Part shown: positions 1-64,000 of the stretch, one piece after another
Layout of the letters: each line of letters opens with the position of its first letter
Position numbering within the stretch: position 1 is the first letter of the stretch
NCBI GenBank assembly: GCA_030647555.1
Contig: JAUSJG010000008.1
Span: 129,467 to 193,466 of the forward strand
Reading direction: 5' to 3'
From: a bacterium
GTDB lineage: Bacteria > Patescibacteriota > Andersenbacteria > UBA10190 > CAIZMI01
Length of the DNA: 64,000 nucleotides
Position numbers and translations under genes: made by a program
The notes under the pieces: model-generated
What the model was told of the DNA's origin: nothing
Databases searched by the model: none
Seen by the model: the letters and a program-made list of their open reading frames with translations, nothing else

Positions 1-847
1 GAACGTCACTATTCATTTGCGCAATATCTTCAAAGATGATGAGTTAGAAGAAAAAGCAACTTGTAAGGATTCCTTACAAGTTCAAAAAGAGGGTGGTAGA
101 GAAATTGAGCGTACGGTAAAGCTGTATAATCTCGATGTAATTATCGCTGTTGGTTATAGAATCAATTCTCTTGTAGGTACAAAATTCCGCCAATGGGCCA
201 CAAAAACACTGCGAAGCTACGTTGTTGACGGTTTCGTAATTAATAAAACGCGTATTGCAAAAAATTATTCGCATTTTTTGAGTGTTGTTGATAGTTTAAA
301 AGGGCTTCTTCCTGTCGATACCGATATAAAAGCCGGTGATGCTGTTGAACTGGTATCGCTTTTTGCGGACACGTGGTTGTCACTCGATGCTTATGATAGA
401 GAAGAATTACCGAAAGGAAAACTGACCAAAAAGAAAGTTGCGTTAACGATTGAAAAAATATCCGTTAGTCTTGCAGGGTTTAGAAAAGGATTGATCGATA
501 AATCAAGTGCCATGGAAATGTTCGGAGTGGAAAGAAATAGCGGTGCCGTGGCAAGTATTATCGGAAATGTTATGCAAACTTTTGGGGGGCGCGAACTGTA
601 CGCAAGTGTGGAAGAAAAAGCCGCGCATTTGCTGTATTTTATGGTGAAGAACCATCCGTTCACCGATGGTAATAAAAGAAATGGTGCTTTTGCGTTTGTG
701 TGGTATTTAAGGCAAGCAAACATCCTGGATGTTTCAAAAATTACACCGTCGGCGTTAACGGCTTTAACAATTCTCGTGGCTAGCAGTGATCCAAAAGAAA
801 AAGATAAGGTGGTGGCCTTGATTTTGAATTTGATTACGCGAAAATAG
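1..847 (+). CDS. RhuM-family N-terminal domain fused to a Doc/Fic-type C-terminal domain (5' end runs off the window)
   Basis: The reading frame is open to position 1, so the first Met/TTG at 17 is probably internal. The motif LYNLDVIIAVGYRINSLVGTKFRQWATKTLRSYVVDGF is typical of the RhuM/virulence-protein family. The C-terminal HPFTDGNKRNGAF matches the Doc signature HxFx(D/N)(A/G)NKR. Confidence 0.65.
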   Translation, partial: NVTIHLRNIFKDDELEEKATCKDSLQVQKEGGREIERTVKLYNLDVIIAVGYRINSLVGTKFRQWATKTLRSYVVDGFVINKTRIAKNYSHFLSVVDSLKGLLPVDTDIKAGDAVELVSLFADTWLSLDAYDREELPKGKLTKKKVALTIEKISVSLAGFRKGLIDKSSAMEMFGVERNSGAVASIIGNVMQTFGGRELYASVEEKAAHLLYFMVKNHPFTDGNKRNGAFAFVWYLRQANILDVSKITPSALTALTILVASSDPKEKDKVVALILNLITRK

Positions 848-996
848 AAAAACTTGTTTTGATAATGCGGTAAAATGATATTCGAATAGATGCCAATCAG
901 GGTCCGGCTCTGGCTGAAGCCTGTGAGGATCCTAAACGATTTACGCAACGATTGGCGCGGGCGGGATTGCGGTGACGACGACGAAACCTATCCCCG

Positions 997-1018
997 CCTT
1001 CCCTTGAATAAGGGAAGG
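997..1018. repeat. palindromic hairpin CCTTCCCTT-GAATAA-GGGAAGG, one member of a recurring SD-like hairpin family
   Basis: A perfect 8-9 bp stem. Related copies occur at 1777-1798 and 42595-42616. Confidence 0.4.
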
Positions 1019-1039
1019 AATCGCAACGACGCTGATTCC

Positions 1040-1110
1040 CGTCTTCAGGCGAGCCGTCGCATGCGAGCCTCGCTCTGAAGAGCGGGGCTCGCCCCGATGG
1101 GCGGCCTGCT
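1040..1110. repeat. GC-rich dispersed intergenic repeat (GCGAGCCTCGC...CCGATGGGCGG family), copy 1
   Basis: gcgagcctcgctctgaagagcggggctcgccccgatgggcgg. Related copies at 25855-25892 and 60240-60300 share the GCGAG(C/G)CTCGCC and CCGATGGGCGG / CGCTCTGA(A/T)GAGC blocks. Confidence 0.4.
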
Positions 1111-1148
1111 TCCCGTCTGTTGGCGGAGCAGGAATGATACTTCTTGTT

Positions 1149-1712
1149 TTATTGGGTGTCCGTCTTAGTTTCTTCTATTCTTGAGGAAATTATCGAACTG
1201 ATTTTGATTAATGATGGTGATGGCAGATAATTTTTTACTAATGTGAATATTACAATTGTATAGGTCATGTCTCCTATGATTGTGTTTTTCAAAAATGGAA
1301 GGGCGTTGATGTAGCAATATATTAAACCGGCGAAAGTTGGTTGGTACATTCCCGACGTTAACCAGACGACAAAATTTGTGATGACGTAAAAAAGCAGGGA
1401 ACTGGCCAGAGCTACCGCCGGGATTTTCCAGAAACCACGCTTGCGGAGGAATGTTCCAAGTAATGTTGCTATGGCGAATGAACCATAGACGGCCAACGTG
1501 ATGGGCCACGGGCTAAACCCGATGAAGAAGTCGGAAATTGCCATTGCAACGAGCGGTAGAATTAGTGATTTTGGAAATTTGTACATTGTGCCACTAAGTA
1601 GGGCGACGGCCGCGATGGGGGCCAAATTTGGCGCGTGGGGGATAAGACGGGCCAGAACGGCTAAGGTGATGAGGCCGATTGGTAGGATAAGTGGTAATAT
1701 TTTTTTAAGCAT
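1149..1712 (-). CDS. polytopic membrane protein (5-6 predicted TM helices; possibly an ECF-type substrate-capture component)
   Basis: A 187-aa hydrophobic ORF adjacent to the DUF4430 genes. No diagnostic motif was seen. Confidence 0.4.
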   Translation of the reverse strand: MLKKILPLILPIGLITLAVLARLIPHAPNLAPIAAVALLSGTMYKFPKSLILPLVAMAISDFFIGFSPWPITLAVYGSFAIATLLGTFLRKRGFWKIPAVALASSLLFYVITNFVVWLTSGMYQPTFAGLIYCYINALPFLKNTIIGDMTYTIVIFTLVKNYLPSPSLIKISSIISSRIEETKTDTQ

Positions 1713-1776
1713 AGGGTTGATGATAATGGTTAGGTTAAGATTTTGGAAGGACGGTAACGACTGAATCCCTCCCAGC

Positions 1777-1798
1777 CTCCCTTTGAATAAAGGGAGGA
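1777..1798. repeat. palindromic hairpin CCTCCCTTT-GAATAA-AGGGAGG
   Basis: Perfect inverted repeat with the same loop as the 997 copy. It lies between two minus-strand genes. Confidence 0.4.
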
Positions 1799-1820
1799 GA
1801 CGACTCGTAAAGACTGGTGA

Positions 1821-3773
1821 TTAAAACATTGGGCGGAGTTTACCAATTAGTCTGGTAAGTGCGACACCGATGCCAATGTTGGTGAAACTTAATCCCAGCA
1901 TGAAAGCGCTATTATTTTCTTTCTGTTTTTGGGCGGGCTGAACCGGTGTGGGCGCAACAGTGGTACTCGGTGTTGGGGTGGCGATAATTTCCGCACCAGC
2001 AACACGGCCTGTTTTTGATGAATTATTTTTACGCGTTAGAGGCGCGGTGGCGGGTATAATTGTTGGTGTGGCGTTGACGTTTATAATTGGGTTGATAATT
2101 TTTGGAGAAGCGGATGGTGTCGTAGCTGGAGTGGGACTTGGTGATGCAACAGTGTTGCTTGTTGTGACGCGAAGTTTTGTGACTGGTAATGGTGTATACA
2201 ATAACGCCGGAATTGCGTAAGCCGTCATAAATGCCGAGACGTCATCTTTTGTTTTCCACCCAAAACCGCCGTTGGAATTTTGGTAAGAAACTAACGCGGT
2301 GATTGGATTTTTGTTTGATTTATTCCAATCTGTCGGATCTTCGTTCAAGGCGATGATCGCTTGGATTCCCCAAGCGGTAGTGGCGGAATTTTCTCCGAAG
2401 CCACCGTTACTGTCCTGGTTGTCTTTTAAATATTTTTTTGCTTTGTCAATATTATTATCAATGTTTACATCGCCGTCGTTTTGTTTATAACGTCTTAATG
2501 CTTGAATAGTCGCGGCTGTCAGATCGATGTTTTCCCAACCTCCGTTGCTGTTTTGTTTTTTTAATAATGTGGATATGGAATCGTTTAGATAACTGGAATT
2601 TGCCGGTTCGTCCGCGGCAAGCAAAGCGAGGATGCCAAAAATATCATCATTTAATAAAGTTGTTTCTCCGAATTGATTGTCGTGATATTTGGTTTTGAGA
2701 AGTTGTACATAATCTATGCCTTGATAATTGCGTGGATTTTGGCCGGTGGCGCGGAGCGCGAGGATTAATCTTTCGATGTCTGTGGCCGATTCCGGTTTTG
2801 TTTTTAATAAAGAAGAAAGCAACGACGCCCCATCTCTTTTAATTGTCTCTCCGCGGTCTTCGTTGGCACCAAAAGCGATCGCGCTCCAGATTGAAGTTGT
2901 AATTCCTTCTATGCTTCCGTCATTTTCTTGGTGGTCGCGTAAAAAGGTTAACGCTTTTTTTGCTGTAGCAATGCGATCAATTGTTTCTGGGGACGGCGTG
3001 GGCGTAGGTGATGGCGTTGGACTTGGGGTGCTTGTGGGTGACGGGGTGGGTGAAGGTGTCTCGGTTGGGGTTGGCTGAGGACCGGCCTCGGCAATCAACG
3101 TATGGGTGCTACGTACAAAACCCTCGCCATCCGCCCACATATCATTGCTTGTGTCGGAAAGGGTCGCTGTCAATGTTCCGCTTTCCGGAATAATAAGCGA
3201 GAGTTTATTAATATGGAGAGTGGCTCCTACAGCGGGTTCCCATGTGCCGTGCCAAACATAGTTTGCGTCGGTTGTGCCGGTGCGTTTTTCTATTTTTATT
3301 GTTATTGGTTGGCCGACTTTTGCATCACTAGGAATAGTGACGCGCAGAGGAACTCCCGGATAACTGGAATAAGCGAGAAGGATATTGTCGTTCGCGTTTG
3401 GGGCGTATGAATCAAGGCCCATGCTCGCAGAATCGTCATTAAGCCAAAAACCCCAGGATTTTGAGAAATCAGTTGGCGTATCGTCCGTGCCAATCTTGGT
3501 TAGGAATAAGCCAAAACCATAATCTTGAAAAGAGTAATCAAAATGATTTTTATTGGCTGCTTCAAGAACACCACACGCGGCCGATTTTGCGTATATATGT
3601 TCTTTGCCTGCTGAATCGGTAATGACGCACGCGTCGATTGAAACTGGTCCGTCGAAATAGGTTTGGGTACTGCCTTCAATACGGAGGTTAAAAGTGGTTT
3701 GTGCGTTAGTCGGAGATGCCAAAAAAGCGATAAAGGATAAATAGAGGATTATTAAAGGAGAAAAACGGCGCAT
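1821..3773 (-). CDS. secreted cell-surface protein: signal peptide, DUF4430-like domain, Pro/Thr-rich linkers, prenyltransferase-like (alpha/alpha-toroid) GG[WF] repeats, C-terminal TM anchor
   Basis: The N-terminus MRRFSPLIILYLSFIAFLASPTNAQ looks like a signal peptide. There are two Pro/Thr-rich linkers (PTPTETPSPTPSPTSTPSPTPSPTPTPSP and ASPSPTPATTPSASP). Motifs NSNGGWEN, DSNGGFGEN and NSNGGFGW recur. The C-terminus has a hydrophobic anchor. Confidence 0.6.
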   Translation of the reverse strand: MRRFSPLIILYLSFIAFLASPTNAQTTFNLRIEGSTQTYFDGPVSIDACVITDSAGKEHIYAKSAACGVLEAANKNHFDYSFQDYGFGLFLTKIGTDDTPTDFSKSWGFWLNDDSASMGLDSYAPNANDNILLAYSSYPGVPLRVTIPSDAKVGQPITIKIEKRTGTTDANYVWHGTWEPAVGATLHINKLSLIIPESGTLTATLSDTSNDMWADGEGFVRSTHTLIAEAGPQPTPTETPSPTPSPTSTPSPTPSPTPTPSPETIDRIATAKKALTFLRDHQENDGSIEGITTSIWSAIAFGANEDRGETIKRDGASLLSSLLKTKPESATDIERLILALRATGQNPRNYQGIDYVQLLKTKYHDNQFGETTLLNDDIFGILALLAADEPANSSYLNDSISTLLKKQNSNGGWENIDLTAATIQALRRYKQNDGDVNIDNNIDKAKKYLKDNQDSNGGFGENSATTAWGIQAIIALNEDPTDWNKSNKNPITALVSYQNSNGGFGWKTKDDVSAFMTAYAIPALLYTPLPVTKLRVTTSNTVASPSPTPATTPSASPKIINPIINVNATPTIIPATAPLTRKNNSSKTGRVAGAEIIATPTPSTTVAPTPVQPAQKQKENNSAFMLGLSFTNIGIGVALTRLIGKLRPMF

Positions 3774-3776
3774 ATT

Positions 3777-4337
3777 TTAGAGTGTCGTGTTTTCGAATTT
3801 CCACGTGATTGTGTCGCCTGGCAAAACTGTTGCGGTGGATGCACCAACGGCAGAGCGAACGTTGTTTACATAAAGTGTCCAGTATTTCTGATTTTTCGTG
3901 TCATTGGAAATATTATTAATTCCTTCGATTAATAATCCAAGCGGTGCCCCGTAATCTTTGGTCTTTAAAATTAAGCCTTGTTGTTGAGCAAGTTTCATTG
4001 CCTCGATTACTGTGATCTTTTTTGACGCCGTTATTTTATAAGAAAAATTATTAGTTGGTCCCTGAAAGTTTAGGGTGATGATTTGACCGGCTGGTATCGG
4101 GGTTGTGCTTGGTTTTGTGGTAACAGCAATTGCCGGTGGTTCAATGCTTGAAGCGGGTGTAGGAGTTGCGATTAGCTCTATTTTGTCTGCAACGCTAGGA
4201 GTTGGTGTGGACTGAATTTTAGAACTTTCTTGTTTGTGCCAAATTCTTGTCGCGAGAAACAGGGCTAACGGAATTAATATTATGAGCGTGATAAGTTCAA
4301 TACTTAGAGCGCGAAAACGGTTTTGTTGTTGGGGCAT
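3777..4337 (-). CDS. membrane-anchored DUF4430-domain protein
   Basis: The C-terminal block ITLNFQGP...VIEAMKLAQQQGL...YGAPLGLLIEGINNI...YWTLYVNN...VLPGDTITWKFE matches the DUF4430 pattern. The N-terminus has a TM helix followed by a Thr/Pro linker. Confidence 0.65.
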   Translation of the reverse strand: MPQQQNRFRALSIELITLIILIPLALFLATRIWHKQESSKIQSTPTPSVADKIELIATPTPASSIEPPAIAVTTKPSTTPIPAGQIITLNFQGPTNNFSYKITASKKITVIEAMKLAQQQGLILKTKDYGAPLGLLIEGINNISNDTKNQKYWTLYVNNVRSAVGASTATVLPGDTITWKFENTTL

Positions 4338-4691
4338 ATTGTTCGATTAATAAAAAAATACCGTTCTTTCGAACAGAATTTAGTAATGTATTTGGACACA
4401 AATACATTCTTTTCCTGCTCGGGAGAAATTGATCTAGCTAAGGACCGGACTTCCCAGGACAAACCTGGGTATACCGTTGCGGCACAGCGCGGGATTTTCA
4501 CCCGCTTCACTTAAATAGACTTTGAGTTTTTAAACTACAAAACTAGTTTAACGAGAGTTGGGGAAGTCGTCAAACGAGTTGCGATTTAAACATTGAATAT
4601 TGGAAATTATTTGAAAATTGAAAATTTGGGGGCTTATGTAATCGAACACACTAAAAATCAGACAAGAATAATATTTAGAGAGTGCTGTTTG

Positions 4692-6374
4692 TTATTTTTC
4701 CAGTGGCTTATTGTTGATTTTTTTGAAGGCAAAAATGCCGAATTCGCTATAGACCATTTCATAGGCTTTGTCTTCTTTATATCGATCGATGTATTCGGTC
4801 ATTTCGCCTTTATGTAATGGCCAGGTGTTAAATTGGTCGCTTAATACTACCCATTGTGGTTGCTTTGGTAATGGGTCGGGGAAATTGTAGATATATTGGC
4901 GGGTACTTAATTGAGGAACGAGCCCGCTGGCGGCCGAAACCGATTTGTTTTTTGGAATCATTTCTTTAACGATATCAAGGGCACCGGCGGCAAGGCGGGG
5001 TTGGTAACGTGTTTCGGTGAATTCGGGACGACCAAGTTGGTGAAGTGGTAGATCACTGTCTTTCCAGGAAGAATAATAAGTGCCGGTTAAAAGTCCGACA
5101 CAGATTAAAACTATCGCCAAAAATTTAATATAGATATTTGTTGAAAAATGCTTGAGTACTTTTAAAATGTTTGATGCGCCGAGAATTGTTGAGTAACAAA
5201 GAATACTGGCCAGGCTGGCGTTGTAGTGAAAATCTAAGAGATGGCGTTGATATTCCGGACTCAAAAAGCGCGCGACCAGATTTGGTGCCGTCATCAAGTA
5301 GGCCACTGGGCTTAATAATGGCAGATAGCCGTATGATTGAAGCAGGTGGCGGAATGTGTTGCGGTTTACTTGAGTGGCAAAGATTTCTTTTACAAGATTA
5401 ATCGGATGCGAGATAAGCCATATTGCCAAATGTAATGGTCCTTTTTCTGATCCGGCGGCGTCAAAATAGGTGAGGGCACCGCCACCGGGTGTCCATTTTG
5501 GCATTATTACGTATGTGACGGCGAAGAAATAGATGAGGGAAATAATGATAAGAATAAAGGCGGGGGTGGAGATTTTGTTGAAAAAATCTCGCGGGTGGAC
5601 CACCCATCGCTCTCTTGAGCTACGGAGTGGCGCGGCGGGGACGTCCGCCCCTACGTTATTACGTTTCGTAAAAACGACGCGATTTATGTATCGATATATC
5701 GATACAATTATTTTTTTCAGGAAACCTGTTTCAAATAAAATAATATAAATGCCAAACATTACATAAAATAAGGCCGCGTCTTCGCGGGAAATTAAGCCCA
5801 AAATAACGGTGAACCAAAACAAAGTATGTTTTTTGAAATACCAGGCATAAAAAGACCACGCTAAAATTGCAGACGTTAGGACATTGGCGTGAAAATCAAA
5901 ATTCAAAGCGTATTGAATGCCAAAAAACAGTAGGTATGAAAAAAGAATGCTCAAAGAAAATAAAATATTTTTAATTTTATCTTGGGCAATTTTATATAGT
6001 GCCCAGCCGGCGGTTGTGATCGCAATCGCTTGTATCATGATTAGCATTCGCGGATCCTGCCAAAGCGCGAAGATTGGTGCCAATAAAAGCATAATGAAGT
6101 GGGCGTGATCGCCCCAGGCCACCTGACCTTTTAGGGTGTTGAAGGGTGGGATATTGCCGTTGTTGATGTTGTAGAGGATTTGGGTGTAGGTGCCCAGGTC
6201 CACGCCGTTATGGAGGTGGATTTCGTTGGTGATTCCGAGTCGAATATATTGGATGGTGAAAAACCCGATTAGAATCCAAGGCAACCAAGGCAAAATATGT
6301 TTTCCAATATTAACCGCGATAACGCGTATTTTAATCATTATGGTAATGGTAGCAAGGGAGTAGGCGATTATCAA
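4692..6374 (-). CDS. DUF2079-like polytopic membrane protein (putative membrane glycosyltransferase-like)
   Basis: A 560-aa ORF with many TM segments. The motif GDHAHFIMLLLAP and the overall layout resemble the DUF2079 family. Confidence 0.45.
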   Translation of the reverse strand: MIIAYSLATITIMIKIRVIAVNIGKHILPWLPWILIGFFTIQYIRLGITNEIHLHNGVDLGTYTQILYNINNGNIPPFNTLKGQVAWGDHAHFIMLLLAPIFALWQDPRMLIMIQAIAITTAGWALYKIAQDKIKNILFSLSILFSYLLFFGIQYALNFDFHANVLTSAILAWSFYAWYFKKHTLFWFTVILGLISREDAALFYVMFGIYIILFETGFLKKIIVSIYRYINRVVFTKRNNVGADVPAAPLRSSRERWVVHPRDFFNKISTPAFILIIISLIYFFAVTYVIMPKWTPGGGALTYFDAAGSEKGPLHLAIWLISHPINLVKEIFATQVNRNTFRHLLQSYGYLPLLSPVAYLMTAPNLVARFLSPEYQRHLLDFHYNASLASILCYSTILGASNILKVLKHFSTNIYIKFLAIVLICVGLLTGTYYSSWKDSDLPLHQLGRPEFTETRYQPRLAAGALDIVKEMIPKNKSVSAASGLVPQLSTRQYIYNFPDPLPKQPQWVVLSDQFNTWPLHKGEMTEYIDRYKEDKAYEMVYSEFGIFAFKKINNKPLEK

Positions 6375-6472
6375 TCAGGGGTCGTCCCTTTTTTCAAAAA
6401 AGGGACGACCCCTGATAAAAACAACGAAAATGTTGTATAATTCCTTAAGACTATTAATAATTATTTACCACT

Positions 6473-6937
6473 ATGCTCAAACGTATTTTTATGGTGCCAC
6501 CGCTAATTCTTCTGTTGTCTTTGCTTGTTGCGTTGATATTTTCTTTCTATTTACCGCTTTATCGTATTAATAATTCTGTCTATCAAGGGTTTGGTTATGT
6601 TTTTATTTTATTCGGACTAATTCTGGATTTTTGGTCTCTGTCGGAATTTAGGAAAGCTAAAACAACTATTATCCCCAGTGGTAAGCCGACTTTTTTAATT
6701 ATGAGCGGGCCGTTTGCTTTCAGTCGTAACGCGATTTATCTTGGGTATGTTTTAATTCTTGTTGGACTTGCAATTATTATTCAAAGTCTTGCGGCGTTTA
6801 TTGCGCCAATTTTGATGTTCTTGGCGATGAATATTTACACTATTCCGGAGGAGGAAAAAATTCTTTTCAATGAATTTGGGGTTGAATATAATACATATAA
6901 AGAAAAAGTTAGACGTTGGTTTGGCGCGGGGAAGTAG
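6473..6937 (+). CDS. isoprenylcysteine carboxyl methyltransferase (ICMT)-family membrane methyltransferase
   Basis: GPFAFSRNAIYLGYVL ... IPEEEKILFNEFGVEYNTYKEKVRRW is the ICMT / phospholipid-methyltransferase C-terminal signature. Confidence 0.7.
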   Translation: MLKRIFMVPPLILLLSLLVALIFSFYLPLYRINNSVYQGFGYVFILFGLILDFWSLSEFRKAKTTIIPSGKPTFLIMSGPFAFSRNAIYLGYVLILVGLAIIIQSLAAFIAPILMFLAMNIYTIPEEEKILFNEFGVEYNTYKEKVRRWFGAGK

Positions 6938-6955
6938 GAGGCGAACCGAGTGTGT

Positions 6956-7055
6956 AAGGTCGGACTTTGCGAAAAGGTCCGACCCTGTCTGGTGGCGCCG
7001 GCGACCAATGCGGGTCGGACCTTTATGAATAAAAGTCCGACCCGAGGCTCATTAT
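6956..7055. repeat. double-hairpin dispersed element (GTCGGAC-loop-GTCCGAC x2), copy 1
   Basis: aaggtcggactttgcgaaaaggtccgaccctgtctggtgg ... ccaatgcgggtcggacctttatgaataaaagtccgacccgag. It is nearly identical in layout to the 30369-30452 copy. Confidence 0.55.
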
Positions 7056-7399
7056 TTAATTATCACCCAGGCGAGTAATACGGAAATTAGTATCAGAAAC
7101 CAAGAGCGGATATCGCCTTGAATTAAAACGACGGAGCAGAAGATTGGGGTTGCGATTAGCAAGATAGTATGTATGATTTTTCCTCCGGTCGGTTTTGTTT
7201 GTTCCGGTTTGTTGTTTAGTTTTACAGTTTCTGTAATGTAGAAAATAAGAAGTGATATGGCGAACAAAATTACCGCAAACTGATTTGTTTCACTGGTGTA
7301 AGAAAAAAGCGCGGTGAAAAAGAACACAAAAATCGCACTGATAAAAAGCCCGGTTGAAATACCTAAAAGCATTGTTCGATTGTATTTAATCAATTTCAT
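7052..7399 (-). CDS. small membrane protein (3 TM), hypothetical
   Basis: A hydrophobic 115-aa ORF whose start overlaps the upstream gene by 4 nt. Confidence 0.35.
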   Translation of the reverse strand: MKLIKYNRTMLLGISTGLFISAIFVFFFTALFSYTSETNQFAVILFAISLLIFYITETVKLNNKPEQTKPTGGKIIHTILLIATPIFCSVVLIQGDIRSWFLILISVLLAWVIIK

Positions 7400-8253
7400 A
7401 TTTGTGGAAATGGGCGAAAAATAAACAGCTTAAGCGTTTCTTTGAGGGATGTGGAAATTTCCGAAAAACTTGGCGGTAGTGGGGAAATTGTGGCGTTGAT
7501 GTCGCGGTACATTACGACCGGCGTGATATCTCCCTGTGAAAAACTGAAATACATTATGTCGAACGAGCCGTCCGGATTTTGGTAAGCGTTATCTAGCGCA
7601 AAATTGAGTTTACTGGTTTGAAAGGTAGTGTCTTTAATGGGGATGTAGTCGGCGTAAATGGCGTGGTAGGCTTTTAAATCTGTCCAGTATTGAAAAGGAA
7701 TGGTGTGGCAAGTGTTTTCCGGGCATTCAAACTTAGTTGTTCCGTATAACCCTATGGCGCCTTCTTTTGGCGGATTGTTTATGAAATCGTCAAACGTCGC
7801 GTAGTCGTTTCCGTAAAACGGACTAAGGAAAATTGTTTGACCGTTTTTTTCTAACGTTTTCCACTTTTTCTTTGTATTGAAAACCAGATCGTCCAATATT
7901 TTATTACGAATGGGTTTGCGTTCATAATCCAGCCAAAAAGAACTTTTGCGTAAACCGGCCTCAAGAACGGACGCGCCGTCCAGTTGGTAGTTGGTGCTTA
8001 AGGTTAGTTCTTTGCCAATTTTGTAGGCACTGTAGGGTACGCGCAGGTGAGCAAGTCCGTCATTAACAGTTATTCTGCTGTTGCCGTAAACATATGGAAC
8101 ACCGTTCACTGTTTCCAGTGCTCCAAAATCGGATTTATTGTTTGCAAAATCAGTTTGATATTTACGCAATTTGGCGAAATTGAAAAAGAAAATCAAACCA
8201 CACACAAGCAATGCAACAAAAGACGCGTGCAGGATAATAATTATTTTTTTCAT
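7396..8253 (-). CDS. hypothetical N-terminally anchored extracytoplasmic protein
   Basis: A 285-aa ORF with an N-terminal TM/signal anchor, overlapping the flippase gene by 4 nt. Confidence 0.4.
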   Translation of the reverse strand: MKKIIIILHASFVALLVCGLIFFFNFAKLRKYQTDFANNKSDFGALETVNGVPYVYGNSRITVNDGLAHLRVPYSAYKIGKELTLSTNYQLDGASVLEAGLRKSSFWLDYERKPIRNKILDDLVFNTKKKWKTLEKNGQTIFLSPFYGNDYATFDDFINNPPKEGAIGLYGTTKFECPENTCHTIPFQYWTDLKAYHAIYADYIPIKDTTFQTSKLNFALDNAYQNPDGSFDIMYFSFSQGDITPVVMYRDINATISPLPPSFSEISTSLKETLKLFIFRPFPQI

Positions 8254-9764
8254 GGTGATATTATTGTCCCCTCATTCTCGGAATTAGCAGTTTTGTTTTT
8301 TGGAATTAATGTTTTTACGTGTTTCAGATCGTCTTTGCTTAGTTCACCGAGGGCAACCAAGACTAGAATGTATAAAATAACCAGAGCAACATAAATGAGT
8401 GGCATAAATAACGGTCGGACATTAATAAAATAGGTTGGTAATACCATTATAATTGTCGCCGTAAGTCCTTTAAATAACGTATTGAGCGGGAAGGATAAGC
8501 GGAAACGTTTGATCATATAGCCGGCCATAATCGTGGTGCCGATAACGGCGGTAATAATCGTTGAAAGCGCTGCTCCTTCAAGACCAAAGCGAGGGATTAA
8601 AAATGAGCCAAGCACTATGTCGAATGGCAACATTGACCAAGCGATAATTAGCGGAACGCGCGCTTTGTTTGCCCCGGCGGCGATTGTGGAAAGAAGATAA
8701 AAAGCGGATAGCAGGCCGAGCGCCACCATTAGTAAGGTGAGGGGTTGCGCGGCGGGTTCGTAAACTTTTGAATAGAAAAGATGCACCAAACTTTTGCTGG
8801 TTGCGGCGGCAAGGACGGTGACGGGAAGCAGTAATAGATATAGATAACGGAATATTACGCGAATAAAGTCGCGCGCCAAGTCTTCATTTTCTTTCATCAG
8901 GCGAGCGATGCTCGGCAAGAAAATAAAGCCGAGGGCTTGTAAAATAAAATATGGAATACGGGAAAGCGTGGAGGCGGCATTATAGTAGCCAGCCAGCGTG
9001 TCGTCGTGTAAAAACTTTTTTACCAAGAAGAGATCGGTGCTCATAAGAATTTGCAAAGCAATAGCGGTGCCAACAACCGCGCCGGCGAATGTTAATAATT
9101 TATTTAGCGGAAACGGTTTTTGGAAGTGTTTGCGGGTTGCTCTGTAAACAAACGGCGCACCGATGAGTGAAGCAATTGCGCCACCGACGGCAAAACCGCT
9201 CAATGCGCCATAAACGCGAAACGGCACGAGTAGGCCGACAGATCCCGCCAGTTTCGCGAAAGAATATAGAAGAACGATTGATGCTTGCAAAGCAAAAGCA
9301 TGGAGACCGTTGAAATAATTTGTGATGACGGAATAAATAGCTGTTAACGGATAGACGATGGCCGTGAAGGCGATAATGGGCGCGAGGGAGGCATCGCCTA
9401 ATATAGAGGCAATCGGTTTGGAAAAAATGATCGTTCCAAGGGAAAGAATAATTGCGAGACACAATTGGCCGATTAATGCCGATTTGAGAATGGCGCCACT
9501 GTTTGCTTCGTCTTGGGCGACTTCTTTGGAAACGGCAATGGGAATACCCAGTGTTATTAACATATTTAGAATTGTCATAAAAGAGAGGACGATTCCATAA
9601 ACGCCGTAAAGCGAAGGTCCGCCAAGTTTTCCGACTAAGATGTGGGTGATGTAGCCAAGGCCCAATAACACCGCTTGTGCCGATGAAAGGAGGAGTGCGC
9701 CGGATAACCGAGAGGTGCGGTGTATTTTTATGGTGTTTTGGCGCTGATTCATGTGTGTCGGCAT
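8250..9764 (-). CDS. polysaccharide biosynthesis / oligosaccharide flippase (Wzx, PST family)
   Basis: A 504-aa polytopic membrane protein. The N-terminus LGYITHILVGKLGGPSLYGVYGIVLSFMTILNMLITLGIPIAVSKEVA is typical of the PST family. Confidence 0.65.
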   Translation of the reverse strand: MPTHMNQRQNTIKIHRTSRLSGALLLSSAQAVLLGLGYITHILVGKLGGPSLYGVYGIVLSFMTILNMLITLGIPIAVSKEVAQDEANSGAILKSALIGQLCLAIILSLGTIIFSKPIASILGDASLAPIIAFTAIVYPLTAIYSVITNYFNGLHAFALQASIVLLYSFAKLAGSVGLLVPFRVYGALSGFAVGGAIASLIGAPFVYRATRKHFQKPFPLNKLLTFAGAVVGTAIALQILMSTDLFLVKKFLHDDTLAGYYNAASTLSRIPYFILQALGFIFLPSIARLMKENEDLARDFIRVIFRYLYLLLLPVTVLAAATSKSLVHLFYSKVYEPAAQPLTLLMVALGLLSAFYLLSTIAAGANKARVPLIIAWSMLPFDIVLGSFLIPRFGLEGAALSTIITAVIGTTIMAGYMIKRFRLSFPLNTLFKGLTATIIMVLPTYFINVRPLFMPLIYVALVILYILVLVALGELSKDDLKHVKTLIPKNKTANSENEGTIISP

Positions 9765-12128
9765 TTAGTTGGTGGGCCCGGAAGCGATAAGATCTAAAAC
9801 CAGTGGGCCGTGCTTGATGTTTAGATTTAGATCTATAAAGCCCTTGTTATTGTAACTTAATGTGTCGGCCGGAATAATAATAGATTTGTCGGCGTATTGA
9901 TTATTCTTTTCGGTTTCAAGGTTGGTTATTTCTTGGCCATTGTATTTTATTATCGCAGTTGCGCCGTTATTTTGGAGACGAATTAGCAGTTTTAGCGGTG
10001 TGTTGATTTTTTTCGTATCCGATGGATCCCAAAGTGGTTTAACGTATGTGCCCACGTTTAAGTGAATGGAACCATCGTTACTTTGAATTTCGCGCAGTGA
10101 ACGGTCGTCACGGAACAGGGGGTCGGAAATTCGCGTGGCCGTTACGGAAATCGCGGAGTAGGCTTGGGTGTCTTCGGAATCTCCCAGTTCATTGGCGATC
10201 GTTGCCGGTTGAAGAAGAAAATCGGATTCGTTGTCTTTAGGTTCGTTTGCGTCGGGGGCTTGGAATGAATAGATTGTTGTTTCGGTGTTGGTAAAAGCGG
10301 ATGTTAAATATGGGTTGTACTTGAACGTGTCGGTCGACGCGCCCACCGCTGTGCCGATAAGTTTAATGTTTTGTTTTACTAGCAAGTTTGCGATAATGGG
10401 GTTATTGCCAAGCATAAATATTTTTTCGTAATCAAGGCCTGTTTCGTACAGTTTTTTACGTAATGGCGATTGCTTGGATTCTTTTCCAATGACACCAAAA
10501 TCTCCGCCAATGCGAGTAATCATGTTAAACGGTGAAAGAATGCCCCAGGTTAGACGGCGCCGATTCCAATCATCAATGAGAAAATTTTCTTTTTTATCAG
10601 TGGTTGTTTGCTTAAGAAAAGAAAGCATGTCGAGGGTTTCTGGCGTGAGACTGGCATTTACGCGCGTGGAGTGATTTGTGGCTATCAGTTGCTGGGATGC
10701 GGAGTTGGTTTGAGTCGCAATAGCTATGGCTATTGCGAGAATGATGAATGATGAATGATGATTTATGAATACGGAACTGCCGATTTTGTTTTTACCGATT
10801 GCGATGATTTCCGATAAAAATATTCCGGCGAAAATCGAAAGTGGTAAGCAGGCGTAAAAAAGTGTGCGCGCTGAAGGAATGTCAATAAATAATTTTGAAC
10901 CCTGGCCAAGAAACAGAAAAACGAGACAAAAAGTTGCCAGCAAAACTCGGAAGATATTTTTTCTTTCTTTTGCAAAAATATATGTCACCAATAAACCGAC
11001 TAAACCAAACAGAAAAACGGTTACACCAAATGTGGAAGGATAATCCAACAGTGAAATGGTGAATGGTTTTAGATGCGGATGCAGATTAAAGAGAGCCGAT
11101 AATTTTTTGGTGAGTGGAGAAAAGAAAATAACAATAATTGCCATTGCCAAAAATAAAACAGTAATAATGGCCGAAATTTTTGGATTGTGCTTAATAAGGA
11201 CAAAAATACTTGTGCGGAAAAATATTAAGAGTGTGATTATTAATCCAAGGGCGACAAAGGTGGCGAGAAACGCGGTAAATTGGTGGACGATGGGGAGGAG
11301 AAGCAAGCAAAAAAGTGAAACTGCCAGCGGGGTGATTAGTTTTTTATAGTTATGAGTGATTTGCCATTTACTTATGGTGAATAAGAATAAAAATAACCCT
11401 GTTACTAGTAAGATTTCGCCAATTAAGTTTTGGTAATGATAGCCCGGGTAAAAAACATAACGGAGAAAGCGGATATTGGTGGAAGCAAAAAAGAACACCA
11501 GCAGTTGTGTTTTGGCGTCGGTGCTGATGAGTGCGGTGATGGCGACGCCCAGTGCGGCGAGAATAATTCCGGCCCAAAAAGAAAACCAGGCGGTTGAAAC
11601 AAATTGGTCGCCACCCGTTTTAATTACCACGGCCGTTAATGAGTGTAATCCCGGTGTAAGAAAATCTGAAGGATCGCGATTGAGGTTGAGAGAACTTTGG
11701 TAGTTGGGGAGGCGATTGTTTTGGAGAATATTGTTTGCCCAATAGATTGCTTTTTGAACATCGCCTGTTGGAAGTTGATGATGAACAGTGAAAATCGGCA
11801 GGGTGAGGAATAAAATAATCAGAACATAAAGAAACGCGAATCTTTTTTGGGGCCAAGAGATTGTTTTAATAACGACTAAGGCGTGGCGGCGATAAGGGGG
11901 GACAGCTAAACAAATAATGATTGGCAGTACTGAAAAAATGCCGATGACCGGCACGGAAAGTCCAATATGAACAAAACTGATAACAAATGAATAAAAAATT
12001 GTCCAAGCGATACCCAAACTTCCGGCGATACCAAGCAAGCCGACAAGCGGGGTTTGTTTTCGCGATAAAGCGGTGGCCAATGGCAGGCCTGGGATAAAAG
12101 CGATTAACAAAAGTGAGAGGATGGTCAT
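9765..12128 (-). CDS. large polytopic membrane protein with C-terminal extracytoplasmic domain (putative glycan polymerase/transferase-like)
   Basis: A 787-aa ORF with more than 12 TM segments in the N-terminal two thirds. It contains an embedded AATGATGA/palindrome repeat (see findings). Confidence 0.45.
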   Translation of the reverse strand: MTILSLLLIAFIPGLPLATALSRKQTPLVGLLGIAGSLGIAWTIFYSFVISFVHIGLSVPVIGIFSVLPIIICLAVPPYRRHALVVIKTISWPQKRFAFLYVLIILFLTLPIFTVHHQLPTGDVQKAIYWANNILQNNRLPNYQSSLNLNRDPSDFLTPGLHSLTAVVIKTGGDQFVSTAWFSFWAGIILAALGVAITALISTDAKTQLLVFFFASTNIRFLRYVFYPGYHYQNLIGEILLVTGLFLFLFTISKWQITHNYKKLITPLAVSLFCLLLLPIVHQFTAFLATFVALGLIITLLIFFRTSIFVLIKHNPKISAIITVLFLAMAIIVIFFSPLTKKLSALFNLHPHLKPFTISLLDYPSTFGVTVFLFGLVGLLVTYIFAKERKNIFRVLLATFCLVFLFLGQGSKLFIDIPSARTLFYACLPLSIFAGIFLSEIIAIGKNKIGSSVFINHHSSFIILAIAIAIATQTNSASQQLIATNHSTRVNASLTPETLDMLSFLKQTTTDKKENFLIDDWNRRRLTWGILSPFNMITRIGGDFGVIGKESKQSPLRKKLYETGLDYEKIFMLGNNPIIANLLVKQNIKLIGTAVGASTDTFKYNPYLTSAFTNTETTIYSFQAPDANEPKDNESDFLLQPATIANELGDSEDTQAYSAISVTATRISDPLFRDDRSLREIQSNDGSIHLNVGTYVKPLWDPSDTKKINTPLKLLIRLQNNGATAIIKYNGQEITNLETEKNNQYADKSIIIPADTLSYNNKGFIDLNLNIKHGPLVLDLIASGPTN
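10716..10775. repeat. perfect 26-bp palindrome plus an (AATGATGA)n motif embedded in-frame in a CDS
   Basis: gtcgcaatagctatggctattgcgagaatgatgaatgatgaatgatgatttatgaata. On the minus strand it encodes ...INHHSSFIILAIAIAIA... The same AT-rich motif is intergenic at 19056-19134, 33896-33935 and 54041-54135. Confidence 0.5.
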
Positions 12129-13294
12129 TTGATGAGTCCTTCTATAAGAGAGCTAAACTTAGCGCCAATTGTGTCCCGTGTCCACTGTTTCCAGAGGCCA
12201 TCGGTGGCTTGGGTGAATTTTCGCTTTGCTTCGTCCGTAAGACCGTATTTGATGCATTTTATCAGAGTTTCCGGTTGGTTGGGGTCATAAAGTGTCCAAC
12301 TGTGAATGGATTCAGGCAAAAGAAGTTTTCTGATGCCCACGTCGCCGGTAATGATTGGTGTGCCGGACTTTAGCGCCAACATTGTTCGTGACGATGATTT
12401 TGCCTGGTTGGCAATGGAGTTATCGATTGGATCAATCAGTAGATTGGCCTGACGCGCAAAATCTTCGGAGTTGTTGCTTTGGAAACGACCAAAAAAATGA
12501 ATGCGATTGCTGTTGCTTAGAAGTTTTGCCTGTGCACGAATTTTATCGGCGTCGATTCCGTCACCGGCCAAGATGAGATGTAGTTTTAGATTCCCGATCG
12601 ATAGTTCGTTCCAGGCGTTTAATATTTGATCAACCCGATGACCGGATGAAATTGCTAAGCTGCCTAAATATAAAATTATTTGCGAATCCGCGCCCAGGTC
12701 AAAATACCGTCGCAAATTAATCGATTCATTCTGTGTGGATTCCGGAATAGCGGTTGGAATTAATTCAATGGGTTTGTTGAGGGATATTTTTTTGTATTGT
12801 TCGACCAGGTAAGGTGAGCAAGCGGTTATTAACTGACTTTTTGTGGCGGCTTTTTTGTTGATGTGGTTGAGCCACATTCGTTCCAGTGCATTACTGCGCG
12901 ATGAGTGCCCTTCGTCGTCATCGGAGTCAAGAATTATTGGCGTGGTGATTTTTTTAATGGCGGAAAAATTTTGTGGATGCGCTTTTACCAAAACAATCAA
13001 ATCCGGATTCTGTTTTTGCACAGCATCACGCAAACCTTTTTTTGCCGCTAAATAGCGCAACAGTAATTTAAAAATATTTGGTTTTTTTGCTCCATCTCTA
13101 AAGCTCGGCCCGGCGATGGTTGTGGGGATAAGCGAGCTTTCCGGCGCATCCATTATTTTCCCGAGTGTGATGAGGTTCACTTCGTGTCCTCTTTTTTTAA
13201 GTTCCAGTGCGAGGGGGATTGTGCGGCCGACGATGGTAGAGCTGTTTAATGGCAGCGTCGCGAGAAAAGTAACACGCAAAGGTTTTAAACTCAT
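12125..13294 (-). CDS. glycosyltransferase family 4 (GT-B, group 1)
   Basis: The start was trimmed to MSLKPLRVTFLAT. The ORF track's 60-aa N-terminal extension is Arg-rich and not protein-like. EVNLITLG ... ILYLGSL ... LILAGDG is the GT4 pattern. Confidence 0.6.
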   Translation of the reverse strand: MSLKPLRVTFLATLPLNSSTIVGRTIPLALELKKRGHEVNLITLGKIMDAPESSLIPTTIAGPSFRDGAKKPNIFKLLLRYLAAKKGLRDAVQKQNPDLIVLVKAHPQNFSAIKKITTPIILDSDDDEGHSSRSNALERMWLNHINKKAATKSQLITACSPYLVEQYKKISLNKPIELIPTAIPESTQNESINLRRYFDLGADSQIILYLGSLAISSGHRVDQILNAWNELSIGNLKLHLILAGDGIDADKIRAQAKLLSNSNRIHFFGRFQSNNSEDFARQANLLIDPIDNSIANQAKSSSRTMLALKSGTPIITGDVGIRKLLLPESIHSWTLYDPNQPETLIKCIKYGLTDEAKRKFTQATDGLWKQWTRDTIGAKFSSLIEGLIK

Positions 13295-13398
13295 AGCAAT
13301 TACAGTAAGGATACATTTTATTGGGCAAATACGTAAGGCAATAAAAAACCGTCGGCAGTGCGAGCTAACGGGGAATCGTGGTGTTTTGTGACGGGTTG

Positions 13399-13635
13399 TC
13401 AGTGGCGATAGTCTTCGATACGGAAAACGGCGGTTCTTGCGATCTTGCGGTATGTGCCGTTTTCGGAGCAATAGCGGTTATGCTCCTTAATCATAAAGAG
13501 GATGCATACAACCAACATTAACCATCCGGCCAAACCGACCAGGAGGCTGTAAAACCCGATGGACTTTACCAGCAGGAGACTGGCGAACATTGTGATAATG
13601 CCGACGTAAGAGATAATCAGGCAAAAGATCTTCAT
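13399..13635 (-). CDS. small 2-TM membrane protein, hypothetical
   Basis: A 78-aa hydrophobic ORF. Confidence 0.25.
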   Translation of the reverse strand: MKIFCLIISYVGIITMFASLLLVKSIGFYSLLVGLAGWLMLVVCILFMIKEHNRYCSENGTYRKIARTAVFRIEDYRH

Positions 13636-13895
13636 GTGAAACCTCGAGTGTTGATTGCTAGGAAGGAACGGGAAGGCACGTTTTGTTCAACGTGTTTTGT
13701 AATACTATTACTATTTCATTATTGTAAGCAAGCACGTATCGCTCTCAAAGAAATTATGACAAAAAATCTTTATTTGTCTTGCGTTTTATATTTGTGTATA
13801 GACGGAAATAATTTTCAAGAAGTTGGTGGGGTATATTTAACGTGGATTCCCGCTTTCGCGGGAATGACACGTCTGATGTATTGTTTTTGACTTCG

Positions 13896-14636
13896 CTATT
13901 TTAGTTCGTAAACAATTGTTACGTTAGCCGTTATTTCCTGGGTACCGGTTGGGACTTCTGGAGCTTTGGCTTCCATTGCGCCGGCGCCGAGGGGTGTGGC
14001 GTTGCTGAAAGTGCGATAAACGTCTGGTGAAGATGCTGACGAGGAAAAAGTTTTTACTCGGCCTAATCCAACTCCCAGTGTCCTGGTTAGTTCTTTGGCT
14101 TTGTCTTGCGCGTCGGTAATCGCATTTTTCTGCGCTTCTGTTTGAAGTTTTTCCGGATCATCAATAGTGAACTGCAAATTACCGGCTTGATTAGCGCCTT
14201 GAACGGCACTTTGTGCAAGAATATCGCCGACCTTATTAAGGTCGCGAATCTTGATTTCGATATTTTCGGATGCTTCAAAACCTTTCAATGTTTGCTTGCC
14301 ATTATTCCAATCATAAACGGGATTAATTGATAGGTTTGTTGTTTTGATGTCATCCGCTTTTACGCCTTGGCTTTTAACCGCCGTCAGCACAGCATTAAAT
14401 TTATCGGTTAGTATCTTTGTGGCGATGCCGGCGGATGTTTGCGTGCCCGTGGTTACACCAATCGAAAATTGCGCGATATCCGGTTTAGCTTCAACTTTTC
14501 CTGTACCCTGCACGGATATTTCTCGATTTGCTTCGGTTTCTTTCTGGATACGCTGTGGTTGCGATGCAACGTATTGTCCTCCGACATATAAAAGACCGCC
14601 AATTACTACGGCTGTGATGATGTGTTTTTCATTCAT
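13896..14636 (-). CDS. SIMPL-domain (DUF541) periplasmic/secreted protein
   Basis: An N-terminal TM segment, then ISVQGTGKVEAKPDIAQFSIGV ... NLSINPVYDWNNGKQTLKGFEASENIEIKIRDLNKVGDIL ... ITANVTIVYEL, matching the SIMPL / 26-kDa periplasmic immunogenic protein pattern. Confidence 0.7.
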   Translation of the reverse strand: MNEKHIITAVVIGGLLYVGGQYVASQPQRIQKETEANREISVQGTGKVEAKPDIAQFSIGVTTGTQTSAGIATKILTDKFNAVLTAVKSQGVKADDIKTTNLSINPVYDWNNGKQTLKGFEASENIEIKIRDLNKVGDILAQSAVQGANQAGNLQFTIDDPEKLQTEAQKNAITDAQDKAKELTRTLGVGLGRVKTFSSSASSPDVYRTFSNATPLGAGAMEAKAPEVPTGTQEITANVTIVYELK

Positions 14637-14711
14637 TGGTTTAGTTTGTTAATTATTTGTTGCCATTATATCATGATTATGGAGGGCTCGTTACTTTTCA
14701 TATAAACACTC

Positions 14712-16451
14712 ATGTTCACTGAAGGAGTCCTGAATTCAGCGCGCCAATTTATTAGCACCCCGATGGGGTGGAATTATACGTCTAACGAAACGCGTGCGAT
14801 TGATCCATTTTTCACAAACCGTGATCGACGGGTGTTTTTCATGCACACGCTTCCAGCTTCGGTTGGCACGACCCTGTTGGCTATGTTTTCACGCATCAAA
14901 AACCCGCGCGGTGTGCGTGGTGTTTTTGTCGATGCGTTTTTACCGCAGTTTTTGGCGACGCAGTTAACGGACGTTGAGAAAAGTTTCGGCGGTGATGAAG
15001 CAAAATTTATTAGAGACAGAAAAATTGGGACACTGGATTCCTTTGTAAATTACTCAGAAGAAGCGAGAAATTTGTTCGAAGATTTTCTGAAACGTGGCGC
15101 ACTGGACCCGGAATATCTGAAAGTGTTGGCGCAATCCAATAAGGCGCAAAAATTCTTAAGTGTTTGGTTGAGTGAAAAATATGGTCACAATTCCATTGCG
15201 CGTGTTGGTTCGGTCTGGCTATGTTGTGAAAAAATTTCTATCTTGGCGATCAAGACAATGGAGTGGAGTCGTCCCGGGGCAGGGTATATTGAGCTTTCTA
15301 CGCGCTATGTTGATATGTCATCGGCCGGTTGTTATCCGATTGAGAATGAATTGAAAGAAGGTTGGAAAGTGGATCCTGAAATTGTGATTTCGGCGCGCAA
15401 CGATGCTTTTGCAACATATGATGCGTTGGCCGGTGCAAACTTTGACGGGCCGTTCCCAAATTTTTTGCGGGAAAAATTTGGTTCCGCATTTTCCGCTGTT
15501 CCAAAAGATTTGGAAATGGGTGTGATCGGTGAAACATGTGACGTATTGGGCAATTTGCTTCCTTCATCTTCGTTGAGCTCTGTTGGTATGTGTTTGAGCG
15601 GGGAAGCCTTTGGTGAAGTTTTGTCACACCTATTATTGGACGTCACGCCGGAAAACATTGTTTTAGTGGAAACTATTCTTAAAGAAACCGATCAAATTGG
15701 CGTGCGCGAGTTTGCCAAATATTTTGTGCCAACAGATTGGAAGAAAACACATTGGCAATACTTGGACACGCAGAAGTTTTTGGATTTAGCCCAGGAGGAA
15801 CACACCCAGGCAAAACCCTTAGTGGGATACAATCGGTTTGCTGTCGAAACATCAATAATGGCTGCTTTGCAATTGCGTGACGGCGTGAAGGCGAGTGGTG
15901 ATTTTGCAACAGTTTTTGCTAATGCCGGAATGGGTACAGTACGCTCGCCATTTGATAAATTACCGGCGGAATTTGAATCATTTACCATGGCGATGCGTGG
16001 CATGATGACCTACCGTGGTTGGCGCGACTTGCAGCGGATGGGTTTTTGCACTCACTTGCGAACCTATGTGACAACCGATCTTGGCTACTATAAATATGAC
16101 AAAGTGGATTACTCACCACTGAAGAAAGCCTTTTTGGCTTCGGCAAAAGATGGTGTTTGGTTGGAACACGAAATGAAACGCAAGGGTGTGCCGGCAATAT
16201 TGCGACAGTATCCTTTAGCTTTGGGTTGGAATATTGGTTTTTCCGTTGCTGCCAATTTAAGGCAATGGGAATTCTGTGACTGGCAGCGTTCCAAATACAG
16301 TGTTAATCATGAAGTGCGCCAAGCATTTTTGTCCGCGGAAAATTATTTGCGTGAACTTTTGCCTTGGTGGAAAGATGTTTCGAGGGCAGACATTACTCCT
16401 GCATACATATTTGCACGGGGTAGTACGGCGATTGCTCTAGAAAACAAATGA
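14712..16451 (+). CDS. hypothetical 579-aa protein; a weak ThyX-like motif (GYIELSTRYV resembling the NELSGRY core of flavin-dependent thymidylate synthase) without the RHR triad
   Basis: A long soluble ORF. Only a local motif resemblance was seen, so the function is unassigned. Confidence 0.35.
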   Translation: MFTEGVLNSARQFISTPMGWNYTSNETRAIDPFFTNRDRRVFFMHTLPASVGTTLLAMFSRIKNPRGVRGVFVDAFLPQFLATQLTDVEKSFGGDEAKFIRDRKIGTLDSFVNYSEEARNLFEDFLKRGALDPEYLKVLAQSNKAQKFLSVWLSEKYGHNSIARVGSVWLCCEKISILAIKTMEWSRPGAGYIELSTRYVDMSSAGCYPIENELKEGWKVDPEIVISARNDAFATYDALAGANFDGPFPNFLREKFGSAFSAVPKDLEMGVIGETCDVLGNLLPSSSLSSVGMCLSGEAFGEVLSHLLLDVTPENIVLVETILKETDQIGVREFAKYFVPTDWKKTHWQYLDTQKFLDLAQEEHTQAKPLVGYNRFAVETSIMAALQLRDGVKASGDFATVFANAGMGTVRSPFDKLPAEFESFTMAMRGMMTYRGWRDLQRMGFCTHLRTYVTTDLGYYKYDKVDYSPLKKAFLASAKDGVWLEHEMKRKGVPAILRQYPLALGWNIGFSVAANLRQWEFCDWQRSKYSVNHEVRQAFLSAENYLRELLPWWKDVSRADITPAYIFARGSTAIALENK

Positions 16452-16624
16452 CCAATAACCAATACTCAATGACCATTGAATGACTAATTTTGCAATGACC
16501 ACTGACGTAACGCAGTAATGTAATTGGGTATTAAGTCATTGAGAATTCAGTGGGCATTGGTTATTGAGTATTGGTCATTAATGGGGTTGACTGATTTGAA
16601 TTAATATATTTTCACAAGTACAAT

Positions 16625-17404
16625 ATGACTATGGAAAAGAATTTAACCTACGAGCTCCAGCAAATGGGATTGGAAAAAAACGAGGCCGTTATTTACATGG
16701 CTTCTTTGGAACTTGGGCCATCGCCAGTACAAAGAATCGCCCAACGCGGAAAAGTCCCGCGCGCGACAACCTATTTAATTTTGGAAGAACTGAAAAAGAA
16801 GGGTTTGGTTGCCACGCACGAGCACGGCAAGAAAACGTATTTTACCGCGCAACATCCATCGCAATTGGAAGGTCTCATGAAATTGCAAGAAAACGAGCTA
16901 GAAATTCGCAAGAAGACGATTGAATCGCTTATTCCTGAATTAGAACAAAGGGGTCAGTTCGCGGAATCAGTACGACCACGCGTTAGGTATTACGAAGGAA
17001 AAGAATCCTTTCCGGCTTTTCGACGTGATTTGTTAAGTAAACGGAAAGATCAGAAGTTGGTGAGAGGAATCGTGGAACACGATAAATTTGAAAAGTTTGT
17101 GGGGAATTTGGGTGAGTTTATCAAGAAGAGGACAAGTGAGGGTGTTTCAAGTCGCAGTATATATGCGTCAGAAACAGTAACTTATCCTGAAAATGATCCG
17201 GAGAAAAAGAAAGAATCACGCAAGATCGATGGCAAAAAATACCCCGTTCCGGCGGACATCAGTATCATTGGAAATTGTGTCGGTTTGATGTCATACAGCG
17301 AGCCGTTCCGGGCGGTAATTATTGAAGATAAGGATATTTCGGAAGCAATGGTTTCGATTTTTGAGTTGGCCTGGAAAGGCGCAGAAGCGGAAAAAGGAAA
17401 GTAG
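16625..17404 (+). CDS. TrmB-family HTH transcriptional regulator
   Basis: LTYELQQMGLEKNEAVIYMASLELGPSPVQRIAQRGKVPRATTYLILEELKKKGLV is the TrmB HTH. TACAAT at 16619-16624 abuts the ATG, so the mRNA may be leaderless from the second ATG at 16631. Confidence 0.7.
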   Translation: MTMEKNLTYELQQMGLEKNEAVIYMASLELGPSPVQRIAQRGKVPRATTYLILEELKKKGLVATHEHGKKTYFTAQHPSQLEGLMKLQENELEIRKKTIESLIPELEQRGQFAESVRPRVRYYEGKESFPAFRRDLLSKRKDQKLVRGIVEHDKFEKFVGNLGEFIKKRTSEGVSSRSIYASETVTYPENDPEKKKESRKIDGKKYPVPADISIIGNCVGLMSYSEPFRAVIIEDKDISEAMVSIFELAWKGAEAEKGK

Positions 17405-17426
17405 AAAAAATTTGTTATTGACGTTT

Positions 17427-17460
17427 ATTAGGGATTATCCTTTAAAGGATAATCCCTAAT
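17427..17460. promoter_or_regulatory. 34-bp perfect palindrome ATTAGGGATTATCCTTTAAAGGATAATCCCTAAT immediately downstream of trmB
   Basis: Perfect dyad with no clear U-tract. It could be a hairpin terminator or a protein-binding operator. Confidence 0.4.
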
Positions 17461-17539
17461 AAAAGGGCCAACAATAGCCAATAATTGTGCGAGCACATTT
17501 TCGGGTGCCATATTTTATGTTTCCAAACCGCCACGGATA

Positions 17540-17567
17540 TTGACAAAATATACAAAAAGAGTACAAT
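17540..17567 (+). promoter_or_regulatory. near-consensus sigma70-type promoter (TTGACA-N16-TACAAT)
   Basis: ttgacaaaatatacaaaaagagtacaat. The downstream ATG encodes only MGS*, so the promoter appears to drive a non-coding transcript. Confidence 0.4.
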
Positions 17568-17576
17568 TATGTTCAT

Positions 17577-18612
17577 CCCGAGTGCTGTTTCGTGTCCCGA
17601 AAGGAGGTGGTGTATGGGTTCATAACCCTTCACGGTGCGTTTCACGCATGGTGAGGGGGAGTAGAAACCCCTCACCCATCCTCAAGGGAGCAGTTACTCG
17701 CGCGATGTGTTGTTTCTCTATTTTTATTCTTGCGCCACTAGCTTCACGGACGACTCCGTGGGGTGATTGTATGGGCAAGAAGAGGAGGTGCTCCGATGTC
17801 CGAATGTCCGCTGTTGTGTTCGTGTTTTGAAGAAAAATATTGTGTGATGTTCGACGGCGCCGCGGCCGACTTGTGACCCCAAAGAAGTTCGGGGGTCGTG
17901 AGGTCGCCTCTTTTTCTTGAGTGCCGATGCTGTGCATCGGGTTGACGTGACAAGGTCCAATTATTAGGGGCCATCACCCTCAAGGGTTTCATTCACAAAT
18001 GGAGATACGATGGAGAATTTCGGGTTAGAGGATTCCCTGAAATTAGCCCCGAGCCGGCGGATCCGGAACTGTTGTTTTGAAAAATTGGTTTTTAGAGAAA
18101 GCGCGATTTTCGTAAATAGCTCCATGTGTAGGGCATATTGCGGGATCGCGGTCCGGCCGACGGCCGGATAGTTGAGGGGAGTTCGGCCAGTCTGGCGTGT
18201 GCATGGGGAGGCGAATATGCCTACTCTGAATCGCGCGCCACGTTTGGACTACTCCCGAAATGCGGAGTCCGCTTTTTCGGCGTTTCGCTGTCCAGGTTTC
18301 CGAGAGCGCTCGGAAATCGTCTGGCTCCAGCGGGGGCTGGAAGAAACGTGCCCTCGAGCCCCACGGCTCGCACTCCGGCTCGTTCTTCCACGGCCCATTT
18401 TCCGGAAGCGGATTCCGCCAAGTTGGGAGTGTCTAGGTTGCAGACCTCCCAAATCCCAGCATCAAGTGGATCTTGCCCACGGTACCAGGGCGCCACTCGC
18501 GGGATCATCGAGAGCCGGTGCGCAATGCACTTGCACCGCCTCTCACCTTTAACCCGGTGTCCTGTCAATCAAGCGTCGACACGCAAGATTGACAGGCCCG
18601 GGCCTTTTTTAT
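17577..18612 (+). ncRNA. candidate large structured non-coding transcript (about 1 kb) between a consensus promoter and a strong intrinsic terminator
   Basis: No ORF longer than 125 aa survives on either strand, and the candidates overlap in all frames. There are many perfect hairpins, for example ggtgagggg-gagtagaaa-cccctcacc, and the CCCTCAAGGG motif occurs twice. GC content is far above the host's. Confidence 0.25.
18556..18612 (+). terminator. compound intrinsic terminator
   Basis: cctgtcaatc-aagcgtcgacacgcaa-gattgacagg is a 10-bp-arm hairpin. It is followed by ggcccgggcc and then ttttttatttg. Confidence 0.5.
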
Positions 18613-18627
18613 TTGCGGAAGTTATTA

Positions 18628-18675
18628 GACCAGGGTTGAACCTTGGACAGGTTTGTCCAAGGTTCAACCCTGGTC
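18628..18675. repeat. perfect palindrome with about 21-bp arms (accagggttgaaccttggaca / tgtccaaggttcaaccctggt)
   Basis: Read directly. It is the longest perfect dyad in the window. Confidence 0.6.
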
Positions 18676-18773
18676 GGCGTATTCCGACACAAAGCGTAAC
18701 GAAAATTATGATTATAAAAATGGCTTGTAAAAGAGCATAAAAGCACACATCGAAAAAGCGTTTGTCACAATGC

Positions 18774-18802
18774 TTGACAAAAAATAAAGGCGGGATTATA
18801 AT
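18774..18802 (+). promoter_or_regulatory. perfect-consensus sigma70 promoter TTGACA-N17-TATAAT
   Basis: ttgacaaaaaataaaggcgggattataat. Confidence 0.45.
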
Positions 18803-18808
18803 ACACCC

Positions 18809-19050
18809 TACTGAATCGACGTCTCCGCCAAGAGTTAGTTTGCTCACTTCACTCACCTCAAATAAATCAATCGTACCGAAGCCGGTTGGTTTAATCACGA
18901 GGAACAACCAAAAAATTGCGTTTAGTAGGAAGAAGGCACGGCCACTTTTTGCGAACTATTCTTTTGTTCGCCTGCCGTTATTGCCACTTTCAAACGACGT
19001 AATCATTGGTTTTGAGTGATGACGGGTTCCGTTCCGTCAGACCTTTTGAC
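18809..19050 (+). ncRNA. candidate small RNA (about 240 nt) from the 18774 promoter to a hairpin plus U-tract
   Basis: No ORF starts downstream of the predicted TSS. tgacgggttccgttccgtcagacctttt at 19019-19050 is terminator-like. Confidence 0.2.
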
Positions 19051-19055
19051 AATTT

Positions 19056-19134
19056 TCCCTTGAATGTTCGACATGATTAATGAATGATGATTTATGATTC
19101 ATGAAGTCGAATATTGAAGGGAAGGCGTGAAAAA
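19056..19134. repeat. MITE-like element: imperfect terminal inverted repeats CCCTTGAATGTTCGAC / GTCGAATATTGAAGGG flanking an AATGATGA-rich core
   Basis: ccttgaatgttcgacatgattaatgaatgatgatttatgattcatgaagtcgaatattgaaggg. Confidence 0.45.
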
Positions 19135-19852
19135 TTTCGCGCTTGAATATCCGTTCCCCTCCTTCGTTAGATCCTTTGTGATGTAGCGAAAGAGGGGAAT
19201 AAGAGTGGACTGATTACATTAGCAACATCGGCAGTGCCGAAGACCAGATAATGCAACCCAAGATCGTTGGGTTCGCTGAAAGGTCGTTGCTAACAAAATC
19301 AGCAAACAAGTTTCTTGTTTGACGATCACCACTTGAGGTTCCCGCCGTTGATTATTTCAACGGTTTCCCTCAAATTTTCGAAACAAACCAATCGGTGACC
19401 GACCCTGGCCTGCCCCGCGTAGCTTTAGCGAAGTGTGGGCGTGCAGGGACGGTCCCCGAGCTTGGAAAATTTGAGGGGAAATCCTATGGCGTAAGGGTGT
19501 GTGCCGGTTTCCGACGGGCTGTGTCCGTGAGAGAAACCGAACCCATGCGTCATTCAGCTAGGGGCAGAAAATGGCCCATCGCTTCACACCGGCCACTACC
19601 GAGTGGACCGAAAAGCAGATCATAACTCTTTGATCTGTGTGTGGGGTGAGCGCTGAAAATTTCCACTGACGAGTGGGGAGAAAGTTGGCTGGTTTGTTTG
19701 GATGGGCGAGCCCTAACTCGCGCCATTTCAACCAGTCGACATCCGGAAGTTAGGGTCCGGAAAGCAGTGATGTAAGAGGTCATTACATGCACACAATTCC
19801 GCGGTCGGCAACGAGGGACGTCCTTGTTGTCGACCGCTTTCCTTCTTAAATT

Positions 19853-19890
19853 ATATTTATATGGTTTTATAAGAGGGCAATTCATGAATT
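19853..19890. repeat. direct-repeat copy 1 of GGGCAATTCATGAATTGCCCCTAC (contains a 20-22 bp perfect palindrome)
   Basis: Shares about 35 nt with the copy at 21444-21480. Confidence 0.6.
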
Positions 19891-20119
19891 GCCCCTACAC
19901 GAAACTACAAATAATATAATTTAAGAAGGGAAGTGTCGTACGAGAAGAGAAATTAGTTTTCTCTTCCGTTGGTCATCAATTCCGTTTTATTTTTAGAAAA
20001 CAGAAGAATTTGTTTCTTCTCGCTTTATGTCCGGCGTTAATGGACTGTTCTTTTGGAGCTCCTCTATAATATCTGGCTCAAACCTCTTAAGGCCGGAGAA
20101 TAAATGAGGAAATTTATAT

Positions 20120-20464
20120 ATGCGAAGTTGGCAAGTATGGATATACGCTAACGATTGGCGACTGCTGGGTTTAGTCGAAGCAGAGAGCAAAGAAGAAGCC
20201 GCGAAAAAGCTCGGTTTTGACCGAGTTCTGCCAGGTGGGCGTCTCTTCAACTCCAATTTTTGCTTTGCACACAAATACCAGCTGAATCCGAAAAAGTGGT
20301 GTCATGACTGGCTTTCTCAGGTTCAAGTGTTTTTGAAGGATCCGCCAACAAGACTCTTGGACGACGAGAGTTTGCATGAAATGTTGGCTGGAGAATTCGA
20401 ATGGATATACGCATTTGGACGTGAAAGTGCAGGTATGCAACCACTCAATTCGGATAAGTGGTAG
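20120..20464 (+). CDS. hypothetical small protein (114 aa)
   Basis: An ORF with balanced composition inside the segment bracketed by the direct repeats. There is no recognisable motif. Confidence 0.3.
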   Translation: MRSWQVWIYANDWRLLGLVEAESKEEAAKKLGFDRVLPGGRLFNSNFCFAHKYQLNPKKWCHDWLSQVQVFLKDPPTRLLDDESLHEMLAGEFEWIYAFGRESAGMQPLNSDKW

Positions 20465-20720
20465 CTCGCCAATCATAATAGCGCTGGAGTTTGCGGAACA
20501 AAAGCAAACTATGCTTTGTCGGAAGAGGCAAATCTTGGCAAAGCATTCCCCGAGTAACAGCGCGAATAAAATCAAGGGGAAGTTAAGCAGTCGCTCAACT
20601 GCTTATGCGCGAATAGAAGAAGGCGCATAAAAAGGAATGAGCAAAGTGTTACACAACGGGCTGAGTCTTGTTTCACAAGTTTCGGCCCAAATTCATTTCA
20701 ATCTTTGGGAATATTTTTAT

Positions 20721-20755
20721 CAGTGACCGACCCAGGCGTACTGGGACGGTCACTG
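20721..20755. promoter_or_regulatory. 15-bp-stem hairpin cagtgaccgacccag-gcgta-ctgggacggtcactg
   Basis: Imperfect dyad about 60 nt upstream of the small TM ORF at 20816. Confidence 0.35.
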
Positions 20756-20815
20756 ATAAATACTATTAAAGATTGGTGTGAATTTACCAGTTTCGAAAAC
20801 CAAAGGGAGATTGTC

Positions 20816-21064
20816 ATGAATATGAATTGCTTCGCCCGGTTTTTCCTGGGCACCCCGCGGCGTTTTCTGGCCAGTGCGATTTTCGCCGTCATTGGGATGG
20901 TGATTGTCCACTTTCAACCGGGGTTGGTGTATCGGTCCGCCGATCGACTGGCGTGCGAGTGCATGCCGGTGATCAAGGCCGTCCTGACCTGCGTCATCGT
21001 CTTAGCCGGCTTTCGGATGATTGTCGCTGGCGGACGTGGTCGCGTCGGAGGCGGACGGCACTGA
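20816..21064 (+). CDS. hypothetical small 2-TM membrane protein (82 aa), GC-rich
   Basis: There is an RBS (aaagggag) 7 nt upstream of the ATG. The C-terminus is Gly/Arg-rich (AGGRGRVGGGRH). Confidence 0.3.
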   Translation: MNMNCFARFFLGTPRRFLASAIFAVIGMVIVHFQPGLVYRSADRLACECMPVIKAVLTCVIVLAGFRMIVAGGRGRVGGGRH

Positions 21065-21232
21065 CCACCGGGCCGGCGGGGCCAGTTCAAACCTATTGCG
21101 ACGGACAACCATAGTTGTCCGTCCTTTTAATTTTGCATAACTATTTTTATATCTCTACGCCCAATTTTTCTTTTATTACTTCTTTGATGCGATAAATATC
21201 GGCTATGATCATTTTTTGTTCTGTTCTTTACA

Positions 21233-21421
21233 TCACCAAAATTTTATAAAACCATCGATTGTGTTCGTTAAATTTCCGAGAATGTTGTCTATGTTCGATA
21301 ACTGCTTTTCAATATTATCTATTCCGGCCGATAAATCATATTTTACTTCCTGAATTTCGTCAGATAGTTTCTGGAATTTTTTATTGAGAAAATAAATGAG
21401 TTTCGCATCCATATCAATCAT
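21233..21421 (-). CDS. hypothetical small coiled-coil protein (62 aa)
   Basis: The AT-rich ORF MIDMDAKLIYFLNKKFQKLSDEIQEVKYDL... Confidence 0.2.
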   Translation of the reverse strand: MIDMDAKLIYFLNKKFQKLSDEIQEVKYDLSAGIDNIEKQLSNIDNILGNLTNTIDGFIKFW

Positions 21422-21443
21422 TATACGCTTGATAGTCCAAGTC

Positions 21444-21480
21444 GTAATTATTTGGGGCAATTCATGAATTGCCCCTACGC
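21444..21480. repeat. direct-repeat copy 2 of GGGGCAATTCATGAATTGCCCCTAC, encoding the last 8 codons and the stop of the GT4 gene
   Basis: On the minus strand the repeat reads ...CELRRGNS*. Confidence 0.6.
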
Positions 21481-22556
21481 AACTCGCAAATTTCGGAAAA
21501 TTTGTCCATGTACTGTTGTGCGATTTTGGGCCATGCGAAGTTTTGCATCGTGAACTCTCTGGCTTTTTTGCCAAATTCTTTTCTTACGTTTTCGTTTTGC
21601 AGAAGCGAATTGATTTTATCGGCAAAGGCATCTGCGTTTTCCGATTCGACAAGAATGCCGTTTTGGTCGTCAATAACCGCATCGGTGATTCCTTCGAGTT
21701 TTGCGGCGATTATTGGTAACTTACAGCTCGCCGCTTCCACTGCGACCAACCCAAAACCCTCGGCGTCATTTTTCACTTCAATGTTGGGCATAATGAAAAG
21801 ATCAGCAGTGTTGTAGAGCAATTTAACTTTTTCTCTTGGTACATCGTGGAGAAAAATTACCTTGTTCTGCTGGTTTGTTTTTTTAATTGCCTGATCAATT
21901 TTTTCTTTTTCTGGACCATTGCCAATGACAACATAAATAATATTTTCGGGTAGTTTGGGTAAAACATTTGTGATGAACCATTCAACACCTTTTCTTTTTA
22001 TCAAGCGACCAACTGTCAATAGTATTCTTTTATTGGTAATTTTGGAACCCAAATATTTTTCCAGATCATCGTGTTTGATGCTTGGTTCATAAAAAACATC
22101 CTTAATTCCCGGGGTTATTACAACGGTGTTGTTTCCGGGAAATTTTTCATTGACCAAACTGGCTACGTAATTACTGATACAAATATAGAGATCGGTACCC
22201 GAAAAAAACTTTTTTAAATACCATTGGTAAATTTTCGATGGATATAAAATATCTAAACCGTGTACTTCTACCGCAACAGGTTTTCTTGTTACTTTTTTTA
22301 TCATCCAACCAATTAAACAAAGCACTGGGTCGCCAATGTGGACTACGTCATAATTTTTTGCAGTGAAAAGTCCCTGAATAGTCGCGGTCACGAAAAAAAT
22401 AGGAAGAAACTTTTTTCCGTATCGATTAGTGATAACCTTTGTTCTTGTTAGTTTTCCAACTTCCGTTGTGATGTCGTAACTTAATTGTTCCATTCCGCCA
22501 CGGATGGGCGGATAGGTGCGCGTGATAAATAGAATAGACGGCGCGTTATTCATCAT
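21462..22556 (-). CDS. glycosyltransferase family 4
   Basis: ILFITRTYPPIRGGMEQLSYDI ... ILLTVGRLIKRKGVEW ... EGFGLVAVEAASCKLPIIA are GT4 motifs. Confidence 0.7.
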   Translation of the reverse strand: MMNNAPSILFITRTYPPIRGGMEQLSYDITTEVGKLTRTKVITNRYGKKFLPIFFVTATIQGLFTAKNYDVVHIGDPVLCLIGWMIKKVTRKPVAVEVHGLDILYPSKIYQWYLKKFFSGTDLYICISNYVASLVNEKFPGNNTVVITPGIKDVFYEPSIKHDDLEKYLGSKITNKRILLTVGRLIKRKGVEWFITNVLPKLPENIIYVVIGNGPEKEKIDQAIKKTNQQNKVIFLHDVPREKVKLLYNTADLFIMPNIEVKNDAEGFGLVAVEAASCKLPIIAAKLEGITDAVIDDQNGILVESENADAFADKINSLLQNENVRKEFGKKAREFTMQNFAWPKIAQQYMDKFSEICELRRGNS

Positions 22557-22563
22557 TCGTCAA

Positions 22564-23547
22564 TCATTCTTCATTATTCTTTTTATATGTTTCTTTGCGA
22601 GCGTGGTAAAGCAGTTCTTCAATTAGAATGCGTTGACGGCGTAGCATATCAGCCAAGAGCGCGATAGTCATCAAAAAAGTTCCCAACAAAATAAAGACGG
22701 CGGAAACAGTTACCAATGAACGGTAGGGAAAAGTTTGGCCTGTTTGAAGCCAATGAATCAAAAGAAAAAGTCCGATAAGAAAACCCGTACCACCGGTTAG
22801 TGTAGCCAATACACCAAAAACCTGAAACGGGCTGGAGTCGCGCAGTGTGCGAAAAAAAATGGCGAGCCAGCGAACACCATAAATGAAAATGTTTTTAGCA
22901 ACCCGCGATTTGCCGACGGCGCGTTCGCCGCGCACTTCCAAACGAATTTCTTGAATGCGTAGTCCCTTTAGAACCGCGTCCAGAATTACTTCGTGGGTGT
23001 ATGTAAAACTGCTGAAAAGCGTAAGGCGTAAAGCCGCTTCACGACTGTATGAACGATAACCGCAGGAGACGTCGGTGAAATTTCGATCGACGGCGCGGTT
23101 AACGATGTATCGCACAATTCGGTTACCGATTTTTTTTAGCATTGGCATTTTTGGATATCTTTTTGGATCGGAAAAACGGGTGCAGGTGACAATGTCGGAT
23201 GCGCCGCTCAAGATTGGCGCGATTAGTTGCGGAATGTCGCCGGGATTGAATTGGCCGTCGCTATCGATGTGGACAATAATGTCGGCTTGCCTACGAAGCG
23301 CTTCTTGAATGCCGGTACGGAAAGCGGCGCCCACACCGCGGTTTTGGCCGTGAGAAACAACTGTCGCACCGAGTGAGCGTGATTTTGAAGCAGTGTCATC
23401 GGTTGATCCGTCATCAATCACGATAATTTCTTGTTCGTTAAAGCCGGCGATTGCTTTGGGAATTCCGTTGATGACTTGGGAAATCGTTGCCGTCTCGTTC
23501 AGGGCGGGAATAATGACGCAGAGCTTTTTTTGTTGGGTGGATAGCAT
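22564..23547 (-). CDS. GT2 polyprenol-phosphate glycosyltransferase (DPM1/GtrB-like) with C-terminal TM helices
   Basis: LCVIIPALNETATISQVINGI ... IIVIDDGSTDDT ... IVHIDSDGQ contains DXD, and the C-terminus has 2 TM helices. Confidence 0.7.
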   Translation of the reverse strand: MLSTQQKKLCVIIPALNETATISQVINGIPKAIAGFNEQEIIVIDDGSTDDTASKSRSLGATVVSHGQNRGVGAAFRTGIQEALRRQADIIVHIDSDGQFNPGDIPQLIAPILSGASDIVTCTRFSDPKRYPKMPMLKKIGNRIVRYIVNRAVDRNFTDVSCGYRSYSREAALRLTLFSSFTYTHEVILDAVLKGLRIQEIRLEVRGERAVGKSRVAKNIFIYGVRWLAIFFRTLRDSSPFQVFGVLATLTGGTGFLIGLFLLIHWLQTGQTFPYRSLVTVSAVFILLGTFLMTIALLADMLRRQRILIEELLYHARKETYKKNNEE

Positions 23548-23606
23548 GTGTATTAACTGAAAATTATATTATTAAAATGGATTAATGTCAATAGTAGCGT
23601 AGCTGG

Positions 23607-24371
23607 TTATTCTTGGATATTCGTTGTCAGTGCGCGAATAGAAAAACGGGAAAAAATATAAAAGAAACCAACGATGACAATTATGCCGGCGATTCGCGGT
23701 TCTTTTAAATAAATAAATACCTGATAAGCGGTGTGGAGAAGAATGGCAACGGCAAGGCCCTCCATGATTTCCGGATTTTTCCATGAAGTTTTAAGTTCCC
23801 ATTTTTCAATTCTTCCGTCTTCCAGCGCGCGTTTGTAAATGTTGCCAAAAGCGAAGCCGACAATTCCGGCGCTAACACCAAGCAATACCGATTTAAAGAT
23901 AAGACTGAAAATCAGAAAGGGGATGCTTTCTTTGGGTTCATTGGTTGTAGAAAAATAATTGATGCAAAAAAGTATGTTTTCTGTTAATCCGGCACCAAGT
24001 GCGATAATTGAAAAATAAACGATTCCATCTACAACCTGTGAAAACGAGCGTTCTTTGGCAACCAGTTTTCTGGCCAATACAAGTGTGATATAGGTGTGCG
24101 TTACCGCCACGAATGCACTGGCGATAAAAAATGAGGCTAAGCTATCTTTTTCAGAAAGGGCGTTGAATGGCAGAAATGTGCCGGACGTCACAAAAATAAC
24201 CTGGAATAACATGAGTGCTCCGGCGATAAAAAACCCCATCAGCATACCGGATAGAAACAGTTTTGCGGTTAATAATTTTGGTTCCGGTTCTCCGCGATCC
24301 CACCAATAACAAACAGCGATCCAGCAGATTGGTGGCAAAATAGTTGCCAGAAGTACTAGTATGACCTCCAT
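23607..24371 (-). CDS. PrsW-like intramembrane protease family membrane protein
   Basis: A polytopic ORF with the N-terminal WWDRGEPEP motif and conserved Glu/His positions. The assignment rests on motifs only. Confidence 0.4.
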   Translation of the reverse strand: MEVILVLLATILPPICWIAVCYWWDRGEPEPKLLTAKLFLSGMLMGFFIAGALMLFQVIFVTSGTFLPFNALSEKDSLASFFIASAFVAVTHTYITLVLARKLVAKERSFSQVVDGIVYFSIIALGAGLTENILFCINYFSTTNEPKESIPFLIFSLIFKSVLLGVSAGIVGFAFGNIYKRALEDGRIEKWELKTSWKNPEIMEGLAVAILLHTAYQVFIYLKEPRIAGIIVIVGFFYIFSRFSIRALTTNIQE

Positions 24372-24441
24372 AGTGATATTATAGGACGAAATTCGGGTCT
24401 TGGCTTGTTGTTGAGGTTTTTAATTGCTATAATTTCAACAC

Positions 24442-25836
24442 GTGAAAACAATGGTGGGGAAAAAATGTGTTCTGTTAACGGCAGTGGTTGTCGCAAGTTT
24501 TTTTGTGGCGATAATTCGTTCGGCAGATGCGGCGACGGTGCTTTCATTAGCAGAAATATCGTCTGAATTTCATACTGTTTATGGTCGCAATCCAACTAAT
24601 GCTGAGTTGGATTATTGGAAATCACGGCGCGCGGATAAGAAAACAGCGGTGGCGATGTTGGGCGCAATGTATTCGGCCAAAGCGGAAGTAGCCAATATTG
24701 GTACTGGTACCGTAACGGCAACAGGAAAAGATTTGGCGAAGTATGTTTCTCGGGCCTTTCAAGAGGTTTACGGGCGCCTGCCAAAACCAGCGGAAAAAGC
24801 GTGGTGGGCAACGCGCGCGGTTTGTGGCGGTTTCAAAAAATATTCGGACATGATTGGTTCAATGAAGTTTCATAAAGCAAGTAAAGTGACGATGGGAGCC
24901 GGTGGTAAGGAACAGTTTTGTGCACCAAAGTCTACCTCCGAAACCGTTGGTTTGAATAGTAATTTGGGAATAAGTGGTAATAAGTCCGGGCCGTTCGTGC
25001 GAATTGGCGTTTATTTGGCGCCAAAATATGTCACTATCGGCTCATCAAATAAGTTTACTTTTCAATATAGTGGTGGAAAGAAAGTTTTTGCGTCCGGAGA
25101 AACCGTGAAGGTTGTGCTAAGCGGTGGTGATTATATCGTTACTGGTCCGAAGGGGTTCAAGAAGGCTTTGGATAATTCCCCAAAATTTGCTCCGAGTAGC
25201 GGAACAATAATGGAAGTGGTTAATTATATTGATAAGGGTGCTTCGGGTACTAACTACAATAAATTCCGCGGAAATATTATTGTGCAACGCGATAGTGCGG
25301 GGAAAGGTCTTTGGGCGATCAATGAATTAAGAACAGAGGATTATGTCAAAGGCTTGGCGGAAACATCGGACAATGCGCCAATTGCTTTTCAAAAAGCCCT
25401 GGCGGTTGCAGCGCGCACCTATGTTTTGAATCACACAACGTTGGGTGGTCGGCAACCACATAATGGTTTTGATATAACTAATACGCCAAATGATCAGTGG
25501 TATCGCGGGTATAACAATGAAAAAAATACACCGGAATTTTCCAGTTCGGTAGTGGCAACGGCCGGGCAAGTTCTTAGTTATAACGGAAAATTAATTCCCG
25601 CATTATATTTTTCCGGAAGTGATGGACGCACTCGTAGTGCGCAAGAAGTCTGGCATTCTTCAAAGTTTCCCTATTTGCAAAGCAAACCGGATCCGTATGG
25701 CGGTAAAACCTTGCGCGGGCATGGAGTGGGGATGAGCGGGGACGGCGCGGTTAATTATGCCCGCAAAGAAAACTGGGACTACAGAAAAATCCTGCATTAT
25801 TATTACACCGACGTAAAACTCGAAAGAGGATATTAA
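24442..25836 (+). CDS. SpoIID/LytB-domain protein (cell-wall lytic transglycosylase-like)
   Basis: A signal anchor, then the C-terminal motifs YRGYNNE, TRSAQEVW and RGHGVGMSGDGA. Confidence 0.7.
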   Translation: MKTMVGKKCVLLTAVVVASFFVAIIRSADAATVLSLAEISSEFHTVYGRNPTNAELDYWKSRRADKKTAVAMLGAMYSAKAEVANIGTGTVTATGKDLAKYVSRAFQEVYGRLPKPAEKAWWATRAVCGGFKKYSDMIGSMKFHKASKVTMGAGGKEQFCAPKSTSETVGLNSNLGISGNKSGPFVRIGVYLAPKYVTIGSSNKFTFQYSGGKKVFASGETVKVVLSGGDYIVTGPKGFKKALDNSPKFAPSSGTIMEVVNYIDKGASGTNYNKFRGNIIVQRDSAGKGLWAINELRTEDYVKGLAETSDNAPIAFQKALAVAARTYVLNHTTLGGRQPHNGFDITNTPNDQWYRGYNNEKNTPEFSSSVVATAGQVLSYNGKLIPALYFSGSDGRTRSAQEVWHSSKFPYLQSKPDPYGGKTLRGHGVGMSGDGAVNYARKENWDYRKILHYYYTDVKLERGY

Positions 25837-25854
25837 GAATGGGAACAGGCTATC

Positions 25855-25892
25855 AGGCCGCCCATTTGGGCGAGCCTCGCCCCGATGGGCGG
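25855..25892. repeat. GC-rich dispersed repeat copy 2 (GGGCGAGCCTCGCCCCGATGGGCGGG)
   Basis: Matches the 1040-1110 copy. Confidence 0.4.
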
Positions 25893-26001
25893 GGGACAGG
25901 GTAAAGGCGAATATAAATAAAAAAAACCCGGCGCGGTTGCGACGGGGGATATGGGTGTTTGTAAATTTGAGAAATATGTCAATATCCTATACCATACTAA
26001 A

Positions 26002-27153
26002 ATGCAGGTGTTACAAAATCGACGCGTGCTTCTGCTTACAGAAGAATATCCTCCGGCTACCGGTGGAATACAAAATTATCTCTCGCAATTGATGGCGCAG
26101 CTTTCGCCTGCGCATACTTTTGTAATTACCCAAAAACGGGCTGATTCAGATGTTTGGGATCGGGAGCAAAAATATAAGATAGTGCGGGTTAATATGCACG
26201 GATTTTTCTGGCCTCGTTGGCAACCGGCATACAAAGCTTTAGAGAAGGCAGTGAAGGAATTTCAACCGGAAATAATTGTTTGCGGGAAAGCGCTATTTGA
26301 AGGACGAGCGGCGTTAAAAATTTGGAAAAAATATCAGATTCCTTATGTTGTTATGACATATGGAATGGAAGTGAATACATGGTTGGAGGGTGGGAAGACA
26401 CGTCGTGATTTAAAAAATGTTTTAACAAATGCCACGCGTATTATAGTTATTAATGATCTGATCAAAAAGACGCTGATAAAATTTTTGGGGTCGGAAAAGG
26501 AAAATAAAATTGTAAAAATTTATCCCGGTGTGGGCGCGATGTTTATTGAAGAACTGAAGAAAATTAATCATTCCGATGCAAAAATAATTATTACCGTCTG
26601 TCGCTTGGTATCAAGAAAAGGCGTAGATGTTGTGATTCGGGCATTGCCGGAAGTGCTGAAAATTTTTCCACAAACAACTTATCAGATAATTGGCGATGGT
26701 CCAGAAAGGTCAAAACTCGAAGATCTTGTAGGTAAGCTCGGATTAAAAAAACAAGTAAATTTTTTGGGAAAAGTTACTGATAGTGAATTGTGGAAATCAT
26801 TAAATGATGCTGATCTTTTTGTGCTTACACCGCGTGACGAGGCCGGCAATTTTGAAGGTTTTGGTATCGTATACCTTGAAGCCGCAGCGGCGGGGACGTG
26901 CGCTGTTGCAAGTCGCTCTGGTGGTGTGCCGGAGGCTGTTTTAGATGGTGTCACAGGTTTGCTTTGTGAACCTGATAATCCAAAAGACACAGCAGACAAA
27001 ATAATTAAACTATTAAAAAATGACGAATTGCGAGAAAAGCTTAATGAGAATGCCCACAAAAGAGTCGTGGACGATTTCACATGGGAAAAACGCGCAGTGC
27101 TTTTTCGTGGTGTGGTGGAATCAGTGGTAACATCTAATAGGTTAAGGCAATGA
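26002..27153 (+). CDS. glycosyltransferase family 4
   Basis: The start was trimmed to MQVLQNRRVLLLTEEYPPATGGIQNY. EGFGIVYLEAAAAGTCAV is a GT4 motif. Confidence 0.7.
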   Translation: MQVLQNRRVLLLTEEYPPATGGIQNYLSQLMAQLSPAHTFVITQKRADSDVWDREQKYKIVRVNMHGFFWPRWQPAYKALEKAVKEFQPEIIVCGKALFEGRAALKIWKKYQIPYVVMTYGMEVNTWLEGGKTRRDLKNVLTNATRIIVINDLIKKTLIKFLGSEKENKIVKIYPGVGAMFIEELKKINHSDAKIIITVCRLVSRKGVDVVIRALPEVLKIFPQTTYQIIGDGPERSKLEDLVGKLGLKKQVNFLGKVTDSELWKSLNDADLFVLTPRDEAGNFEGFGIVYLEAAAAGTCAVASRSGGVPEAVLDGVTGLLCEPDNPKDTADKIIKLLKNDELREKLNENAHKRVVDDFTWEKRAVLFRGVVESVVTSNRLRQ

Positions 27154-28589
27154 GTGAACTCCGCACGACGCAAATCTGGGGCAGCTTGACCAAGGTTGTG
27201 ACTTTAACACTGGGTGTTTTGCAGACTGTAATTATTTTGCATATTTTATCGCCGGCGCAGTATGGAATTATCGGAATTGTTACTGCCTTAGCGAGTCTTG
27301 TTGGTGTCAGCCAAAATGTTGGTGTAACCGACGCGACAATTCGGGAAATTGCCATGACAGATGATGTGAAACACCGTGCGCACATTTTTTGGGTTTCACT
27401 TTGGTTTAGAATGTTGTTCACTTTGCCAATTTCATTTGTGTTGGCATTGTTTGCAGGCTTGATAAGTACGTATGTCTATAAATTGCCTGATATGCAAACA
27501 CTCATCTATATAATGAGCGTGGTTTTGGTTTTGCAGGGGATTCAAGGCGTGCTCGGTGGTGTTTTCTCCGGATTGCGCGTTTTTGGTTTGCTTTATGTGT
27601 TTCAAATGATTACCGCTGTTCTTAACATTATTATTTTTGCCACGCTGACTTATTTGTATGGCGTGACTGGATTTTTTATGGCGATGGTGCTATCGACAAT
27701 CATCTTTATATTAATGTTGGCTTTTTATCTTCCGAAGGCGATTGGCGGACGGCTCGAACACCCGGGTAAAAACGATTTTATTATTGTTTGGAAAGATATT
27801 TTTCATACAGGATTTTGGACTTACTTGGCGCGGATTTTTTCCGTGGCATGGCAACAAGCGCCAATGCTCTTATTGGGAAAATGGACAACACCCGAAGTTG
27901 TTGGCTTATATAATGTGGCGTTGAGTTTTGGTTCGAAGCTGACTGTTTTGGCGGCCGCCATTGGTGAAGTGAATTTGGCATTCTTGAGTAATGCTTTTGC
28001 TAAAGGAAAAGAAAATTTCAAAGCATTGGCTGAAAAAACCTTGGACGAGGTAGGTGTGGTTTTATTATTAAGTGCTGGCGCGATGGCGTTGCTCTCTGAT
28101 TTGTTGTTAAAAATTTTTGCCGGGTCGGCTTACGCACCTGCCTTATCTGTTACTGTCTTGGTTAGTTGGGCCTACGCTTTTTTTGCTTTCTTGGATATTT
28201 CAACCAACACGGTTTTTGTGCCATCGCGTCGTTCCCAATTACGCACACTTTCATTTGGTGTGTTAATCGTTGTAACTTTGTTGACGATGTTTGCTTTGCG
28301 TCAAAATCCGCTTATAGCCGCCGGGTGGGGTGTGTTTGTCGGCAGTACTTCTGCGGTAATTCTTGCCACAATTCTTTCACGAAAGTATTGTGAAGTTTCG
28401 ATTGTGCCAAGTAAATTGATATTTGCGTTTATGTTTTCAATTATTCTTTTTGTGGGATCGCTTGTTTATCCGTCCTTGCTTCTTCGGGTGATAATGTTGA
28501 TTGTTGTGGGAGCGATTATTGTTTGGGTTACTCTAGGACACTTGATTATAGGAAGATACAGGAAAGAAAGGATAAAGAATGAAGCGTGA
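27150..28589 (+). CDS. polysaccharide flippase (Wzx/MATE-like, PST family)
   Basis: A 479-aa ORF with 12-14 TM segments that overlaps the neighbouring genes by 4 and 11 nt. Confidence 0.6.
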   Translation: MSELRTTQIWGSLTKVVTLTLGVLQTVIILHILSPAQYGIIGIVTALASLVGVSQNVGVTDATIREIAMTDDVKHRAHIFWVSLWFRMLFTLPISFVLALFAGLISTYVYKLPDMQTLIYIMSVVLVLQGIQGVLGGVFSGLRVFGLLYVFQMITAVLNIIIFATLTYLYGVTGFFMAMVLSTIIFILMLAFYLPKAIGGRLEHPGKNDFIIVWKDIFHTGFWTYLARIFSVAWQQAPMLLLGKWTTPEVVGLYNVALSFGSKLTVLAAAIGEVNLAFLSNAFAKGKENFKALAEKTLDEVGVVLLLSAGAMALLSDLLLKIFAGSAYAPALSVTVLVSWAYAFFAFLDISTNTVFVPSRRSQLRTLSFGVLIVVTLLTMFALRQNPLIAAGWGVFVGSTSAVILATILSRKYCEVSIVPSKLIFAFMFSIILFVGSLVYPSLLLRVIMLIVVGAIIVWVTLGHLIIGRYRKERIKNEA

Positions 28590-29748
28590 TGTAATTATTT
28601 TTGCCGGGGCGCTTTATGACAGCAAGCTTTGGACGAATCGCCAACAGATCGCGACGCGTCTGGCCGAACGTGGTCACAAGGTTTTTTACGTAGAGCCGAG
28701 ACATTTTTGGTTAACAATGTTGTTGGGCCAATTTCCGGGCAGTGGCAGTCACTTACATTGGCTGTTCCGTAGTCACTGGCCCCACGAGGTTAGAAACAAT
28801 CTTTGGGTTATTTCGCAATTCAATGTGATGCCTTGGTCGCGGGAAGTAAATTGGATTTCTTTACTTAACCACTGGCTAAACGCGCCAACGGTTCATCTAC
28901 ACGCATTTCTTAGAGGTTTTAAAGATCCGGCAATTCTCATTTATGACACAGAAGCGGCGCAATATTTGGGTCGTTTTCCCAAATCCAGAATTGTTTATGA
29001 TTGTGTTGATGACCATCGTGTGCAAGCGGGGGTCAATCGTAATTCGGAAAGAGTTGAAGCGGAAGAAGTTTTGATTGCCAAGGCCGCGGATGCGATTAGT
29101 GTTACGACGGAAATATTATATGAGCGTTTTTCGAAACTGAATAAGAATGTAGTTCTTATTCCCAATGCCGCCGATATTAATCTGTTTAAAAACTTTTCGG
29201 GAAGCGAACCGGAGGATCTTAAAAATATTCCGCACCCAAGAATCGGAACGGTGGGCGCGTTGGACGTTTATAAGGTGGATTTTTCGATGTTATTTAATGT
29301 TGCCTCCAAACATCCCGAATGGCATTTTGTTTTGGTGGGGCCAGTGGAACACATTGGCGTTAGGAACGAAGGTTTGGGGATTACAAAATTGAAAGAACTT
29401 GCGAATGTGCATTTTTTGGGTGAAAAAAAGAAAGATGATGTTCCGGCTTACGTCCATAATTTCGATGTAGCAATTATTCCGTACGTGAAAAGTGATTATA
29501 ATGATGCCTCATTTCCCTTGAAATTTTGGGAATTCATGGTGAGCGGAAAGCCGGTGGTGGCGACGAATTTGCCCACATTGTCGAAATACCAATACCTCTT
29601 TTCGCTGACACGCAATGAAGAAGAATTTGAAAAGGGAATCGTTGTGGCTCTTCAAGAAAATGAAAAAAATAATGTTCCTCGCATTGCCGAAGCTGAACTG
29701 CATGATTGGAGTAAACGCGTCGACGCGATAGAAAAATTATTGCAATAA
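28579..29748 (+). CDS. glycosyltransferase (GT-B fold, group-1-like)
   Basis: DVIIFAGALYDSKLWTNRQQIATRLAERGHKVFYVEP is an N-terminal GT-B Rossmann segment. The C-terminus has HFLGEKK...IIPYV. Confidence 0.5.
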   Translation: MKRDVIIFAGALYDSKLWTNRQQIATRLAERGHKVFYVEPRHFWLTMLLGQFPGSGSHLHWLFRSHWPHEVRNNLWVISQFNVMPWSREVNWISLLNHWLNAPTVHLHAFLRGFKDPAILIYDTEAAQYLGRFPKSRIVYDCVDDHRVQAGVNRNSERVEAEEVLIAKAADAISVTTEILYERFSKLNKNVVLIPNAADINLFKNFSGSEPEDLKNIPHPRIGTVGALDVYKVDFSMLFNVASKHPEWHFVLVGPVEHIGVRNEGLGITKLKELANVHFLGEKKKDDVPAYVHNFDVAIIPYVKSDYNDASFPLKFWEFMVSGKPVVATNLPTLSKYQYLFSLTRNEEEFEKGIVVALQENEKNNVPRIAEAELHDWSKRVDAIEKLLQ

Positions 29749-29800
29749 AAAACCGTCCAGCGAGGGACGGGTGGGAGTCTGGTGACTGTGGAGCAAGCGC

Positions 29801-30277
29801 TTATGCGGGTTTTTGGGTTAAGGATTCGGCCAGCGAAAGAAAAGAGTTGCTCCAGACAACAGGGAGAAGCAGGTCATCCGTTTGGACGATGGTGACACCG
29901 CTGGTCTTCAAGTCGCGATACAACTTTTCTTCTTGAGGATTGATGGCAGACACGTTGATAACAACGGCAAAAGGAACATGGTTTGCAATGCAATGCAGAA
30001 TCATTGCCAGTTGCATTCCGATATTTTTCAGTTGGGCGTCAATGATATACGCTCCAAATGAAATTTTTCCAGCGAGGATCTCATCCCACGCCTGGTACGA
30101 GTTGAGTCGTGTTACGCCCTCATTGCCAGTCAGTTCCTCAAAATTCTGTTTAGCGGTGACGGACACCGCTTCCTCATCAGTTACAAGACAGATACTTACC
30201 CTAAGTAACGCATGAATGGTATTTTCAATTGCCACTGGAACCTGTTGCCGTCGAAACAAAGGGTTGCGTATGTCCAT
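29801..30277 (-). CDS. hypothetical 158-aa protein (possible Rossmann/receiver-like fold)
   Basis: No diagnostic motif was seen. Confidence 0.3.
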   Translation of the reverse strand: MDIRNPLFRRQQVPVAIENTIHALLRVSICLVTDEEAVSVTAKQNFEELTGNEGVTRLNSYQAWDEILAGKISFGAYIIDAQLKNIGMQLAMILHCIANHVPFAVVINVSAINPQEEKLYRDLKTSGVTIVQTDDLLLPVVWSNSFLSLAESLTQKPA

Positions 30278-30368
30278 GTTTTATCTCCCATGTTGGATGT
30301 TTTGGAAACGATCAAACGCCACGGCATTATAATTTAATAATAGAAAAAGTCAATATTTTTTTGGTTAC

Positions 30369-30452
30369 AAGGTCGGACTGCCGAGCGGTCCGACCTTGAT
30401 TGGTGGTAATTAAACGTCCAATGCGGGTCGGACCGCTAAGCAGTCCGACCCG
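30369..30452. repeat. double-hairpin dispersed element (GTCGGAC...GTCCGAC x2), copy 2
   Basis: aaggtcggactgccgagcggtccgaccttgattggtgg...ccaatgcgggtcggaccgctaagcagtccgacccgg. Confidence 0.55.
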
Positions 30453-30490
30453 GCCTTTAAATAAACCGAGTTTCGGATTATATTGAAAAC

Positions 30491-31624
30491 GTGCATATCG
30501 CTCTAGACGGTTCAGACCTTTCAAGTACCAAATTCGACGGCACTACTGTTTATGTGCGAGAGCTTTTGCCGCGGTTGGCGCGTTTGTTGCATACGGCTGG
30601 TCACAAGGTGACAGTTTTTTCGCATTCGCCAATCGCACCCGAAGTTTTTGGTGATACAGCGGAAATTAATGTCACGCGCGGGCGGCGTTTTTGGACGCAG
30701 ACAGTGCTTTCGCGCGCGCTTTTTCGTGTAAAACCGGATTTACTTTTTTTGCCGATCCAAACAGTCCCATTGTACCGACCGTCAAACCTGAAAGTAGTTG
30801 CGACAATTCATGACCTGGATTTCTTGGCATATCCAAAAATGTACGAATGGAAAAATCGTCTTTTATTGCGCTGGTTTTCGCGTGTTGTTGTCAGAAATGC
30901 CACGAAGCTTATTGCTGTTTCGGAATATTCGCGAAAGGAAATTATGAAATTTTATGGACGCAGTCAGAACGATATTTCTGTTGTTTACCACGGATTCGAT
31001 CGAAAGAATTTTCGGCCACCGGTTTCAATGGAAGAAAAAGCGATGGCGCTAAATAATATTCAAAGAAAATATGCCATCCCCGGCAACACTGTTTTATTTG
31101 TGGGTGCGATGCAACCACGGAAAAATATTAACCGCTTAATAGACGCCTTCGAGCTGTATAAGGCGAGCGGTGACAAAGTAAATCTGGTTCTGGTTAGTGG
31201 CAATGGTTGGCGTGAAAAAGAAATTATGAAACGGATTCAAAATTCATCGATGTTAAAAGATATTCACGTGTTAAGAAAGGTGCCATATCGCGACTTAACG
31301 GCGTTGTATTGGAATGCCTCGGTTTCGGTGCTGGTGAGTATTGCCGAAGGTTTTGGTTTGCCGGTGCTGGAAGCAATGGCGTGCGGTGCGCCCGTGCTTA
31401 CGTCAAACACGACAGCTTTGGCTGAAATTGCGCATGGTGCCGCGCTGTTGGTTGAACCGAAAGATGGTAACGCAACCGCGAAGGGTTTGGAAAAAATCCT
31501 TACCGATTCACAAACAAAGAAGCGTCTTATTGAGGCTGGTTTTGATAGGGTGATTAGTTTTTCTTGGGACAAGTGTGCTCAAGAAACAGCGGTTGTTATT
31601 GAAAAAGCGCTCGAAATGGTATAG
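30491..31624 (+). CDS. glycosyltransferase family 4
   Basis: GTTVYVRELLPRLA ... EGFGLPVLEAMACGAPVLTSN are GT4 motifs. Confidence 0.7.
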   Translation: MHIALDGSDLSSTKFDGTTVYVRELLPRLARLLHTAGHKVTVFSHSPIAPEVFGDTAEINVTRGRRFWTQTVLSRALFRVKPDLLFLPIQTVPLYRPSNLKVVATIHDLDFLAYPKMYEWKNRLLLRWFSRVVVRNATKLIAVSEYSRKEIMKFYGRSQNDISVVYHGFDRKNFRPPVSMEEKAMALNNIQRKYAIPGNTVLFVGAMQPRKNINRLIDAFELYKASGDKVNLVLVSGNGWREKEIMKRIQNSSMLKDIHVLRKVPYRDLTALYWNASVSVLVSIAEGFGLPVLEAMACGAPVLTSNTTALAEIAHGAALLVEPKDGNATAKGLEKILTDSQTKKRLIEAGFDRVISFSWDKCAQETAVVIEKALEMV

Positions 31625-31636
31625 TGTGATTAACCA

Positions 31637-32518
31637 ATGAACGCATCAATAATTATCGTAAATTGGAATACCGGACCAATGTTGCGGGAATGTTTAGATT
31701 CGTTGCCTGGCGCGTTTTCAAATAATGAAGAATATGAAGTATTTGTCATTGATAACGCTTCAGTCGATCAAAGTGTCGCCATCGCCGAGGGGAGTCCGCA
31801 AAAAATTCAACTATTTAAAGTGAAAAAAAATCTGGGGTTTGCGAAAGCAAATAATATCGGAATTCGTCAATCAAAAGGGGATTACGTTATTCTTTTGAAT
31901 CCGGATACAGTGGCGACGGAAGGGTGTTTTACCAAATTGATCGCGTTTCTGCAAGAAAAACCTAAAGTAGCGGCGGTTGGTCCAAGACTACTTAATGCAG
32001 ACTTGTCTTGGCAACCTTCGTGTCGGAGTTTTCCGAGTGTTGGGGTGCTTGCGGCAATGTTTTTGAAACTTCCTCATTTTTTTCCAAATATGGTTGGTTA
32101 TCGAAAATATCTGATGAAAGATTTTACATACGAATCGGAGACAGTAGTTGATCAAATTATGGGAGCATGTATGGTTATTCCTCGAGATATGCTGGATCGG
32201 ATTGGTTTGTTGGATGAAAAATATTGGATTTGGTTTGAAGAAGTTGATTGGTGCCGGCGCGCCAAAGAGTTGGGATTAGAGATATGGTTTGCACCTGTTT
32301 CGGAAATCGTTCATTATGGCGGGGTATCATTTAAACAGGCATTCGTCCCGGTTCGGAAAGAATGGCGGTTTATGCGCTCGGCCTTGCGTTATGTACGAAA
32401 GCATATTGGAATCAGGCATTGGCTATTACTTTGCTTGATTGCTCCGTTGGGTTTGATTATTGACTCACTAACAATGATTGTATGGCTCAAGCCGTCGGCA
32501 AAAAATTCAACAAAGTAG
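31637..32518 (+). CDS. glycosyltransferase family 2
   Basis: ASIIIVNWNTGPMLRECLDSL ... VIDNASVDQS ... ILLNPD are GT2 motifs. Confidence 0.7.
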   Translation: MNASIIIVNWNTGPMLRECLDSLPGAFSNNEEYEVFVIDNASVDQSVAIAEGSPQKIQLFKVKKNLGFAKANNIGIRQSKGDYVILLNPDTVATEGCFTKLIAFLQEKPKVAAVGPRLLNADLSWQPSCRSFPSVGVLAAMFLKLPHFFPNMVGYRKYLMKDFTYESETVVDQIMGACMVIPRDMLDRIGLLDEKYWIWFEEVDWCRRAKELGLEIWFAPVSEIVHYGGVSFKQAFVPVRKEWRFMRSALRYVRKHIGIRHWLLLCLIAPLGLIIDSLTMIVWLKPSAKNSTK

Positions 32519-33915
32519 GCGGACTGATAGAAATAGTTCTCATTGGTGTCGGTGCGCTGGCGCTCTTTTCGGCATTATTTTTTAGTGCGCAGGCGGGAAT
32601 ATTTATTTTGGGTGGTGCTTGGGCGGTGGCTTTATCTTGGAAATATCCTAAACAGGCATTTTGGATATTGTTGTTTTTTGTACCGCTTTTGCCGTTATTG
32701 AAAATAACGCAAACTTTGAGCGCGGTAACACCACTGAAAGATTTTATCATCGCTGCGTTATTTGTTCGGGTTGTCATTTATCCGATTTATCTTAAGCGGG
32801 ACCCGTATCGTCGTAATAATGTGCTATTGCCAATAATTTTTCTTGTTTGTTATGCGGTGCTGGCCGTATTGCGCGCGGATAGTCACGTGCTTGGTATACT
32901 TCGTTTAAGAGATATATTACTTTATATTCCAATGCTTTGGATTGGTCGCGCAATGATTGTGACGCGGAAGGATTTTACTGATTTTCTGAAAATTATTTTC
33001 GGTAGTGTGGGGCTGGTTTTGGTTCTTGCGTTGGCGCAATTTATATTTTTTACAGATGGAATGGTGTTGCGGTTTGATCCTTCGGACAGTTCCTGGATTA
33101 CCAGAGCATCAAGTGTTTTGGCACACCCAAATATTTTAGGCAGTTATTTGTTGTGTTTCCTGCCACTTACATTTTCTTTTTCGTTATTTAAATTTAAACC
33201 TGGCTGGAAATCAAAGATTGTGCTTTTGTTAAGTATTTTTGGCTTGATTACGGTTTACGCCACATATTCGCGTGGCGTTTGGATCGCCTTTATTGTCGGG
33301 GCTTTGTCTGCGGGCGTTTTGGTTGTATATCAAAAACGACAGTTATTTTATAAAGTTGTGTTGCCGATAATTTTAGTCGTTCTAATTTTGTTTCTTGCGA
33401 TTCCCCGTACGCGCAATCTCTTACGGACAGTTGTGGATCCAACATACGCCAGCAATCAGGCTCGAATTGGAATTATGGCATCATTGGTTTCAGAAATGTC
33501 TAATGTAGACGCGCTTTTGGGGCGTGGTTTAGGTGATATTTTTGAAAGTACAGATCGAAACATCAATATCTCAATTTCCGATATTGTTGCTAATAATGTG
33601 CAGAGTGTACAAACAGCAAAGGCACAGACTTTTGTGGATGATGCCGTGTTCAAGACCTGGATTGAAACAGGACTGTTTGGTCTTTTGATTGTCGGTTGGT
33701 TGGTTTGGAACATTGTCACAAATTCCTGGCGGTTAAATGTTGGGGGAAAATCGGTGGAAGAAAAATATTTTGGCATAGCGTTGTTTGCGACAACTGTTGG
33801 TTTGTTTGTATTGTCATTTTTTCTAGATATTCCGGAAACTTTTCCGGTGGCATTGTATTGGTGGACGTTGGTGGGAGTGGGGCAGGCGGTGCCGTGCTTA
33901 AAGAATGATGAATAA
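32482..33915 (+). CDS. O-antigen ligase / Wzy-like polymerase family membrane protein
   Basis: A polytopic ORF with ...VYATYSRGVWIAFIVGAL... in a periplasmic loop, typical of the O-antigen-ligase family. The 5' 37 nt overlap the previous gene, so the true start is uncertain. Confidence 0.5.
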   Translation: MAQAVGKKFNKVGGLIEIVLIGVGALALFSALFFSAQAGIFILGGAWAVALSWKYPKQAFWILLFFVPLLPLLKITQTLSAVTPLKDFIIAALFVRVVIYPIYLKRDPYRRNNVLLPIIFLVCYAVLAVLRADSHVLGILRLRDILLYIPMLWIGRAMIVTRKDFTDFLKIIFGSVGLVLVLALAQFIFFTDGMVLRFDPSDSSWITRASSVLAHPNILGSYLLCFLPLTFSFSLFKFKPGWKSKIVLLLSIFGLITVYATYSRGVWIAFIVGALSAGVLVVYQKRQLFYKVVLPIILVVLILFLAIPRTRNLLRTVVDPTYASNQARIGIMASLVSEMSNVDALLGRGLGDIFESTDRNINISISDIVANNVQSVQTAKAQTFVDDAVFKTWIETGLFGLLIVGWLVWNIVTNSWRLNVGGKSVEEKYFGIALFATTVGLFVLSFFLDIPETFPVALYWWTLVGVGQAVPCLKNDE

Positions 33916-33935
33916 TGATTATTGAATGATGAATA
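33896..33935. repeat. AATGATGA-family AT-rich repeat (gaatgatgaataatgattattgaatgatgaatactcg) at a gene end
   Basis: It overlaps the stop codon of the ligase-like gene (…LKNDE*). Confidence 0.35.
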
Positions 33936-34022
33936 CTCGCGGTGTTGCGACAAAAAGTCTCAATGGCGCTTGAAGGAGAATACGTGTCGTTGCCAGAAGT
34001 AGTTTGTCAATAACCGTTATTT

Positions 34023-35018
34023 GTGGCTAAATATAGAACAGAACATCAAATGAAAGCCCATATCCAAATTGTTGGTTGGAATCATTACCATTACATCGGT
34101 ACGTGTATTTTGTCGTGTCAAAAACAGACCGTTTCGGTACCGATTATTTATATTGATAATGATTCAAAAGACGAGTCGGTGGCATATATTAGAAAGAATT
34201 ATCCGGATGTTGTGATTGTTGAAAACAAGGAAAATCGTGGGTATGCCGGTGGTCACAATGATGGTTTTAAAGTAATTAGCGACTCGGAAGTGGTTATCTG
34301 TCTTAATCCGGACGTTGTTCTGGAAAAAGATTTTGTCGAAAAAATATTGCAAAAATTTGAATCAGAAGGAAAAGTGGGTGCGGTGGTTCCGCTCTTGTTC
34401 CGCGGAAAATCGCGGGACAAGGAAGGCAAGATGCGAATTGTTGTTGATTCCTACGGGACAAGGTTACGAAAAAATTTGAATGTGGAAAATATTTTGGAAG
34501 GAGAGTTTTGGGAGGAAACTACTGCTAATCAGGGTCCGACCCTGTCTGCAGGGACGGACCCTGGCGCAACTAATTCGTTGCCACAACCTTGGGGTTTTAC
34601 GGGTGCGGCGGTGGCTTTTTCCAGAAATGCGATTAACGACCTGAAAGACGAAAAAGGAAATTTTTTTGATGAGGATTTGCATTCCTACCGCGAGGATGTG
34701 GATATATCATGGCGTTTGAATCGAAAGGGCTGGAAAATTGTGGGTGCGTCGGATGTGCGGGCTTGGCACGCGCGCGTGGCGCGCAAAGGCGAAATGAAAT
34801 CGGCAAATATTGTTCGCCTGTCGTGGCGGAACTATTTTCTGGTTGTTATTAAAAATGTCTCCACAGAAATGATTAAAAAGAACTGGTTTCCGTTCGGCGT
34901 GCAGATATTGGCGCGTATTGGTCAGTTTGTGGTTACGCCACAACTCTGGGGCGGTTTGGTGACGTTTTTAGGGCTTATTCCTTTATTTCTCAAGAAGCGC
35001 AAACGGGCGTTAATATAG
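34023..35018 (+). CDS. glycosyltransferase family 2 (carrying an in-frame repeat insertion)
   Basis: IIYIDNDSKDES ... ICLNPD, plus a C-terminal amphipathic/TM segment. Confidence 0.6.
   Translation: MAKYRTEHQMKAHIQIVGWNHYHYIGTCILSCQKQTVSVPIIYIDNDSKDESVAYIRKNYPDVVIVENKENRGYAGGHNDGFKVISDSEVVICLNPDVVLEKDFVEKILQKFESEGKVGAVVPLLFRGKSRDKEGKMRIVVDSYGTRLRKNLNVENILEGEFWEETTANQGPTLSAGTDPGATNSLPQPWGFTGAAVAFSRNAINDLKDEKGNFFDEDLHSYREDVDISWRLNRKGWKIVGASDVRAWHARVARKGEMKSANIVRLSWRNYFLVVIKNVSTEMIKKNWFPFGVQILARIGQFVVTPQLWGGLVTFLGLIPLFLKKRKRALI
34531..34564. repeat. intragenic inverted-repeat copy of the GTCCGAC element (cagggtccgaccctg tctg cagggacggaccctgg), in frame within the GT2 CDS
   Basis: It encodes ...NQGPTLSAGTDPGA... 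The 16-mer ggtccgaccctgtctg is shared with the intergenic copy at 6975. Confidence 0.5.
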
Positions 35019-35031
35019 GAGTTACACTCAA

Positions 35032-35835
35032 ATGCCTAAATTTTCCATTGTTATTGTGAATTTTTATTCCGGCCTTCTTACAAAGGCTTGTATTCAATCG
35101 GTACGAAAGACGTATGCCGGTTCTGATTATGAAGTAATGGTGGTGGATAATGATTCTAAAGATGATAGTCGCGAGATCCTTACTTCGGAGATTGATAATA
35201 TAAAGGTGAAATTTACCGGAAAAAATCTTGGTTATGCCAAGGCGGTAAATATCGCGCTACGGGAAACGACCGGCGAATATATTATCTTGCTTAATCCGGA
35301 TATTATTGCGTTAAAAGGAGGTATCGCTGAATTGATCAAATTTATGGATGAAAATCCTAAGGTGGGAATTGCTTCCGGTCAATTAATAAATCCCAACGGG
35401 AGTGTTCAAGACTCCAGTTTTCGTTTTTATAAACCGATGACGATTTTGTATAGACGTACATTTTTCCGTTATTTGCCTCTTGCCAAGCGTCATTTGGATA
35501 AGATATTTATGCGCGATGTGGATTTTACAAAGAATCAGAAAGTCGATTGGGTTCTGGGGGCTTGCATGTGCATTAGACGATCGGCTGTAGAAAAAGTTGG
35601 TCCGATGGACGAACGCTTTTTTCTCTATTTTGAGGATATGGATTGGTGCCGTCGATTTTGGGAGCAGGGCTTCGAGGTATGGTATGTACCACAAGCCCGA
35701 TTCGCACATTATCACAAAAGAGAGTCGGCACAAGAACAGGGGGCATTTGCTTTTCTTAATCCCGTGGCGCGGATTCATATCGCATCGGGAATAAAATATT
35801 TTCTAAAATACCGGAAAAAAAATGGAGCTTCATAA
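35032..35835 (+). CDS. glycosyltransferase family 2
   Basis: FSIVIVNFYSG ... MVVDNDSKDDS ... ILLNPD ... DMDWCRR are GT2 motifs. Confidence 0.7.
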   Translation: MPKFSIVIVNFYSGLLTKACIQSVRKTYAGSDYEVMVVDNDSKDDSREILTSEIDNIKVKFTGKNLGYAKAVNIALRETTGEYIILLNPDIIALKGGIAELIKFMDENPKVGIASGQLINPNGSVQDSSFRFYKPMTILYRRTFFRYLPLAKRHLDKIFMRDVDFTKNQKVDWVLGACMCIRRSAVEKVGPMDERFFLYFEDMDWCRRFWEQGFEVWYVPQARFAHYHKRESAQEQGAFAFLNPVARIHIASGIKYFLKYRKKNGAS

Positions 35836-36541
35836 AATCGCCGTTCAGGGTTTTGAAGGTCCGCTTAATCTTCTTTTGGCGTTAATAGAAGAAGAAAAGC
35901 TTGATATTAATCGTGTCTCGTTAGCCCAGGTTACAAACCAGTATTTGGAAATTTTGCGAGGGTTAACCAACCAATCTCCGGAAGCAATCGCGGATTTTTT
36001 GGTCGTCGCGGCGCGGTTGATTTTGATTAAATCGCAACGATTAATGCCACAGTTTGAAATAACTCCCGAGGAAGAAAAAAACATTATTTCGCTGGAAGAG
36101 CAATTGCGAATTTATCAGCAGTACAGAGAACGGGCAAAATTATTACAGCAACTTTGGTTAAATAAAAATTCATTATTTGCTCGGGAAAGCTATTTGGGGA
36201 TAATGGTTTCGTTTTATCCACCACCCAATTTTACGGTTTTAAATTTGCAAGAATTGTTGCAAAACGTCGTAAGGACACTACCTGTTACGGAAAAAACAAA
36301 AGATGAAGCTCTCGCTAGGGTAATTTCCTTAGAACAAAGAATTGATGAAATCAAAGATAGAATTAAGAATGTGGCAGTAACATCATTTAGAGAGGCGGTA
36401 AGTGGTGCAAAAAAAGCGGACGTAGTCGTTTCTTTTTTAGCGCTACTGGAATTGGTGAAGCAACAAATTGTTTCGGTTGAGCAACAAGACTCATTTCACG
36501 ATATACTTATTCATAACAATAATATTCAAAACAATGCCTGA
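35822..36541 (+). CDS. scpA: segregation and condensation protein A
   Basis: FEGPLNLLLALIEEEKLDINRVSLAQVTNQYLEIL is the ScpA N-terminal signature. The gene overlaps the scpB start. Confidence 0.75.
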   Translation: MELHKIAVQGFEGPLNLLLALIEEEKLDINRVSLAQVTNQYLEILRGLTNQSPEAIADFLVVAARLILIKSQRLMPQFEITPEEEKNIISLEEQLRIYQQYRERAKLLQQLWLNKNSLFARESYLGIMVSFYPPPNFTVLNLQELLQNVVRTLPVTEKTKDEALARVISLEQRIDEIKDRIKNVAVTSFREAVSGAKKADVVVSFLALLELVKQQIVSVEQQDSFHDILIHNNNIQNNA

Positions 36542-37133
36542 CGAAATTACACCGGAAGAAGTTGCATCGGCCATTGAGGCATTATTGTTTATTTCGGGCG
36601 AACCGTTGGATGTAAAAACTATTACTTCTTTGTTGGAGTGTGATGAAGAACGTACCAATCTGGGGCTGGACGCGCTTACGGCAAGGATTTCTGTTGCCGG
36701 TGGTCTTAAATTATTGCGCGCGCCGGAAGGTGTTCAGCTGGTTACGAGCGATAAACAAACTCAATTGGTTGATCGTTTCCTCAAGCGCGGGACGCGGGAT
36801 CAACTCTCTCCGGCCGCGTCGGAAACGCTGGCAATTGTCGCTTATCGTGGTCCGATTCATCGCGCTGGCGTAGAGGCCATTAGGGGTGTTAATTGTTCTT
36901 TTACCTTGCGTTTGCTGGCCATGCGTGGTCTCGTAGATCGTTTTTCCAGTGAAAAGGATAGTCGTATCTTTTTGTATCGTGTAAACGCGGAATTTTTACG
37001 TCATCTGGGCTTAGTAAAAATCGAGGATCTTCCCGATTATCAAAATTTCAGGCAACATGAGGGAATGACTAATTTGGAAAAAATGGCCGATATTGCCGTC
37101 AATAAACCACCGGTTGAAGAAGAAACAAAATGA
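36534..37133 (+). CDS. scpB: segregation and condensation protein B
   Basis: EVASAIEALLFISGEPLDVKTI ... AASETLAIVAYRGPIHRAGVEAIRGVN is the ScpB winged-helix tandem. The start was trimmed to MPDEITPEE. Confidence 0.7.
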   Translation: MPDEITPEEVASAIEALLFISGEPLDVKTITSLLECDEERTNLGLDALTARISVAGGLKLLRAPEGVQLVTSDKQTQLVDRFLKRGTRDQLSPAASETLAIVAYRGPIHRAGVEAIRGVNCSFTLRLLAMRGLVDRFSSEKDSRIFLYRVNAEFLRHLGLVKIEDLPDYQNFRQHEGMTNLEKMADIAVNKPPVEEETK

Positions 37134-38056
37134 TCGCTCAAATTTTGGCATTATTTATGGGGTCTTTATTGAGTATCCCCGCACCACAGACCCTTAATGG
37201 TCCAGGGCAATTACTTACGGCAGTTTTTCCCGAGGGGCGAGTCCTTTCCGCGCAAACGGAAATTCGTGAAGGTTCTCCTGTTAGAAAGAATGATTCCGTC
37301 GATGTGAACGTAACCGCCGATTCGTATGTGGTTGTTGATGTCGGTTCCGGTTCCGTAATATCGGCGCGAAATCCTTCCGCGGTGCATCCCGTGGCCAGTC
37401 TTACAAAATTATTGACAGCCTTGACTGTAATGCAGAACGCCGACTTAAAAGATGAAGTGATTGTTGGATTAAATGCTGTGAAAGCGGGAAAAAGTGGGTC
37501 GGATATGAAATTGAAAGTTGGTGAAAAAATTAAACTCCAAGATTTGTTGGCAGGATTGTTAATAAATTCCGCGAATGACTCCGCCGTTGCGCTGGCGGAA
37601 CACGTTTCGGGTACGGAACCAAAGTTTGCCGAAACAATGAATAAAGTGGCGCAGAATTATGCTCTATCTCGTACGCATGTTATGAATGCGACCGGTTTCG
37701 ACAATAAACAACATTTTTCATCATCATATGATATGGGCTTACTGCTTCTTTACGCGTGGCGTGATCCTGTGTTGGGGGTGTATCTACGTTCATCCGCACT
37801 TACCGTAAGTTCAATTGACGGAAACATTCAGCATAAACTCAAGACAACAAATCGCTTGCTTGGCGAAAGAACGGATATTTTGGCGGGAAAAACCGGCTTC
37901 ACCGATGCTGCGGGGCAAAGTTTGGCGATTGTGGCGGAAAATGAGACGGGACACCCCGTAATAGTTGTGCTTTTGGGGAGCGAGGACCGTTTCGGCGAAG
38001 CGGATAAGTTGCTGGATTGGACGTTCCGCACTTTTAGTTGGCCGGAAAATAAATAA
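37130..38056 (+). CDS. D-alanyl-D-alanine carboxypeptidase (serine-type, PBP5/6-like)
   Basis: ASLTK (SxxK), SANDSAV (SxN) and KTGFTD (KTG) are all present. Confidence 0.75.
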   Translation: MIAQILALFMGSLLSIPAPQTLNGPGQLLTAVFPEGRVLSAQTEIREGSPVRKNDSVDVNVTADSYVVVDVGSGSVISARNPSAVHPVASLTKLLTALTVMQNADLKDEVIVGLNAVKAGKSGSDMKLKVGEKIKLQDLLAGLLINSANDSAVALAEHVSGTEPKFAETMNKVAQNYALSRTHVMNATGFDNKQHFSSSYDMGLLLLYAWRDPVLGVYLRSSALTVSSIDGNIQHKLKTTNRLLGERTDILAGKTGFTDAAGQSLAIVAENETGHPVIVVLLGSEDRFGEADKLLDWTFRTFSWPENK

Positions 38057-38075
38057 CTTGTAATATATTAACAAT

Positions 38076-39152
38076 ATGATTCGTTTTTCCGACCCGTTGT
38101 TAGTTGCCCACACCGCCAAAATTTTGATTTTAACAATTGTTTCATTTGCGGTGGCAATTTTATCGACGCCACTCATGACGCACTTTCTTTTTAAGTACAA
38201 GTTTGCCAAGTCGATTCGTGAAGGTTCAACGCCAATTTATACCGCTCTGCACAAAAAAAAAGAGGGAACACCAACGAGTGGAGGAATAATAATTTGGGGT
38301 ACGGTGTTGGTGCTCGCTATTGGCTTGTCAATTTTAGGATCGATTTTTCCTGAAAGTATTTTTTCGTGGCTATCATTTTTGACACGTCGTGAAACACTTT
38401 TGCCGTTGGGCGCGTTAGTGGCGTGTGCTTTGGTGGGATTGGTTGATGATTACTGGAATGTCCGAAAAATCGGTCCATTTGGTGGGGGGTTAAGGATGAT
38501 GCACCGGATTATTGTTTATACGGTAATCGCGATAATTGGTGCCTGGTGGTTTTATTATAAACTGGGTTGGAACCAAATTCATGTTCCGGCGATTGGTGAT
38601 TTTATAATCGGTTTTTGGTACGTTCCGCTATTTATCTTTGTCATCGTGGCGACCGCCTTTTCGGTTAATGAGGCGGACGGCTTAGACGGTCTTGCGGGCG
38701 GAATAATGCTTTTCTGTTTCGGGGCTTTTGGAATAATCGCATTTTCGAAGGGAATGGTAGATTTGGCGGTTTTTTGTGGTGTGATTATCGGTGCGTTGCT
38801 GGCTTTTCTCTGGTTCAATGTATATCCGGCGCGCTTTATTATGGGGGATACCGGCGCGATGAGTTTGGGAACAACATTGGGAGTGATCGCGATGCTCACC
38901 GATTCGGTTTTAGTTTTACCAATTATCGGTCTGCCGTTGGTGATTGAGTCACTTTCCGTTATTATTCAAATTACCAGTAAAAAAATTCGACACAAGAAAG
39001 TTTTTCTTTCCGCGCCGATTCATCATCATTTTGAAGCACTCGGCTGGCCGGAAACAAAAGTGACAATGCGTTTTTGGATTATCGCCGCCATGTCCGCCAC
39101 CGTAGGAATTATTATCGGGATTATTGGTGGCGGGAAACAGTCGATATTGTAG
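38076..39152 (+). CDS. mraY: phospho-N-acetylmuramoyl-pentapeptide transferase
   Basis: The motifs VDDYWN, NEADGLDGLAGG, GDTGAMSLG and HHHFE are present, with 10 TM helices. Confidence 0.85.
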   Translation: MIRFSDPLLVAHTAKILILTIVSFAVAILSTPLMTHFLFKYKFAKSIREGSTPIYTALHKKKEGTPTSGGIIIWGTVLVLAIGLSILGSIFPESIFSWLSFLTRRETLLPLGALVACALVGLVDDYWNVRKIGPFGGGLRMMHRIIVYTVIAIIGAWWFYYKLGWNQIHVPAIGDFIIGFWYVPLFIFVIVATAFSVNEADGLDGLAGGIMLFCFGAFGIIAFSKGMVDLAVFCGVIIGALLAFLWFNVYPARFIMGDTGAMSLGTTLGVIAMLTDSVLVLPIIGLPLVIESLSVIIQITSKKIRHKKVFLSAPIHHHFEALGWPETKVTMRFWIIAAMSATVGIIIGIIGGGKQSIL

Positions 39153-39225
39153 GAGCACGAGAAGTAAAATTGTCGATTGAACTGGGTGTGAGCGTGTTTC
39201 CTGGTATTATTTATCAACTCCCCAA

Positions 39226-39330
39226 ATTTTCAATTTTCAATTTTCAATTTTCAAAAAATTATCAATTACATAATTATCAATTACATAATTATCAATTACA
39301 TAATTATCAATAACATAATTATCAATAACG
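39226..39330. repeat. AT-rich tandem repeats: (TTTTCAA)x4 then (ATTACATAATTATCA)x3 plus (ATAACATAATTATCA)x2
   Basis: Read directly. An inverted TTGATAATT / AATTATCAA partner lies at 39338-39385. Confidence 0.6.
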
Positions 39331-39426
39331 ACGTCATTTGATAATTTATGATTTGAAAATTAATTGAAAATTGGTCATTGATAATTGAAATTTATTGTAT
39401 TCGGTGATTCAGTTCTATGTGCTATT

Positions 39427-40536
39427 ATGAAAAAAATAGCAATGAAAAAAACGCCTGATCTAATTTTGTTACTCGCCATCATCGCCCTTGTCTCCTTGGG
39501 CAGTTTAATGTTGGTGTCCGCATCATCTGTATTGGGGTTGGACTTGCACAATGATCCTTATTTCTTTGTTCGTCATCAATTGTATTACGGGATATTGCCC
39601 GGTTTGTTTTTACTTATTGTCACGATGTTTGTTCCATATACGTTTTGGCGACGTGCCGTTGTGCCAATTTTGGTTGGGGTGGTTATTCTTCTCTTGATGG
39701 TCTTTGTACCCCAGTTTCAGATGTCTTATGGTGGAGCGTCACGTTGGGTGCGTTTGGGTTTTATCTCCGTTCAACCTGCCGAATTTGCCAAACTCGCGGT
39801 TATTCTTTATTTGGCGGCATTGTTTTCCAGTCGTGAAGAGAAACATGGTCATGTGCATGATACACTGATTCCATTTTTAATTGTTGTTGGGCTGATTGGT
39901 TTTCTCATTATTAAACAACCGGATATAGGTACATTGGTGGTGGTTACTAGCGCGTCCTTGATTATTTATTATCTTGCCGGGGCAAGCTGGAAGCATCTTT
40001 GGATGGTGATTGGTGGTGGATTAGGGACTTTGATTGTTTTAATTCGTCTTGCGCCATATCGCATGGCGCGTTTTACCACCTTTCTTCATCCCGAGTTGGA
40101 TCCAAAGGGGATTGGCTACCAAGTCCACCAAGCATTGCTGGCAGTAGGGTCGGGTGGAATTTGGGGATTAGGCTTTGGAAGAAGTCGACAAAAGTTTCGT
40201 TATCTGCCGGAACCGGCGGGTGATTCAATCTTTGCCATTGCTTCCGAAGAATTGGGATTTTTGCGGATTAGTATCTTGTTGAGTCTGTATATTTTTATTA
40301 TTATTCGGGGTTATCAAATTGCGCGTAAGGCGCCGGATATGTTTAGTAAATTAGTGGCCGGCGGAATTACATCTTGGTTTTTTGTGCAAGCAGTTGTGCA
40401 CATTGGGGCGAATCTTTCGATCTTTCCCTTAACTGGCATTCCGTTACCACTCGTTTCTTATGGAGGATCGGCGATTGTGATAACGCTTGTGGGAGCGGGG
40501 ATACTGCTGAATATCTCACGATATTCGAACGATTAA
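39427..40536 (+). CDS. ftsW: SEDS-family peptidoglycan glycosyltransferase (FtsW/RodA)
   Basis: A polytopic ORF with the C-terminal ...PLTGIPLPLVSYGGSA... signature. Its position between mraY and murG supports ftsW. The start was trimmed to MKKIAMKK. Confidence 0.7.
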   Translation: MKKIAMKKTPDLILLLAIIALVSLGSLMLVSASSVLGLDLHNDPYFFVRHQLYYGILPGLFLLIVTMFVPYTFWRRAVVPILVGVVILLLMVFVPQFQMSYGGASRWVRLGFISVQPAEFAKLAVILYLAALFSSREEKHGHVHDTLIPFLIVVGLIGFLIIKQPDIGTLVVVTSASLIIYYLAGASWKHLWMVIGGGLGTLIVLIRLAPYRMARFTTFLHPELDPKGIGYQVHQALLAVGSGGIWGLGFGRSRQKFRYLPEPAGDSIFAIASEELGFLRISILLSLYIFIIIRGYQIARKAPDMFSKLVAGGITSWFFVQAVVHIGANLSIFPLTGIPLPLVSYGGSAIVITLVGAGILLNISRYSND

Positions 40537-40539
40537 TTT

Positions 40540-40690
40540 GAAATTTACAGTTTTTAATTTGAAATCAATTTGAAATAATTAAATTTGAAATATCTAAAAC
40601 AGCGTTTTCAAATTAAAATATTAAGTTATTTCAAATTGATTAAAAATTTCAAATTTCAAATTAAAAATTAAGGGTTGGTTTTATGGCATA
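40540..40690. repeat. AT-rich inverted array: (ATTTGAAAT)x5 opposed to (ATTTCAAAT)x4 around a central ctaaaacagcgtttt
   Basis: Read directly. It lies in the intergenic region between ftsW and murG. Confidence 0.55.
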
Positions 40691-40739
40691 TTACTGCTAA
40701 TATCAACAAAGAGATGATAAACAGAATAAAAATACAATT

Positions 40740-41936
40740 ATGCGTATCGTTCTAACCGGTGGTGGCTCCGGTGGTCATTTGACGCCTTTGGTTTCGGTTG
40801 CCGATACCCTAAAGCGCATGTATCACGAAGGTGAGATTAGTTTTCCGGAAAGCCGAAATAGTGGCCTTGAAATTAGGTATGTTGGCGTGGTTACAGAAAT
40901 TGATAAGTCGATTCTGGAAAAAGCCGATATTCCATATGAACACATTCCATCGGGCAAAATTAGGCGTTATTTATCGGGCGCGCCGCTTACGGCAATGGAA
41001 ATGTTTGTTCAACTTCCATTCGGAATTTTGCGGGCTTTTTGGCGGATGTATATTTTGATGCCCGAAGTGGTTTTCAGTAAAGGTGGTTACGGATCAATTC
41101 CTGTTGTTATTGCGTCCTGGGTTTATCGGATTCCGATTTTAATGCACGAAACGGATATTGTGCCGGGATTATCTAATAAAAAATTATCGCGCTTTGCATC
41201 GGCGATTGTGGTGGGCTTCCGAAAAGCAGAACAATATTTTAAACAAGATCGGGTTTTTGTCGCCGGTACACCGTTGCGCGAAATCTTTTACAAATTACCG
41301 GACAGAGAAACAGCGCGAAGAGAATTACAATTACATGATCGCAAGCCGGTGTTGTTTGTAACTGGTGGAAGTCAGGGTGCGCAACGGATAAATAACGTGA
41401 TTTTAGAAATGCTGATTCGTGTGTTACCGGATTTTCAGGTGGTGCATCAAGTGGGGCAACTTAATTTGGAACCGGTACAGGAGTTTGTAAGAAGTACGCT
41501 GGGAAATTTTCCAGACATTAGTGATTATCACGTCTTGGGTTTTATCGACGAACGCACGATGGCGAATTGTTTTTCAGCCTCGGATCTTGTTGTTTCCAGG
41601 GCAGGTGGAACAACCCTGGCGGAATTAGCCGTGGCGGGGAAGCCATCTGTTTTAATTCCCTTGGGAGAGTCCGCTAATAATCACCAGTGGGAAAATGCCT
41701 ATTTCTATCGTGAGGCCGGTGCGGCGGTTGTATTAGACGAAAGCAATGTCTCGCCACCTTTGTTAGAAGCAACAATCCGTCGTGTCTTTCAACGTCAAAG
41801 TAATTTAGAATTAATGTCGTCTCGCGTCCGTGAGTTAGCCCGTCCATCCGCGTCGATAGATATAGCGCAATTATTGGTCCAAATGGGTCTTGGCTTCGTG
41901 CCAAGACGAAAATTGGAAGCAGTCAAGGAAAAGTAG
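40740..41936 (+). CDS. murG: UDP-GlcNAc:undecaprenyl-PP-MurNAc-pentapeptide GlcNAc transferase
   Basis: The N-terminus has RIVLTGGGSGGHLTPLVSVAD. The C-terminus has ...VTGGSQGAQRIN... and ...SRAGGTTLAELAVAGKPSVLIP.... Confidence 0.8.
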   Translation: MRIVLTGGGSGGHLTPLVSVADTLKRMYHEGEISFPESRNSGLEIRYVGVVTEIDKSILEKADIPYEHIPSGKIRRYLSGAPLTAMEMFVQLPFGILRAFWRMYILMPEVVFSKGGYGSIPVVIASWVYRIPILMHETDIVPGLSNKKLSRFASAIVVGFRKAEQYFKQDRVFVAGTPLREIFYKLPDRETARRELQLHDRKPVLFVTGGSQGAQRINNVILEMLIRVLPDFQVVHQVGQLNLEPVQEFVRSTLGNFPDISDYHVLGFIDERTMANCFSASDLVVSRAGGTTLAELAVAGKPSVLIPLGESANNHQWENAYFYREAGAAVVLDESNVSPPLLEATIRRVFQRQSNLELMSSRVRELARPSASIDIAQLLVQMGLGFVPRRKLEAVKEK

Positions 41937-42033
41937 CAAAGTCCGTCTTTGCGCCTGCCGGCCATAGCCTTGGCGACGGCTGGAGGCGTTTCAACGCCGA
42001 AGCAATCTCCCGTGGCGTGCTATAATATGCCAG

Positions 42034-42109
42034 TCGTGGGCATGCCAAGGTTGGGAGTTCAGGATTATCACCCAGATCTCGGGGGTTCGATTCCCCTCGT
42101 GTCCACGAT
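42034..42109 (+). other. tRNA-like fragment: canonical T-arm GGGGGTTCGATTCCCCT plus an 8-bp terminal pairing, but no complete cloverleaf
   Basis: The T-arm is at 42081-42097. gtcgtgg (42034-42040) pairs with ccacgat (42103-42109). No D-arm or anticodon arm could be built. caggattatcaccc (42058-42071) is complementary to ggtgataatcctg (42189-42201). Confidence 0.25.
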
Positions 42110-42228
42110 AAAAAAATAATTGTTTTATCACCAACTTTACTCACCAACCTATTGACAAGTTTTTAATTAGTGTGTACGTTTATTGCAGGTGATAATCCTG
42201 ATTCTCTCACTAAGGTGAGATTGACGAA

Positions 42229-42251
42229 AAGCCGCTTCAAGCGGTTTTTTG
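42229..42251 (+). terminator. intrinsic terminator gccgcttcaagcggc + TTTTTTG
   Basis: A GC hairpin followed by a U-tract. Confidence 0.55.
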
Positions 42252-42336
42252 TTTGAGTTAATAATGATAATCGATGAAGCTGGCAGATATTATTGGCTAG
42301 TAGTAGCCAATAATTAATTGTATAAATACACTACTC

Positions 42337-42365
42337 TTGACAATTTCCATTTTTGGGAGTATACT
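42337..42365 (+). promoter_or_regulatory. near-consensus sigma70 promoter TTGACA-N17-TATACT at the left edge of the GC-rich island
   Basis: ttgacaatttccatttttgggagtatact. Confidence 0.45.
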
Positions 42366-42371
42366 TATCTC

Positions 42372-42790
42372 TTAAATTAAAAAGCCAAAGCTCTGTACAC
42401 GATAAATCGCGCATAGCGCTTTGGCGAACAGGAGAGACCCATCCTTCGCTCATGAATGAGCTACGGAGGGCAAGGCGGATCGCAATTTCCACAATTGAAT
42501 AGACGAAGGGATTATGAGCAACAGCGACCTGGGCAAATATACCAGTAGTTCTCATAATCATCCTTTAAAAAGAGCACGGGGTTCTTCGGCGGCCCCTCCC
42601 TTTCGACAAAGGGAGGCCGGGAGGGATTCCGCGCTTCCGTCACTGCACATACTCCTGGCTCAAATTTATTTTATGCCGTATGCAGTATGCGCAGTGACGG
42701 GAAAAAATACCGGTGCTGTCCCGGTTAAATCTGTTTCGGTCGCGCATGACAGTAGCGACCAGTCGTCATAATCCGAAAAGGAAAAGACTC
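42372..42790 (+). ncRNA. candidate highly structured leader / ncRNA (about 420 nt)
   Basis: It carries four perfect hairpins in series: agccaaagc...gctttggcg, gattatgag...ctcataatc, cctccctttcgacaaagggagg and gtcactgcacatac...gtatgcgcagtgac. The 85-aa ORF track call at 42514 is low-complexity. Confidence 0.3.
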
Positions 42791-42991
42791 ATGACGACAA
42801 AGACCAAATTTCTGACCGTGGTGGCAGTGGGCCACCAGTATCGAACGCATGAACTGACCGGGGTTGCTGGCGAAGCGAAGGAAATCGTTCGCCAAGTGGC
42901 CAAACGCACGGATGCGTTTCGCCAGGAATATATCCTCCGGCGGTTGGTTACGCGCGAGCAACGGACGCTCGCACTGGCGACTACTCGATAA
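42791..42991 (+). CDS. hypothetical small basic protein (66 aa)
   Basis: An RBS (aaaaggaaaag) precedes the ATG. MTTKTKFLTVVAVGHQYRTHELTGVAGEAKEIVRQVAKR... Confidence 0.3.
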   Translation: MTTKTKFLTVVAVGHQYRTHELTGVAGEAKEIVRQVAKRTDAFRQEYILRRLVTREQRTLALATTR

Positions 42992-43083
42992 TCGTCGCCA
43001 CGAAAAAACCGACGGCTCTCTGTGGGTGTAGCTGTCGGTGATTAGTAGAAACACCCCTGATCAAAATTTACGGAAGACCAGAC

Positions 43084-43150
43084 ATCGCGTCTCGGTCTTC
43101 CTCCCATCAATGCCTAGTACACCGGCCTAAATTTATTTATTGCCGTTTTG
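43084..43150 (+). promoter_or_regulatory. conserved upstream element copy 1: inverted repeat CAATGCCTAGTACA...TGTACGAGGCATTG around CCGGCCTAAATTTATTTATTGCCG
   Basis: It is about 62 bp and nearly identical to 53081-53146. Confidence 0.55.
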
Positions 43151-43163
43151 TTGTACGAGGCAT

Positions 43164-43205
43164 TGACGGGAAAGTAGTTTTTTAGAGTCGACCAAACCGT
43201 CGCCA
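43164..43205 (+). promoter_or_regulatory. conserved 5'UTR copy 1 (GAGTCGACCAAACCGTCGCCATGGCGGGGAGGTCTTAACAA) with an embedded strong SD
   Basis: The same 42-mer, with 1-2 mismatches, lies at 52141-52182. Confidence 0.55.
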
Positions 43206-43239
43206 TGGCGGGGAGGTCTTAACAATTAGGAGAACAATC

Positions 43240-43551
43240 ATGGCAGGAACGTACAACGTGATCGTCGATGCCGCCGCCCCCGCCACGACCTTGAAAATCG
43301 GTTTTGGCAGTCCGGCCCAGAACGACCAGATCGTGAAGGATGCGGTCGCGGCCGTGAAGGCGCTCGGCTTGACCGGCGGGAAGCTGGTCAAGTTGAACGG
43401 GCCGGCTTCGTTGCCGGTGGCCGTCGCCATCGGGCACGAGGTGGCCCACCTGTTCGGGGCCGTCGCGGTGTTCGACCCGAAACTCGGGAACAAATACGTC
43501 GTGGTGGTGAGCCACGACCCCGATTTCGCGGTCGGTAGCGTCATCGAGTAG
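43240..43551 (+). CDS. island gene A: 103-aa protein resembling a degenerate (P-loop-less) copy of the NK-like domain of genes B and C
   Basis: LVKLNGPASLPVAVAIGHEVAHLFG aligns positionally with VILCGPPRSGKSCMRQGLKDAIKII of B. VVVVSHDPDFAVGSV resembles LVVVAEIHSDYNGAEDTV of B. The comparison was made by eye. Confidence 0.4.
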   Translation: MAGTYNVIVDAAAPATTLKIGFGSPAQNDQIVKDAVAAVKALGLTGGKLVKLNGPASLPVAVAIGHEVAHLFGAVAVFDPKLGNKYVVVVSHDPDFAVGSVIE

Positions 43552-43711
43552 GGTTCTTTCAGGCCAAATCATGGTTGATGCGGCCTAAATCGTACACGAA
43601 GGAGGTCCGAGTATGACGCTCGACCTCCTTCCTTTTCTTCAGAGCGCGACAAACGTTGTCGTGCGCTCAAGTAAAAGATTTTAAACCCGCCGCGGCGGGA
43701 AGGAGAAAATC

Positions 43712-44293
43712 ATGAAAGTCATACTTTGTGGTCCCCCGCGGAGCGGGAAGTCCTGCATGAGGCAGGGCTTAAAGGATGCGATTAAGATTATTCCGGGTGC
43801 ACCGTATCCGTATGTTATCACGGCGTGCCCGGACGGTGAGGGGGCTTGGTTCCAGGAAACTGTGAACCAGGACCCTGATTTGGCCAAGAGGTGCAAGGAT
43901 GCATACAAGGCCAAGTTCACGCCGGAATTTGTGCAGAGGATAGCGGATTCTGTGCAAAATTGCTCGCTACCGCTCACGCTCGTGGATATCGGTGGCATCC
44001 CGAGCGCGGAGAACGAGGCGATTTGCGCCTCGGCCACCCACGCCATTTTGTTGGCAGGCGACCTCGGCCGTTTGCCCGAGTGGCACGCGTTTTGCAAAAA
44101 ACTCGGGCTCGTTGTTGTTGCCGAGATCCACTCGGACTACAATGGGGCCGAGGACACCGTCCCCCAACTCGGCGAGGACGGCATCTATCGCGGTTCGGTT
44201 CACCATCTTGAACGAGGTGAACAGACCGCCGCCCGCCCGACGATTCGGGCGCTGGCCGAGATTCTCGTCGGGATGGTTACCGACAAGAATTGA
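43712..44293 (+). CDS. island gene B: small P-loop NTPase, nucleoside/polynucleotide-kinase-like (193 aa)
   Basis: Walker A MKVILCGPPRSGKS lies at the extreme N-terminus. The LTLVDIGG block is Walker-B-like. An RBS (ggaaggag) precedes the start. Confidence 0.55.
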   Translation: MKVILCGPPRSGKSCMRQGLKDAIKIIPGAPYPYVITACPDGEGAWFQETVNQDPDLAKRCKDAYKAKFTPEFVQRIADSVQNCSLPLTLVDIGGIPSAENEAICASATHAILLAGDLGRLPEWHAFCKKLGLVVVAEIHSDYNGAEDTVPQLGEDGIYRGSVHHLERGEQTAARPTIRALAEILVGMVTDKN

Positions 44294-44427
44294 TTTCTAA
44301 TCAACCAACGGTTGTGGGTTATCCTGTAAAACCCTCTTCTGATTCGAGAGTGTGTACTCTCGCTGATGACGCCGAAAGGCAGAAATCAGAAACTGAAATC
44401 AAAAAAAATTTTCGCGGAGGAGAACCG

Positions 44428-46122
44428 ATGCGAAGAGTAATTGTATGCGGGCCACCGCATTCGGGCAAGTCGGTGTTCCTGGCTAACCTGCAAAGGTTGT
44501 TGCCAGTTGAGCACCACATGCTCATCTTCGGTGCCCCCGATGGGGAGTGGCATTGGACCAACGGGGCCAACCAATCCCTCGTTCGCGAGACCCGCCAAAA
44601 GCGGAGTTTTTCGGATGACTGGTGCGACGGCATTCTTAATGCCATCGCGCAAGCCGAGCAACGGCTCGTTCTGGTTGACACCGGAGGAAAAAGACTCTCG
44701 CCGAACGACCGGATTTTCCGGGCGTGCGACGCCTTCATTATTCTCTCTTCTTCCAAGGAGGAGATAATTGAGTGGCGCCGCTTCGGCGAGGAAAACGGAT
44801 GCCTGTGCATTGCTGAATTGGATTCGGCGCTGCAAGGTGAAGATCAAATTTATCTGGACGCGAGCGATGGAATTCTCCGCGGACGGATAACTGGTCTGGA
44901 ACGGGGGCAGGAGATTGATTCCCCAGTTCTGGATGCAGTGGCAGGAAAACTTCGTAAAGTCATTGAGGTGAATGCCGAGATGACGGAAGCGGAGCTTCTG
45001 GCCAATATCAACGGGGCTAAGCTGGTTGACCACCTTGGGATCACGGATCGGACTGATCCTTACCTTGGTGTACGGCCATGGCACACGGCGCCGGCGTTGA
45101 AAATCACGGCCGTGGCGCGGAGGTTGGAAACGGTGCGGATTTGGAATGTCCGTGCCAGTTTTCTTTCGTGCGCGTTTGCGACAACACTGCCCGGCAAGGT
45201 GGAGCTCTTCGGAGTTTCCGATGGATATGTTCCATTGCCGAAGGTTGCGCCAAACGGCGACGGCGCGGGCGATCTGGCGTGGGAAGTCGCGGAATTTTCC
45301 GACTACACTTTGGTGGAGTATCGGAAAAACGGATTTTTCACAAAAGAGAAACTCGCCGATGTTGTGCCGCCGGTAGTGAACACCCGAAAGGGTGTTGTGC
45401 TGGCGACAGACGGTCCGCCGATCTGGCTGGACGCGACGATCGCAAGATCGTACGCGAAAGCCGGTGTGCCGTTTGTGGCTGTGTTTGTACCCGTTGAGTC
45501 GGGGCGAGTACAGCAGGACGGAACGCGGTGGGATGAGGCGCATCCGCAGGATGGGCCGTGCGTCGTTATTTATGGCGAAGCGGAAAAGGTGGGGGAAGTA
45601 ATTTCCGTGCCGATCTCGCTTCTGAAGTGGAATGGCGGCGGACGGCAGTGGCAACTGGGTTCCGGTGAGGTCGTAAAAGACCGACCGCATAGCCACGTGG
45701 CGACACATCCGTCGGTTTTGCCACTTGTCGGCGAAGCGCTTGCGCGAATTGAGTCCGCCGGGCGCGACAATATTGTGGAGGAAATAGACTTCGGACGGAC
45801 GGTGGGTGAGATGATTTGCGTCGAAACAAGTAATGACGACGAGATCGTTTTTGCACAACGTCAGAACCGAAAAGGACTGACGCGGTTTGTGAAAAACCGG
45901 CAACCCACGTTGTGTAACAGTGTTACGGTTTGTCTCACGAAAGCGGAAGGAAACGGCCATTACGTTTTGGCCACCGCTTTTGTGGGAAAGAGAGCGCCGG
46001 CAGAGCCGTGGGACGTGGAATGGGCGACGGAGCAATCCGTCCCGTTCTGGAACACCCACGCGCTTATCTGGGGCGCGGAAACTTTTTTGGCGGACACTGA
46101 AACGAATCGGTGTCCGTGGTAA
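44428..46122 (+). CDS. island gene C: N-terminal NK-like P-loop domain (paralogue of B) fused to an uncharacterised C-terminal region of about 380 aa
   Basis: MRRVIVCGPPHSGKSV, APDGEWHW (compare CPDGEGAW in B) and RLVLVDTGG are present. The start was trimmed to the ATG preceded by ggaggag; the ORF track start at 44290 lies inside the 3' end of gene B. Confidence 0.55.
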   Translation: MRRVIVCGPPHSGKSVFLANLQRLLPVEHHMLIFGAPDGEWHWTNGANQSLVRETRQKRSFSDDWCDGILNAIAQAEQRLVLVDTGGKRLSPNDRIFRACDAFIILSSSKEEIIEWRRFGEENGCLCIAELDSALQGEDQIYLDASDGILRGRITGLERGQEIDSPVLDAVAGKLRKVIEVNAEMTEAELLANINGAKLVDHLGITDRTDPYLGVRPWHTAPALKITAVARRLETVRIWNVRASFLSCAFATTLPGKVELFGVSDGYVPLPKVAPNGDGAGDLAWEVAEFSDYTLVEYRKNGFFTKEKLADVVPPVVNTRKGVVLATDGPPIWLDATIARSYAKAGVPFVAVFVPVESGRVQQDGTRWDEAHPQDGPCVVIYGEAEKVGEVISVPISLLKWNGGGRQWQLGSGEVVKDRPHSHVATHPSVLPLVGEALARIESAGRDNIVEEIDFGRTVGEMICVETSNDDEIVFAQRQNRKGLTRFVKNRQPTLCNSVTVCLTKAEGNGHYVLATAFVGKRAPAEPWDVEWATEQSVPFWNTHALIWGAETFLADTETNRCPW

Positions 46123-46132
46123 GGAACAAAAA

Positions 46133-46564
46133 ATGAAGACGTATGCAGTGGCAGTGGATGGTGGGCGGACGGGACACGCGGTGGCAACCCTGCGGGCCGA
46201 GATCAACCTCGGTCTGAAAAAGGGCTACGCGGGATTCCTTCAGGAAAAGCAGGAGGTCATTGACTTCCTGAAGGACCTGTACCGCACGGCAGTCGCGGCG
46301 GGACGGAACTACGTCCCGGTCTGCATCCAGCAGACGGAGATCGTCTACGCGTACCAGACTGGCGATGGTCCGGTAGCGGACGCCGAACCGGCATTGACCC
46401 TTTTTTCCGACAAGTCGCCACTTTATGCGGCGGACATGTCGGACGATCAGTGGAAGGCCGCCGTCGAGGAATTGGCAGCCGCGTTGGCTGATCGGTTCCA
46501 ACAGTTCCGGGTGTACGTGTCGTACATCCAAGTGGAGGTGAAGATCCTCCAGCAGGTGAAGTAG
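46133..46564 (+). CDS. island gene D: hypothetical 143-aa protein
   Basis: An RBS (aaggaac) precedes the ATG. MKTYAVAVDGGRTGHAVATL weakly resembles the N-terminus of gene A (MAGTYNVIVDAAAPATT). Confidence 0.4.
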   Translation: MKTYAVAVDGGRTGHAVATLRAEINLGLKKGYAGFLQEKQEVIDFLKDLYRTAVAAGRNYVPVCIQQTEIVYAYQTGDGPVADAEPALTLFSDKSPLYAADMSDDQWKAAVEELAAALADRFQQFRVYVSYIQVEVKILQQVK

Positions 46565-46588
46565 TACTTCTCCTGCGAATCGATCTTC

Positions 46589-46628
46589 GGCAAGTCCACG
46601 CATTGCGCGCGGACTTGCCACTTTTTTA
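46589..46628 (+). terminator. intrinsic terminator ggcaagtccacgcattgcgcgcggacttgcc + ACTTTTTT, followed by a second hairpin gtgttcgcgatgcgcgaacac
   Basis: A 9-bp GC stem followed by a U-tract. Confidence 0.55.
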
Positions 46629-46706
46629 AAGTTTATCAGTGGAAGTGTTCGCGATGCGCGAACACCTGATGGGCTTTTAGAAGTTTTTTTGAAAAGGAGA
46701 CACAGG

Positions 46707-47054
46707 GTGAAAAAAATCCTGTGGATGTCGCGCCACCGGCCGACCGCGAGGCAGATTAATGCCTTGCGCCAGATGCATGGCGCGGACGCGGTGGTGGAAC
46801 AGGAGGACCGTCCGTTTGACGACGCGCGAGAAATCGTGTGCCGGTACAGGCGAGATGGTTACGACGACATGGTGGTCGTCGCTCCGCTTTCAGTAATCGC
46901 GGTTTTGTGCCAGGAAGGCATTAGACCGCTTTGGTCCGAAGCCACCGAGGAAAACGATCCGAGAAAGATCGAATTTCGCGGCGCGCGCGGGCAAGGGTAT
47001 CGTTTCGTAAGGTTCCGCCGCATTAAGTGCGTGCGGGTTGAATTCGAAGAATAA
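46707..47054 (+). CDS. island gene E: 115-aa protein, a possible second degenerate NK-like paralogue
   Basis: There is a GTG start with an RBS (aaaggaga). KKILWMSRHRPTARQINALRQM aligns with KVILCGPPRSGKSCMRQGLKDA, but the GKS is lost. This is by-eye inference. Confidence 0.35.
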   Translation: MKKILWMSRHRPTARQINALRQMHGADAVVEQEDRPFDDAREIVCRYRRDGYDDMVVVAPLSVIAVLCQEGIRPLWSEATEENDPRKIEFRGARGQGYRFVRFRRIKCVRVEFEE

Positions 47055-47064
47055 GGAAAATGAG

Positions 47065-48279
47065 ATGAACGAAAAAATGAAAGCGGCGATTGCTCTGACG
47101 TCGAAGGTTCAGAGTGTAATGCGGGATGTGGAGACTCGGCACATTGGGCGCGCAGATGTGGTGCAAGCCACGTTTTTGGCGCTCGTGTCGGGGCGACCCG
47201 CGTTTTTCCTCGGCAGTCCCGGAACCGACAAAACCGGGGCGGTGCAGGACATGGCCAGGCAAATTGCCGGCGCCGTGTTCTATGATGTGTTGATGCCGAC
47301 CATCGTGTCGGTTGAGCAACTCCTTGTTGAGTCCACCTCGATCGAGGAAGCGTCCACAGCGGGAGGCGGAAAGTCAATCCGTACCCGTGACACGCTGGGA
47401 CGCGCCGCGTTGGCGCACTTGCTCTTTGCTGACGAGATCTGGAAAGCGGAACCCCGTGTTCTGCAGACCTTGATCGACTTGAGCAAGGGCGACGGGGTGC
47501 GTCACGAAGGCCAGATGGTGGCAACACCGTTGCTGGCTTTTCTCGCAGCATCGAACGAGTTGCCGGAAGCCGAGGGCAACCTCGGAGCGATCTGGTCTCG
47601 GATGACCATCCGCGTGGTGGTAAATCCGTTGGATCGCGCGGGCAAAAATGAGCTGGTGAAAGCCCGGCTCGCTCGCGCTACCGGAGGTAGCAAGACGGCC
47701 ACGCAGACGCTGACGCTCGCAGACATTGAAACTTTGCGAACGGCGCGAAAATACGTCGATATCCCGCAAGGCGTCATTGACGCAGTGTTGGATGTCTACC
47801 AGGAACTTGTTGACGACAAGTCAACGGACTTTTCCTGGGCGTGGGCGGATGACCGGCGGTTCGGTCGCGTGTTCGACGTCATGCAGGCGAAAGCTCTGCT
47901 TGACGGACGGACAGTGGTCAGCAAGCAGGATTTGGCGGTGCTGGAGTGGTTGCTCTGGGACGTTCCCGAGCACATTCCAGTCGTCAAAGCGAAGCTTGCT
48001 CCGTACTGTCGGACGCCGTTTTCCGACGCGCAGGAGGCGGTAGATGCACTGCTCACTCCGGGCGGAGTGGTCGAGTTGGTGCGAAACGGGGACAGGGTCA
48101 AGGGTGTTCAGGCTATCACGCAGTGTGAGGCCGCCCTGACCGAGCTGAAACGTCTCAAGGGGGAGGCGGACAGCGGGACGTCGTCTAGAATTGCCGACTT
48201 GGTAAAACAAGTCGAGGCAGTTAAAGATGACGTGATCGCAGTCGTGACCGGGGCCAAAATGCCCCAAAGGGGAAACTAA
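47065..48279 (+). CDS. MoxR-like AAA+ ATPase with a non-canonical Walker A (GSPGTDKT)
   Basis: VVQATFLALVSGRPAFFLGSPGTDKTG is the MoxR N-terminus. LLFADEIWKAEPRVLQTLIDL matches the Walker B / sensor region hhhhDE(I)(N/W)(R/K)A. The start was trimmed to MNEKMKAAIA after aaggaaaa. Confidence 0.7.
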   Translation: MNEKMKAAIALTSKVQSVMRDVETRHIGRADVVQATFLALVSGRPAFFLGSPGTDKTGAVQDMARQIAGAVFYDVLMPTIVSVEQLLVESTSIEEASTAGGGKSIRTRDTLGRAALAHLLFADEIWKAEPRVLQTLIDLSKGDGVRHEGQMVATPLLAFLAASNELPEAEGNLGAIWSRMTIRVVVNPLDRAGKNELVKARLARATGGSKTATQTLTLADIETLRTARKYVDIPQGVIDAVLDVYQELVDDKSTDFSWAWADDRRFGRVFDVMQAKALLDGRTVVSKQDLAVLEWLLWDVPEHIPVVKAKLAPYCRTPFSDAQEAVDALLTPGGVVELVRNGDRVKGVQAITQCEAALTELKRLKGEADSGTSSRIADLVKQVEAVKDDVIAVVTGAKMPQRGN

Positions 48280-48280
48280 G

Positions 48281-49957
48281 ATGGCCGAGAAGAAAGTCCG
48301 GCCGCTCACCCGGCAGGAGCTGATGCCCCAGCTGGTGACGGACGCGGATGCCTTCACGGCCCTGCGTTACATCCGTCACCGTGAGCAAATGCCGGCATTA
48401 CCCGAGCTTGCGGAAAAAGGACAGGAAGTCCTACCCGGAAGCGAAGGCGTGTTGGCGGATTTGTATGACGCGTTGTGGGATCCGGAGCCGAGCCTCAAGG
48501 AAGAGGTGGCGCCGGATCGGGAGTATTGGAAAAAACTCCTGGGCCAAACAATTGAAACGGCGGCCTTTCAGGAGTTGCACGCGGCTACACAGCTTAAGGA
48601 TCTGCAATCGGTCCTTGGGACAATCGCGATGGGCGAATCAGTCCTCGCGTTGGTATCAAAAAAGGACCGGGATGAACTCCAAAAGTTGAAAGAGGCGACG
48701 CAGGAAGCGGAAGACGTGGCGGACGAGGCGGGGCAGGCCGAAGCAAACGCGCAAGTGGCGCAAATGCTGGCGGATGCTGCTGCAGAACAGTCCGCGGGCG
48801 CGGGACAATCAGGTCAGCCGCAAACCGGTAAGCCTTCGGGCAAACCGGGAAGTGGCAAGGGACAGATGAGTCCCGACCAAGCGCGGAAAATCGCCAACGA
48901 GCTGGCGAAGACGGCGGCAAAAGCGCAAGCCGATGCCAAAGCCGCGCGGGAACAGGCCGATGAGAAACGGCTCAACGCGGAAATTCAGGCCGAGGATTTG
49001 TTGGGACAACCCGGCAGTGACAAGGCTGAGAAAAAACTGCGTGAGTTGACGCGAATCGGTTTGCAGGCCATCAAAGGTGCTCAAGCGAAGGTGGAGGAAG
49101 TTTCCGAAACCATCGAAGCTTGGGGGTTGGAGGATGGCGAGCTGACGCGCCAAGGGATTCCCGAAGCGTTGGCGCTTTTGCAACGCATGAAGCGAAGCGA
49201 AGCGCTGAAAAAGTTCGCCGGCCTTTTGGGTCGCCTGCGCAAAATCGCGGCGCGGAAAGCGCGTGCCAAAGTTTCGGGAGAAGGAGTGCGGGTCACGGTT
49301 CCGGAAACGGGTCGCGATATTCGCCGCGCTCACACCTCCGAATTGGTTGCACTTACTTCACCAGCCCTTCGTGTTAAAGGATTAACACGTTGGGCACGCG
49401 GTGAACTGCGGTTGGTAGGCCAGCGCGCCAAGCAAAAGCTTGGCCACGGTCCGGTGATCGTCTGTGAAGACGGATCCGGTTCGATGGATGGAGCCAAGCA
49501 ACAGTGGGCGAAAGGTGTGACGTTGTCACTCGCCCACTACGCGAAGATCCAAAAGCGGTCGTTCGGATGGGTGCTTTTTGACTCTGCTGTAAAGCAGGCG
49601 AAGGGTTACCCGCAAGGACGATTGTCTGCCGAGCAGATGCTGGAGCTGGCCGAGTCGCGGGCCGGCGGCGGAACGAATTTCGAAGTTCCGCTTCGCAAAG
49701 CCATGGAGATGATTCAGAAAGAAGGCCTCAAAAAAGCCGACATCTGTTTTATCACCGATGGCGAATGCGCGGTGAGCGATGAGTTTCTCCGGGAATTTCT
49801 GGCGGTCAAGAAGACGCACGAGGTCAACGTATTCACGGTTTTATGTGATGTTGGCTCGACGTCCGATGCGACCGTACGGCAGTTCTCGGATCGAGTGGTT
49901 CGCGTTTCCAGCTTCACGGCAGAAGAAGCGGAAAGTGCGGTGTTTGGTTCTTTGTAG
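48281..49957 (+). CDS. von Willebrand factor A (VWA) domain protein with a complete MIDAS; the N-terminal region plus a low-complexity acidic/Ala-Gln linker give a CobT/ViaA-like architecture
   Basis: VIVCEDGSGSMDG is DxSxS. ...GGTNFE supplies the Thr and ...FITDGEC the Asp. The start codon abuts the MoxR stop, consistent with translational coupling. Confidence 0.7.
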   Translation: MAEKKVRPLTRQELMPQLVTDADAFTALRYIRHREQMPALPELAEKGQEVLPGSEGVLADLYDALWDPEPSLKEEVAPDREYWKKLLGQTIETAAFQELHAATQLKDLQSVLGTIAMGESVLALVSKKDRDELQKLKEATQEAEDVADEAGQAEANAQVAQMLADAAAEQSAGAGQSGQPQTGKPSGKPGSGKGQMSPDQARKIANELAKTAAKAQADAKAAREQADEKRLNAEIQAEDLLGQPGSDKAEKKLRELTRIGLQAIKGAQAKVEEVSETIEAWGLEDGELTRQGIPEALALLQRMKRSEALKKFAGLLGRLRKIAARKARAKVSGEGVRVTVPETGRDIRRAHTSELVALTSPALRVKGLTRWARGELRLVGQRAKQKLGHGPVIVCEDGSGSMDGAKQQWAKGVTLSLAHYAKIQKRSFGWVLFDSAVKQAKGYPQGRLSAEQMLELAESRAGGGTNFEVPLRKAMEMIQKEGLKKADICFITDGECAVSDEFLREFLAVKKTHEVNVFTVLCDVGSTSDATVRQFSDRVVRVSSFTAEEAESAVFGSL

Positions 49958-49981
49958 CAGTAATTCTGCCACCGTTTGGGG

Positions 49982-50014
49982 AGTCCGGTTTTTGACTCCC
50001 CTCTTTTTTCTTCC
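49982..50014 (+). terminator. intrinsic terminator ggggagtccggtttttgactcccc + TCTTTTTTC
   Basis: An 8-bp stem followed by a U-tract. Confidence 0.55.
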
Positions 50015-50076
50015 TTTCCAGCTTCGTGTTGGAAGGAAAGAATTGAAGTAAACACAAAAACAAAAGGAGGCCTACC

Positions 50077-52038
50077 ATGGCCGAAGAAAAGTTGATTGTT
50101 TTGTTGGAAACCAGGGCGGGCAAGAATCCTGGCGAAGCGGTTGCCACCCACAACAGGCGGCAAATCGTCTTTTTGCCCCGAGGAACAACGGTTGGAGTCA
50201 ATGTCCGCGTCGTACTCGAAGAGATTACGACTAAAAAGGACAGCAACGGCCGTTCGATGTATCGCGGCGTACCCGCGCCAGTTGAGTACGTTGACAAGTG
50301 GAAGATCAACGGGGACGGAAGAGTTTCCAAAATCACCGTCTCTAAGGATTGGCTCGGCGGCGAACGGGAGGAAGGCGTAATTGAAACGCGTCAACCCGCC
50401 ACGCGTGACGGGTCACCGTGGACACAGACCGAAAGCACAGTAAGTTGGGGTGCAACTCTGGCAAACTGTGCCGTTGATCTCGTGGACACAACGACTACTC
50501 CGTTGGAAACGGAGTATGTCGAAGCGGGTCAACTCGTCTGGAGAAAGACGAGTGAACGAGTGGGGAAAAATACGCGTCGCGTTACCGTCACGGGTATTCG
50601 CGTAACCGCGTTAGATGCCACAACGTGGCAACCTGCCTATCCGCCAGACTGGCAGATTTCAGCGTCTGTGGCGTACGATGGCGGAACAGTTTCGACCAGC
50701 GTAACGTGGGCGAACGCGCCCAAAGAAACGCGGGACGAGATCGAGAACCGTTATTGTGTGTGCGCTTGCAGTCGACAGCGATACGATGTTCAGAATTCCG
50801 ATGGTTACGCCAAGTGCGAAAAGTGTCGGGAGAAAGAACACTGCGTGCGCTGTGGTAAGCAGGTCAAGGTTGCGGTCATTGCTGACCGCCTGATCTGCGC
50901 GAACTGCAGACCGTATGAAGATCGGGAACAGCTCATTAATCGGGTTGTGCCTAATCAGACACGGCAGGAGTTGGCGCAACAAGCGACACGGCTTTTGGCT
51001 GGAAATGTTGTGCCACGGGAGGCGGGAGAAGCGATTGTTCGCTCCACGCTCGGTCAAGTTGAACCGGATTGGAAACGTAATGGCGTAGTCGAGAAGTGTG
51101 TTGGGTACGCCTGGTATTACTTCTGCGAGGAGGGAGTCTACGGTTCCAAGTTTCCGTCGGCAGCGCTGCAGATTCTGCAGGGACTTCCGCAGGCGACCGG
51201 TAACGGCCTTGTTGACCTGGTTTCTTGGGTGGCTGGTCGTCAAAAACAGGAGGAGTGTGAGCGTTGTGGTGACTTCTTCTGTGAAAGTCAGGCTGGGAGA
51301 TTCTTCACTCCTTCGCCGAGCGAAAGTGAATTGCAAAACCTTTGTGTAGCAGTTCGGCTTCGCGGGTCGGAGGCAGATCGTATCGAGGCCCTACAGAAGT
51401 ATCGGGAACTGGTCGAAAAGCTAGGTTCCGATGCTAAGCAGGTAAGCGAAATCGCGGAAATCCTAAACTCGGATGAGCAGGACTACGCAGCAGTTCTTGT
51501 CAAAATTCACAACCTCGGAAAAGATCTGGCTTCGGCTGAACGAGGAGAAATTCTCGTGAATTTCGGCGGTCACTTTCGCATGATGGGCTACACTGGCCAG
51601 GCTCAATATTGGGTCATTCGGCCAGATGGTTCAGAACGCGAGCCTGACGAAGTTGATTACCGGAAACGGTACACTTCGGAAGGTAATAAAAAGTGGTGGC
51701 TGGTTAGTTCGGATGAGTTGGCGATTTCGTGGTTTAAGGGCACTACTGCCTCGAGCCATCAATGTGTCGTCGACAAACTTCCGGCTGGTGGGTGCACGCC
51801 CGAGCAACTGGCAACTGTTGCTCAACTCGAGCAAGAGCTTTCGGCTCGGTTCGAGGGCTCTCATGGTTGCAGTGGTGATCCGAGTCCTAACATCGGTGAG
51901 GGATGGAACCTCAAGTCGAAGGATGAACCGGACGTGGATGAACCCTACGAAATCGGTCCGCCCGCTCCAGCCAACACGTTGGATGTCCACAAACTTTTCG
52001 GCGGGCAGGTGCGAAAAAAACCCGCCGGTCGAAAGTAG
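50077..52038 (+). CDS. island gene F: 653-aa protein with a TRAM/OB-like N-terminus and two Cys-rich zinc-ribbon clusters
   Basis: The RBS is aaaaggagg. GEAVATHNRRQIVFLPRGTTVGVNVRVVLEEI follows a TRAM-like pattern. CVCACSRQRYD...CEKCREKEHCVRCGKQ...CANCRP and CERCGDFFCE are Cys clusters. Confidence 0.5.
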   Translation: MAEEKLIVLLETRAGKNPGEAVATHNRRQIVFLPRGTTVGVNVRVVLEEITTKKDSNGRSMYRGVPAPVEYVDKWKINGDGRVSKITVSKDWLGGEREEGVIETRQPATRDGSPWTQTESTVSWGATLANCAVDLVDTTTTPLETEYVEAGQLVWRKTSERVGKNTRRVTVTGIRVTALDATTWQPAYPPDWQISASVAYDGGTVSTSVTWANAPKETRDEIENRYCVCACSRQRYDVQNSDGYAKCEKCREKEHCVRCGKQVKVAVIADRLICANCRPYEDREQLINRVVPNQTRQELAQQATRLLAGNVVPREAGEAIVRSTLGQVEPDWKRNGVVEKCVGYAWYYFCEEGVYGSKFPSAALQILQGLPQATGNGLVDLVSWVAGRQKQEECERCGDFFCESQAGRFFTPSPSESELQNLCVAVRLRGSEADRIEALQKYRELVEKLGSDAKQVSEIAEILNSDEQDYAAVLVKIHNLGKDLASAERGEILVNFGGHFRMMGYTGQAQYWVIRPDGSEREPDEVDYRKRYTSEGNKKWWLVSSDELAISWFKGTTASSHQCVVDKLPAGGCTPEQLATVAQLEQELSARFEGSHGCSGDPSPNIGEGWNLKSKDEPDVDEPYEIGPPAPANTLDVHKLFGGQVRKKPAGRK

Positions 52039-52054
52039 TTTCACTGTTCTTTTT

Positions 52055-52090
52055 GGGGTCGTTGTTGGATACAACGACCCCTCTTTTCTC
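52055..52090 (+). terminator. intrinsic terminator ggggtcgttgttggatacaacgacccc + TCTTTTCTC
   Basis: An 11-bp stem. The same hairpin recurs at 52993-53026. Confidence 0.55.
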
Positions 52091-52140
52091 TAGCTCATGA
52101 GTGCTAGTCGCACTTGGTGAGCTGGAGTGAAAGTTTTTTC

Positions 52141-52182
52141 GGAGTCGACCAACCCGTCGCCATGGCGGGGAGGTCTTAACAA
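52141..52182 (+). promoter_or_regulatory. conserved 5'UTR copy 2 (GGAGTCGACCAACCCGTCGCCATGGCGGGGAGGTCTTAACAA)
   Basis: Matches 43164-43205. Confidence 0.55.
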
Positions 52183-52195
52183 CGGGAGAAAAAAC

Positions 52196-52948
52196 ATGGC
52201 GCGTTTCATTATGGTGGTGGTGATGATGATGGTGGTGGTGACCGCGCGGGCCGAGACGTTGACCGGAGAAAAGGTCGACGTTAGGATCGACGTGGAAGGC
52301 GTGTCCACGCGGTTTTTTGAGCCGCGAGATATCGCGGGTACGGTGGACGGAGGGTCGCAGGATGCGACCTATCGGTTCCGATACACCCTTCTCCAGCCCG
52401 GCGATGCGTATTCGATCGCGGTGCAATCACGGTCGAATGGTCTTCGGTACGGCATTGGAGTCGCCGTCGATGGCCGCTGTATCCTGACCGGCATGAAGGT
52501 GCCGGCGACGGTACAAATGGCCTCGAGTTGGCCGAACATGTACGTCGTTGGTGGCCGCGGTGGCGAGTTTCGCGGCTGGCGGGAGGATGCCGGAAACATC
52601 CGGCGGTTCGTGGTTTCCAGTGAGGACCGGTCGCTGGCGGCGACGCTTTGGAACGATCGATCCGCAACGGGGACGATCGTTGTCTCCATCTTCCGAGAAA
52701 CCCCATCGCAGGAGCCCATGATGAAGGGCGAGCGCGGGGTAAAAGGGCTCGGGACGGCCGCCGGCGAGCGCGAGGAATCGCGCGTCGTGTCGGTAGACTT
52801 TACATCTCGCCCGGTCGCGTACGAAGTCTTCGTACTTCGGTATGCGTCGAAACCCGAGTTGAAGAAGCTCGGGGTGTGGACGGAGGAGGCAGTCCCGAAC
52901 CGGTTCTGGCCGACGGAGAAACCGTTCATCGGCCGAATCCCCGAGTAG
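52196..52948 (+). CDS. island gene G: secreted protein (signal peptide MARFIMVVVMMMVVVTARA, about 250 aa), function unknown
   Basis: It has a hydrophobic N-terminus with an ARA cleavage-like site. The start was trimmed to the Met after gggagaaaaaac. Confidence 0.5.
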   Translation: MARFIMVVVMMMVVVTARAETLTGEKVDVRIDVEGVSTRFFEPRDIAGTVDGGSQDATYRFRYTLLQPGDAYSIAVQSRSNGLRYGIGVAVDGRCILTGMKVPATVQMASSWPNMYVVGGRGGEFRGWREDAGNIRRFVVSSEDRSLAATLWNDRSATGTIVVSIFRETPSQEPMMKGERGVKGLGTAAGEREESRVVSVDFTSRPVAYEVFVLRYASKPELKKLGVWTEEAVPNRFWPTEKPFIGRIPE

Positions 52949-52992
52949 TAGTTTTTCCCCGAAAAGGATTTCGGGACGAGTGTTCTTTGTCC

Positions 52993-53026
52993 GGGGTCGT
53001 TGTTGGAAACAACGACCCCGCTTTTC
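52993..53026 (+). terminator. intrinsic terminator ggggtcgttgttggaaacaacgacccc + GCTTTTC
   Basis: Near-identical to the hairpin at 52055. Confidence 0.55.
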
Positions 53027-53080
53027 TAAGGTTCATCGGAAACAGTTCGGTGGGTCTTAACGAAAGAACAAAATCTTTTC

Positions 53081-53146
53081 CATCAATGCCTAGTACACCG
53101 GCCTAAATTTATTTATTGCCGACAGTTGTACGAGGCATTGACGGGA
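53081..53146 (+). promoter_or_regulatory. conserved upstream inverted-repeat element copy 2
   Basis: catcaatgcctagtacaccggcctaaatttatttattgccgacagttgtacgaggcattgacggga. Confidence 0.55.
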
Positions 53147-53191
53147 CAAGAAAAAATGAGGTCGTTCTTAACATAACAAAGGGGACAAAAA

Positions 53192-53536
53192 ATGACGCGC
53201 ATGGAACGTGTCGTTGATTGGTTTTTGGGTGTGTATTTTCCGTTCATTACTATTTTTTCTGGCTTGTTTTTCGTGGTGTGGGTATATTTGACCACCAGGC
53301 CGGTACACGATTTTCCGGAATGGGGTTTTGTCTTGTTTATCTGTTGGGTGGTGGTGGCTGTGCCGGCTCTTCCTTTGATGATCCTCACGATAATTCAGGA
53401 AAAAATTCGGCGGATGAAAGATGAGGCCCAGTTTTATCGGGACTGCTACGTCATCACTTTTTGTGATGAGGGTGGCATCACCGAAGAGTCGGCCGTCGAA
53501 ACTGGAAATCCCTACCAAAGTCCGATTTATGAGTGA
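53192..53536 (+). CDS. island gene H: small 2-TM membrane protein (114 aa)
   Basis: The RBS is aaaggggac. There are two hydrophobic helices, then a soluble tail ending CDEGGITEESAVETG. Confidence 0.45.
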   Translation: MTRMERVVDWFLGVYFPFITIFSGLFFVVWVYLTTRPVHDFPEWGFVLFICWVVVAVPALPLMILTIIQEKIRRMKDEAQFYRDCYVITFCDEGGITEESAVETGNPYQSPIYE

Positions 53537-53585
53537 ACGGATTTTGGTAATTCATTTTCTCTACATATTTTTTGCGTCTCGAGTA

Positions 53586-53624
53586 CCACGTCATAACTCG
53601 CTGAGTTCTTACGTGGTTTTTTTA
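53586..53624 (+). terminator. intrinsic terminator ccacgtcataactcgctgagttcttacgtgg + TTTTTTT
   Basis: A hairpin followed by a 7-U tract. GC content drops immediately after it. Confidence 0.55.
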
Positions 53625-53689
53625 GAGCCCATCAATTTTTGGTGGTCTGTAATTAAAGTATATGTATAGATATATTGATACAATAAAAA

Positions 53690-53736
53690 CGGAGATTGCT
53701 TCGCCTCGCTGTTGCGATGGCTCGCAAAGACTGCGT
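53690..53736. repeat. short dispersed repeat CGGAGATTGCTTCG-N17-CTCGCAAAGAC, intergenic copy
   Basis: The copy at 54889-54933 shares both ends and lies inside murC. Confidence 0.45.
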
Positions 53737-53769
53737 TACACAGTCGCTAAAAGGCTATTGAGTCTAAAA

Positions 53770-54046
53770 ATCCCCCGTCGCTACCTCCTTCGCTAAAGCT
53801 TCGGAGGTCAAGAAAGCTTCGGGGGACGCAGTGAGAATCAGACCCTGGGAGGTCGGTTACGATCCGCCCGCCCATTTTAATAAATGGGCGAGGTTCAATT
53901 TTCTCTCCTGACCGTGTCGCCTAAAAAGCACGCGGGAATCAAACAGGCACCTCGGTCCGTATCATTTCTCACTGCGCCCACCGTAGCTCATCAGAGCGAA
54001 GGAGGGTTAACGACTCGATAGCCTTTTGGCGGTTTTTTTGTGCGTG
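53770..54046 (+). ncRNA. candidate structured leader / attenuator RNA upstream of murC (about 280 nt, ending in an intrinsic terminator)
   Basis: There are long-range pairings: cgtcgctacctccttcgct with agcgaaggagggttaacgac, and gacgcagtgagaa with ttctcactgcg. The terminal gccttttggc + GGTTTTTTT hairpin lies about 100 nt before the murC ATG. Confidence 0.3.
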
Positions 54047-54135
54047 AATGATGAATTATGATATATGATTTATGAATATCGACGGTTAGTTTCTCATAAA
54101 TCATCATTCATAAATCATTATTCATTTTGTGAATG
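54041..54135. repeat. AATGATGA-family AT-rich inverted repeat (gtgaatgatgaattatgat...atcatcattcataaatcattattcat)
   Basis: Read directly. Related copies at 10741, 19075 and 33896. Confidence 0.4.
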
Positions 54136-54153
54136 TTCAGCTATGATCAATAA

Positions 54154-55572
54154 ATGAATCAAACTTTCAAATCAGGTACAAAAGTGTATTGTTTAGGCGT
54201 TGGTGGTATCGGTCTTTCCGGTGTGGCACAGTGGATGAAAGAATTGGGTTGTGAAGTAAAAGGTTCCGATCGTGCAGTGTCATCTGTGACGCAAATGCTG
54301 GAAACCAAAGGTGTTTTAACAAAAATTGAAGAAGTGACAGAAAGTGTGCCGGAGAATACGGATATTGTTGTCTATTCCGACGCCTTACCATTTGAACATC
54401 CAGCCCGTGTTTTTGCTCGCGCGAAGGGAATCCGCGAAATGAATTACGCGCAATGTTTGGGGTTGTTGACGGAAGGGTATCGGTGTATTGCCGTTGCGGG
54501 AAGTCACGGCAAATCTACCACCACCGCGCTCATTGCCCACATCTTAACGGAGGCTGGTTTAGATCCCACTGTTGTTGTTGGAACAAAAGTTCCGACGCTG
54601 GGGAATGTAAATTTTCGTTTCGGGAGAAGCGATATTGTAGTGGTTGAGGCCGATGAATTTCGGAGCCATTTTCTGGAGCTTTCTCCAACGGTCGCAATTA
54701 TCAATAATATCGATCACGATCATGTCGATGTTTTTCCGACAATAGAATCTTATGTTGATGCTTTTAAAAAATTTGTTGTAAAAATAAAAGTTGGTGGGGA
54801 ACTTATATTGAATGTACACGATTCATATACTGAGAAATTGGCAGGGGAACGGGACGATATAAATGTAACTTTTTTTGAAAAGCGCGACGCGGAGATTGCT
54901 TCGGCTAGCCTGCGGGCAGCCTCGCAAAGACGGAATTATGTTGTTGATTTTCAAAAATATGACAACGGTCGGCAGTATTTTTCGGTGTCAAAAAATAATG
55001 TTTCGATGGGTGATTTTAATATTGCATTTCCAGGCGACCACATGTTGCTGGATGCTGTAGCTGCGATTGCGGCCGCAGTTCCTTTTCTGGATGATCTGGA
55101 AAAAATTCGTAACGCCATGGCCACTTTTCGTGGTACGTGGCGGCGTTTTGAGTTACTCGGAAAATATAAAAGTGCGACGGTGATTTCTGATTACGCGCAT
55201 CATCCAACAGAGGTGAAGGCGTTACTGCGTGGGACTCGACAGGCCTATCCAAATAAAAAAATTGTCATCGTTTTTCAACCCCATCAGAGCTCAAGAACAC
55301 AGGCATTTGGCAATGATTTTATTGAAGCGCTATCGCTGGCCGACGAAGTCCTTTTGGTTGAAGTATTTAGTGTTGCCGGACGAGATAATCCAAAAGATTT
55401 TTCCACTGATCGACATTGGGTTGAGGTCTTAAAACAGCGGGGCAAGGAGGCCTATTACGCTGAAGACTTGTTTGTGGCGGAGAAAATGTTGCGTGAAACA
55501 GAACCGACGGATGAGATTTTGTTGTTCGTGGGGGCGGGATCTATCGATCAATTGGCGCGGAAAATGGTCTAA
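54154..55572 (+). CDS. murC: UDP-N-acetylmuramate--L-alanine ligase
   Basis: The N-terminus has VYCLGVGGIGLSGVAQWMKELGCEVKGSD. The Mur-ligase P-loop AVAGSHGKSTTTALIA is present. Confidence 0.8.
   Translation: MNQTFKSGTKVYCLGVGGIGLSGVAQWMKELGCEVKGSDRAVSSVTQMLETKGVLTKIEEVTESVPENTDIVVYSDALPFEHPARVFARAKGIREMNYAQCLGLLTEGYRCIAVAGSHGKSTTTALIAHILTEAGLDPTVVVGTKVPTLGNVNFRFGRSDIVVVEADEFRSHFLELSPTVAIINNIDHDHVDVFPTIESYVDAFKKFVVKIKVGGELILNVHDSYTEKLAGERDDINVTFFEKRDAEIASASLRAASQRRNYVVDFQKYDNGRQYFSVSKNNVSMGDFNIAFPGDHMLLDAVAAIAAAVPFLDDLEKIRNAMATFRGTWRRFELLGKYKSATVISDYAHHPTEVKALLRGTRQAYPNKKIVIVFQPHQSSRTQAFGNDFIEALSLADEVLLVEVFSVAGRDNPKDFSTDRHWVEVLKQRGKEAYYAEDLFVAEKMLRETEPTDEILLFVGAGSIDQLARKMV
54889..54933. repeat. 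in-frame copy of the CGGAGATTGCTTCG...CTCGCAAAGAC repeat inside murC
   Basis: It encodes ...AEIASASLRAASQRR... in a segment that looks like an insertion between Mur-ligase domains. Confidence 0.45.
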
Positions 55573-55600
55573 TTGTTTCGCTTTATTGTTTAGTGATAGA

Positions 55601-56008
55601 ATGTTGAATATGAATAAAGAAGAATTAAAACAAATAGTAAAAGAGGCGGTAATAGAGGGAACAAGTCAGTTTGCCACAAAGGATGATTTGCGGAATGAGC
55701 TTGATATTGTAAAAATTGAACTGCGCGAAGAAATGAAAGACATGAAAACTGAACTGCATGAAGAAATGGGCATGATGAAAACGGAACAACTTGAAGTTGC
55801 GAAGGGAATTAAAATGGAACTGCGTTTTGAAATCGGCGAGCTTAGAACGGAGATGGGAGAATACTATAAAGCTCATGATGAAAAAATGGATGAGGTGTTG
55901 CAGAATATGGATGTATTTGTTGGAAGAATTGAGGAGGAGGAACAAGAAAGAAAAATCAGTGATGTTCAAATTGAAAGAAGGGTGGAAAAACTAGAGCAGA
56001 GAGTATAA
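55601..56008 (+). CDS. hypothetical coiled-coil protein (about 135 aa)
   Basis: It has an EL(R/K)xEM heptad-like periodicity. The start was trimmed from the ORF track's 55472, whose N-terminal part overlaps the murC tail. Confidence 0.4.
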   Translation: MLNMNKEELKQIVKEAVIEGTSQFATKDDLRNELDIVKIELREEMKDMKTELHEEMGMMKTEQLEVAKGIKMELRFEIGELRTEMGEYYKAHDEKMDEVLQNMDVFVGRIEEEEQERKISDVQIERRVEKLEQRV

Positions 56009-56027
56009 AGATTGGCGATTTTGACGC

Positions 56028-56900
56028 ATGATCAATATTGAAGAAAACGTAAATCTTTCAAAGTTTTGCACGTGGCACGTTGGTGGACAGGCGCGTTTTT
56101 TGACGCGTGTTGCAACTTTTGAAGATTTGCAAGAAGCATTGGCTTGGGTGCAAGAAAAAAAGCTAGCTTTTTTTGTTCTCGGTGGCGGTTCAAACGTATT
56201 ATTTCCGGACGCCGGCTATAACGGTTTAATCATAAAAATTGAAGGAAGAAATATTTCGTTGAATAGAAGAGAGTTGATTGTTGAGGCGGGCGCAATTGCA
56301 CGGCTGGCAGTACTTAAAGCGGCGGAAAAAAATCTTGGTGGCATTGAACACCTCGCCGGAATTCCTGGGACGATTGGCGGATTGGTGCGTGGCAACGCGG
56401 GGGCGTTTGGCACGGAAACGAAGGATTTTTTGAAGTGGGTGAGAGTGTTGCACAAGACGGATGGTAATTGGAACGAAGAGGTGTTGAGTAAGAGAGATGT
56501 TGATTTTTCATATCGCGATTCCTTATTCAAACGTGAAACGGGCAACTATATTATTTGGGAAGTGGTTTTTGAACTGGTTAAAAAAAATAAGACGGAAATA
56601 CTGGCTTTGGTAGATGCGGATTTGGTGGCGCGAAAAGACAAACAGCCGTACACTTTTCCAAGCGCGGGTTCTGTTTTTAAAAATCCGTCACCCGAGTTGT
56701 CGGCCGGGCGTATCATTGAGGAGTGTGGTTGTAAAGGACTAAGAATTGGTGGGGCGGAAGTGAGCACGCAACACGCCAATTTTATCCTTAATAAGGGTGG
56801 TGCAACATCCGCTGATATTTTTGGGTTGATTACGGAAATCAAAAAGCGTGTTTTTGAACAAAAAGGTGTAAAATTGGTCGAAGAGGTAATAATAATATAA
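56028..56900 (+). CDS. murB: UDP-N-acetylenolpyruvoylglucosamine reductase
   Basis: The FAD-binding motifs LGGGSNVLF and AGIPGTIGG are present. The C-terminus has SAGSVFKNP. Confidence 0.8.
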   Translation: MINIEENVNLSKFCTWHVGGQARFLTRVATFEDLQEALAWVQEKKLAFFVLGGGSNVLFPDAGYNGLIIKIEGRNISLNRRELIVEAGAIARLAVLKAAEKNLGGIEHLAGIPGTIGGLVRGNAGAFGTETKDFLKWVRVLHKTDGNWNEEVLSKRDVDFSYRDSLFKRETGNYIIWEVVFELVKKNKTEILALVDADLVARKDKQPYTFPSAGSVFKNPSPELSAGRIIEECGCKGLRIGGAEVSTQHANFILNKGGATSADIFGLITEIKKRVFEQKGVKLVEEVIII

Positions 56901-57066
56901 TTTAGATTATGCCGGTAAAGAAGCATTACATTCCCTATATTTCATTAATTAGCGGTTTTCTTATTATTTTTCTTGTTGTTGGTCTGACGAGCTATTTTCA
57001 ATGGGAAAACATTCAACAAACAATAAGGAAGGTAACTTGTCAAGAGCGTGTTAATGCGCTATTCTA

Positions 57067-58026
57067 TTGTCAATGAAGTATTCCGTTGTAATTCCCGCGT
57101 ATAACGAAGAAGGCAATATCTCGCAGTTGGTGGCGAAGATTAGTGTGGTAATGAACCAACTATCGCCCGATTGGGAGTTAATTTTTATCGATGACGGTTC
57201 TAAAGACAAAACACTTTCAAGAATGCAGGAAGAGCGAAAAAAAGATAATCGTATAAAAATTATTCGTTTTCGTCGTAATTTTGGTCAATCTGTCGGATGG
57301 CAGGCCGGTTTTGATTATGCGACAGGTGATATTGTGATCACCATGGACGCTGATATGCAAAACGATCCGACGGATATTCCGGCGATGGTAAAAATGGTAG
57401 AAGAAGGGGGTTACGACGTCGTTTCCGGTTGGCGTTCGATGCGACAGGATTCTTTTTACATTAAGTTTTTGAGTAAAATTGGGAATTGGTTAAGACGCAT
57501 CGTGACGGGCGATAAGACGCACGATCACGGTTGCAGTTTGAAGGTTTATAAGAAAGAATGCTTGGACAGCATTGAGTTTTACAGTGATTTGCATCGTCGT
57601 TATATTGCCGCCTTACTTACGTGGAAGGGTTTTAAAGTTGGTGAAATGAAGACAACGCATCACGCGAGAAAATATGGTGTCTCAAAATATTCAGTGCGCA
57701 AGAAGTGGAAGGGATTATTGGATTTATTGGTAGTAAAGTTTTGGATGCAATATTCCACGCGTCCGATCCATTTGTTTGGAACTTTGGGTTTGGCTATTTC
57801 CGGTTCAGGGTTTTTATTGGGTGGTTTTCTTACGGTGCTTTGGTTATTGAGAATGATTTCTCTTCAAAACAGAACATCGCCCCTTTTGGCGGTTTTATTG
57901 GTCGTTATTGGAATTCAGTTTTTGATGACCGGTTTCATTGCCGACACTGTGTCGATGACCTACTACTCAACAAAGCGCGCCTATACCGTGGAGCTTTTGG
58001 AAGGTTTTGAAAAATCTCTTGAATGA
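57067..58026 (+). CDS. GT2 polyprenol-phosphate glycosyltransferase (DPM1/GtrB-like) with C-terminal TM helices
   Basis: YSVVIPAYNEEGNI ... IFIDDGSKD ... TMDADMQNDP, then 2 C-terminal TM helices. Confidence 0.7.
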   Translation: MSMKYSVVIPAYNEEGNISQLVAKISVVMNQLSPDWELIFIDDGSKDKTLSRMQEERKKDNRIKIIRFRRNFGQSVGWQAGFDYATGDIVITMDADMQNDPTDIPAMVKMVEEGGYDVVSGWRSMRQDSFYIKFLSKIGNWLRRIVTGDKTHDHGCSLKVYKKECLDSIEFYSDLHRRYIAALLTWKGFKVGEMKTTHHARKYGVSKYSVRKKWKGLLDLLVVKFWMQYSTRPIHLFGTLGLAISGSGFLLGGFLTVLWLLRMISLQNRTSPLLAVLLVVIGIQFLMTGFIADTVSMTYYSTKRAYTVELLEGFEKSLE

Positions 58027-59207
58027 AATTACTGCTGATTAATAATGAGTTTCCGCCAATTGGTGGTGGCGGGTCGACGGTTGCGAAGTACGCGGTAAAA
58101 TATTTTTCCGAAGCGGGACATGATGTTACGCTGATTACTTCGAGATTCCGCGATTTGCCTATACGGGAAAAGTTTTTGGCGCAAGGCGAGAATGGCGAAA
58201 AAAAGGGTAGTGTGACGATTATTCGCGTTCCGGCGGTGCGCCGTTATAAAGATTTTTGCGCGGCGTGGGAACTGGTAACGTTTGGTGTGTCCGCGTTAGT
58301 TTATTGTTTGTGGTACGTGCCGAAAAATCGGCCGGATGTGATTCATGCGTATTTTGCTTTGCCTTCCGGTTGGGTGGCGCGCATTATTAAAATGATTTAC
58401 GGTACGCCGTATTCCGTTTATTTTGGCGGTTCGGATATGCCGGGGGCGAATCCCAGTCGCTTTAAACAGCTTTATCCTTTTATCACTCTTTTGACGCGCT
58501 GGGTTTGGCGTGGAGCGACAATTTCTACCGTCTGTTCGCGGGGCCTATTGGAATTGGGGCGACAACACGATCCGAAATATGATTTTCGTCTAATTCCAAA
58601 TGGCGTCGAATTATCCCGTTTTGTGCCGATTGAACGCCAGCCGAATCCGAAAGTGAAAATATTATTTATCGGCCGTTTGATAGCGCGCAAGGGTTTCCAA
58701 TATGTTGTGCAAGCTTTGCCACGGATTCAGGCGTTGTGTAATGTGCCGTTCGATGTGGAAGTGGTGGGGACAGGGGCGATGCGTTCGCGTTTGGACGGTT
58801 TAGCGTTAAAACTCGGCGTCAGTCATTTGATTAAATATGTGGGAACGGTGCCGTATGAAAAATTACACGAAAGCTACCAAGGCGCGGATATTTTTGTGTT
58901 GACTTCCGAATCGGAAGGAATGCCGGCGGTGACATTGGAGGCGATGGGTTGCGGTTTGCCGATTGTGACGACCAATATTCCGGGAAACCGGGAAATTGTG
59001 CAGGAAGGCGTGAACGGGTATCTTGTTAATGTCGGTGATACGGAAAAACTGGCGACCTCGCTTTCGAAGCTTATTACTGACGAGCAACTTCGAAAGCAAA
59101 TGGGCACGGCGAGTCGTGCTTCCGTGCAATCGTATGAATGGCGCGAAATTATCAAGCGTTACGAAAATATTTTAACCGAAATTTATCACGACAAAAAAAA
59201 TGGCTAA
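58023..59207 (+). CDS. glycosyltransferase family 4
   Basis: LLLINNEFPPIGGGGSTV ... EGMPAVTLEAMGCGLPIVTTN are GT4 motifs. Confidence 0.7.
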   Translation: MKLLLINNEFPPIGGGGSTVAKYAVKYFSEAGHDVTLITSRFRDLPIREKFLAQGENGEKKGSVTIIRVPAVRRYKDFCAAWELVTFGVSALVYCLWYVPKNRPDVIHAYFALPSGWVARIIKMIYGTPYSVYFGGSDMPGANPSRFKQLYPFITLLTRWVWRGATISTVCSRGLLELGRQHDPKYDFRLIPNGVELSRFVPIERQPNPKVKILFIGRLIARKGFQYVVQALPRIQALCNVPFDVEVVGTGAMRSRLDGLALKLGVSHLIKYVGTVPYEKLHESYQGADIFVLTSESEGMPAVTLEAMGCGLPIVTTNIPGNREIVQEGVNGYLVNVGDTEKLATSLSKLITDEQLRKQMGTASRASVQSYEWREIIKRYENILTEIYHDKKNG

Positions 59208-60225
59208 TGTTGAAATCAAAGAAAATACCAGTTTAAATTTGGAAAAAACTTTTCGCGGAAAAAAAACGCTGATTACCGGCGGGCTAGGTTTTATTGGAAG
59301 CAACATCGCCCAAAAATTGGTGGAACTGGGCGCGGAGGTGACGGTGTTGGACGCGTTATTGCCACTCTATGGTGGCAACGAATTTAATGTCGCTGATATT
59401 AAAGACAAAGTTAAGGTTGTGATTGGTGATATTCGTGATGAGAAGGTGGTCAATGAAGTGGTGGCAGGTCAGGATTATATTTTTAATCTTGCGGCGCAAG
59501 TTAGCTATATTGATAGTATCAATGAACCCTTTCTTGATTTGGATATTAATTGTCTAGGACATTTACGTGTTTTGGAGGCGGCGCGCAAATTCGCTCCGCA
59601 AACGAAAATTCTTTTCTCCTCTTCGCGTTTGGCTTATGGCCGGATTATGACGACTCCCGTCGATGAGAGTCATCCGACAAATCCGGTAAGTATGTATGGC
59701 GTGCATAAGTTGGCGGCGGAAAAATATTATCGCATTTACTTTGAAACATTCGGTTTAAAGTCTTCTGTAATTCGAATTCCAAATCCCTACGGCCCACGTC
59801 AACAGATGAAACATAATAAATATTCTATTGTCGGTTGGTTTATTCGCCAGGCTCTGGAAGGGAAGGATATTACGATCTTTGGCGACGGAAAACAAGAAAG
59901 AGATTATTTGTACATCGATGATATTGTCTCCGCTTTTTTGAAAGTGGCCGCGTCCGATAAAACAAACGGTGAAATTTATAATATCGGTACGCATGAACGT
60001 GTTTGTTTTGTGGATATGGTGGACGCAATATTGGCCGAAATTGCTACGGGTAAGAAAACACATATTCCGTGGCCGAAAAATTATGAGCGCAATGAAACCG
60101 GAAACTATATCGCCGACACACGCAAGATAAAAAGAGCGGTTGGTTGGGAAGCGACAGTGCCGTTAAAGGCGGGCATCACCGAAACGGTAGAATACTTTAA
60201 GCAAAATAAGGAACATTATTGGTAA
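59200..60225 (+). CDS. NAD-dependent sugar-nucleotide epimerase/dehydratase (extended SDR, UDP-hexose 4-epimerase-like)
   Basis: LITGGLGFIGSNIAQKLVELGAEVTVLD is the GxxGxxG motif. The YxxxK active-site pair YGVHKLAAE is present. Confidence 0.75.
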   Translation: MANVEIKENTSLNLEKTFRGKKTLITGGLGFIGSNIAQKLVELGAEVTVLDALLPLYGGNEFNVADIKDKVKVVIGDIRDEKVVNEVVAGQDYIFNLAAQVSYIDSINEPFLDLDINCLGHLRVLEAARKFAPQTKILFSSSRLAYGRIMTTPVDESHPTNPVSMYGVHKLAAEKYYRIYFETFGLKSSVIRIPNPYGPRQQMKHNKYSIVGWFIRQALEGKDITIFGDGKQERDYLYIDDIVSAFLKVAASDKTNGEIYNIGTHERVCFVDMVDAILAEIATGKKTHIPWPKNYERNETGNYIADTRKIKRAVGWEATVPLKAGITETVEYFKQNKEHYW

Positions 60226-60239
60226 AAAACATCCCGCCC

Positions 60240-60300
60240 GCAGGCGAGGCTCGCCCTGAAGGGTGGCCCCCGTCGCTCTGATGAGCTTCCACCCTTCACC
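60240..60300. repeat. GC-rich dispersed repeat copy 3 (GCGAGGCTCGCCCTGAAGGGTGG...CGCTCTGATGAGC)
   Basis: It lies at the left edge of a short GC-rich patch (60.23-60.76 kb). Confidence 0.4.
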
Positions 60301-60763
60301 TCTTTGTTACGGCGTGGCGCTGTGGGGGATTATTGTTCTTTCCGAAGAACAATAAAAAAACCGCATTATTGTTTGGCTGTTTCAAACAATTACGCGGTGT
60401 GATCAATGCTTTGCACTGATCGTTTGTTCCAAGGTGGCTTAAGGCACAAAGAGACATCATCTTTCGCGCGAGAGCCAACAATTCCGGATTCACGCGAATT
60501 GGTCTGCGACTCATCTTGCCAAAAGTCACCCTGATGTGGCGAATGTCCGCGAATGCCTCCCGGGCATTTGGATCCCGCAAACACCCTCTCCACACTCTCT
60601 GTGTGGTATCGCGGTCGAGGCTGATCATGCCTCGATTTTTTCGCGAAAACCACACACCGTATTTCAAAAAGAGCGATATGTATTTTTCTGATTCGAATAT
60701 ACTATACTTATCATTAGATCATTTGTCAACAGGGTTTTTTCATGTTACGTTTGTCAAAGACAA

Positions 60764-63202
60764 ATGAAGATTTGTGATATATTAAAAATTAAGCATCGGA
60801 TGCTCGTGAAAGCGGGCTTATCTTTATTTTTGCTTATACTTGTGGTTGCGGGCGTTGCAAGTTTTATTATCAGGGTTCCTTATGCCACCACTCGCCAAAC
60901 ATTAAGTAATCGTTCGATCGGAGAAATTATCGGGGCAAGGGAAGTGGGTCAAATTTTCAAATCTGATAAAGCAAATCTCACTGCCGTCAGTTTTCAATTT
61001 TCTACCTTCGGTAATCGCAAAAATGACAAAGAAGTTATTTTTGAGTTGCGGCAAAATTTGGAAGACAATGATCCAATCAGAACCGTAAAAATTAACGCCG
61101 GTGTTTTGACGGATCATGGTATGCACGAATTCAAATTCGAGTCTGTTACGGAATCGAGTGGTAAAAAATATTACGCATCCGTTCGCTCACCGGCTTCGGT
61201 AGAAGGCAATGCCATAACAATCGATTACCGTAACGGTGATGTCTATGGTGGCAAAGATAGTTCGTTGGTTGTTTTGCAAGAGGGAAGAGGTGGTGGTAAT
61301 GCATTCTTGAATGCTCAAAAAATGGATCGCGACATAGCATTTGTGGTATATCACAATATAACCGGGCTGGAATTCGTAAAATTAGCGAGCATTCGAGCTG
61401 TTAAGGATTTTATTTTATCGCTTAAAAATCAGCGTGGCGAGTATCTTCGCGCCGGAAAGTTTTTGTTTTTTGCTGTATTGCTGACCGCAATAATTCTTTT
61501 TTATCGCGACAAAGTTGAACAAGCGCTAAACAATAAGAAATATTTTTGGATTTTTATTACCTTGCTTGTATTGGGCGGTGTTAGTTTGAGATTTATGTAT
61601 ATAAACCAAATGCCTTATACAAACGATGAAGGTTTTTATTTGTATGATGCGCGTACGGTTTTGCAGGGAAAATTGCCGGGTGGTGACGCAATTGCCAAGG
61701 CGCCGGTTTTTATTGGAGCATCCGCATTAGTAATGGCTACTTTGGGAAATATTTTAAGTGCCGGTCGTTTAGTCAGTCTCATTTGTGGCGTGCTCACGGT
61801 TTGGCCGTTATTTATTTTGGGTAAACGCATCGGTGGTAAACGCGCCGGGATCATTACGGCCGGTATCTGGTTATTGACCGGTGCTACCGCGTTATTTAAT
61901 TCCTATGGTCACACGCAAAGTATTCAGATGTTATTTAGCGCGCTTGCTTTGGCACTTTTAGTAATCGCGCAAGAGAAGAAAAAAAGGCAGTGGTTTGTTT
62001 TGGCGGGAATCGTTCTTGGAATCAGTATTGTTGCGCGCAAGAGTTCTTTGGCACTTGGCCTGCCAATCATCTTTATTTTATTGATGGATAAAACGACTTG
62101 GAAAAAGCGTCTAATTAATACAATTATTTTTGGGCTCGGCATGTTGGCTGTGCTGGCAACTTTCCTGGGGATAATTTTTGAAATTTACGGAAAGACAGGT
62201 GTTTTATATGCCACGGGGATTAGTTTGGCCAAAGAATCGATTGATCAGCTTGGTGATCGGGGGGATCTGTATGCCACTTATTCGGTAAACGGTATTCTGC
62301 CTTTCTTTCGTGAAGCGATGCCATTAATTTTCTTGGCGTTTGTAATGTTGGGGCAATTTCTGGAACGGCTCCTTGTTCGTGTTAACTGGCTGTTTGCGCG
62401 CTTTGCTTGGATCGTTCCGTTGATTTTAGTGGCAGGCAGCAAGAATTTCCTCGACAATTTTGAGGATAAATCTCGTCTGTCGCCTGGCGTAGGAATTTTC
62501 TGGGCGGTGATGAGTGTAATCATGATTTTGCTGGCAATTTTCCCATTACATAGAAAAGAAAAAGATTCGGCTGAAAATATCAGTTGGCAGTGGTTGCCAT
62601 TAATTTGGTTTGTGGCAATTGCAATTTTCTATGCCGTCTGGATAAAATTTACTGCTAATTACATTGCCGAATTTTTGCCGGCATTGGCCCTAACGGCGGC
62701 GTTCGGAGCAAAGTGGTTGTCGGATAATTTTCATTCACGAAAATTTGCCTTGGTGCTGGTCGCCATCATGCTTGTCTGGGAAAACTATAGTTCAGCGGAA
62801 AATTCTTTCAAATTTAATCATACCGGCACGTTTCACTGGTCAGCCATTTTAGAAGCGGCGGATTATCTGAAGAAAAATGTTCCACAAAATGAGTTGGTGG
62901 AAACCGGCGCCGTGGCGATTCCTTATGTGTCCGGTCACCATGTACCATACGACGTCGCGCATCCAACTTGGTATGCTTATGGGTTTATTGAACCGGAATT
63001 ACGTAACGTCTTTATGGCTTCGTCCGAAAAAATGGTCGACGCTGTTTTACATAATGTAAATTGGTTTGTGTCGGATAAGGTAACTGAATTTTCTTATTTT
63101 CTGGAATATCCAATGATCGAAAAAGGCGTCACAGATAATTATGTGTTGGTAAAAACAATCGAAAACTACTCTAATCCAATCCGCATTTATAAAAGAAAAT
63201 AA
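60764..63202 (+). CDS. GT39/GT83-like (PMT/ArnT-type) membrane glycosyltransferase with an N-terminal extracytoplasmic domain
   Basis: YTNDEGFYLYDARTVLQGKLPGG ... GRLVSLICGVLTVWPLFILGKRIGGKRAGIITAGIWLL is the PMT_2/ArnT signature, followed by more than 10 TM helices. Confidence 0.6.
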   Translation: MKICDILKIKHRMLVKAGLSLFLLILVVAGVASFIIRVPYATTRQTLSNRSIGEIIGAREVGQIFKSDKANLTAVSFQFSTFGNRKNDKEVIFELRQNLEDNDPIRTVKINAGVLTDHGMHEFKFESVTESSGKKYYASVRSPASVEGNAITIDYRNGDVYGGKDSSLVVLQEGRGGGNAFLNAQKMDRDIAFVVYHNITGLEFVKLASIRAVKDFILSLKNQRGEYLRAGKFLFFAVLLTAIILFYRDKVEQALNNKKYFWIFITLLVLGGVSLRFMYINQMPYTNDEGFYLYDARTVLQGKLPGGDAIAKAPVFIGASALVMATLGNILSAGRLVSLICGVLTVWPLFILGKRIGGKRAGIITAGIWLLTGATALFNSYGHTQSIQMLFSALALALLVIAQEKKKRQWFVLAGIVLGISIVARKSSLALGLPIIFILLMDKTTWKKRLINTIIFGLGMLAVLATFLGIIFEIYGKTGVLYATGISLAKESIDQLGDRGDLYATYSVNGILPFFREAMPLIFLAFVMLGQFLERLLVRVNWLFARFAWIVPLILVAGSKNFLDNFEDKSRLSPGVGIFWAVMSVIMILLAIFPLHRKEKDSAENISWQWLPLIWFVAIAIFYAVWIKFTANYIAEFLPALALTAAFGAKWLSDNFHSRKFALVLVAIMLVWENYSSAENSFKFNHTGTFHWSAILEAADYLKKNVPQNELVETGAVAIPYVSGHHVPYDVAHPTWYAYGFIEPELRNVFMASSEKMVDAVLHNVNWFVSDKVTEFSYFLEYPMIEKGVTDNYVLVKTIENYSNPIRIYKRK

Positions 63203-63296
63203 TACCCTCATAAACAAAAAATGTTTTTTGACGTTTTTGATTTTGCGTGTTACTTTCCTGTATGTTTCTTTTCACAACTTTTTTAGGGGGTTTGTT

Positions 63297-64000
63297 ATGA
63301 CAAACAGCAAGTACCTTTCTGAATTATTGATGTCTCCTTATGACAGGTTGATCACTGGGGTCATAATGCAGGGCGGGGGTTATTACAATGCCCACGCGCA
63401 TATTGATCGCGCGGATACGTTGGATGATCGCTATTTGCGCCACATTAACACCACGCCGTTGGAGGCAAGTAATCGGCCGTTACCGGTAAAGCAAAATTTG
63501 GTCGGTGATTTGCACCGCGGTTGCGCGTACACAGAAGAAGATCTGCGTGAACGGATGTCGCAGGTTTTGGATCGATTAATCGCGTGGGGAACCACACGAT
63601 TGGATACGTGTATCGACGCGACGAGCGGTATTGGTGAAAACGGTTTGCTGGCCATTCGCGTTGCCAACGAATTGCGAGAAAAATATGCGGATTCGCTTGT
63701 AATGCGAATCGCGCCTAATCCCATCTTTGGTTTAAAAGTAGGAACTATGCGTTGGGAGATTTTTGAAGAAGCGGCGCGAAATCACGCTCAATATCTTTCG
63801 GCATTGCCGGAGAAGGACGCTTACGATAGCGAGACAACACGAGACGGTAAACAAGGTTTTGATCGGCATATTTGGATGATGCTTGAACTCGCTTGCGAGA
63901 TAGGAAAAGAAATCCATTTCCACGTGGATCAAGCGAACGATCCGTCGGAACATGGAACAGAAACGGTTTTGGATGGTCTGCACTGGTTTTTGCAGAATCA
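63297..64000 (+). CDS. amidohydrolase-superfamily metal-dependent hydrolase (cytosine-deaminase-like), 3' end off the window
   Basis: This ORF is not in the supplied track because it runs off the end. It is open from the ATG at 63297 to 64000. The His motifs YYNAHAHIDR and IHFHVDQAND are present. Confidence 0.5.
   Translation, partial: MTNSKYLSELLMSPYDRLITGVIMQGGGYYNAHAHIDRADTLDDRYLRHINTTPLEASNRPLPVKQNLVGDLHRGCAYTEEDLRERMSQVLDRLIAWGTTRLDTCIDATSGIGENGLLAIRVANELREKYADSLVMRIAPNPIFGLKVGTMRWEIFEEAARNHAQYLSALPEKDAYDSETTRDGKQGFDRHIWMMLELACEIGKEIHFHVDQANDPSEHGTETVLDGLHWFLQN

Follow-up and report, generated by a model that had tools for sequence, protein, structure and literature searches.

The window analyzed here is a stretch of 64,000 nt from the CPR (Patescibacteria) genome of an uncultured ultra-small bacterium. 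Between murG and murC of its cell-wall gene cluster lie about 12 kb of foreign DNA, in which ten genes share the plus-strand orientation described in the initial annotation. The genes and non-coding elements are located as follows:

41937..54013, no strand: whole insertion, delimited by comparison with related genomes
42038..42108, plus: tmRNA-like tRNA-like domain, acceptor and T arm only (Rfam RF00023, 26.2 bits, E 2e-8)
42337..42365, plus: sigma-70-like promoter TTGACA-17-TATACT (11/12 matches, top promoter-like site of the region)
42637..42704, plus: long hairpin element, copy 1, diverged, with a stem preserved by compensatory changes (z -6.4)
42791-42991, plus: ORF of 66 aa, 3' of hairpin copy 1
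43104..43173, plus: long hairpin element, copy 2, 5' of gene A (z -6.0)
43178..43225, plus: 48-nt leader common to genes A and G (second copy 52135-52182, 94% identical; repeat family D2)
43240..43551, plus: A, stand-alone Csx3/Crn3-fold protein, 103 aa (Pfam PF09620; PADLOC Csx3-AAA N-terminal part, 1e-19)
43712..44293, plus: B, 193-aa P-loop NTPase corresponding to the 'AAA' half of Csx3-AAA (PADLOC PDLC01045 positions 108-285, 7e-60)
44428..46122, plus: C, P-loop, catalytically dead Csx3 domain and 160-aa tail, 564 aa
46133..46564, plus: D, Mvol_0529-family protein, 143 aa, accessory partner of C (PADLOC PDLC01067, 4.6e-6)
46707..47054, plus: E, small conserved protein, 115 aa, directly 5' of MoxR (homologues 50-79% identical in 8 loci)
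47065..48279, plus: MoxR-class AAA+ ATPase, RavA-like, 404 aa (Pfam bpMoxR 3e-20, AAA_lid_8, AAA_5; PDB RavA 8e-23)
48281..49957, plus: VWA protein, ViaA-like, 558 aa, helical N-terminal region and C-terminal VWA domain with full MIDAS (phrog_24053, 8.5e-58)
49978..50001, plus: terminator-like hairpin with T-run between VWA and F (terminator scan)
50077..52038, plus: F, 653 aa, TRAM/S1-like barrel, beta region, two zinc ribbons, helical domain, C-terminal beta domain and disordered tail
52055..52081, plus: strong terminator 3' of F (repeat family D3; terminator scan)
52196..52948, plus: G, predicted secreted protein, 250 aa, island-specific, leader as in gene A (signal-peptide-like N-terminus)
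52992-53020, plus: strong terminator 3' of G, a repeat of the one after F (terminator scan)
53080..53148, plus: long hairpin element, copy 3, 5' of gene H (z -6.7)
53192..53536, plus: H, small island-specific protein of 114 aa, two hydrophobic segments (read from the sequence)
53744..54033, plus: right end of the insertion, structured over about 290 nt, 21-bp closing stem followed by a U-run (fold z -7.8)

In five relatives (L020, L021, L022, L024 and L025) the site is empty, with 150-350 nt between murG and murC. For L020, whose MurG is 87% identical to that of the window, the match ends at window position 41912 and restarts at 54014. The inserted DNA, about 41937-54013, is larger than the 42337-53624 originally assigned to it. 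The reported GC contrast (60% against 45%) was confirmed, as we measured 0.55-0.59 over about 43-53 kb and 0.40-0.45 in the rest of the window. The region is a horizontally acquired island bearing one conserved functional module. We also considered an assembly artefact, i.e. a GC-rich contig of another organism misjoined into an AT-rich metagenome bin. The abruptness of the GC step would agree with a misjoin, and a public assembly keeps the island as a separate contig of 9,994 nt. However, both ends of this contig fall within a 68-nt perfect repeat (43104-43171 and 53080-53146), which explains the break. Furthermore, the insertion has low-GC ends (41937-42630 and 53540-54013) that join host to island sequence, and the same GC-rich module lies within AT-richer CPR flanks in many independent assemblies. 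An artefact is thus highly improbable.

The perfect repeat belongs to the hairpin elements, of which copies 2 and 3 are near-identical at a spacing of 9976 nt; the loop motif occurs three times in the window and in none of the other loci. The initial annotation had placed all genes between a promoter at 42337 and a strong terminator at 53586. The promoter is indeed the best of the region, but gene A begins about 900 nt farther 3', beyond non-coding sequence with much secondary structure, two long hairpins and the small ORF, so that this site may not drive the operon. The supposed terminator, with a 20-nt loop on a stem of 6 bp, was missed by the scan. Since far stronger ones follow F, G and the VWA gene, the island probably comprises several transcription units; a terminator-like hairpin is also located 3' of gene A. 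The tRNA-like domain is possibly a relic of the integration site: its score is below the RF00023 gathering score of 47, ARAGORN found nothing at this position, and a second copy sought in the window was absent. The structured region at the right end has no match in Rfam.

Genes A to D match families originally described as accessory to type III CRISPR (Csx3, Csx3-AAA, AAA-Csx3/C3a67 and Mvol_0529-fam). This identity, which makes the locus interpretable, had been missed at first, when the genes were read as tandem nucleoside-kinase-like proteins, some active and others inactive, with four P-loop paralogues. Gene A, regarded as a paralogue that had lost its P-loop, encodes Csx3 (29.1 bits for PF09620, cut-off 21), and A and B jointly span the full Csx3-AAA model PDLC01045 (positions 11-99 and 108-285, respectively). 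Residue mapping shows that A keeps H57, H60, D69 and H80, with R71 changed to K and the ligand loop S44-G45-R46 changed to N-G-P. These four residues are kept in stand-alone Csx3 genes and lost in fused versions and in C, whose Csx3 domain is devoid of S44, R46, R71 and H80. The predicted Walker A motif of B (MKVILCGPPRSGKS) and the B-like domain opening C are both present; the alignment of B further shows the motifs GPPxSGKS, PDGEG and hhhhDxGG. There are only two P-loop paralogues, namely B and the N-terminus of C, and their fold is structurally nearest to SIMIBI/GTPase proteins. An assignment to nucleoside kinases or AAA+ proteins was rejected, as were the dNMP or adenylate kinases of a prophage. 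C matches AAA-Csx3 over its first 400 residues (3e-48), its tail has a relative in a jumbo-phage protein, and a longer TTG start at 44290 is possible. D belongs to a separate, Mvol_0529-like family listed as type III CRISPR accessory by Shah et al. 2019 (PMC6546367). A homologue with 59% identity lies directly 5' of a C-like gene in L019.

For the MoxR and VWA genes the first assignment held. The ATPase carries the Walker A motif GSPGTDKT and the Walker B motif FADEIW. The MIDAS of the VWA protein is complete (D397-x-S399-x-S401...T465...D493) and invariant in five orthologues, and the two genes nearly abut, at 48279 and 48281. An active-looking MoxR AAA+ protein and a MIDAS-bearing VWA protein at the core of an acquired module, as proposed, are therefore supported. 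We rejected a housekeeping CobS/CobT, NorQ/NorD or RavA/ViaA operon, the scores being far below the equivalog cut-offs (RavA 89 bits against 681, ViaA 47 against 500) and metabolic partner genes being absent. E, described as a degenerate P-loop protein, has no detectable kinship with B/C (hhalign probability 0.2%); it has no match in Pfam or PDB and is represented by about 600 clusters in the database.

F is the usual last gene of the module and is replaceable. Its zinc ribbons resemble those of ribosomal protein S14, its structural model shows no cyclase or nucleotidyltransferase fold, and it probably binds nucleic acid. The secreted nature of G and the two membrane segments of H agree with a signal-peptide-like N-terminus and two hydrophobic segments, respectively, read from the sequences. 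Profile searches, among them Pfam, PADLOC and PHROG, gave no family match for G. As homologues of G and H are absent from all related loci, they are not conserved parts of the system, to which they had been assigned; both are local extras.

The gene combination had not been recognized in the initial annotation, and a search for the same order elsewhere found that it recurs. Csx3 fold, P-loop, MoxR and VWA, mostly together with E, are present in 13 independent loci (the window, L002, L005, L006, L007, L011, L012, L014, L015, L016, L017, L019 and L034), nearly all of which were assigned to bins of CPR lineages; a survey of 185,579 species representatives yielded only 8 loci. Flanks differ from locus to locus, and the GC content of the module exceeds that of its flanks in all 12 loci measured. 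The module is mobile. In the searchable literature we found no description of this gene combination, and the conserved set is apparently undescribed. The last component can be a long F, a short F or small unrelated proteins, and some loci contain inserted genes for HD_4 or a DEAH helicase, a pattern typical of conflict systems (PMC7159879). In addition, HicAB toxin-antitoxin pairs adjoin several copies. We found no cas genes in the 64-kb window or within 9-10 kb at the related loci.

Such recurrence also bears on whether the island unites two independent neighbours in defence islands, namely a MoxR-VWA-F system and, separate from it, an orphan CRISPR-accessory cassette of Csx3 and P-loop genes. 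The hairpins after A, VWA and F would fit such a division. In L005, other genes occupy the roughly 4.5 kb that separate A/B from MoxR, and E lies 3' of F; Csx3-P-loop fusions occur without MoxR in other phyla, and in L018 a C-like protein is found with a helicase in place of MoxR-VWA. On the other hand, Csx3/P-loop and MoxR-VWA co-occur in 12 of the 12 complete loci, in split, fused and reversed domain orders and with two MoxR lineages about 30% identical, which makes chance clustering hard to invoke. The second lineage is that of L034, where A, B and E stand beside a MoxR/VWA pair 29-32% identical to that of the window, so diverged that the association must be older than any single MoxR lineage. 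All genes are moreover co-oriented, and within the island A, G and H have common leader and hairpin elements on their 5' side. Support for a link between the parts is good, and two separate systems are improbable.

The module is best read as three parts: a sensor or switch of Csx3-fold domains and a SIMIBI-type P-loop NTPase (A, B and C, with D accompanying C); a RavA/ViaA-like MoxR AAA+ hexamer with its MIDAS-bearing VWA adaptor and E; and a variable last component, here F. We tentatively propose, giving it somewhat less than an even chance, a mobile conflict system in which the nucleotide-sensing switch gates the remodeller, which acts on F. A small nucleotide ligand, perhaps an RNA end or a molecule similar to cyclic tetra-adenylate, would bind the Csx3 folds and make their dimers stack, as in A. 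fulgidus Csx3. Stacking would join the attached P-loop domains into NTP-dependent dimers, the usual SIMIBI switch, and this signal would license MoxR-VWA to capture F via the MIDAS and remodel it; E might be the adaptor in this step. Remodelling would activate or inactivate F towards RNA or some other target, leading to growth arrest or interference with an invader. A, the Csx3 protein that is catalytically intact, would reset the system by degrading the ligand. Ligand, order of events and defence role are what we infer here. It has been shown that cA4 causes Csx3 dimers to stack and form filaments (PMC7371418), and allosteric control of the Csx3-linked ATPase by cOA has been proposed (PMC6546367).

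Several observations count against a conflict system. By Pfam, no maker of cyclic oligoadenylate (Cas10, CD-NTase, GGDEF) is encoded within 9-10 kb at the 13 loci. The changed loop of A and the residues lost from C indicate that cA4 itself may not be the ligand. In L006, L011, L012 and L016, where only the fused, dead Csx3 is present, an enzyme for the reset would be missing. F, E, D and the C tail contain no recognisable toxic effector domain (nuclease, protease or pore). E is also found without MoxR-VWA in L033. The defence-system search suggested at the outset was positive in PADLOC for the Csx3/AAA parts; MoxR, VWA and F match no known model.

In L018 a DUF1874/STIV_B116-like gene (DUF1874 being AcrIII-1) is located a few hundred bases 5' of the C-like gene, roughly at the usual place of stand-alone Csx3, which fits the ligand theme. 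We take this family to be the AcrIII-1/Crn2 group of cA4 ring nucleases. The same gene could speak for a counter-defence cargo of a mobile element, in which Csx3 acts as anti-CRISPR ring nuclease or as sponge for cyclic oligoadenylate from a host type III CRISPR or similar system, and MoxR-VWA serve the element like their jumbo-phage relatives. Viral ring nucleases degrading cA4 are established anti-CRISPRs, dead Csx3 domains that keep the ligand loop could be sponges, MoxR, VWA and the C tail have jumbo-phage relatives, and the island is mobile. We nevertheless regard such a cargo as quite unlikely. F has no relative in 2.9 million viral contigs, the island DNA has no match in phage and plasmid collections, and integrase, capsid, replication and conjugation genes are absent from the island and related loci. 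The conserved operon of at least 6 genes is far larger than known anti-CRISPRs, and in phages the related MoxR-VWA pairs stand alone, with no Csx3, E or F.

A role outside conflict would be that of a chaperone or maturation system, with MoxR-VWA assembling or remodelling a cellular complex such as a ribonucleoprotein or ribosome, in the manner of RavA-ViaA, CbbQ-CbbO, NorQ-NorD and eukaryotic Midasin. F would then be an RNA-binding substrate or adaptor, the P-loop protein a GTPase-like assembly factor and Csx3 an enzyme trimming RNA ends. The barrel and S14-like ribbons of F, the resemblance of the P-loop to GTPases that include ribosome-assembly factors, and RavA and ViaA as nearest relatives are consistent with this, as are the HD hydrolase or DEAH RNA helicase added in related loci, the first description of Csx3 as an RNA deadenylase and the lack of a recognised toxic effector. 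Yet the module is rare and patchy, close relatives with the empty site do without it, and its composition is foreign in 12/12 hosts. Toxin-antitoxin genes adjoin it and its last component is replaceable. These are features of accessory or conflict genes and not of housekeeping maturation factors, and since a candidate client operon is also not co-located, we consider a maturation role unlikely.

Among known systems, the MoxR-vWA-centric 'ternary' conflict systems (Kaur, Burroughs, Iyer & Aravind, eLife 2020, PMC7159879) share the core of MoxR AAA+, MIDAS vWA and at least one further conserved, fast-diverging component. They are likewise mobile and patchy with variable add-on genes. The island MoxR matches the Pfam model of their beta-propeller subtype (bpMoxR) and has the same deviant Walker A without Gly before Lys (GSPGTDKT; theirs GxxxTAKS), and one VMAP system has a Csx3 domain fused to vWA (PMC7159879). 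In contrast to these systems, the island is without VMAP, iSTAND, FtsH and beta-propeller components, its vWA domain is C-terminal, its third component F is a new family, and its constant partners, the Csx3-fold and P-loop proteins and E, are not described there. Its hosts are CPR bacteria, whereas PMC7159879 stresses multicellular lineages. RavA-ViaA are the best named matches (RavA for AAA+/lid; ViaA 1.7e-12 for the VWA domain) and have the same gene order and near-abutting genes. They differ by the scores given above, by partners and by the LdcI, Nuo or Frd context absent from the island; the MoxR match ends near residue 308 of 404, and a LARA-type C-terminal domain was not detected. Jumbo-phage MoxR/VWA pairs (Bacillus phage 0305phi8-36 gp66/gp63; Moorella phage MTATph1) have the same two-gene layout, with VWA 31-35% identical over up to 77% of the length and strong matches to PHROG families 19600 and 24053, but are set among replication and nucleotide-metabolism genes without Csx3, P-loop, E and F. 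Compared with the Crn3/Csx3 cA4 ring nuclease (A. fulgidus AF1864, PMC7371418), A differs in R71 and the loop, C and the fused forms are devoid of every catalytic residue, and the context is not CRISPR. Of the accessory families surveyed by Shah et al. 2019 (PMC6546367), Csx3-AAA (cluster 35) is covered by A and B, AAA-Csx3/C3a67 (cluster 67) is matched by C and Mvol_0529-fam by D as third family. Here Csx3-AAA is split into two genes, C has its additional tail, the 'AAA' domain looks structurally like a SIMIBI/GTPase-type P-loop and not AAA+, and the partners are MoxR, VWA, E and F instead of Csm/Cmr. With no CRISPR locus close by, the module unites a MoxR/VWA machine for protein remodelling with Csx3 and the NTPase that partners it, proteins usually tied to type III CRISPR signalling.

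GC content is 0.55-0.59 at about 43-53 kb and 0.40-0.45 in the remainder of the window. The GC-rich part holds ten plus-strand ORFs, all co-oriented, in the order A, B, C, D, E, MoxR, VWA, F, G and H. The compositional island and the co-oriented genes described in the initial annotation were both recovered. The island interrupts an ordinary dcw cell-wall cluster (MraY, FtsW, MurG, island, MurC, MurB), and the remaining window genes have cell-envelope and polysaccharide functions. Elsewhere in the window, a 787-aa ORF in the polysaccharide gene region (9765-12128, minus strand) has no Pfam family, and a 579-aa ORF (14712-16451, plus strand) gave only a partial ThyX (Thy1) match and is unusually long for a thymidylate synthase.

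Scanning metagenomes with MurG, we found five relatives (MurG 64-87% identical) that have murG and murC as neighbors 150-350 nt apart. For the closest of these empty-site genomes (L020), DNA homology ends at window position 41912 and restarts at 54014. The empty sites together with the break in homology indicate that about 12.1 kb (41937-54013) were inserted. The island is real, and the insertion is larger than the interval first assigned to it. Genes A to G were also called on a 9,994-nt contig of a separate public assembly (Logan SRR13727527), both ends of which lie inside a 68-nt repeat (copies 43104-43171 and 53080-53146, near-identical and differing in one 4-nt patch). This repeat accounts for the assembly break, so that the separate contig is no evidence of chimerism. 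The ends of the insertion are low in GC and contain the tRNA-like domain, the promoter, the structured stretch and the hairpin-closed region. The elements located at the borders and inside the island are as follows:

42038-42108, plus strand: tmRNA-like tRNA-like domain, 71 nt, with a 7-bp acceptor stem and a T arm with GGTTCGATTCC, without mRNA-like part
42337-42365, plus strand: promoter TTGACA-17-TATACT, in the low-GC left end of the insertion
42368-42640, plus strand: structured non-coding stretch, 270 nt, z -5.7, downstream of the promoter
42637-42704, 43104-43173 and 53080-53148, plus strand: long hairpin of about 68 nt in three copies, with conserved AT-rich loop GGCYYAAATTTATTTWWTGCC
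43178-43225 and 52135-52182, plus strand: 48-nt leader in two copies, 94% identical, containing the palindrome CGCCATGGCG
53744-54033, plus strand: hairpin-closed region of about 290 nt, with a 21-bp closing stem followed by a U-run

At the left border, the tRNA-like domain matched the Rfam tmRNA family with 26 bits (E 2e-8), under the gathering score of 47, and ARAGORN made no call there. It could be a decayed ssrA fragment that marks a former integration site; alternatively, it could be a small RNA resembling tRNA. A search for att sites found no second copy of it. The promoter sequence predicted initially is present. The hairpin at the end of the structured stretch downstream of it (42595-42629) recurs at window 1763-1797 on the minus strand with 89% identity, and the stretch could represent a host repeat element or a small RNA instead of belonging to the promoter region of the island. 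At the right border, the hairpin-closed region folds at -136.6 kcal/mol (z -7.8 vs shuffles) and has no match in Rfam; homology to L020 restarts at the 3' arm of its closing stem. The insertion junctions carry an imperfect direct repeat, ATAGCCTTGGCG (41964-41975) and ATAGCCTTTTGGCG (54018-54031), of which L020 has one copy only. We tentatively regard this repeat as an att core or a target duplication, with the core ATAGCCTT(TT)GGCG.

Over the whole window no Rfam family reached its gathering threshold, the borders giving only the sub-threshold tmRNA-like match. No tRNA genes were detected in the window, no cas genes among its large ORFs, and no integrase or other mobility gene in the island. 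Terminal inverted repeats were rejected, as the inverted similarity between left and right border consists of scattered short matches only. A prophage was likewise rejected on the absence of phage genes and of PHROG structural matches. Megablast of the island against phage and plasmid collections gave no match.

All three long hairpins fold with z-scores of -6.0 to -6.7, and the diverged copy holds its stem by compensatory changes. Each copy lies upstream of one gene (a 66-aa ORF, A and H, respectively), and the 48-nt leader is located directly upstream of genes A and G. This common leader suggests that the core operon and the island-specific secreted protein G share regulation. When sought in the other loci, hairpins and leader were absent; like G, H and the 66-aa ORF, they were seen in this island only among the compared loci.

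The genes at the start of the island match the Csx3-AAA, AAA-Csx3 and Mvol_0529-fam families. Shah et al. 2019 established these as type III CRISPR accessory families and suggested that cyclic oligoadenylate (cOA) regulates the ATPase via Csx3 (PMC6546367). A (103 aa) belongs to the Csx3 family according to Pfam PF09620 (29.1 bits, cut-off 21) and the PADLOC Csx3 models (1e-19 and 3e-14). Against the NCBIfam equivalog TIGR02579 it scores 28 bits (cut-off 55) and is therefore a family member, not an equivalog. B (193 aa) aligns with the Csx3-AAA model PDLC01045 in its C-terminal "AAA" half (7e-60). Since A matches the same model (1e-19), A and B together correspond to a Csx3-AAA protein split in two. 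Residues 1-400 of C (564 aa, counted from the ATG at 44428) match the AAA-Csx3 (C3a67) model PDLC01059 (3e-48), and D the Mvol_0529-fam model PDLC01067 (4.6e-6); D shows no similarity to C.

The Csx3-linked "AAA" domain has been an orphan since 2018, its function still being recorded as unknown (PMC12409355, PMC8284326). The AlphaFold model of C, built from 72 homologues, is confident (pLDDT 92, pTM 0.77). The folds closest to its P-loop domain are SIMIBI and other GTPase-superclass proteins (NifH, BioD, MinD/ParA, MeaB, FtsY/SRP54, HypB, Rab, FeoB), and the Walker B motif of the P-loop family is of the GTPase type hhhhDxGG. With these as nearest folds, the AAA+ fold implied by the literature's name was rejected for the P-loop domain of B and C; judged from the model, the domain appears to be neither AAA+ nor primarily a nucleoside kinase. 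The family of four nucleoside-kinase-like paralogues in the initial annotation was misassigned: A, B, C and D are members of Csx3/CRISPR-accessory families. The last 160 residues of C match no solved structure. They do, however, match phrog_23674 (2e-20), which Rak2-like and other jumbo phages encode as a stand-alone protein (about 135 aa). In Pseudomonas phage Milchi (L031) the phrog_23674 gene (3959-4414) has a tRNA gene cluster and a dNMP kinase as neighbors.

Residues were mapped onto A. fulgidus Csx3/Crn3 (AfCsx3), with catalytic H57, H60, D69, R71 and H80 and the loop S44-G45-R46 contacting cyclic tetra-adenylate (cA4) (PMC7371418). In A, H57, D69 and H80 are conserved and R71 is Lys; H60 is conserved in the MAFFT alignment and replaced by Ala in the phmmer alignment, from a one-residue indel. 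Stand-alone Csx3 proteins (A, its orthologues, and those of L002 and L007) retain H57, H60 (for A, in the MAFFT alignment), D69 and H80, with Glu for D69 in L007; the A type has Lys for R71, which L002 and L007 retain. The ligand loop reads N-G-P in A and its orthologues of L005, L014 and L015, and among the stand-alone Csx3 proteins compared it is canonical only in L002. The fused P-loop-Csx3 proteins of L006, L011, L012 and L016 show the reverse: the loop S-G-R/K-G-P is retained and every catalytic residue is lost. This complementarity, a catalytic face without ligand loop in the A type and the opposite in the fused form, suggests at the level of alignments that both might form a hetero-composite ligand site.

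The composite-site idea does not apply cleanly to this window, because C has lost both loop and catalytic residues. Its Csx3 domain has the Csx3 fold and carries H57 to R, H60 to A, D69 to V and R71 to V, and in the ligand loop S44 to A and R46 to D. The phmmer match to AfCsx3 stops at S79, leaving H80 without an aligned counterpart; the residue of C that follows the match, presumably at the H80 position, is Gly.

MoxR matched the Pfam families bpMoxR (72.5 bits, cut-off 27), AAA_lid_8 (41, cut-off 22.8) and AAA_5 (29, cut-off 22), and its alignment to RavA shows GSPGTDKT (Walker A) and FADEIW (Walker B). It therefore has the Walker A and B core and the MoxR-type lid of a MoxR-class AAA+ protein. 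The VWA protein matched VWA_2 with 29.3 bits (cut-off 27), and its domain covers residues 390-558 of 558, reaching the C-terminus. Its MIDAS motif DxSxS...T...D is complete, with D397, S399, S401, T465 and D493 invariant in five orthologues. The pairing of a MoxR with a MIDAS-bearing VWA protein proposed from the sequence is thereby confirmed.

E (115 aa) is a highly conserved family of about 600 clusters, whose named sources are all CPR lineages or simply "bacterium". Neither Pfam nor the PDB gave a match to it, and it is unrelated to the P-loop (hhalign probability 0.2%). One member in L033 (9001-9351, 68% identical) has no MoxR or VWA nearby, its neighbors being DUF1801, PadR and CobW genes, so that E is not strictly tied to the module. 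For F we found 44 relatives, where every taxon-bearing source name is a CPR lineage or plain "bacterium", and none among the IMG/VR viral contigs. [quoted passage not shown] F probably binds nucleic acid. G has a signal-peptide-like N-terminus and is predicted to be secreted, H has two hydrophobic segments, and neither has family matches.

For distant homologues of F, VWA, C and E, the gene neighborhoods were examined and compared by BLAST, the query for scanning the genome collection being a VWA alignment. Every complete locus combines a Csx3 fold with a P-loop, either as split A+B, as Csx3-P-loop or as P-loop-Csx3. In most of them E lies directly 5' of MoxR. MoxR and VWA are adjacent, and F usually comes next. 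The loci were binned to Saccharibacteria, Doudnabacteria, WWE3, Parcubacteria, Paceibacterota and Liptonbacteria, and one to Gammaproteobacteria. The latter (L016, CAYHVQ010000001.1; VWA 53% identical) reflects mis-binning or transfer outside CPR. The flanks of the module differ at each locus, often with HicAB pairs close by, and module GC exceeds flank GC in 12 of the 12 loci measured. The Csx3-AAA, AAA-Csx3 and Mvol_0529-fam members were not located beside a type III cas cassette, and in the 13 related loci the called genes out to 9-10 kb include no cas family.

Several variants were observed. A second subtype (L017, L019) consists of a C-like gene, an HD_4 hydrolase, a 90-aa protein, MoxR, VWA and a shortened F, with a D homologue upstream of C in L019. 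In L034, A, B (73% identical) and E are retained next to a MoxR/VWA pair only 29-32% identical to that of the window; F is absent, which makes F the replaceable end of the module. In L018 it is a DEAH/HA2 helicase, not MoxR-VWA, that comes after the C-like gene. About 270 nt upstream of this C-like gene, roughly in the position of the stand-alone Csx3 genes in other loci, lies a DUF1874/STIV_B116-like gene (9383-9730). DUF1874 is AcrIII-1, and we take this family to be the AcrIII-1/Crn2 group of cA4 ring nucleases.

In four loci a large protein of 780-1047 aa is encoded just upstream of the module (L017 4202-7974, L018 3597-7486, L019 3552-6939, where it is two adjacent genes of 567 and 303 aa, and L034 2759-5844). 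It gave a weak GNAT-acetyltransferase signal in L018 and L034 and no Pfam match in L017 and L019, is paired with an opposite-strand TrmB-family regulator gene and is absent from the window. This GNAT-like protein may be a further component or regulator.

The module is accessory and mobile, and these loci very probably represent one conserved mobile module. CPR/Patescibacteria account for much of bacterial diversity, are not culturable alone and have been reported with few recognisable defence systems. A conserved mobile module confined to this group is a concrete lead into their conflict with phages or hosts.

A conflict or defence function of the module is mildly favored. Its mechanism can be drawn in outline, with confidence just short of even, as a ligand-gated Csx3/P-loop switch feeding a MoxR-VWA remodelling machine. 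SIMIBI NTPases generally function as dimers in a nucleotide-dependent manner. In AfCsx3, cA4 is bound where the "D69 face" of one dimer meets the "H60 face" of its neighbor, and mutants without activity assemble into filaments (PMC7371418). Taking both together, ligand-driven stacking of the Csx3 folds could dimerise the attached P-loops. In MoxR-VWA pairs the MIDAS holds a client peptide that the AAA+ ring remodels (PMC7159879). The Csx3/P-loop switch would license MoxR-VWA, with E, to remodel F, and A would reset the signal. The main weaknesses of this mechanism are that no ligand synthase was found in any locus and no recognisable toxic effector, and that some loci are without a catalytically intact Csx3. 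A further-reaching and improbable reading is a CRISPR-independent nucleotide-second-messenger immunity of CPR. Here split Csx3 half-sites, the catalytic one being A and the ligand-loop-bearing dead domains those of C and the fused forms, would sense a cA4-like signal and switch a SIMIBI-type NTPase whose output is the MoxR-VWA remodeller, not a nuclease. If true, this would be a new class of cyclic-oligonucleotide effector and the first function for the Csx3-linked "AAA" domain.

By analogy, the MoxR-vWA "ternary" conflict systems of Kaur et al. 2020 (PMC7159879) come closest to how the module would act, although it is without the defining features of all four described types. A beta-propeller system was rejected, since no propeller follows the vWA domain, which ends the protein, and none is present in the F model. 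VMAP, iSTAND and FtsH systems were rejected because no VMAP-C, inactive STAND or FtsH was found in the island proteins (Pfam, E up to 0.1). The only mention of Csx3 by Kaur et al. concerns a rare effector in a single cyanobacterium, where it is fused to vWA (PMC7159879). MoxR is RavA-like and VWA ViaA-like, but both fall far under the equivalog cut-offs (RavA 89 bits vs 681, ViaA 47 vs 500) and the partners are absent, so that a true RavA-ViaA operon was rejected. CobS/CobT or NorQ/NorD with their metabolic partners, the alternative raised in the initial annotation, was rejected as well: these families are absent from the Pfam/NCBIfam results, and the neighbors are cell-wall genes. By sequence A to D are members of CRISPR accessory families, yet without an adjoining cas cassette. 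Matches to PADLOC-DB v2 in the island are confined to the Csx3/AAA/Mvol_0529 accessory models, with none for MoxR, VWA, E, F, G and H at E up to 0.1. Related MoxR-VWA pairs occur in jumbo phages, as does the C tail domain, but the complete set never does.

Full-text literature on Csx3 with MoxR, vWA or Patescibacteria gave only Kaur et al. 2020 or nothing, the CARF classification (Makarova 2020) lying outside this coverage. The unusual MoxR-VWA-centred module is thus probably undescribed, as first supposed. Of that first reading the MoxR-VWA centre holds and the kinase paralogues do not; it had overlooked the Csx3/CRISPR-accessory identity, which gives the module its most testable hypothesis. 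The SIMIBI/GTPase-type look of the Csx3-linked "AAA" domain and its constant partners MoxR, VWA and E suggest direct experiments. That three type III accessory families move as a group in the absence of CRISPR is relevant to whether such genes originated as stand-alone signalling systems or can return to that state. We rate the module as a further architecture of MoxR-vWA conflict systems combined with a CRISPR-less deployment of Csx3-P-loop proteins. MoxR-vWA systems, whose described types have an unknown trigger, thereby gain a fifth architecture with an interpretable sensor module.

Follow-up and report, generated by a model that had tools for sequence, protein, structure and literature searches.

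A conserved structured RNA leader and a repeated hairpin in a defence-type island of a Patescibacterial genome

Introduction

The lambda N/nut and HK022 put systems are processive-antitermination leaders, and lambda N is a small arginine-rich protein. PeSL elements of T4-type phages are mobile regulatory cassettes that carry an early promoter. Patescibacteria (CPR) make up a big part of bacterial diversity; to our knowledge, next to nothing has been established about their gene regulation and non-coding RNA repertoire.

Here we describe the left end of a 12-kb segment inserted into the dcw (cell-wall) gene cluster of a Patescibacterial genome, contained in a 64-kb stretch of DNA that was analysed as a whole (hereafter, the window). 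A defence-type island is headed here by an undescribed ~400-nt RNA with covariation support and punctuated by a repeated hairpin, termed hairpin B. The layout may be likened to lambda pL-nutL-N, with a promoter-proximal hairpin before the gene of a small arginine-rich protein and the same signal repeated ahead of later units with terminators. The copies of hairpin B lie upstream of the five terminators of the island, a placement that would be compatible with a nut/put-type signal. Hairpin B differs from boxB in size (~70 nt versus 15 nt), and the 66-aa protein encoded behind the leader has no detectable similarity to N. Inspection by eye found no boxA/boxB-like sequence, the sole boxA-like string, GCTCTTTTTAAAGG, lying on the wrong strand (42562–42575).

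Other described systems share single features with this locus. T7 RNase III sites are irregular conserved hairpins between cistrons, tens of nucleotides before the next start, and hairpin B may be compared with them. PeSL elements offer a further analogy, in that short stem-loop regulatory repeats flank variable genes and could be shuffled by homologous recombination; unlike PeSL, hairpin B has no promoter match in or beside it, and its host is a bacterium of the CPR rather than a phage. The 3′ end of the leader recalls RNA thermometers and translational riboregulators, which conceal the start region, in that a complement lying upstream is predicted to pair with the AUG region in helix H8, but the leader holds ~330 nt of extra conserved structure upstream, beyond what such a switch needs. 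Integron attC sites and CALINs are 60–75 nt imperfect palindromes that bound exchangeable modules behind one strong promoter, a description that also suits hairpin B.

Results

The insert is bordered by FtsW (39385–40536) and MurG (40740–41936) on the left and by MurC (54154–55572) and MurB on the right. In a relative with an 80% identical MurG (L064–L066), the murG–murC gap is 30 nt, and in a relative with an 87% identical MurG (L067) 165 nt separate the two genes. The insert has the sequence ATAGCCTT(TT)GGCG at either end (41961–41972 and 54021–54034), and the empty site of L067 has it once. The G+C content is 55–60% inside (~42500 to 53000) versus about 43% outside. An earlier reading of this DNA from its letters alone (hereafter, the sequence-only reading) had placed the leader at the entry of an island; the adjacency of murG and murC in the relatives with 80–87% identical MurG and the rise in G+C inside the insert confirm this position.

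All island genes lie on the + strand. The first encodes a 66-aa orphan protein (42791–42991) and is followed by genes for Csx3 (43240–43551), an AAA protein matching the C-terminal half of the PADLOC ‘Csx3-AAA’ entry (43712–44293), an AAA-Csx3 fusion (44290–46122), two small proteins, a MoxR of the MoxR-vWA ternary type (47038–48279), a VWA protein (48281–49957), proteins of 653 aa and 273 aa without matches, and a 114-aa membrane protein (53192–53536). The insert is thus of the defence type (Csx3, AAA, MoxR-VWA). For NTP-dependent conflict systems like this one, Csx3 has been described as an effector domain (PMC7159879). The close relatives of the island Csx3 carry the labels Pacebacteria, Parcubacteria or Patescibacteria. 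Scans of the island ORFs (42514–53536) with Pfam, NCBIfam, PADLOC and PHROGs found no recombinase or integrase, reverse transcriptase, Cas effector or TnpB/IscB, and the window contains no CRISPR array.

A sigma-70-type promoter, TTGACA-17-TATACT, lies at 42337–42365 on the + strand. It matches the consensus at 11 of 12 positions (the sequence-only reading had spoken of a consensus promoter) and is the sole strong match within 41900–54200 in a simple consensus scan. The predicted transcription start is at ~42372. A perfect palindrome, ATTATTGGCTA-N4-TAGCCAATAAT, is located 22 nt 5′ of the −35 hexamer (42289–42314). In the related lineage L059, described below, the same TTATTGGCT...AGCCAATAA palindrome precedes the homologous promoter, TTGACA-17-TATTAT. 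The palindrome is probably an operator. Five strong intrinsic terminators stand in intergenic positions of the island (43598–43640, 46589–46631, 49978–50011, 52055–52091 and 52992–53030), versus one strong promoter match. Internal promoters invisible to a simple consensus scan could explain expression past them.

The leader (42372–42790, + strand) is predicted to be highly structured, as proposed from the sequence alone for its ~420 nt. Its minimum free energy is −160.7 kcal/mol, versus −116.4 ± 5.5 kcal/mol for dinucleotide shuffles (z = −8.0; 0/100 shuffles as good). Four perfect inverted repeats are present, versus a shuffle mean of 0.22 and a maximum of 2: GCCAAAGC/GCTTTGGC (42384–42425, 8 bp), GATTATGAG/CTCATAATC (42510–42559, 9 bp), CCTCCCTTT/AAAGGGAGG (42595–42616, 9 bp) and CCGTCACTGC/GCAGTGACGG (42637–42700, 10 bp). 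The four perfect hairpins of the sequence-only reading are therefore real, but their perfect stems measure 8–10 bp rather than the 9–14 bp given there; stems of 12–20 bp arise only as extended imperfect helices. Nor are four hairpins the full count, as the predicted fold comprises eight helices (H1–H8), and separate predictions for the window and for the homologous contig L036 arrive at the same helices.

These helices form a modular leader, with variable 5′ hairpins (H1, H2), a core made of the UUCCACAAUUGAAUA motif, H3 and H4, a copy of hairpin B (H5) and the 3′ helices H6–H8. H1 (42384–42425), with a CCAAAGC/GCUUUGG stem, lies in the variable 5′ part; three of its pairs differ in both bases when the window is compared with L036, and it is missing in L059, where the 5′ part of the leader differs. 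The core opens with a mostly unpaired motif, GGAUCGCAAUUUCCACAAUUGAAUAGACGAAGG (42477–42509), near-invariant in the window, L036 and L059. H3 (42505–42566) follows. In its main helix, 9/12 pairs are changed on both sides over the three lineages, so that the stem sequence is fully turned over (GAUUAUGAG, GUUAUCUAAA, UGCGUAAUAGG) while the tip, ACCUGGG-NAAAYAUA-CCAG, is invariant. H4 (42572–42636) consists of a G.U-rich outer stem, with five G.U among 11 bp, and the tip CCUCCCUUU-CGAC-AAAGGGAGG. L059 keeps the architecture of H4 and its pyrimidine/purine tip (CUCUCCCCUU/AAGGGGAGA), with the outer stem replaced. H5 (42637–42700; z = −7.2) is the first copy of hairpin B. The stems of H6 (42709–42725) and H7 (42738–42760) show no change between the window and L036, substitutions being confined to the loops; the H7 loop contains CAUGAC, which copies the start-codon context.

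H8 (42762–42798) closes the leader. Its 5′ strand, GUCGUCAU (42762–42769), is predicted to pair with AUGACGAC (42791–42798), which contains the start codon of the 66-aa gene, and the Shine-Dalgarno sequence AAAAGGAAAAG (42776–42786) falls in its loop. The helix is predicted in both the window and L036, and no terminator was found between the leader and the 66-aa gene. In this model, H8 sequesters the start codon of the first gene and would thereby affect its translation. H8 has no covariation support because it is invariant; in addition, one of its strands is coding. A comparable role had been ascribed to the CGAC hairpin, said to sequester an SD-like sequence. No start codon follows its AAAGGGAGG arm, which is therefore not a hidden ribosome-binding site; the conserved pyrimidine/purine hairpin at the tip of H4 is not followed by an ORF, and the first gene has its real start codon in a different predicted helix, H8.

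Homologues of the leader were found in two independent settings. The ENA contig L036 carries a complete homologous leader, and a lineage with a 91% identical MurG, represented by L059–L063 from several samples, carries a third, more distant copy directly after murG. The order in L059 is palindrome, promoter, ~310 nt of unrelated 5′ leader and then the conserved core, and all contigs of this lineage end within the first hairpin B. A covariance model built from the window and L036 (R1) scored L036 at 191 bits and L059 at 50 bits (E ~1e-10); nothing comparable was found elsewhere in the 169 kb of sequence searched (<19 bits). Phage records searched with the leader by blastn contained no match, and five scans of viral contigs with hairpin and leader motifs gave 0 matches.

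Substitutions in these homologues respect the predicted fold. Between the window and L036, 10/182 paired columns differ and all affected pairs (7/7) are still paired, whereas 54/150 unpaired columns differ. Across the three lineages, 95.4% of cells are paired and 15/51 core pairs are changed on both sides, a number equalled in 0/500 shuffles (slid registers gave 0–3), with the covariation set consisting of three sequences in an alignment fitted to the model. The covariation sought across homologues was thus found; it rests on few events, because three lineages are known and the L059 copy ends inside hairpin B. In the leader core, the window and L036 share 81% identity, versus 70% in the adjacent 66-aa gene. 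The folds also distinguish the strands. H4 folds to −39.1 kcal/mol on the + strand versus −30.1 kcal/mol on the − strand, and the leader consensus contains 8–11 G.U pairs and zero A.C pairs. As H4 needs its five G.U pairs, the core is an RNA of the transcribed (+) strand.

The leader does not encode a protein, in agreement with the original judgement that it holds no credible ORF. The 85-aa ORF at 42514–42771, whose ATG lies in H3, was rejected as a protein-coding gene. L036 reads ATC for its ATG and then TAA, and eight indel columns correspond to six frameshifting events of 1–2 nt each. Substitutions by codon position number 12/12/17, without periodicity, versus 11/10/39 in the 66-aa gene. 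The ORF has no counterpart in L059 and no family match. No conserved ORF exists on either strand of the leader, the minus-strand ORFs also being frameshifted between relatives. Together, these data identify the leader as a real, evolutionarily conserved, non-coding folded RNA that is clearly under selection. A conserved, non-coding, + strand structured RNA at the head of the island makes ‘regulatory leader or riboregulator’, the class first proposed, the right general class, supported by the 15/51 covarying pairs, the 81% versus 70% identity and the rejection of the ORF.

By the same comparison with L036, in which codon differences are 30 synonymous and 15 non-synonymous, the arginine-rich orphan ORF at 42791–42991 is, on its pattern of substitution, a real gene. 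Among 5.8 billion proteins, the 66-aa product has a sole non-identical homologue (77% identity), present on two short ENA contigs, and a profile search of 1.84 billion representatives returned only this known relative and spurious long repetitive proteins. Searches of Pfam, PHROGs, PADLOC, NCBIfam and PDB gave no match. An AlphaFold model shows one long helix (pLDDT 86) and is uninformative. No RNA-binding fold is recognisable in the protein from the family and PDB searches, the profile search or the model.

Hairpin B (~70 nt) occurs in exactly three copies in the window, all on the + strand, as detected with a second covariance model (R2). Copy 1 is H5 of the leader (42637–42700). Copy 2 (43102–43171) lies 69 nt 5′ of the Csx3 start codon and is directly preceded by another hairpin, hairpin A (GGAAGACC...GGUCUUCC, 43072–43101). 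Copy 3 (53078–53146) follows the terminator at 52992–53030 and lies 46 nt 5′ of the ORF of the 114-aa membrane protein. Each copy is thereby placed 45–90 nt upstream of a start codon. The sequence-only reading had overlooked that one of its four perfect hairpins belongs to a repeated element.

The copies share the stem base CC.UCA.UGC/GCA.UGA.GG, the loop YYAAAUU...UUU and a trailing GGGAAA. Their stem bases read CCGTCAC...GTGACGG in copy 1 and CCATCAA...TTGACGG in copies 2 and 3, and compensating changes are found in the mid stem (CACUG/CAGUG versus CAAUG/CAUUG) and the apical stem (UGGC/GCCG versus CGAC/GUCG). Copies 2 and 3 are 94% identical, in direct orientation, and bracket 10 kb of cargo; the Logan contig L001 spans exactly copy 2 to copy 3. 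On a further contig, L035, hairpins A and B follow the 66-aa gene and are 95% identical to the element in the window. The homology between the window and L035 stops at the 3′ end of hairpin B, right after ...TGACGGGAAA. There the window has Csx3, while L035 has a five-codon ORF and 370 unrelated nt, followed by another copy. As different cargo stands behind hairpin B, the leader, the 66-aa gene and hairpin B form a constant module and the cargo varies.

In contrast to H4, hairpin B is more stable on the − strand, by 3–6 kcal/mol, because its A.C mismatches become G.U there. This stability is as compatible with a role in DNA or antisense form as with one in + strand RNA. Neither inspection by eye nor the consensus scan found a sigma-70 promoter within or just after hairpin B. 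A T7-type promoter at its 3′ end was considered and attributed to chance (14/23 positions in copy 2 and 10/23 in copy 1, with no phage-type RNA polymerase). Scanning genome contigs with the hairpin B pattern gave 33 matches, and scanning metagenome contigs with GGCYYAAATTTATTTWWTGCCG gave 9; all were chance matches, and none of the former formed a hairpin.

Related Patescibacterial Csx3 operons use other RNA elements. Type III hammerhead ribozymes occupy intergenic positions in L047, L050, L053, L055 and L056, the L047 hammerhead scoring 49.5 bits against a gathering score of 48.5 and the others 33–39 bits or being core-pattern matches. Related Csx3 loci also carry 20–25-bp hairpins just 5′ of start codons. 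The hammerheads and long hairpins in these operons indicate that intercistronic RNA processing is the norm in the Csx3 neighbourhood; a literature search turned up no account of hammerheads or structured RNAs at the Csx3 loci of Patescibacteria. Hammerheads of these five loci share the placement of hairpin B. The window differs in having no CUGAUGA...GAAA core (0 matches to CTGATGA-N6-30-CGAAA) and no Rfam ribozyme match. Conversely, seven related Csx3 loci were searched by blastn and with models R1 and R2, and neither the leader nor hairpin B had a homologue there; the two elements therefore do not travel with Csx3.

The Rfam scan suggested for the leader was extended to the whole window. No family of Rfam 15 matches at the gathering score, and the leader is not a member of a described RNA family. 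When 41900–43300 was scanned at E ≤ 10, the overlapping matches were only chance miRNA or sRNA hits of 13–17 bits, against gathering scores of 36–79, and were rejected. The leader represents an undescribed family, within the general kind of structured mRNA leaders that act in cis and include a hairpin signal repeated between cistrons.

Discussion

We consider the leader best explained as a new 5′ leader that acts in cis: it would gate the first gene, and it would also bear a shared post-transcriptional signal. To this reading we assign a probability of about 0.5. The leader would be transcribed from the promoter at 42337–42365 as the 5′ UTR of the 66-aa gene, and H8, in the default fold, would restrain translation of the 66-aa protein. 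Hairpin B, which also stands before the 10-kb Csx3/AAA/MoxR/VWA unit and before the last gene, that of the membrane protein, would act as a shared RNA signal for one trans-acting factor. We infer that the best candidate for this factor is either the arginine-rich 66-aa protein, which is co-inherited, or a double-strand-specific RNase of the host; the factor would process or stabilise the downstream messages, or enable read-through of the five intrinsic terminators. The presence of these terminators with one promoter, together with the hammerheads in relatives, the predicted pairing in H8 and the lack of a terminator before the 66-aa gene, favours a post-transcriptional role of hairpin B (processing, stabilisation or antitermination) and a translational gate at H8.

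The behaviour of hairpin B at cargo boundaries also invites an explanation at the DNA level, in which it would be a recombination site bounding mobile cassettes, like integron attC sites or attC clusters that lack an integrase, with the promoter and leader as a Pc/attI-like entry and the bottom strand as the probable substrate. The window and L035 are homologous exactly up to the 3′ end of hairpin B and carry different cargo beyond it, as at the boundaries of exchangeable cassettes; the near-identical copies 2 and 3 surround the 10-kb cargo in direct orientation; and the assemblies of several samples break within hairpin B. The − strand is the more stable by 3–6 kcal/mol, as the bottom strand of attC folds better, and copy 1 is unlike copies 2 and 3, as attI is unlike attC and the first site of an integron unlike the later ones. 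However, the R″ and R′ motifs (RYYYAAC...GTTRRRY) are missing from the stem base of hairpin B, no IntI or other integrase or recombinase is found among the scanned island ORFs (IntI is not required for CALINs), and one ‘cassette’ would comprise several genes over 10 kb and include terminators of its own. The same breakpoints would result if a shared regulatory element underwent ordinary homologous recombination, and a recombination site leaves the non-repeated, covarying, + strand-specific core (H3, H4) unexplained. We regard this explanation as unlikely, if deserving of attention. A ligand riboswitch, perhaps for a nucleotide second messenger given the Csx3 ring-nuclease cargo, would account for the conserved sequence and structure, including the invariant unpaired motifs, and for a start codon sequestered in the 3′ helix with a decoy CAUGAC in the H7 loop; binding would open H8 and turn translation on. 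The expression-platform-like H8 is present, but in the remainder of the consensus fold independent hairpins follow one another, and neither a multi-helix junction nor a pseudoknot is conserved. Furthermore, the lineages have replaced the 5′ third of the leader, the Rfam riboswitch families gave no match at E ≤ 10, and the Csx3 cargo is unlinked to the leader in a relative, all of which make a riboswitch improbable.

Cleavage at the hairpins themselves is the essence of another proposal, namely that the leader (or else hairpin B plus flanking sequence) acts as a new self-cleaving ribozyme or as a dedicated nuclease-processing site that replaces the hammerheads and cuts a polycistronic RNA into end-protected units. 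Type III hammerheads lie at equivalent intergenic positions in five related Csx3 loci and none is present in the window, and hairpin B, as a ~20-bp interrupted duplex with internal loops, would resemble a T7 RNase III site. Yet no known ribozyme class matches even at E ≤ 10, no catalytic core can be identified from the sequence, and a positional resemblance to hammerheads is not homology, so that we give this proposal low odds. A free-standing trans-acting or guide-like RNA, possibly the RNA partner of the 66-aa protein, would fit a long conserved RNA that adjoins the gene of a small basic orphan protein and is always co-inherited with it. The leader lacks a terminator before the 66-aa gene, though, and the island lacks an effector nuclease. 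The once-suggested processed guide-like RNA, whether of the crRNA/tracrRNA, omega RNA or bridge RNA kind, is not supported: the searches above found no CRISPR array, Cas protein, TnpB/IscB, recombinase (IS110 included) or reverse transcriptase, and no Rfam guide family matches. RNAduplex pairing of the conserved single-stranded motif and the H3 loop with the other non-coding regions of the island was no better than that of shuffles, so these single strands have no target complementarity above background. This makes a trans-acting or guide RNA very doubtful. Least credible is that the structure represents functionless palindromic debris of MITE-like elements. One hairpin is indeed repeated and lineages gain and lose the 5′ hairpins, but compensatory changes, evolution slower than that of the neighbouring gene and invariant loops speak against it.

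Beyond the cis-acting leader with a shared post-transcriptional signal, which remains our preferred reading, a more far-reaching version can be formulated. Hairpin B and the leader core might constitute a new class of RNA-processing or antitermination signal, as a self-cleaving ribozyme or a site for the 66-aa protein, that has taken the place of type III hammerheads in this CPR lineage. We think this a long shot. If true, the module would be a portable ‘expression adaptor’, with unrelated cargo cassettes plugged in behind one promoter. The leader family is known from three lineages, which limits its immediate reach. Should hairpin B prove to be a signal for processing, antitermination or recombination, it would reveal how these reduced genomes express and exchange multi-gene defence cargo from a single entry point, and it would also yield a compact RNA part.

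Boundaries of the insert

An imperfect direct repeat, ATAGCCTT(TT)GGCG, lies at both ends of the 12-kb murG–murC insert (41961–41972 and 54021–54034) and occurs as a single copy (1561–1574) in the uninterrupted murG–murC spacer of L067, the relative with 87% identical MurG. The repeat could have arisen by duplication of the insertion site, although the island ORFs scanned include no integrase. The first ~76 nt after murG (41937–42012) resemble, in inverted orientation, positions 3406–3510 (−) of L059, the lineage with 91% identical MurG, where the counterpart sits within a glycosyltransferase gene (86% identity over 36 nt). This resemblance is a hint that the murG-side junction was once rearranged.

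Non-coding units and the promoter palindrome

Downstream of murG, a tRNA-like element of 71 nt occupies 42038–42108 (+), with a 7-bp acceptor stem (GGGCAUG/CGUGUCC), a T-arm (GGGGGUUCGAUUCCCCU) and an extended −10 (TGCTATAAT) upstream. On the Rfam tmRNA model it reaches 26 bits, where the gathering score is 47; ARAGORN does not call this element. Perfect 14-nt complementarity links its central loop (42059–42072) with 42188–42201, the start of a short unit (42188–42253) that ends in a terminator at 42229–42253. The tRNA-like element, its complementary unit and the terminator are all absent from the L059 lineage. Conserved between the window and L059 is a palindrome, TTATTGGCT...AGCCAATAA, located a short distance 5′ of the island promoter's −35 hexamer (42289–42314; about 11283–11308 in L059), which is probably a regulator-binding operator.

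A second non-coding unit of ~350 nt (53690–54043, +) is situated at the right edge of the insert, shortly upstream of murC. It is strongly structured (−160 kcal/mol), its 5′ and 3′ ends being joined by a closing helix followed by a T-run, and it is preceded by an extended −10 (TGATACAAT). Rfam returned no match to this unit at E ≤ 1.

Structured RNAs at related Csx3 loci

In other Patescibacteria, type III hammerhead ribozymes are repeatedly intercistronic in Csx3 operons (L047: 1760, 2398 and 4429; L050: 10383; L053: 5068; L055: 1041; L056: 10340), often adjoining a divergent TrmB-family regulator gene. We found no paper on type III hammerheads with Patescibacterial Csx3 operons. Long gaps without called genes between the TrmB-family gene and Csx3 (L056, 8243–9966, 1.7 kb; L054, 3602–4308, 0.7 kb) may hold additional structured RNAs; compared with the leader in the window, both gaps showed no similarity.

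Small repeats within the island

The 653-aa and 273-aa genes are each followed by an intrinsic terminator (52055–52091 and 52992–53030). The two terminators are near-identical, with the sequence GGGGTCGTTGTTGGA(T/A)ACAACGACCCC and then a T-run, and give the island a second small family of repeats. Mini-ORFs of 5–6 codons are placed between copies of hairpin B, the ~70-nt repeated element, and the following gene: MAGRS* (43204–43221), MRSFLT* (53158–53178) and, on the ENA contig L035, MKKKF* (433–450). The motif GAGGTC(GT)TCTTAAC is repeated 3′ of hairpin B copies 2 and 3.

Follow-up and report, generated by a model that had tools for sequence, protein, structure and literature searches.

The Csx3/MoxR-type gene island analysed here, from a small-genome (Patescibacteria-like) bacterium, carries three copies (IR0, IR1 and IR2) of a hairpin-forming module of about 70 bases, which behaves like a structured cis-element located where gene content changes, rather than as a plain operator for a repressor would. 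The module is repeated, its pairing is conserved, it lies at breaks in synteny between related contigs, and IR0 is embedded in a structured and conserved leader. The reading that we favour, tentatively and at a little short of an even chance, is that of a transcribed RNA hairpin, in leaders or between cistrons, which doubles as an anchor for the recombination of regulatory cassettes.

Copies and architecture of the element

The preliminary description of this DNA had named three classes of duplicated repeat, an inverted-repeat element, a leader and a terminator hairpin, and a repeat search confirmed the duplication of all three (Table 1). Its start for the element before H, 53081, was correct, whereas 'catcaatgcc' before A starts at 43105, about 21 bases from the 43084 it had given. 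The leader repeat is likewise real, with 94% identity across 48 nt (43178-43225 against 52135-52182), but 'gagtcgacc' starts at 43186 and 52143 rather than at 43164 and 52141. The terminator hairpins, at 52055-52081 and 52993-53019, were found as described, in a repeat that reaches 44 nt at 86% identity. The arms of the element had been put at 14 bp; those of IR1 are in fact 20 nt each, complementary at 18 of 20 positions and separated by 30 nt.

IR1 and IR2 are 100% identical over 42 nt (43104-43145 and 53080-53121) and again over 22 nt (43150-43171 and 53125-53146), their difference being confined to the 5-6 nt between these blocks, ttttgt in IR1 and acagt in IR2. The predicted stems of IR1 comprise 12 bp (P1), 8 bp (P2) and 4 bp (P3), topped by an A/U-rich terminal loop. 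IR0 keeps the outer stem but has a different inner stem, and its loop is CTCAAATTTATTTTATGCCG. IR0 and IR1/2 have the outer 12 nt in common, whereas the inner arms read ACATAC against CTAGTACA, each being self-complementary. Across copies the element measures 68-70 nt with a loop region of 26-30 nt, its fold z-scores range from -5.5 to -7.8, the loop motif has three matches where 0.35 would be expected by chance, and the orientation relative to the downstream gene is the same in all seven copies known. The element was also considered as an intrinsic terminator and rejected as such on its 26-30 nt loop region and A-rich 3' flank; a U6 run occurs near IR1 only, 8 nt away. No Rfam 15 family matched the element, either at the gathering threshold or with E<=1.

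Table 1. Element copies and associated features of the island, in coordinates of the window (the whole 64-kb stretch of DNA analysed)
Feature	Position	Strand	Basis or remark
Sigma-70-type promoter match, TTGACA-17-TATACT, 11/12	42337..42365	+	promoter scan
Structured leader of the 66-aa gene, several hairpins, IR0 embedded	42480..42790	+	G.U pairs, compensatory changes vs L029
IR0, diverged third copy, upstream of the 66-aa gene	42635..42702	+	repeat search, folding, covariance model
66-aa basic protein gene, between IR0 and IR1	42791..42991	+	codon-position differences 11/10/39 vs L028
GGAAGACC...GGTCTTCC hairpin, directly before IR1	43071..43100	+	same hairpin precedes both L028 element copies
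IR1 hairpin element, upstream of A (Csx3)	43102..43171	+	inverted-repeat search, folding, covariance model
Leader repeat copy 1: U-tract, GACC/GGTC + CCGTC/GGCGG hairpin, then SD of A	43178..43239	+	repeat search, folding
Terminator unit T1, after the 653-aa gene	52055..52098	+	repeat search, shuffles, terminator scan
Unrelated hairpin in place of the element, upstream of leader copy 2	52093..52122	+	read from sequence
Leader repeat copy 2, upstream of G	52135..52195	+	repeat search, folding
Terminator unit T2, after G	52993..53036	+	repeat search, shuffles, terminator scan
IR2 hairpin element, upstream of H	53078..53146	+	93% identical to IR1
Truncated leader upstream of H; GAGGTCgtTCTTAACA + SD kept, GC hairpin absent	53147..53191	+	sequence

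The two repeats that accompany the element are simpler. T1 and T2 are the top-scoring terminator-like sites of the scan and both conform to the definition of an intrinsic terminator; their 27-mer had no match in 100 shuffles, and the terminators between the co-oriented genes of the island are strong. In single-sequence folds the U-tract of the leader repeat pairs with the AGGAG/GGGAG SD site, a pairing that is preserved although the A and G copies differ by AG/UU to CG/CG. As modelled, the 48-nt repeat would resemble the fourU-type leaders that mask the SD through U-tract pairing; against this, the consensus fold of the three leader sequences recovers the invariant GC hairpin only and has no covariation. 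The region upstream of H consists of IR2 followed by a truncated version of the A leader.

Pairing, strand and possible control at the DNA level

In the alignment of the copies, paired cells amount to 87.3%, compared with 33-52% when the partners are slid. Seven of the 24 pairs have changed on both sides, a number reached in 1 of 500 shuffles; the covariation score of 0.204 was reached in none of 500, all of these counts referring to four independent lineages in an alignment fitted to the model. The inner arms of IR0, IR1/2 and the copy in contig L014 are unrelated in sequence and yet each pairs with its partner. In the copy on contig L029, insertions on both arms add an extra G-C pair, and the apical helix is CGAC/GTCG in place of GGC/GCC. 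Inner arms that differ in sequence and are always self-complementary are, on the sequences at hand, the signature of a hairpin rather than of a common protein half-site, and pairing kept through two-sided changes is what a generic conserved hairpin of RNA or single-stranded DNA would present. The strand is a separate matter. Non-Watson-Crick cells comprise 11 G.T and 9 A.C, at six and five sites respectively, with no strand bias, and standard pairs make up 87.3% on the plus strand and 86.1% on the minus strand. This distribution does not favour plus-strand RNA over minus-strand RNA, single-stranded DNA or a cruciform.

It had been proposed that the arms form an operator for a dimeric regulator. 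The sequences do not support this, as the arms lie 30 nt apart, the centres of the segments that the copies share (TTCCRTCANTGC / GCANTGACGGRA) are some 58 bp from each other, the inner arms differ, and no sigma-70-like promoter overlaps any copy. A broader form of DNA-level control, in which a regulator would act on these outer repeats as a tetramer, by looping or on an extruded cruciform and the AT-rich centre would serve as promoter core, we consider rather unlikely. The same spacing weighs against it, and a common half-site has no need of inner arms that differ within one genome but stay complementary. Nevertheless, it would fit the conservation of the outer repeats in all copies, the lack of strand bias among wobble and A.C cells, which a DNA palindrome would also give, and the position of the element 46-89 nt upstream of the start codons of three genes, past the upstream terminators. 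There are also candidate regulators, namely the 66-aa basic protein, protein D (46133-46564; Mvol_0529 family, 'DNA binding C-ter') and a TrmB-type protein; the island does encode a predicted DNA-binding protein, and TrmB genes flank related clusters. However, the 66-aa protein is predicted to form a single long helix and not an HTH or RHH fold, and one copy in contig L028 precedes about 400 nt with no convincing ORF. On neither strand did a scan or reading by eye find a sigma-70-like hexamer pair within or around a copy, and there is no consistent -35/-10 pair in the loop, arms or flanks. On reading the sequence, a sigma-54 promoter at the element was rejected because the GG-N10-GC spacing is absent, and a Bacteroidetes-type -33/-7 arrangement was ruled out.

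The only strong sigma-70-type match upstream of the island is that at 42337, ahead of the leader in which IR0 lies; the spacers that contain the element have none, despite the strong terminators between co-oriented genes, which speaks for the RNA reading. In this leader IR0 directly follows hairpins in which several G.U pairs occur on the plus strand and in which the window and L029 differ by compensatory changes, and a predicted GACGA/UCGUC helix encloses both IR0 and these hairpins and ends at the SD site. An upstream mini-ORF, ATGGCGGGGAGGTCTTAA, has no SD site. The 66-aa gene that follows is, judged by its codon-position differences, a real coding gene. Its product, basic and arginine-rich, has a single homologue and no match in Pfam, PADLOC, NCBIfam or PDB, and the one long helix given by AlphaFold2 is uninformative.

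Gene content around the element in related contigs

Copies of the element occur in three further metagenome contigs, L014, L028 and L029. The closest relative, L014, is colinear from A to F at 82.8% nucleotide identity and has the element and leader upstream of A, but G, IR2 and H are absent and the A-F block runs directly into murC. L028 is homologous to the window only as far as the element's right edge, and the DNA beyond is unrelated. In these comparisons the element marks synteny breaks, and the earlier suggestion that the modules go with cassette-like gene gain is borne out by both contigs. The related expectation that homologous operons elsewhere would carry the element held by half, given the copy before A in L014 and its absence from the more distant operons: motif and fold searches, a generic hairpin scan and a covariance model did not find it in L011, L015, L016, L019, L020, L022 or L025. 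This absence from more distant operons also speaks against an RNA reading.

The similarity of the element does not track that of its neighbours. IR1 is 96% identical to a copy in L028 beside a gene that is 70% identical and saturated at third positions, and only 59% identical to the copy in L014, between flanks that are 83-95% identical. Such decoupling, together with conserved termini around a variable interior, near-identical copies within a genome, two copies within 500 bp in L028, and contigs that break at the element (L010, L014, L028 and L029 each begin or end inside it), would suit a selfish or mobile palindromic repeat of the MITE, REP or Correia kind, spreading or exchanged through its terminal inverted repeats and regulatory only in a secondary way. 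We think this unlikely. In the sequence, no copy has a target-site duplication or flanking direct repeats; a covariance model (R1) placed copies in the island only and none in the window's remaining host DNA, about 50 kb, nor were there any in 12 related loci; none of the 11 island proteins scanned matched a transposase, RAYT or integrase in Pfam, PADLOC or NCBIfam; and the orthologous copies IR0 and L029 evolve in place with compensating changes. The breaks extend to an independent assembly: Logan unitigs of SRR13727527 (L027, L010 and L026) are identical to the window and break off right at the 42-nt repeat.

A circular molecule of 9,976 bp fits the k=31 unitig graph equally well, and the blocks whose content varies are flanked by direct repeats of a hairpin that has a mismatch or bulge conserved within it. 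On these grounds the element might be a structure-specific recombination site (attC-like, an IS200/IS608-like hairpin, or the site of an unlinked recombinase) from which the 9,976-bp block between IR1 and IR2 could be excised. This seems improbable to us, as RYYYAAC/GTTRRRY core sites could be read on neither strand, the island has no recombinase gene, the supposed cassette of about 10 kb holds nine genes with their own terminators, and the A-F block of L014 is contiguous with murC with no second copy of the element. An integron attC site in particular was rejected on the absence of the core motifs, on the lack of an integrase match among the 11 island proteins scanned and on a single 'cassette' being 10 kb long.

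Wider searches returned no further copies. Degenerate patterns for the loop and right arm gave only coding-sequence coincidences among genome contigs, one being a KNLFFAGE...DVDG flavoprotein motif, and degenerate patterns gave only coding coincidences among metagenome contigs, where a match in L021 was an unrelated ORF; that collection evidently lacks L014, which should match. Viral contigs gave no match and then two, both unrelated GC-rich inverted repeats, and BLAST against phages and plasmids gave no match to the element.

A possible role and its parallels in known systems

In the RNA reading that we tentatively prefer, the element would be a conserved stem-loop with a 12-bp outer helix, nearly fixed in sequence and followed by a mismatch or bulge, an inner helix of 6-12 bp that is free in sequence but always complementary, and a 4-bp apical helix closed by an A/U-rich terminal loop of the AAATTTATTT type. 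It would work single-stranded, most likely as RNA in plus-strand leaders or intercistronic regions of island transcripts, and could serve as a signal for binding, processing or stability, an RNase III-type site or the site of an island-encoded protein being the obvious options. We infer that IR1 and IR2 are transcribed; since IR2 lies downstream of a strong terminator, its transcription would need read-through or an unrecognised promoter. Compensatory change in quasi-palindromes, it should be said against an RNA reading, can also come from template switching without selection. The hairpin, the duplicated leader with its U-tract, GC hairpin and SD, and the duplicated terminator unit would together form a small group of transferable regulatory modules. 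Being near-identical within one genome, the copies could act as homology anchors through which gene modules (G, H or the whole A-G block) may have been gained, lost or swapped, presumably by recombination. The synteny breaks, the contig ends inside the element and the mosaic of identities described above agree with this reading as well.

To our knowledge, regulation in Patescibacteria/CPR bacteria is almost unstudied, and here a concrete, testable cis-element, whose comparative support is real though thin, accompanies a stand-alone Csx3-AAA/MoxR-VWA island. Its evolution is unusual in combining fixed ends and loop, a free but paired inner helix, identity within the genome and similarity decoupled from neighbouring DNA. 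It may also be a small natural example of hairpin, leader and terminator modules being reused as new genes (G and H) join an island; if it were merely a recombination-prone repeat, it would be a routine feature.

Several known systems bear comparison. The RNase III hairpins of phage T7 early mRNA and of the lambda N leader are imperfect, about 60-70 nt long, and contain some two helical turns with an internal mismatch. The element, as predicted from sequence, is like them in size and mismatch, in its repetition between co-oriented cistrons and in its presence in leaders; a difference is that the T7 and lambda N sites need no conserved terminal loop. The lambda nut and HK022 put systems combine a promoter, an RNA hairpin, a gene for a small arginine-rich protein and several terminators, with the hairpin repeated downstream. 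The island has the same layout as nut/put with N protein, and as a layout it is compatible, but the element resembles neither boxA nor boxB and has a much longer stem, and no homology of the small protein to N could be detected. By analogy, the hairpins could be nut/put-like RNA sites that, with the flanked 66-aa arginine-rich helical protein loaded onto RNA polymerase or by themselves, permit read-through of at least five intrinsic terminators after the 42337 promoter. We give this only a slim chance. If true, an N-type processive antitermination circuit would govern a Csx3-AAA/MoxR-VWA defence-like island in a Patescibacteria-type bacterium, and the recognition helix of the antitermination site would be P2, fast-evolving and exchangeable.

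Correia/NEMIS and REP-type repeats are genome-wide and of high copy number, and Correia elements carry TA target duplications. The element is likewise a small intergenic inverted-repeat unit, of a kind that may be transcribed along with genes and processed in hairpin form, but it is restricted to the island and has no target duplication. The PeSLs of T4-type phages, as described by Arbiol et al. (2010; PMC2839356), are mobile regulatory cassettes in which recombination between copies shuffles genes and can yield mini-circles. A PeSL there joins a strong sigma-70-like early promoter to a terminator stem-loop in a phage genome, whereas the element resides in an island of a bacterial chromosome, has no promoter consensus, and forms a hairpin with a 26-30 nt loop region and no U-tract, the terminator being a separate duplicated unit. 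Like the PeSLs of that account, the element belongs to a set of short, repeated stem-loop modules between small non-core genes, and as a repeated cassette it lies at the boundaries of insertions, deletions and replacements that distinguish close relatives, here the window from L014 and L028.

Repeated modules and the setting of the island

The duplicated inverted-repeat element, leader and terminator claimed in the preliminary description are all present, although two of its coordinates need raising by about 21 nt (43084 to 43105, and 43164 to 43186). IR1 and IR2, copies of a hairpin element of about 70 nt, are 93% identical overall within the window; blocks of 42 and 22 nt are identical and all differences fall in the 5-6 nt that separate these blocks. 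Each arm measures 20 nt; the two are complementary at 18 of 20 positions and 30 nt apart. A third, diverged copy (IR0) can be added, lying 5' of the gene for a 66-aa basic protein. The leader repeat is 94% identical over 48 nt and the terminator unit 86% over 44 nt, and both terminator units are the top terminator-like sites of the region in a terminator scan. Shuffled sequences gave an expectation of 0 for the terminator 27-mer and of 0.35 for the loop motif, which was observed three times. Gene H is preceded by IR2 and then by a shortened A leader (GAGGTCgtTCTTAACA plus a Shine-Dalgarno (SD) site), and gene G by the full leader behind an unrelated hairpin, so that the region upstream of A is the complete version, of which G and H each carry a part. 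The proposal that regulatory cassettes are duplicated is supported, and so is that of cassette-like gene gain.

In single-sequence folds of the 48-nt leader a U-tract pairs with the SD around an invariant GC hairpin, and this pairing survives the change of AG/UU to CG/CG that distinguishes the A copy from the G copy; the consensus fold of three sequences supports the GC hairpin alone. A five-codon mini-ORF, ATGGCGGGGAGGTCTTAA (MAGRS*), occurs in both copies and is conserved in the metagenome contig L014. It has no SD and overlaps a GCCATGGC palindrome.

Coordinates of features in the window
Feature	Position	Strand	Remark
Recurring leader hairpin	1750-1797	-	between two host genes
GC-rich palindromes	6970-7027, 18628-18675, 30368-30453
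AT-rich inverted repeat	19055-19123
AT-rich inverted repeat	39317-39386		5' of ftsW
AT-rich inverted repeat	40528-40676		5' of murG
murG	40740-41936
tRNA-like element	42018-42108	+	71 nt
Extended -10 (TGcTATAAT)	42018-42026
Promoter match	42337-42365		TTGACA-17-TATACT
Leader or ncRNA	42372-42790	+	L029 55-443
IR0	42635-42702
66-aa basic protein	42791-42991	+
IR1	43102-43171
Leader repeat (A)	43178-43225
Mini-ORF (A leader)	43206-43223
A (Csx3 domain)	43240-43551	+	PADLOC
A-B spacer	43552-43711
B (P-loop)	43712-44293	+	PADLOC
C (AAA-Csx3)	44428-46122	+
D (Mvol_0529 family)	46133-46564	+	'DNA binding C-ter'
D-E spacer	46565-46688
E	46689-47054	+
RavA/bpMoxR-like ATPase	47038-48279	+
ViaA-like VWA protein	48281-49957	+
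VWA-F spacer	49958-50076
F	50077-52038	+	653 aa
Terminator unit T1	52055-52098		after F
Unrelated hairpin	52093-52122
Leader repeat (G)	52135-52182
Mini-ORF (G leader)	52163-52180
G	52196-52948	+	secreted, 250 aa
Terminator unit T2	52993-53036		after G
IR2	53078-53146
H	53192-53536	+	membrane, 114 aa
Non-coding, hairpin-rich	53690-54040	+	L014 9085-9445
AT-rich inverted repeat	54045-54125		5' of murC
murC	54154-55572

G+C averages about 42% in the window and reaches 54-60% per kb in a block from about 43.0 to 53.0 kb, which sits between murG and murC inside a cell-wall gene cluster (mraY, ftsW and murG on one side, murC and murB on the other). Every gene of the island is encoded by the plus strand. 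A and B jointly cover a single PADLOC 'Csx3-AAA' model (positions 11-99 and 108-285), indicating that the gene is split here (43240-44293), and a strong terminator separates the two halves. No CRISPR array or cas genes were found in the island. The F protein contains several zinc-ribbon-like CxxC pairs and has no match in Pfam, PADLOC or NCBIfam; in relatives its position is occupied by proteins of 207-1081 aa. Many metagenome contigs carry clusters homologous to the island, and for some of them the named source is Patescibacteria; TrmB and HicAB genes often adjoin these clusters. Compared with its homologue on contig L028, the 66-aa gene has 11, 10 and 39 differences by codon position, with 30 synonymous and 15 non-synonymous codon changes, and it is a genuine coding gene. 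Its product has no family match and no PDB match.

Independent Logan unitigs of SRR13727527 contain exactly the same sequence, their ends falling at the 42-nt repeat. At k=31 the repeat collapses and the unitigs L010, L026 and L027 end exactly in it, so that two arrangements agree with the graph: the integrated order L027-L010-L026, or a 9,976-bp circle beside an empty site (L027-L026). Gene order in the window depends on whatever information the original assembler drew on. The A-F block of L014, running contiguously into murC, supports chromosomal integration as far as contig sequence can indicate.

Several other structured sequences lie in the window. A tRNA-like element (GGGCAUG...GGGGGUUCGAUUCCCCU CGUGUCC A) with an acceptor-stem G3.U and a T-arm folds cloverleaf-like; an extended -10 lies before it. 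It matches Rfam tmRNA at 26.2 bits (E=2e-7, below the gathering score) over model positions 1-374, so that the tRNA-like domain alone is present, and ARAGORN made no call there. The 66-aa gene has a long structured leader or ncRNA, conserved across two samples with compensatory changes and without an Rfam match, of which the hairpin CCTCCCTTT-loop-AAAGGGAGG..GGGAGGGATTC recurs elsewhere in the window. About 350 nt of hairpin-rich non-coding DNA 5' of murC, with a terminator at its end, shares the block GGTYCAATTTTCTCTCCTGA with L014; it has no Rfam match. AT-rich long inverted repeats with words of the ATGATTTATGA / TCATAAATCAT type lie 5' of ftsW, murG and murC and at 19.1 kb, and similar words are found 5' of murC in L014 and at L016 1694-1781; they may represent a host-wide promoter or regulator motif. 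Long GC-rich palindromes with GGTCGGACC / GGTCCGACC words possibly form a host repeat family.

Fold and divergence of the hairpin element

Pattern scans of genome, metagenome and viral collections gave coding-DNA coincidences only, and BLAST against phages and plasmids gave no element match; the informative copies came from contigs retrieved via protein homologues. L014 (JGI 3300009537) is colinear with window positions 43181-52004 at 82.8% nucleotide identity and starts 5 nt before an element copy whose outer stem and loop are recognisably shared with those of the window. Its inner arms are different in sequence and still pair (TTTGATCAAGCT / AGCTTG-TCAAA); a T is bulged out at the place of the mismatch seen in other copies. 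Next comes the 48-nt leader, 86% identical to that of the window. G, IR2 and H are missing from L014, where the terminator behind F is a different one and some 460 nt of non-coding DNA lead on to murC. L028 and L029, from two ENA assemblies, encode a homologue of the 66-aa protein with 77% identity, and both carry an IR1-type copy identical to window IR1 at 67 of 70 positions. In the IR0-type copy of L029 the outer stem is identical, insertions on both arms add one G-C pair, and the apical helix is changed from GGC/GCC to CGAC/GTCG. Homology of L028 to the window ends at the right edge of the element, after GACGGGAAA; beyond it, no ORF is convincing over about 400 nt, up to a second unit of GGAAGACC hairpin and element in which the contig ends. 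A covariance model built from these copies recovered seven copies only, all on the plus strand, in the window and 11 related loci, and homologous operons at a greater distance (protein C at 54-75% identity) lack the element, in this model search as well.

All copies share one fold: an outer helix P1, a mismatch or bulge, an inner helix P2, an asymmetric internal loop, an apical helix P3 and a terminal loop. P1 has 12 bp (TTCCRTCANTGC / GCANTGACGGRA), and of the six copies in which both arms are retained four show A.C at its position 5; P2 has 6-12 bp and is free in sequence; P3 has 4 bp, and the A/U-rich terminal loop (YYAAATTTATTTWW) 14-17 nt. Folding z-scores range from -5.5 to -7.8. In an alignment fitted to the model and covering four independent lineages only, standard pairs fill 87.3% of cells; sliding the partners by 1-3 columns lowers this to 33-52%. 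Both-sided changes affect 7 of 24 pairs in this alignment, a figure matched in 1 of 500 shuffles, and its covariation score of 0.204 (shuffled mean 0.116) was reached in none of 500.

In nucleotide sequence the 66-aa gene is only 70% identical between the window and L028 and the adjoining IR1 96%, while against L014 coding DNA is 82.8% identical and the element only 59%. The divergence of the element therefore departs from that of its surroundings: to judge from sequence comparison, copies in one genome are homogenised, and from lineage to lineage the element is exchanged or replaced. This conservation pattern is unusual and the known distribution is narrow. Compensatory pairing in palindromes can also arise via template-switching 'correction'. 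That the element is a mobile palindromic repeat is improbable. A typical MITE or REP was rejected, as there is no target duplication and copies are confined to the island within the window. The four informative contigs (L010, L014, L028 and L029) all begin or end inside the element, as repeats make assemblies do. A structure-specific recombination site seems very improbable. An attC site was rejected: core motifs are missing, the 11 island proteins scanned include no integrase and one 'cassette' measures 10 kb.

The island's internal spacers share one layout: a strong terminator comes first, another hairpin unrelated to it second, then a stretch rich in A/T (AAGTA/AAGTT...) and an SD. Measured across their extent in the window, identity to L014 is roughly 95% for the A-B spacer, 89% for D-E and 87% for VWA-F, higher than that of coding DNA.

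Possible function of the element

The inverted repeat had been read as an operator for a dimeric regulator, but other readings fit better. About 58 bp separate the conserved half-sites, inner arms vary among copies of one genome with complementarity kept, a sigma-70-type promoter match is absent at every copy, no gene stands immediately 3' of one L028 copy, and the AlphaFold2 model of the 66-aa protein is a single long helix (pLDDT 86, from an alignment of two sequences only). That the element is a DNA control region is unlikely, if less so than the mobile repeat. Non-Watson-Crick cells comprise 11 G.T and 9 A.C, and standard pairs make up 87.3% on the plus and 86.1% on the minus strand; with no strand preference, the pairs favour neither strand, nor RNA over single-stranded DNA.

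Only one strong promoter match (42337-42365) occurs upstream. A, D, the VWA gene, F, G and H each have a strong terminator behind them, and the promoter scan found no recognisable promoters after these terminators. Orientation relative to the genes is the same in all copies. A set of hairpins 12 nt before IR0 is conserved between the window and L029; these hairpins carry compensatory changes, and several of their pairs are G.U on the plus strand and would be A.C on the minus strand. In the leader of the 66-aa gene RNAalifold gives a GACGA/UCGUC helix that closes just 5' of the SD and encloses the hairpin immediately upstream of IR0, IR0 itself and two downstream hairpins; it is without covariation support because it is invariant in both sequences. 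The leader, promoter, terminator and orientation data agree with a hairpin that is part of RNA, in leaders or intercistronic regions, with a putative role in processing, stability, protein binding or antitermination. It is tentatively suggested that the best explanation is a conserved hairpin cis-element, probably RNA, which could double as a recombination anchor.

Comparison with known systems

Rfam holds no match for the element, and an intrinsic terminator was rejected, the loop region being large and the 3' flank A-rich. The nearest mechanistic models we take to be the T7/lambda RNase III sites and the nut/put sites. The PeSL cassettes of T4-type phages are repeated promoter/stem-loop units at boundaries of gene gain, loss and replacement, where recombination can give rise to circles (PMC2839356). 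No promoter is evident in the island element; as a phenomenon of genome evolution, the PeSL cassette is the closest parallel described.
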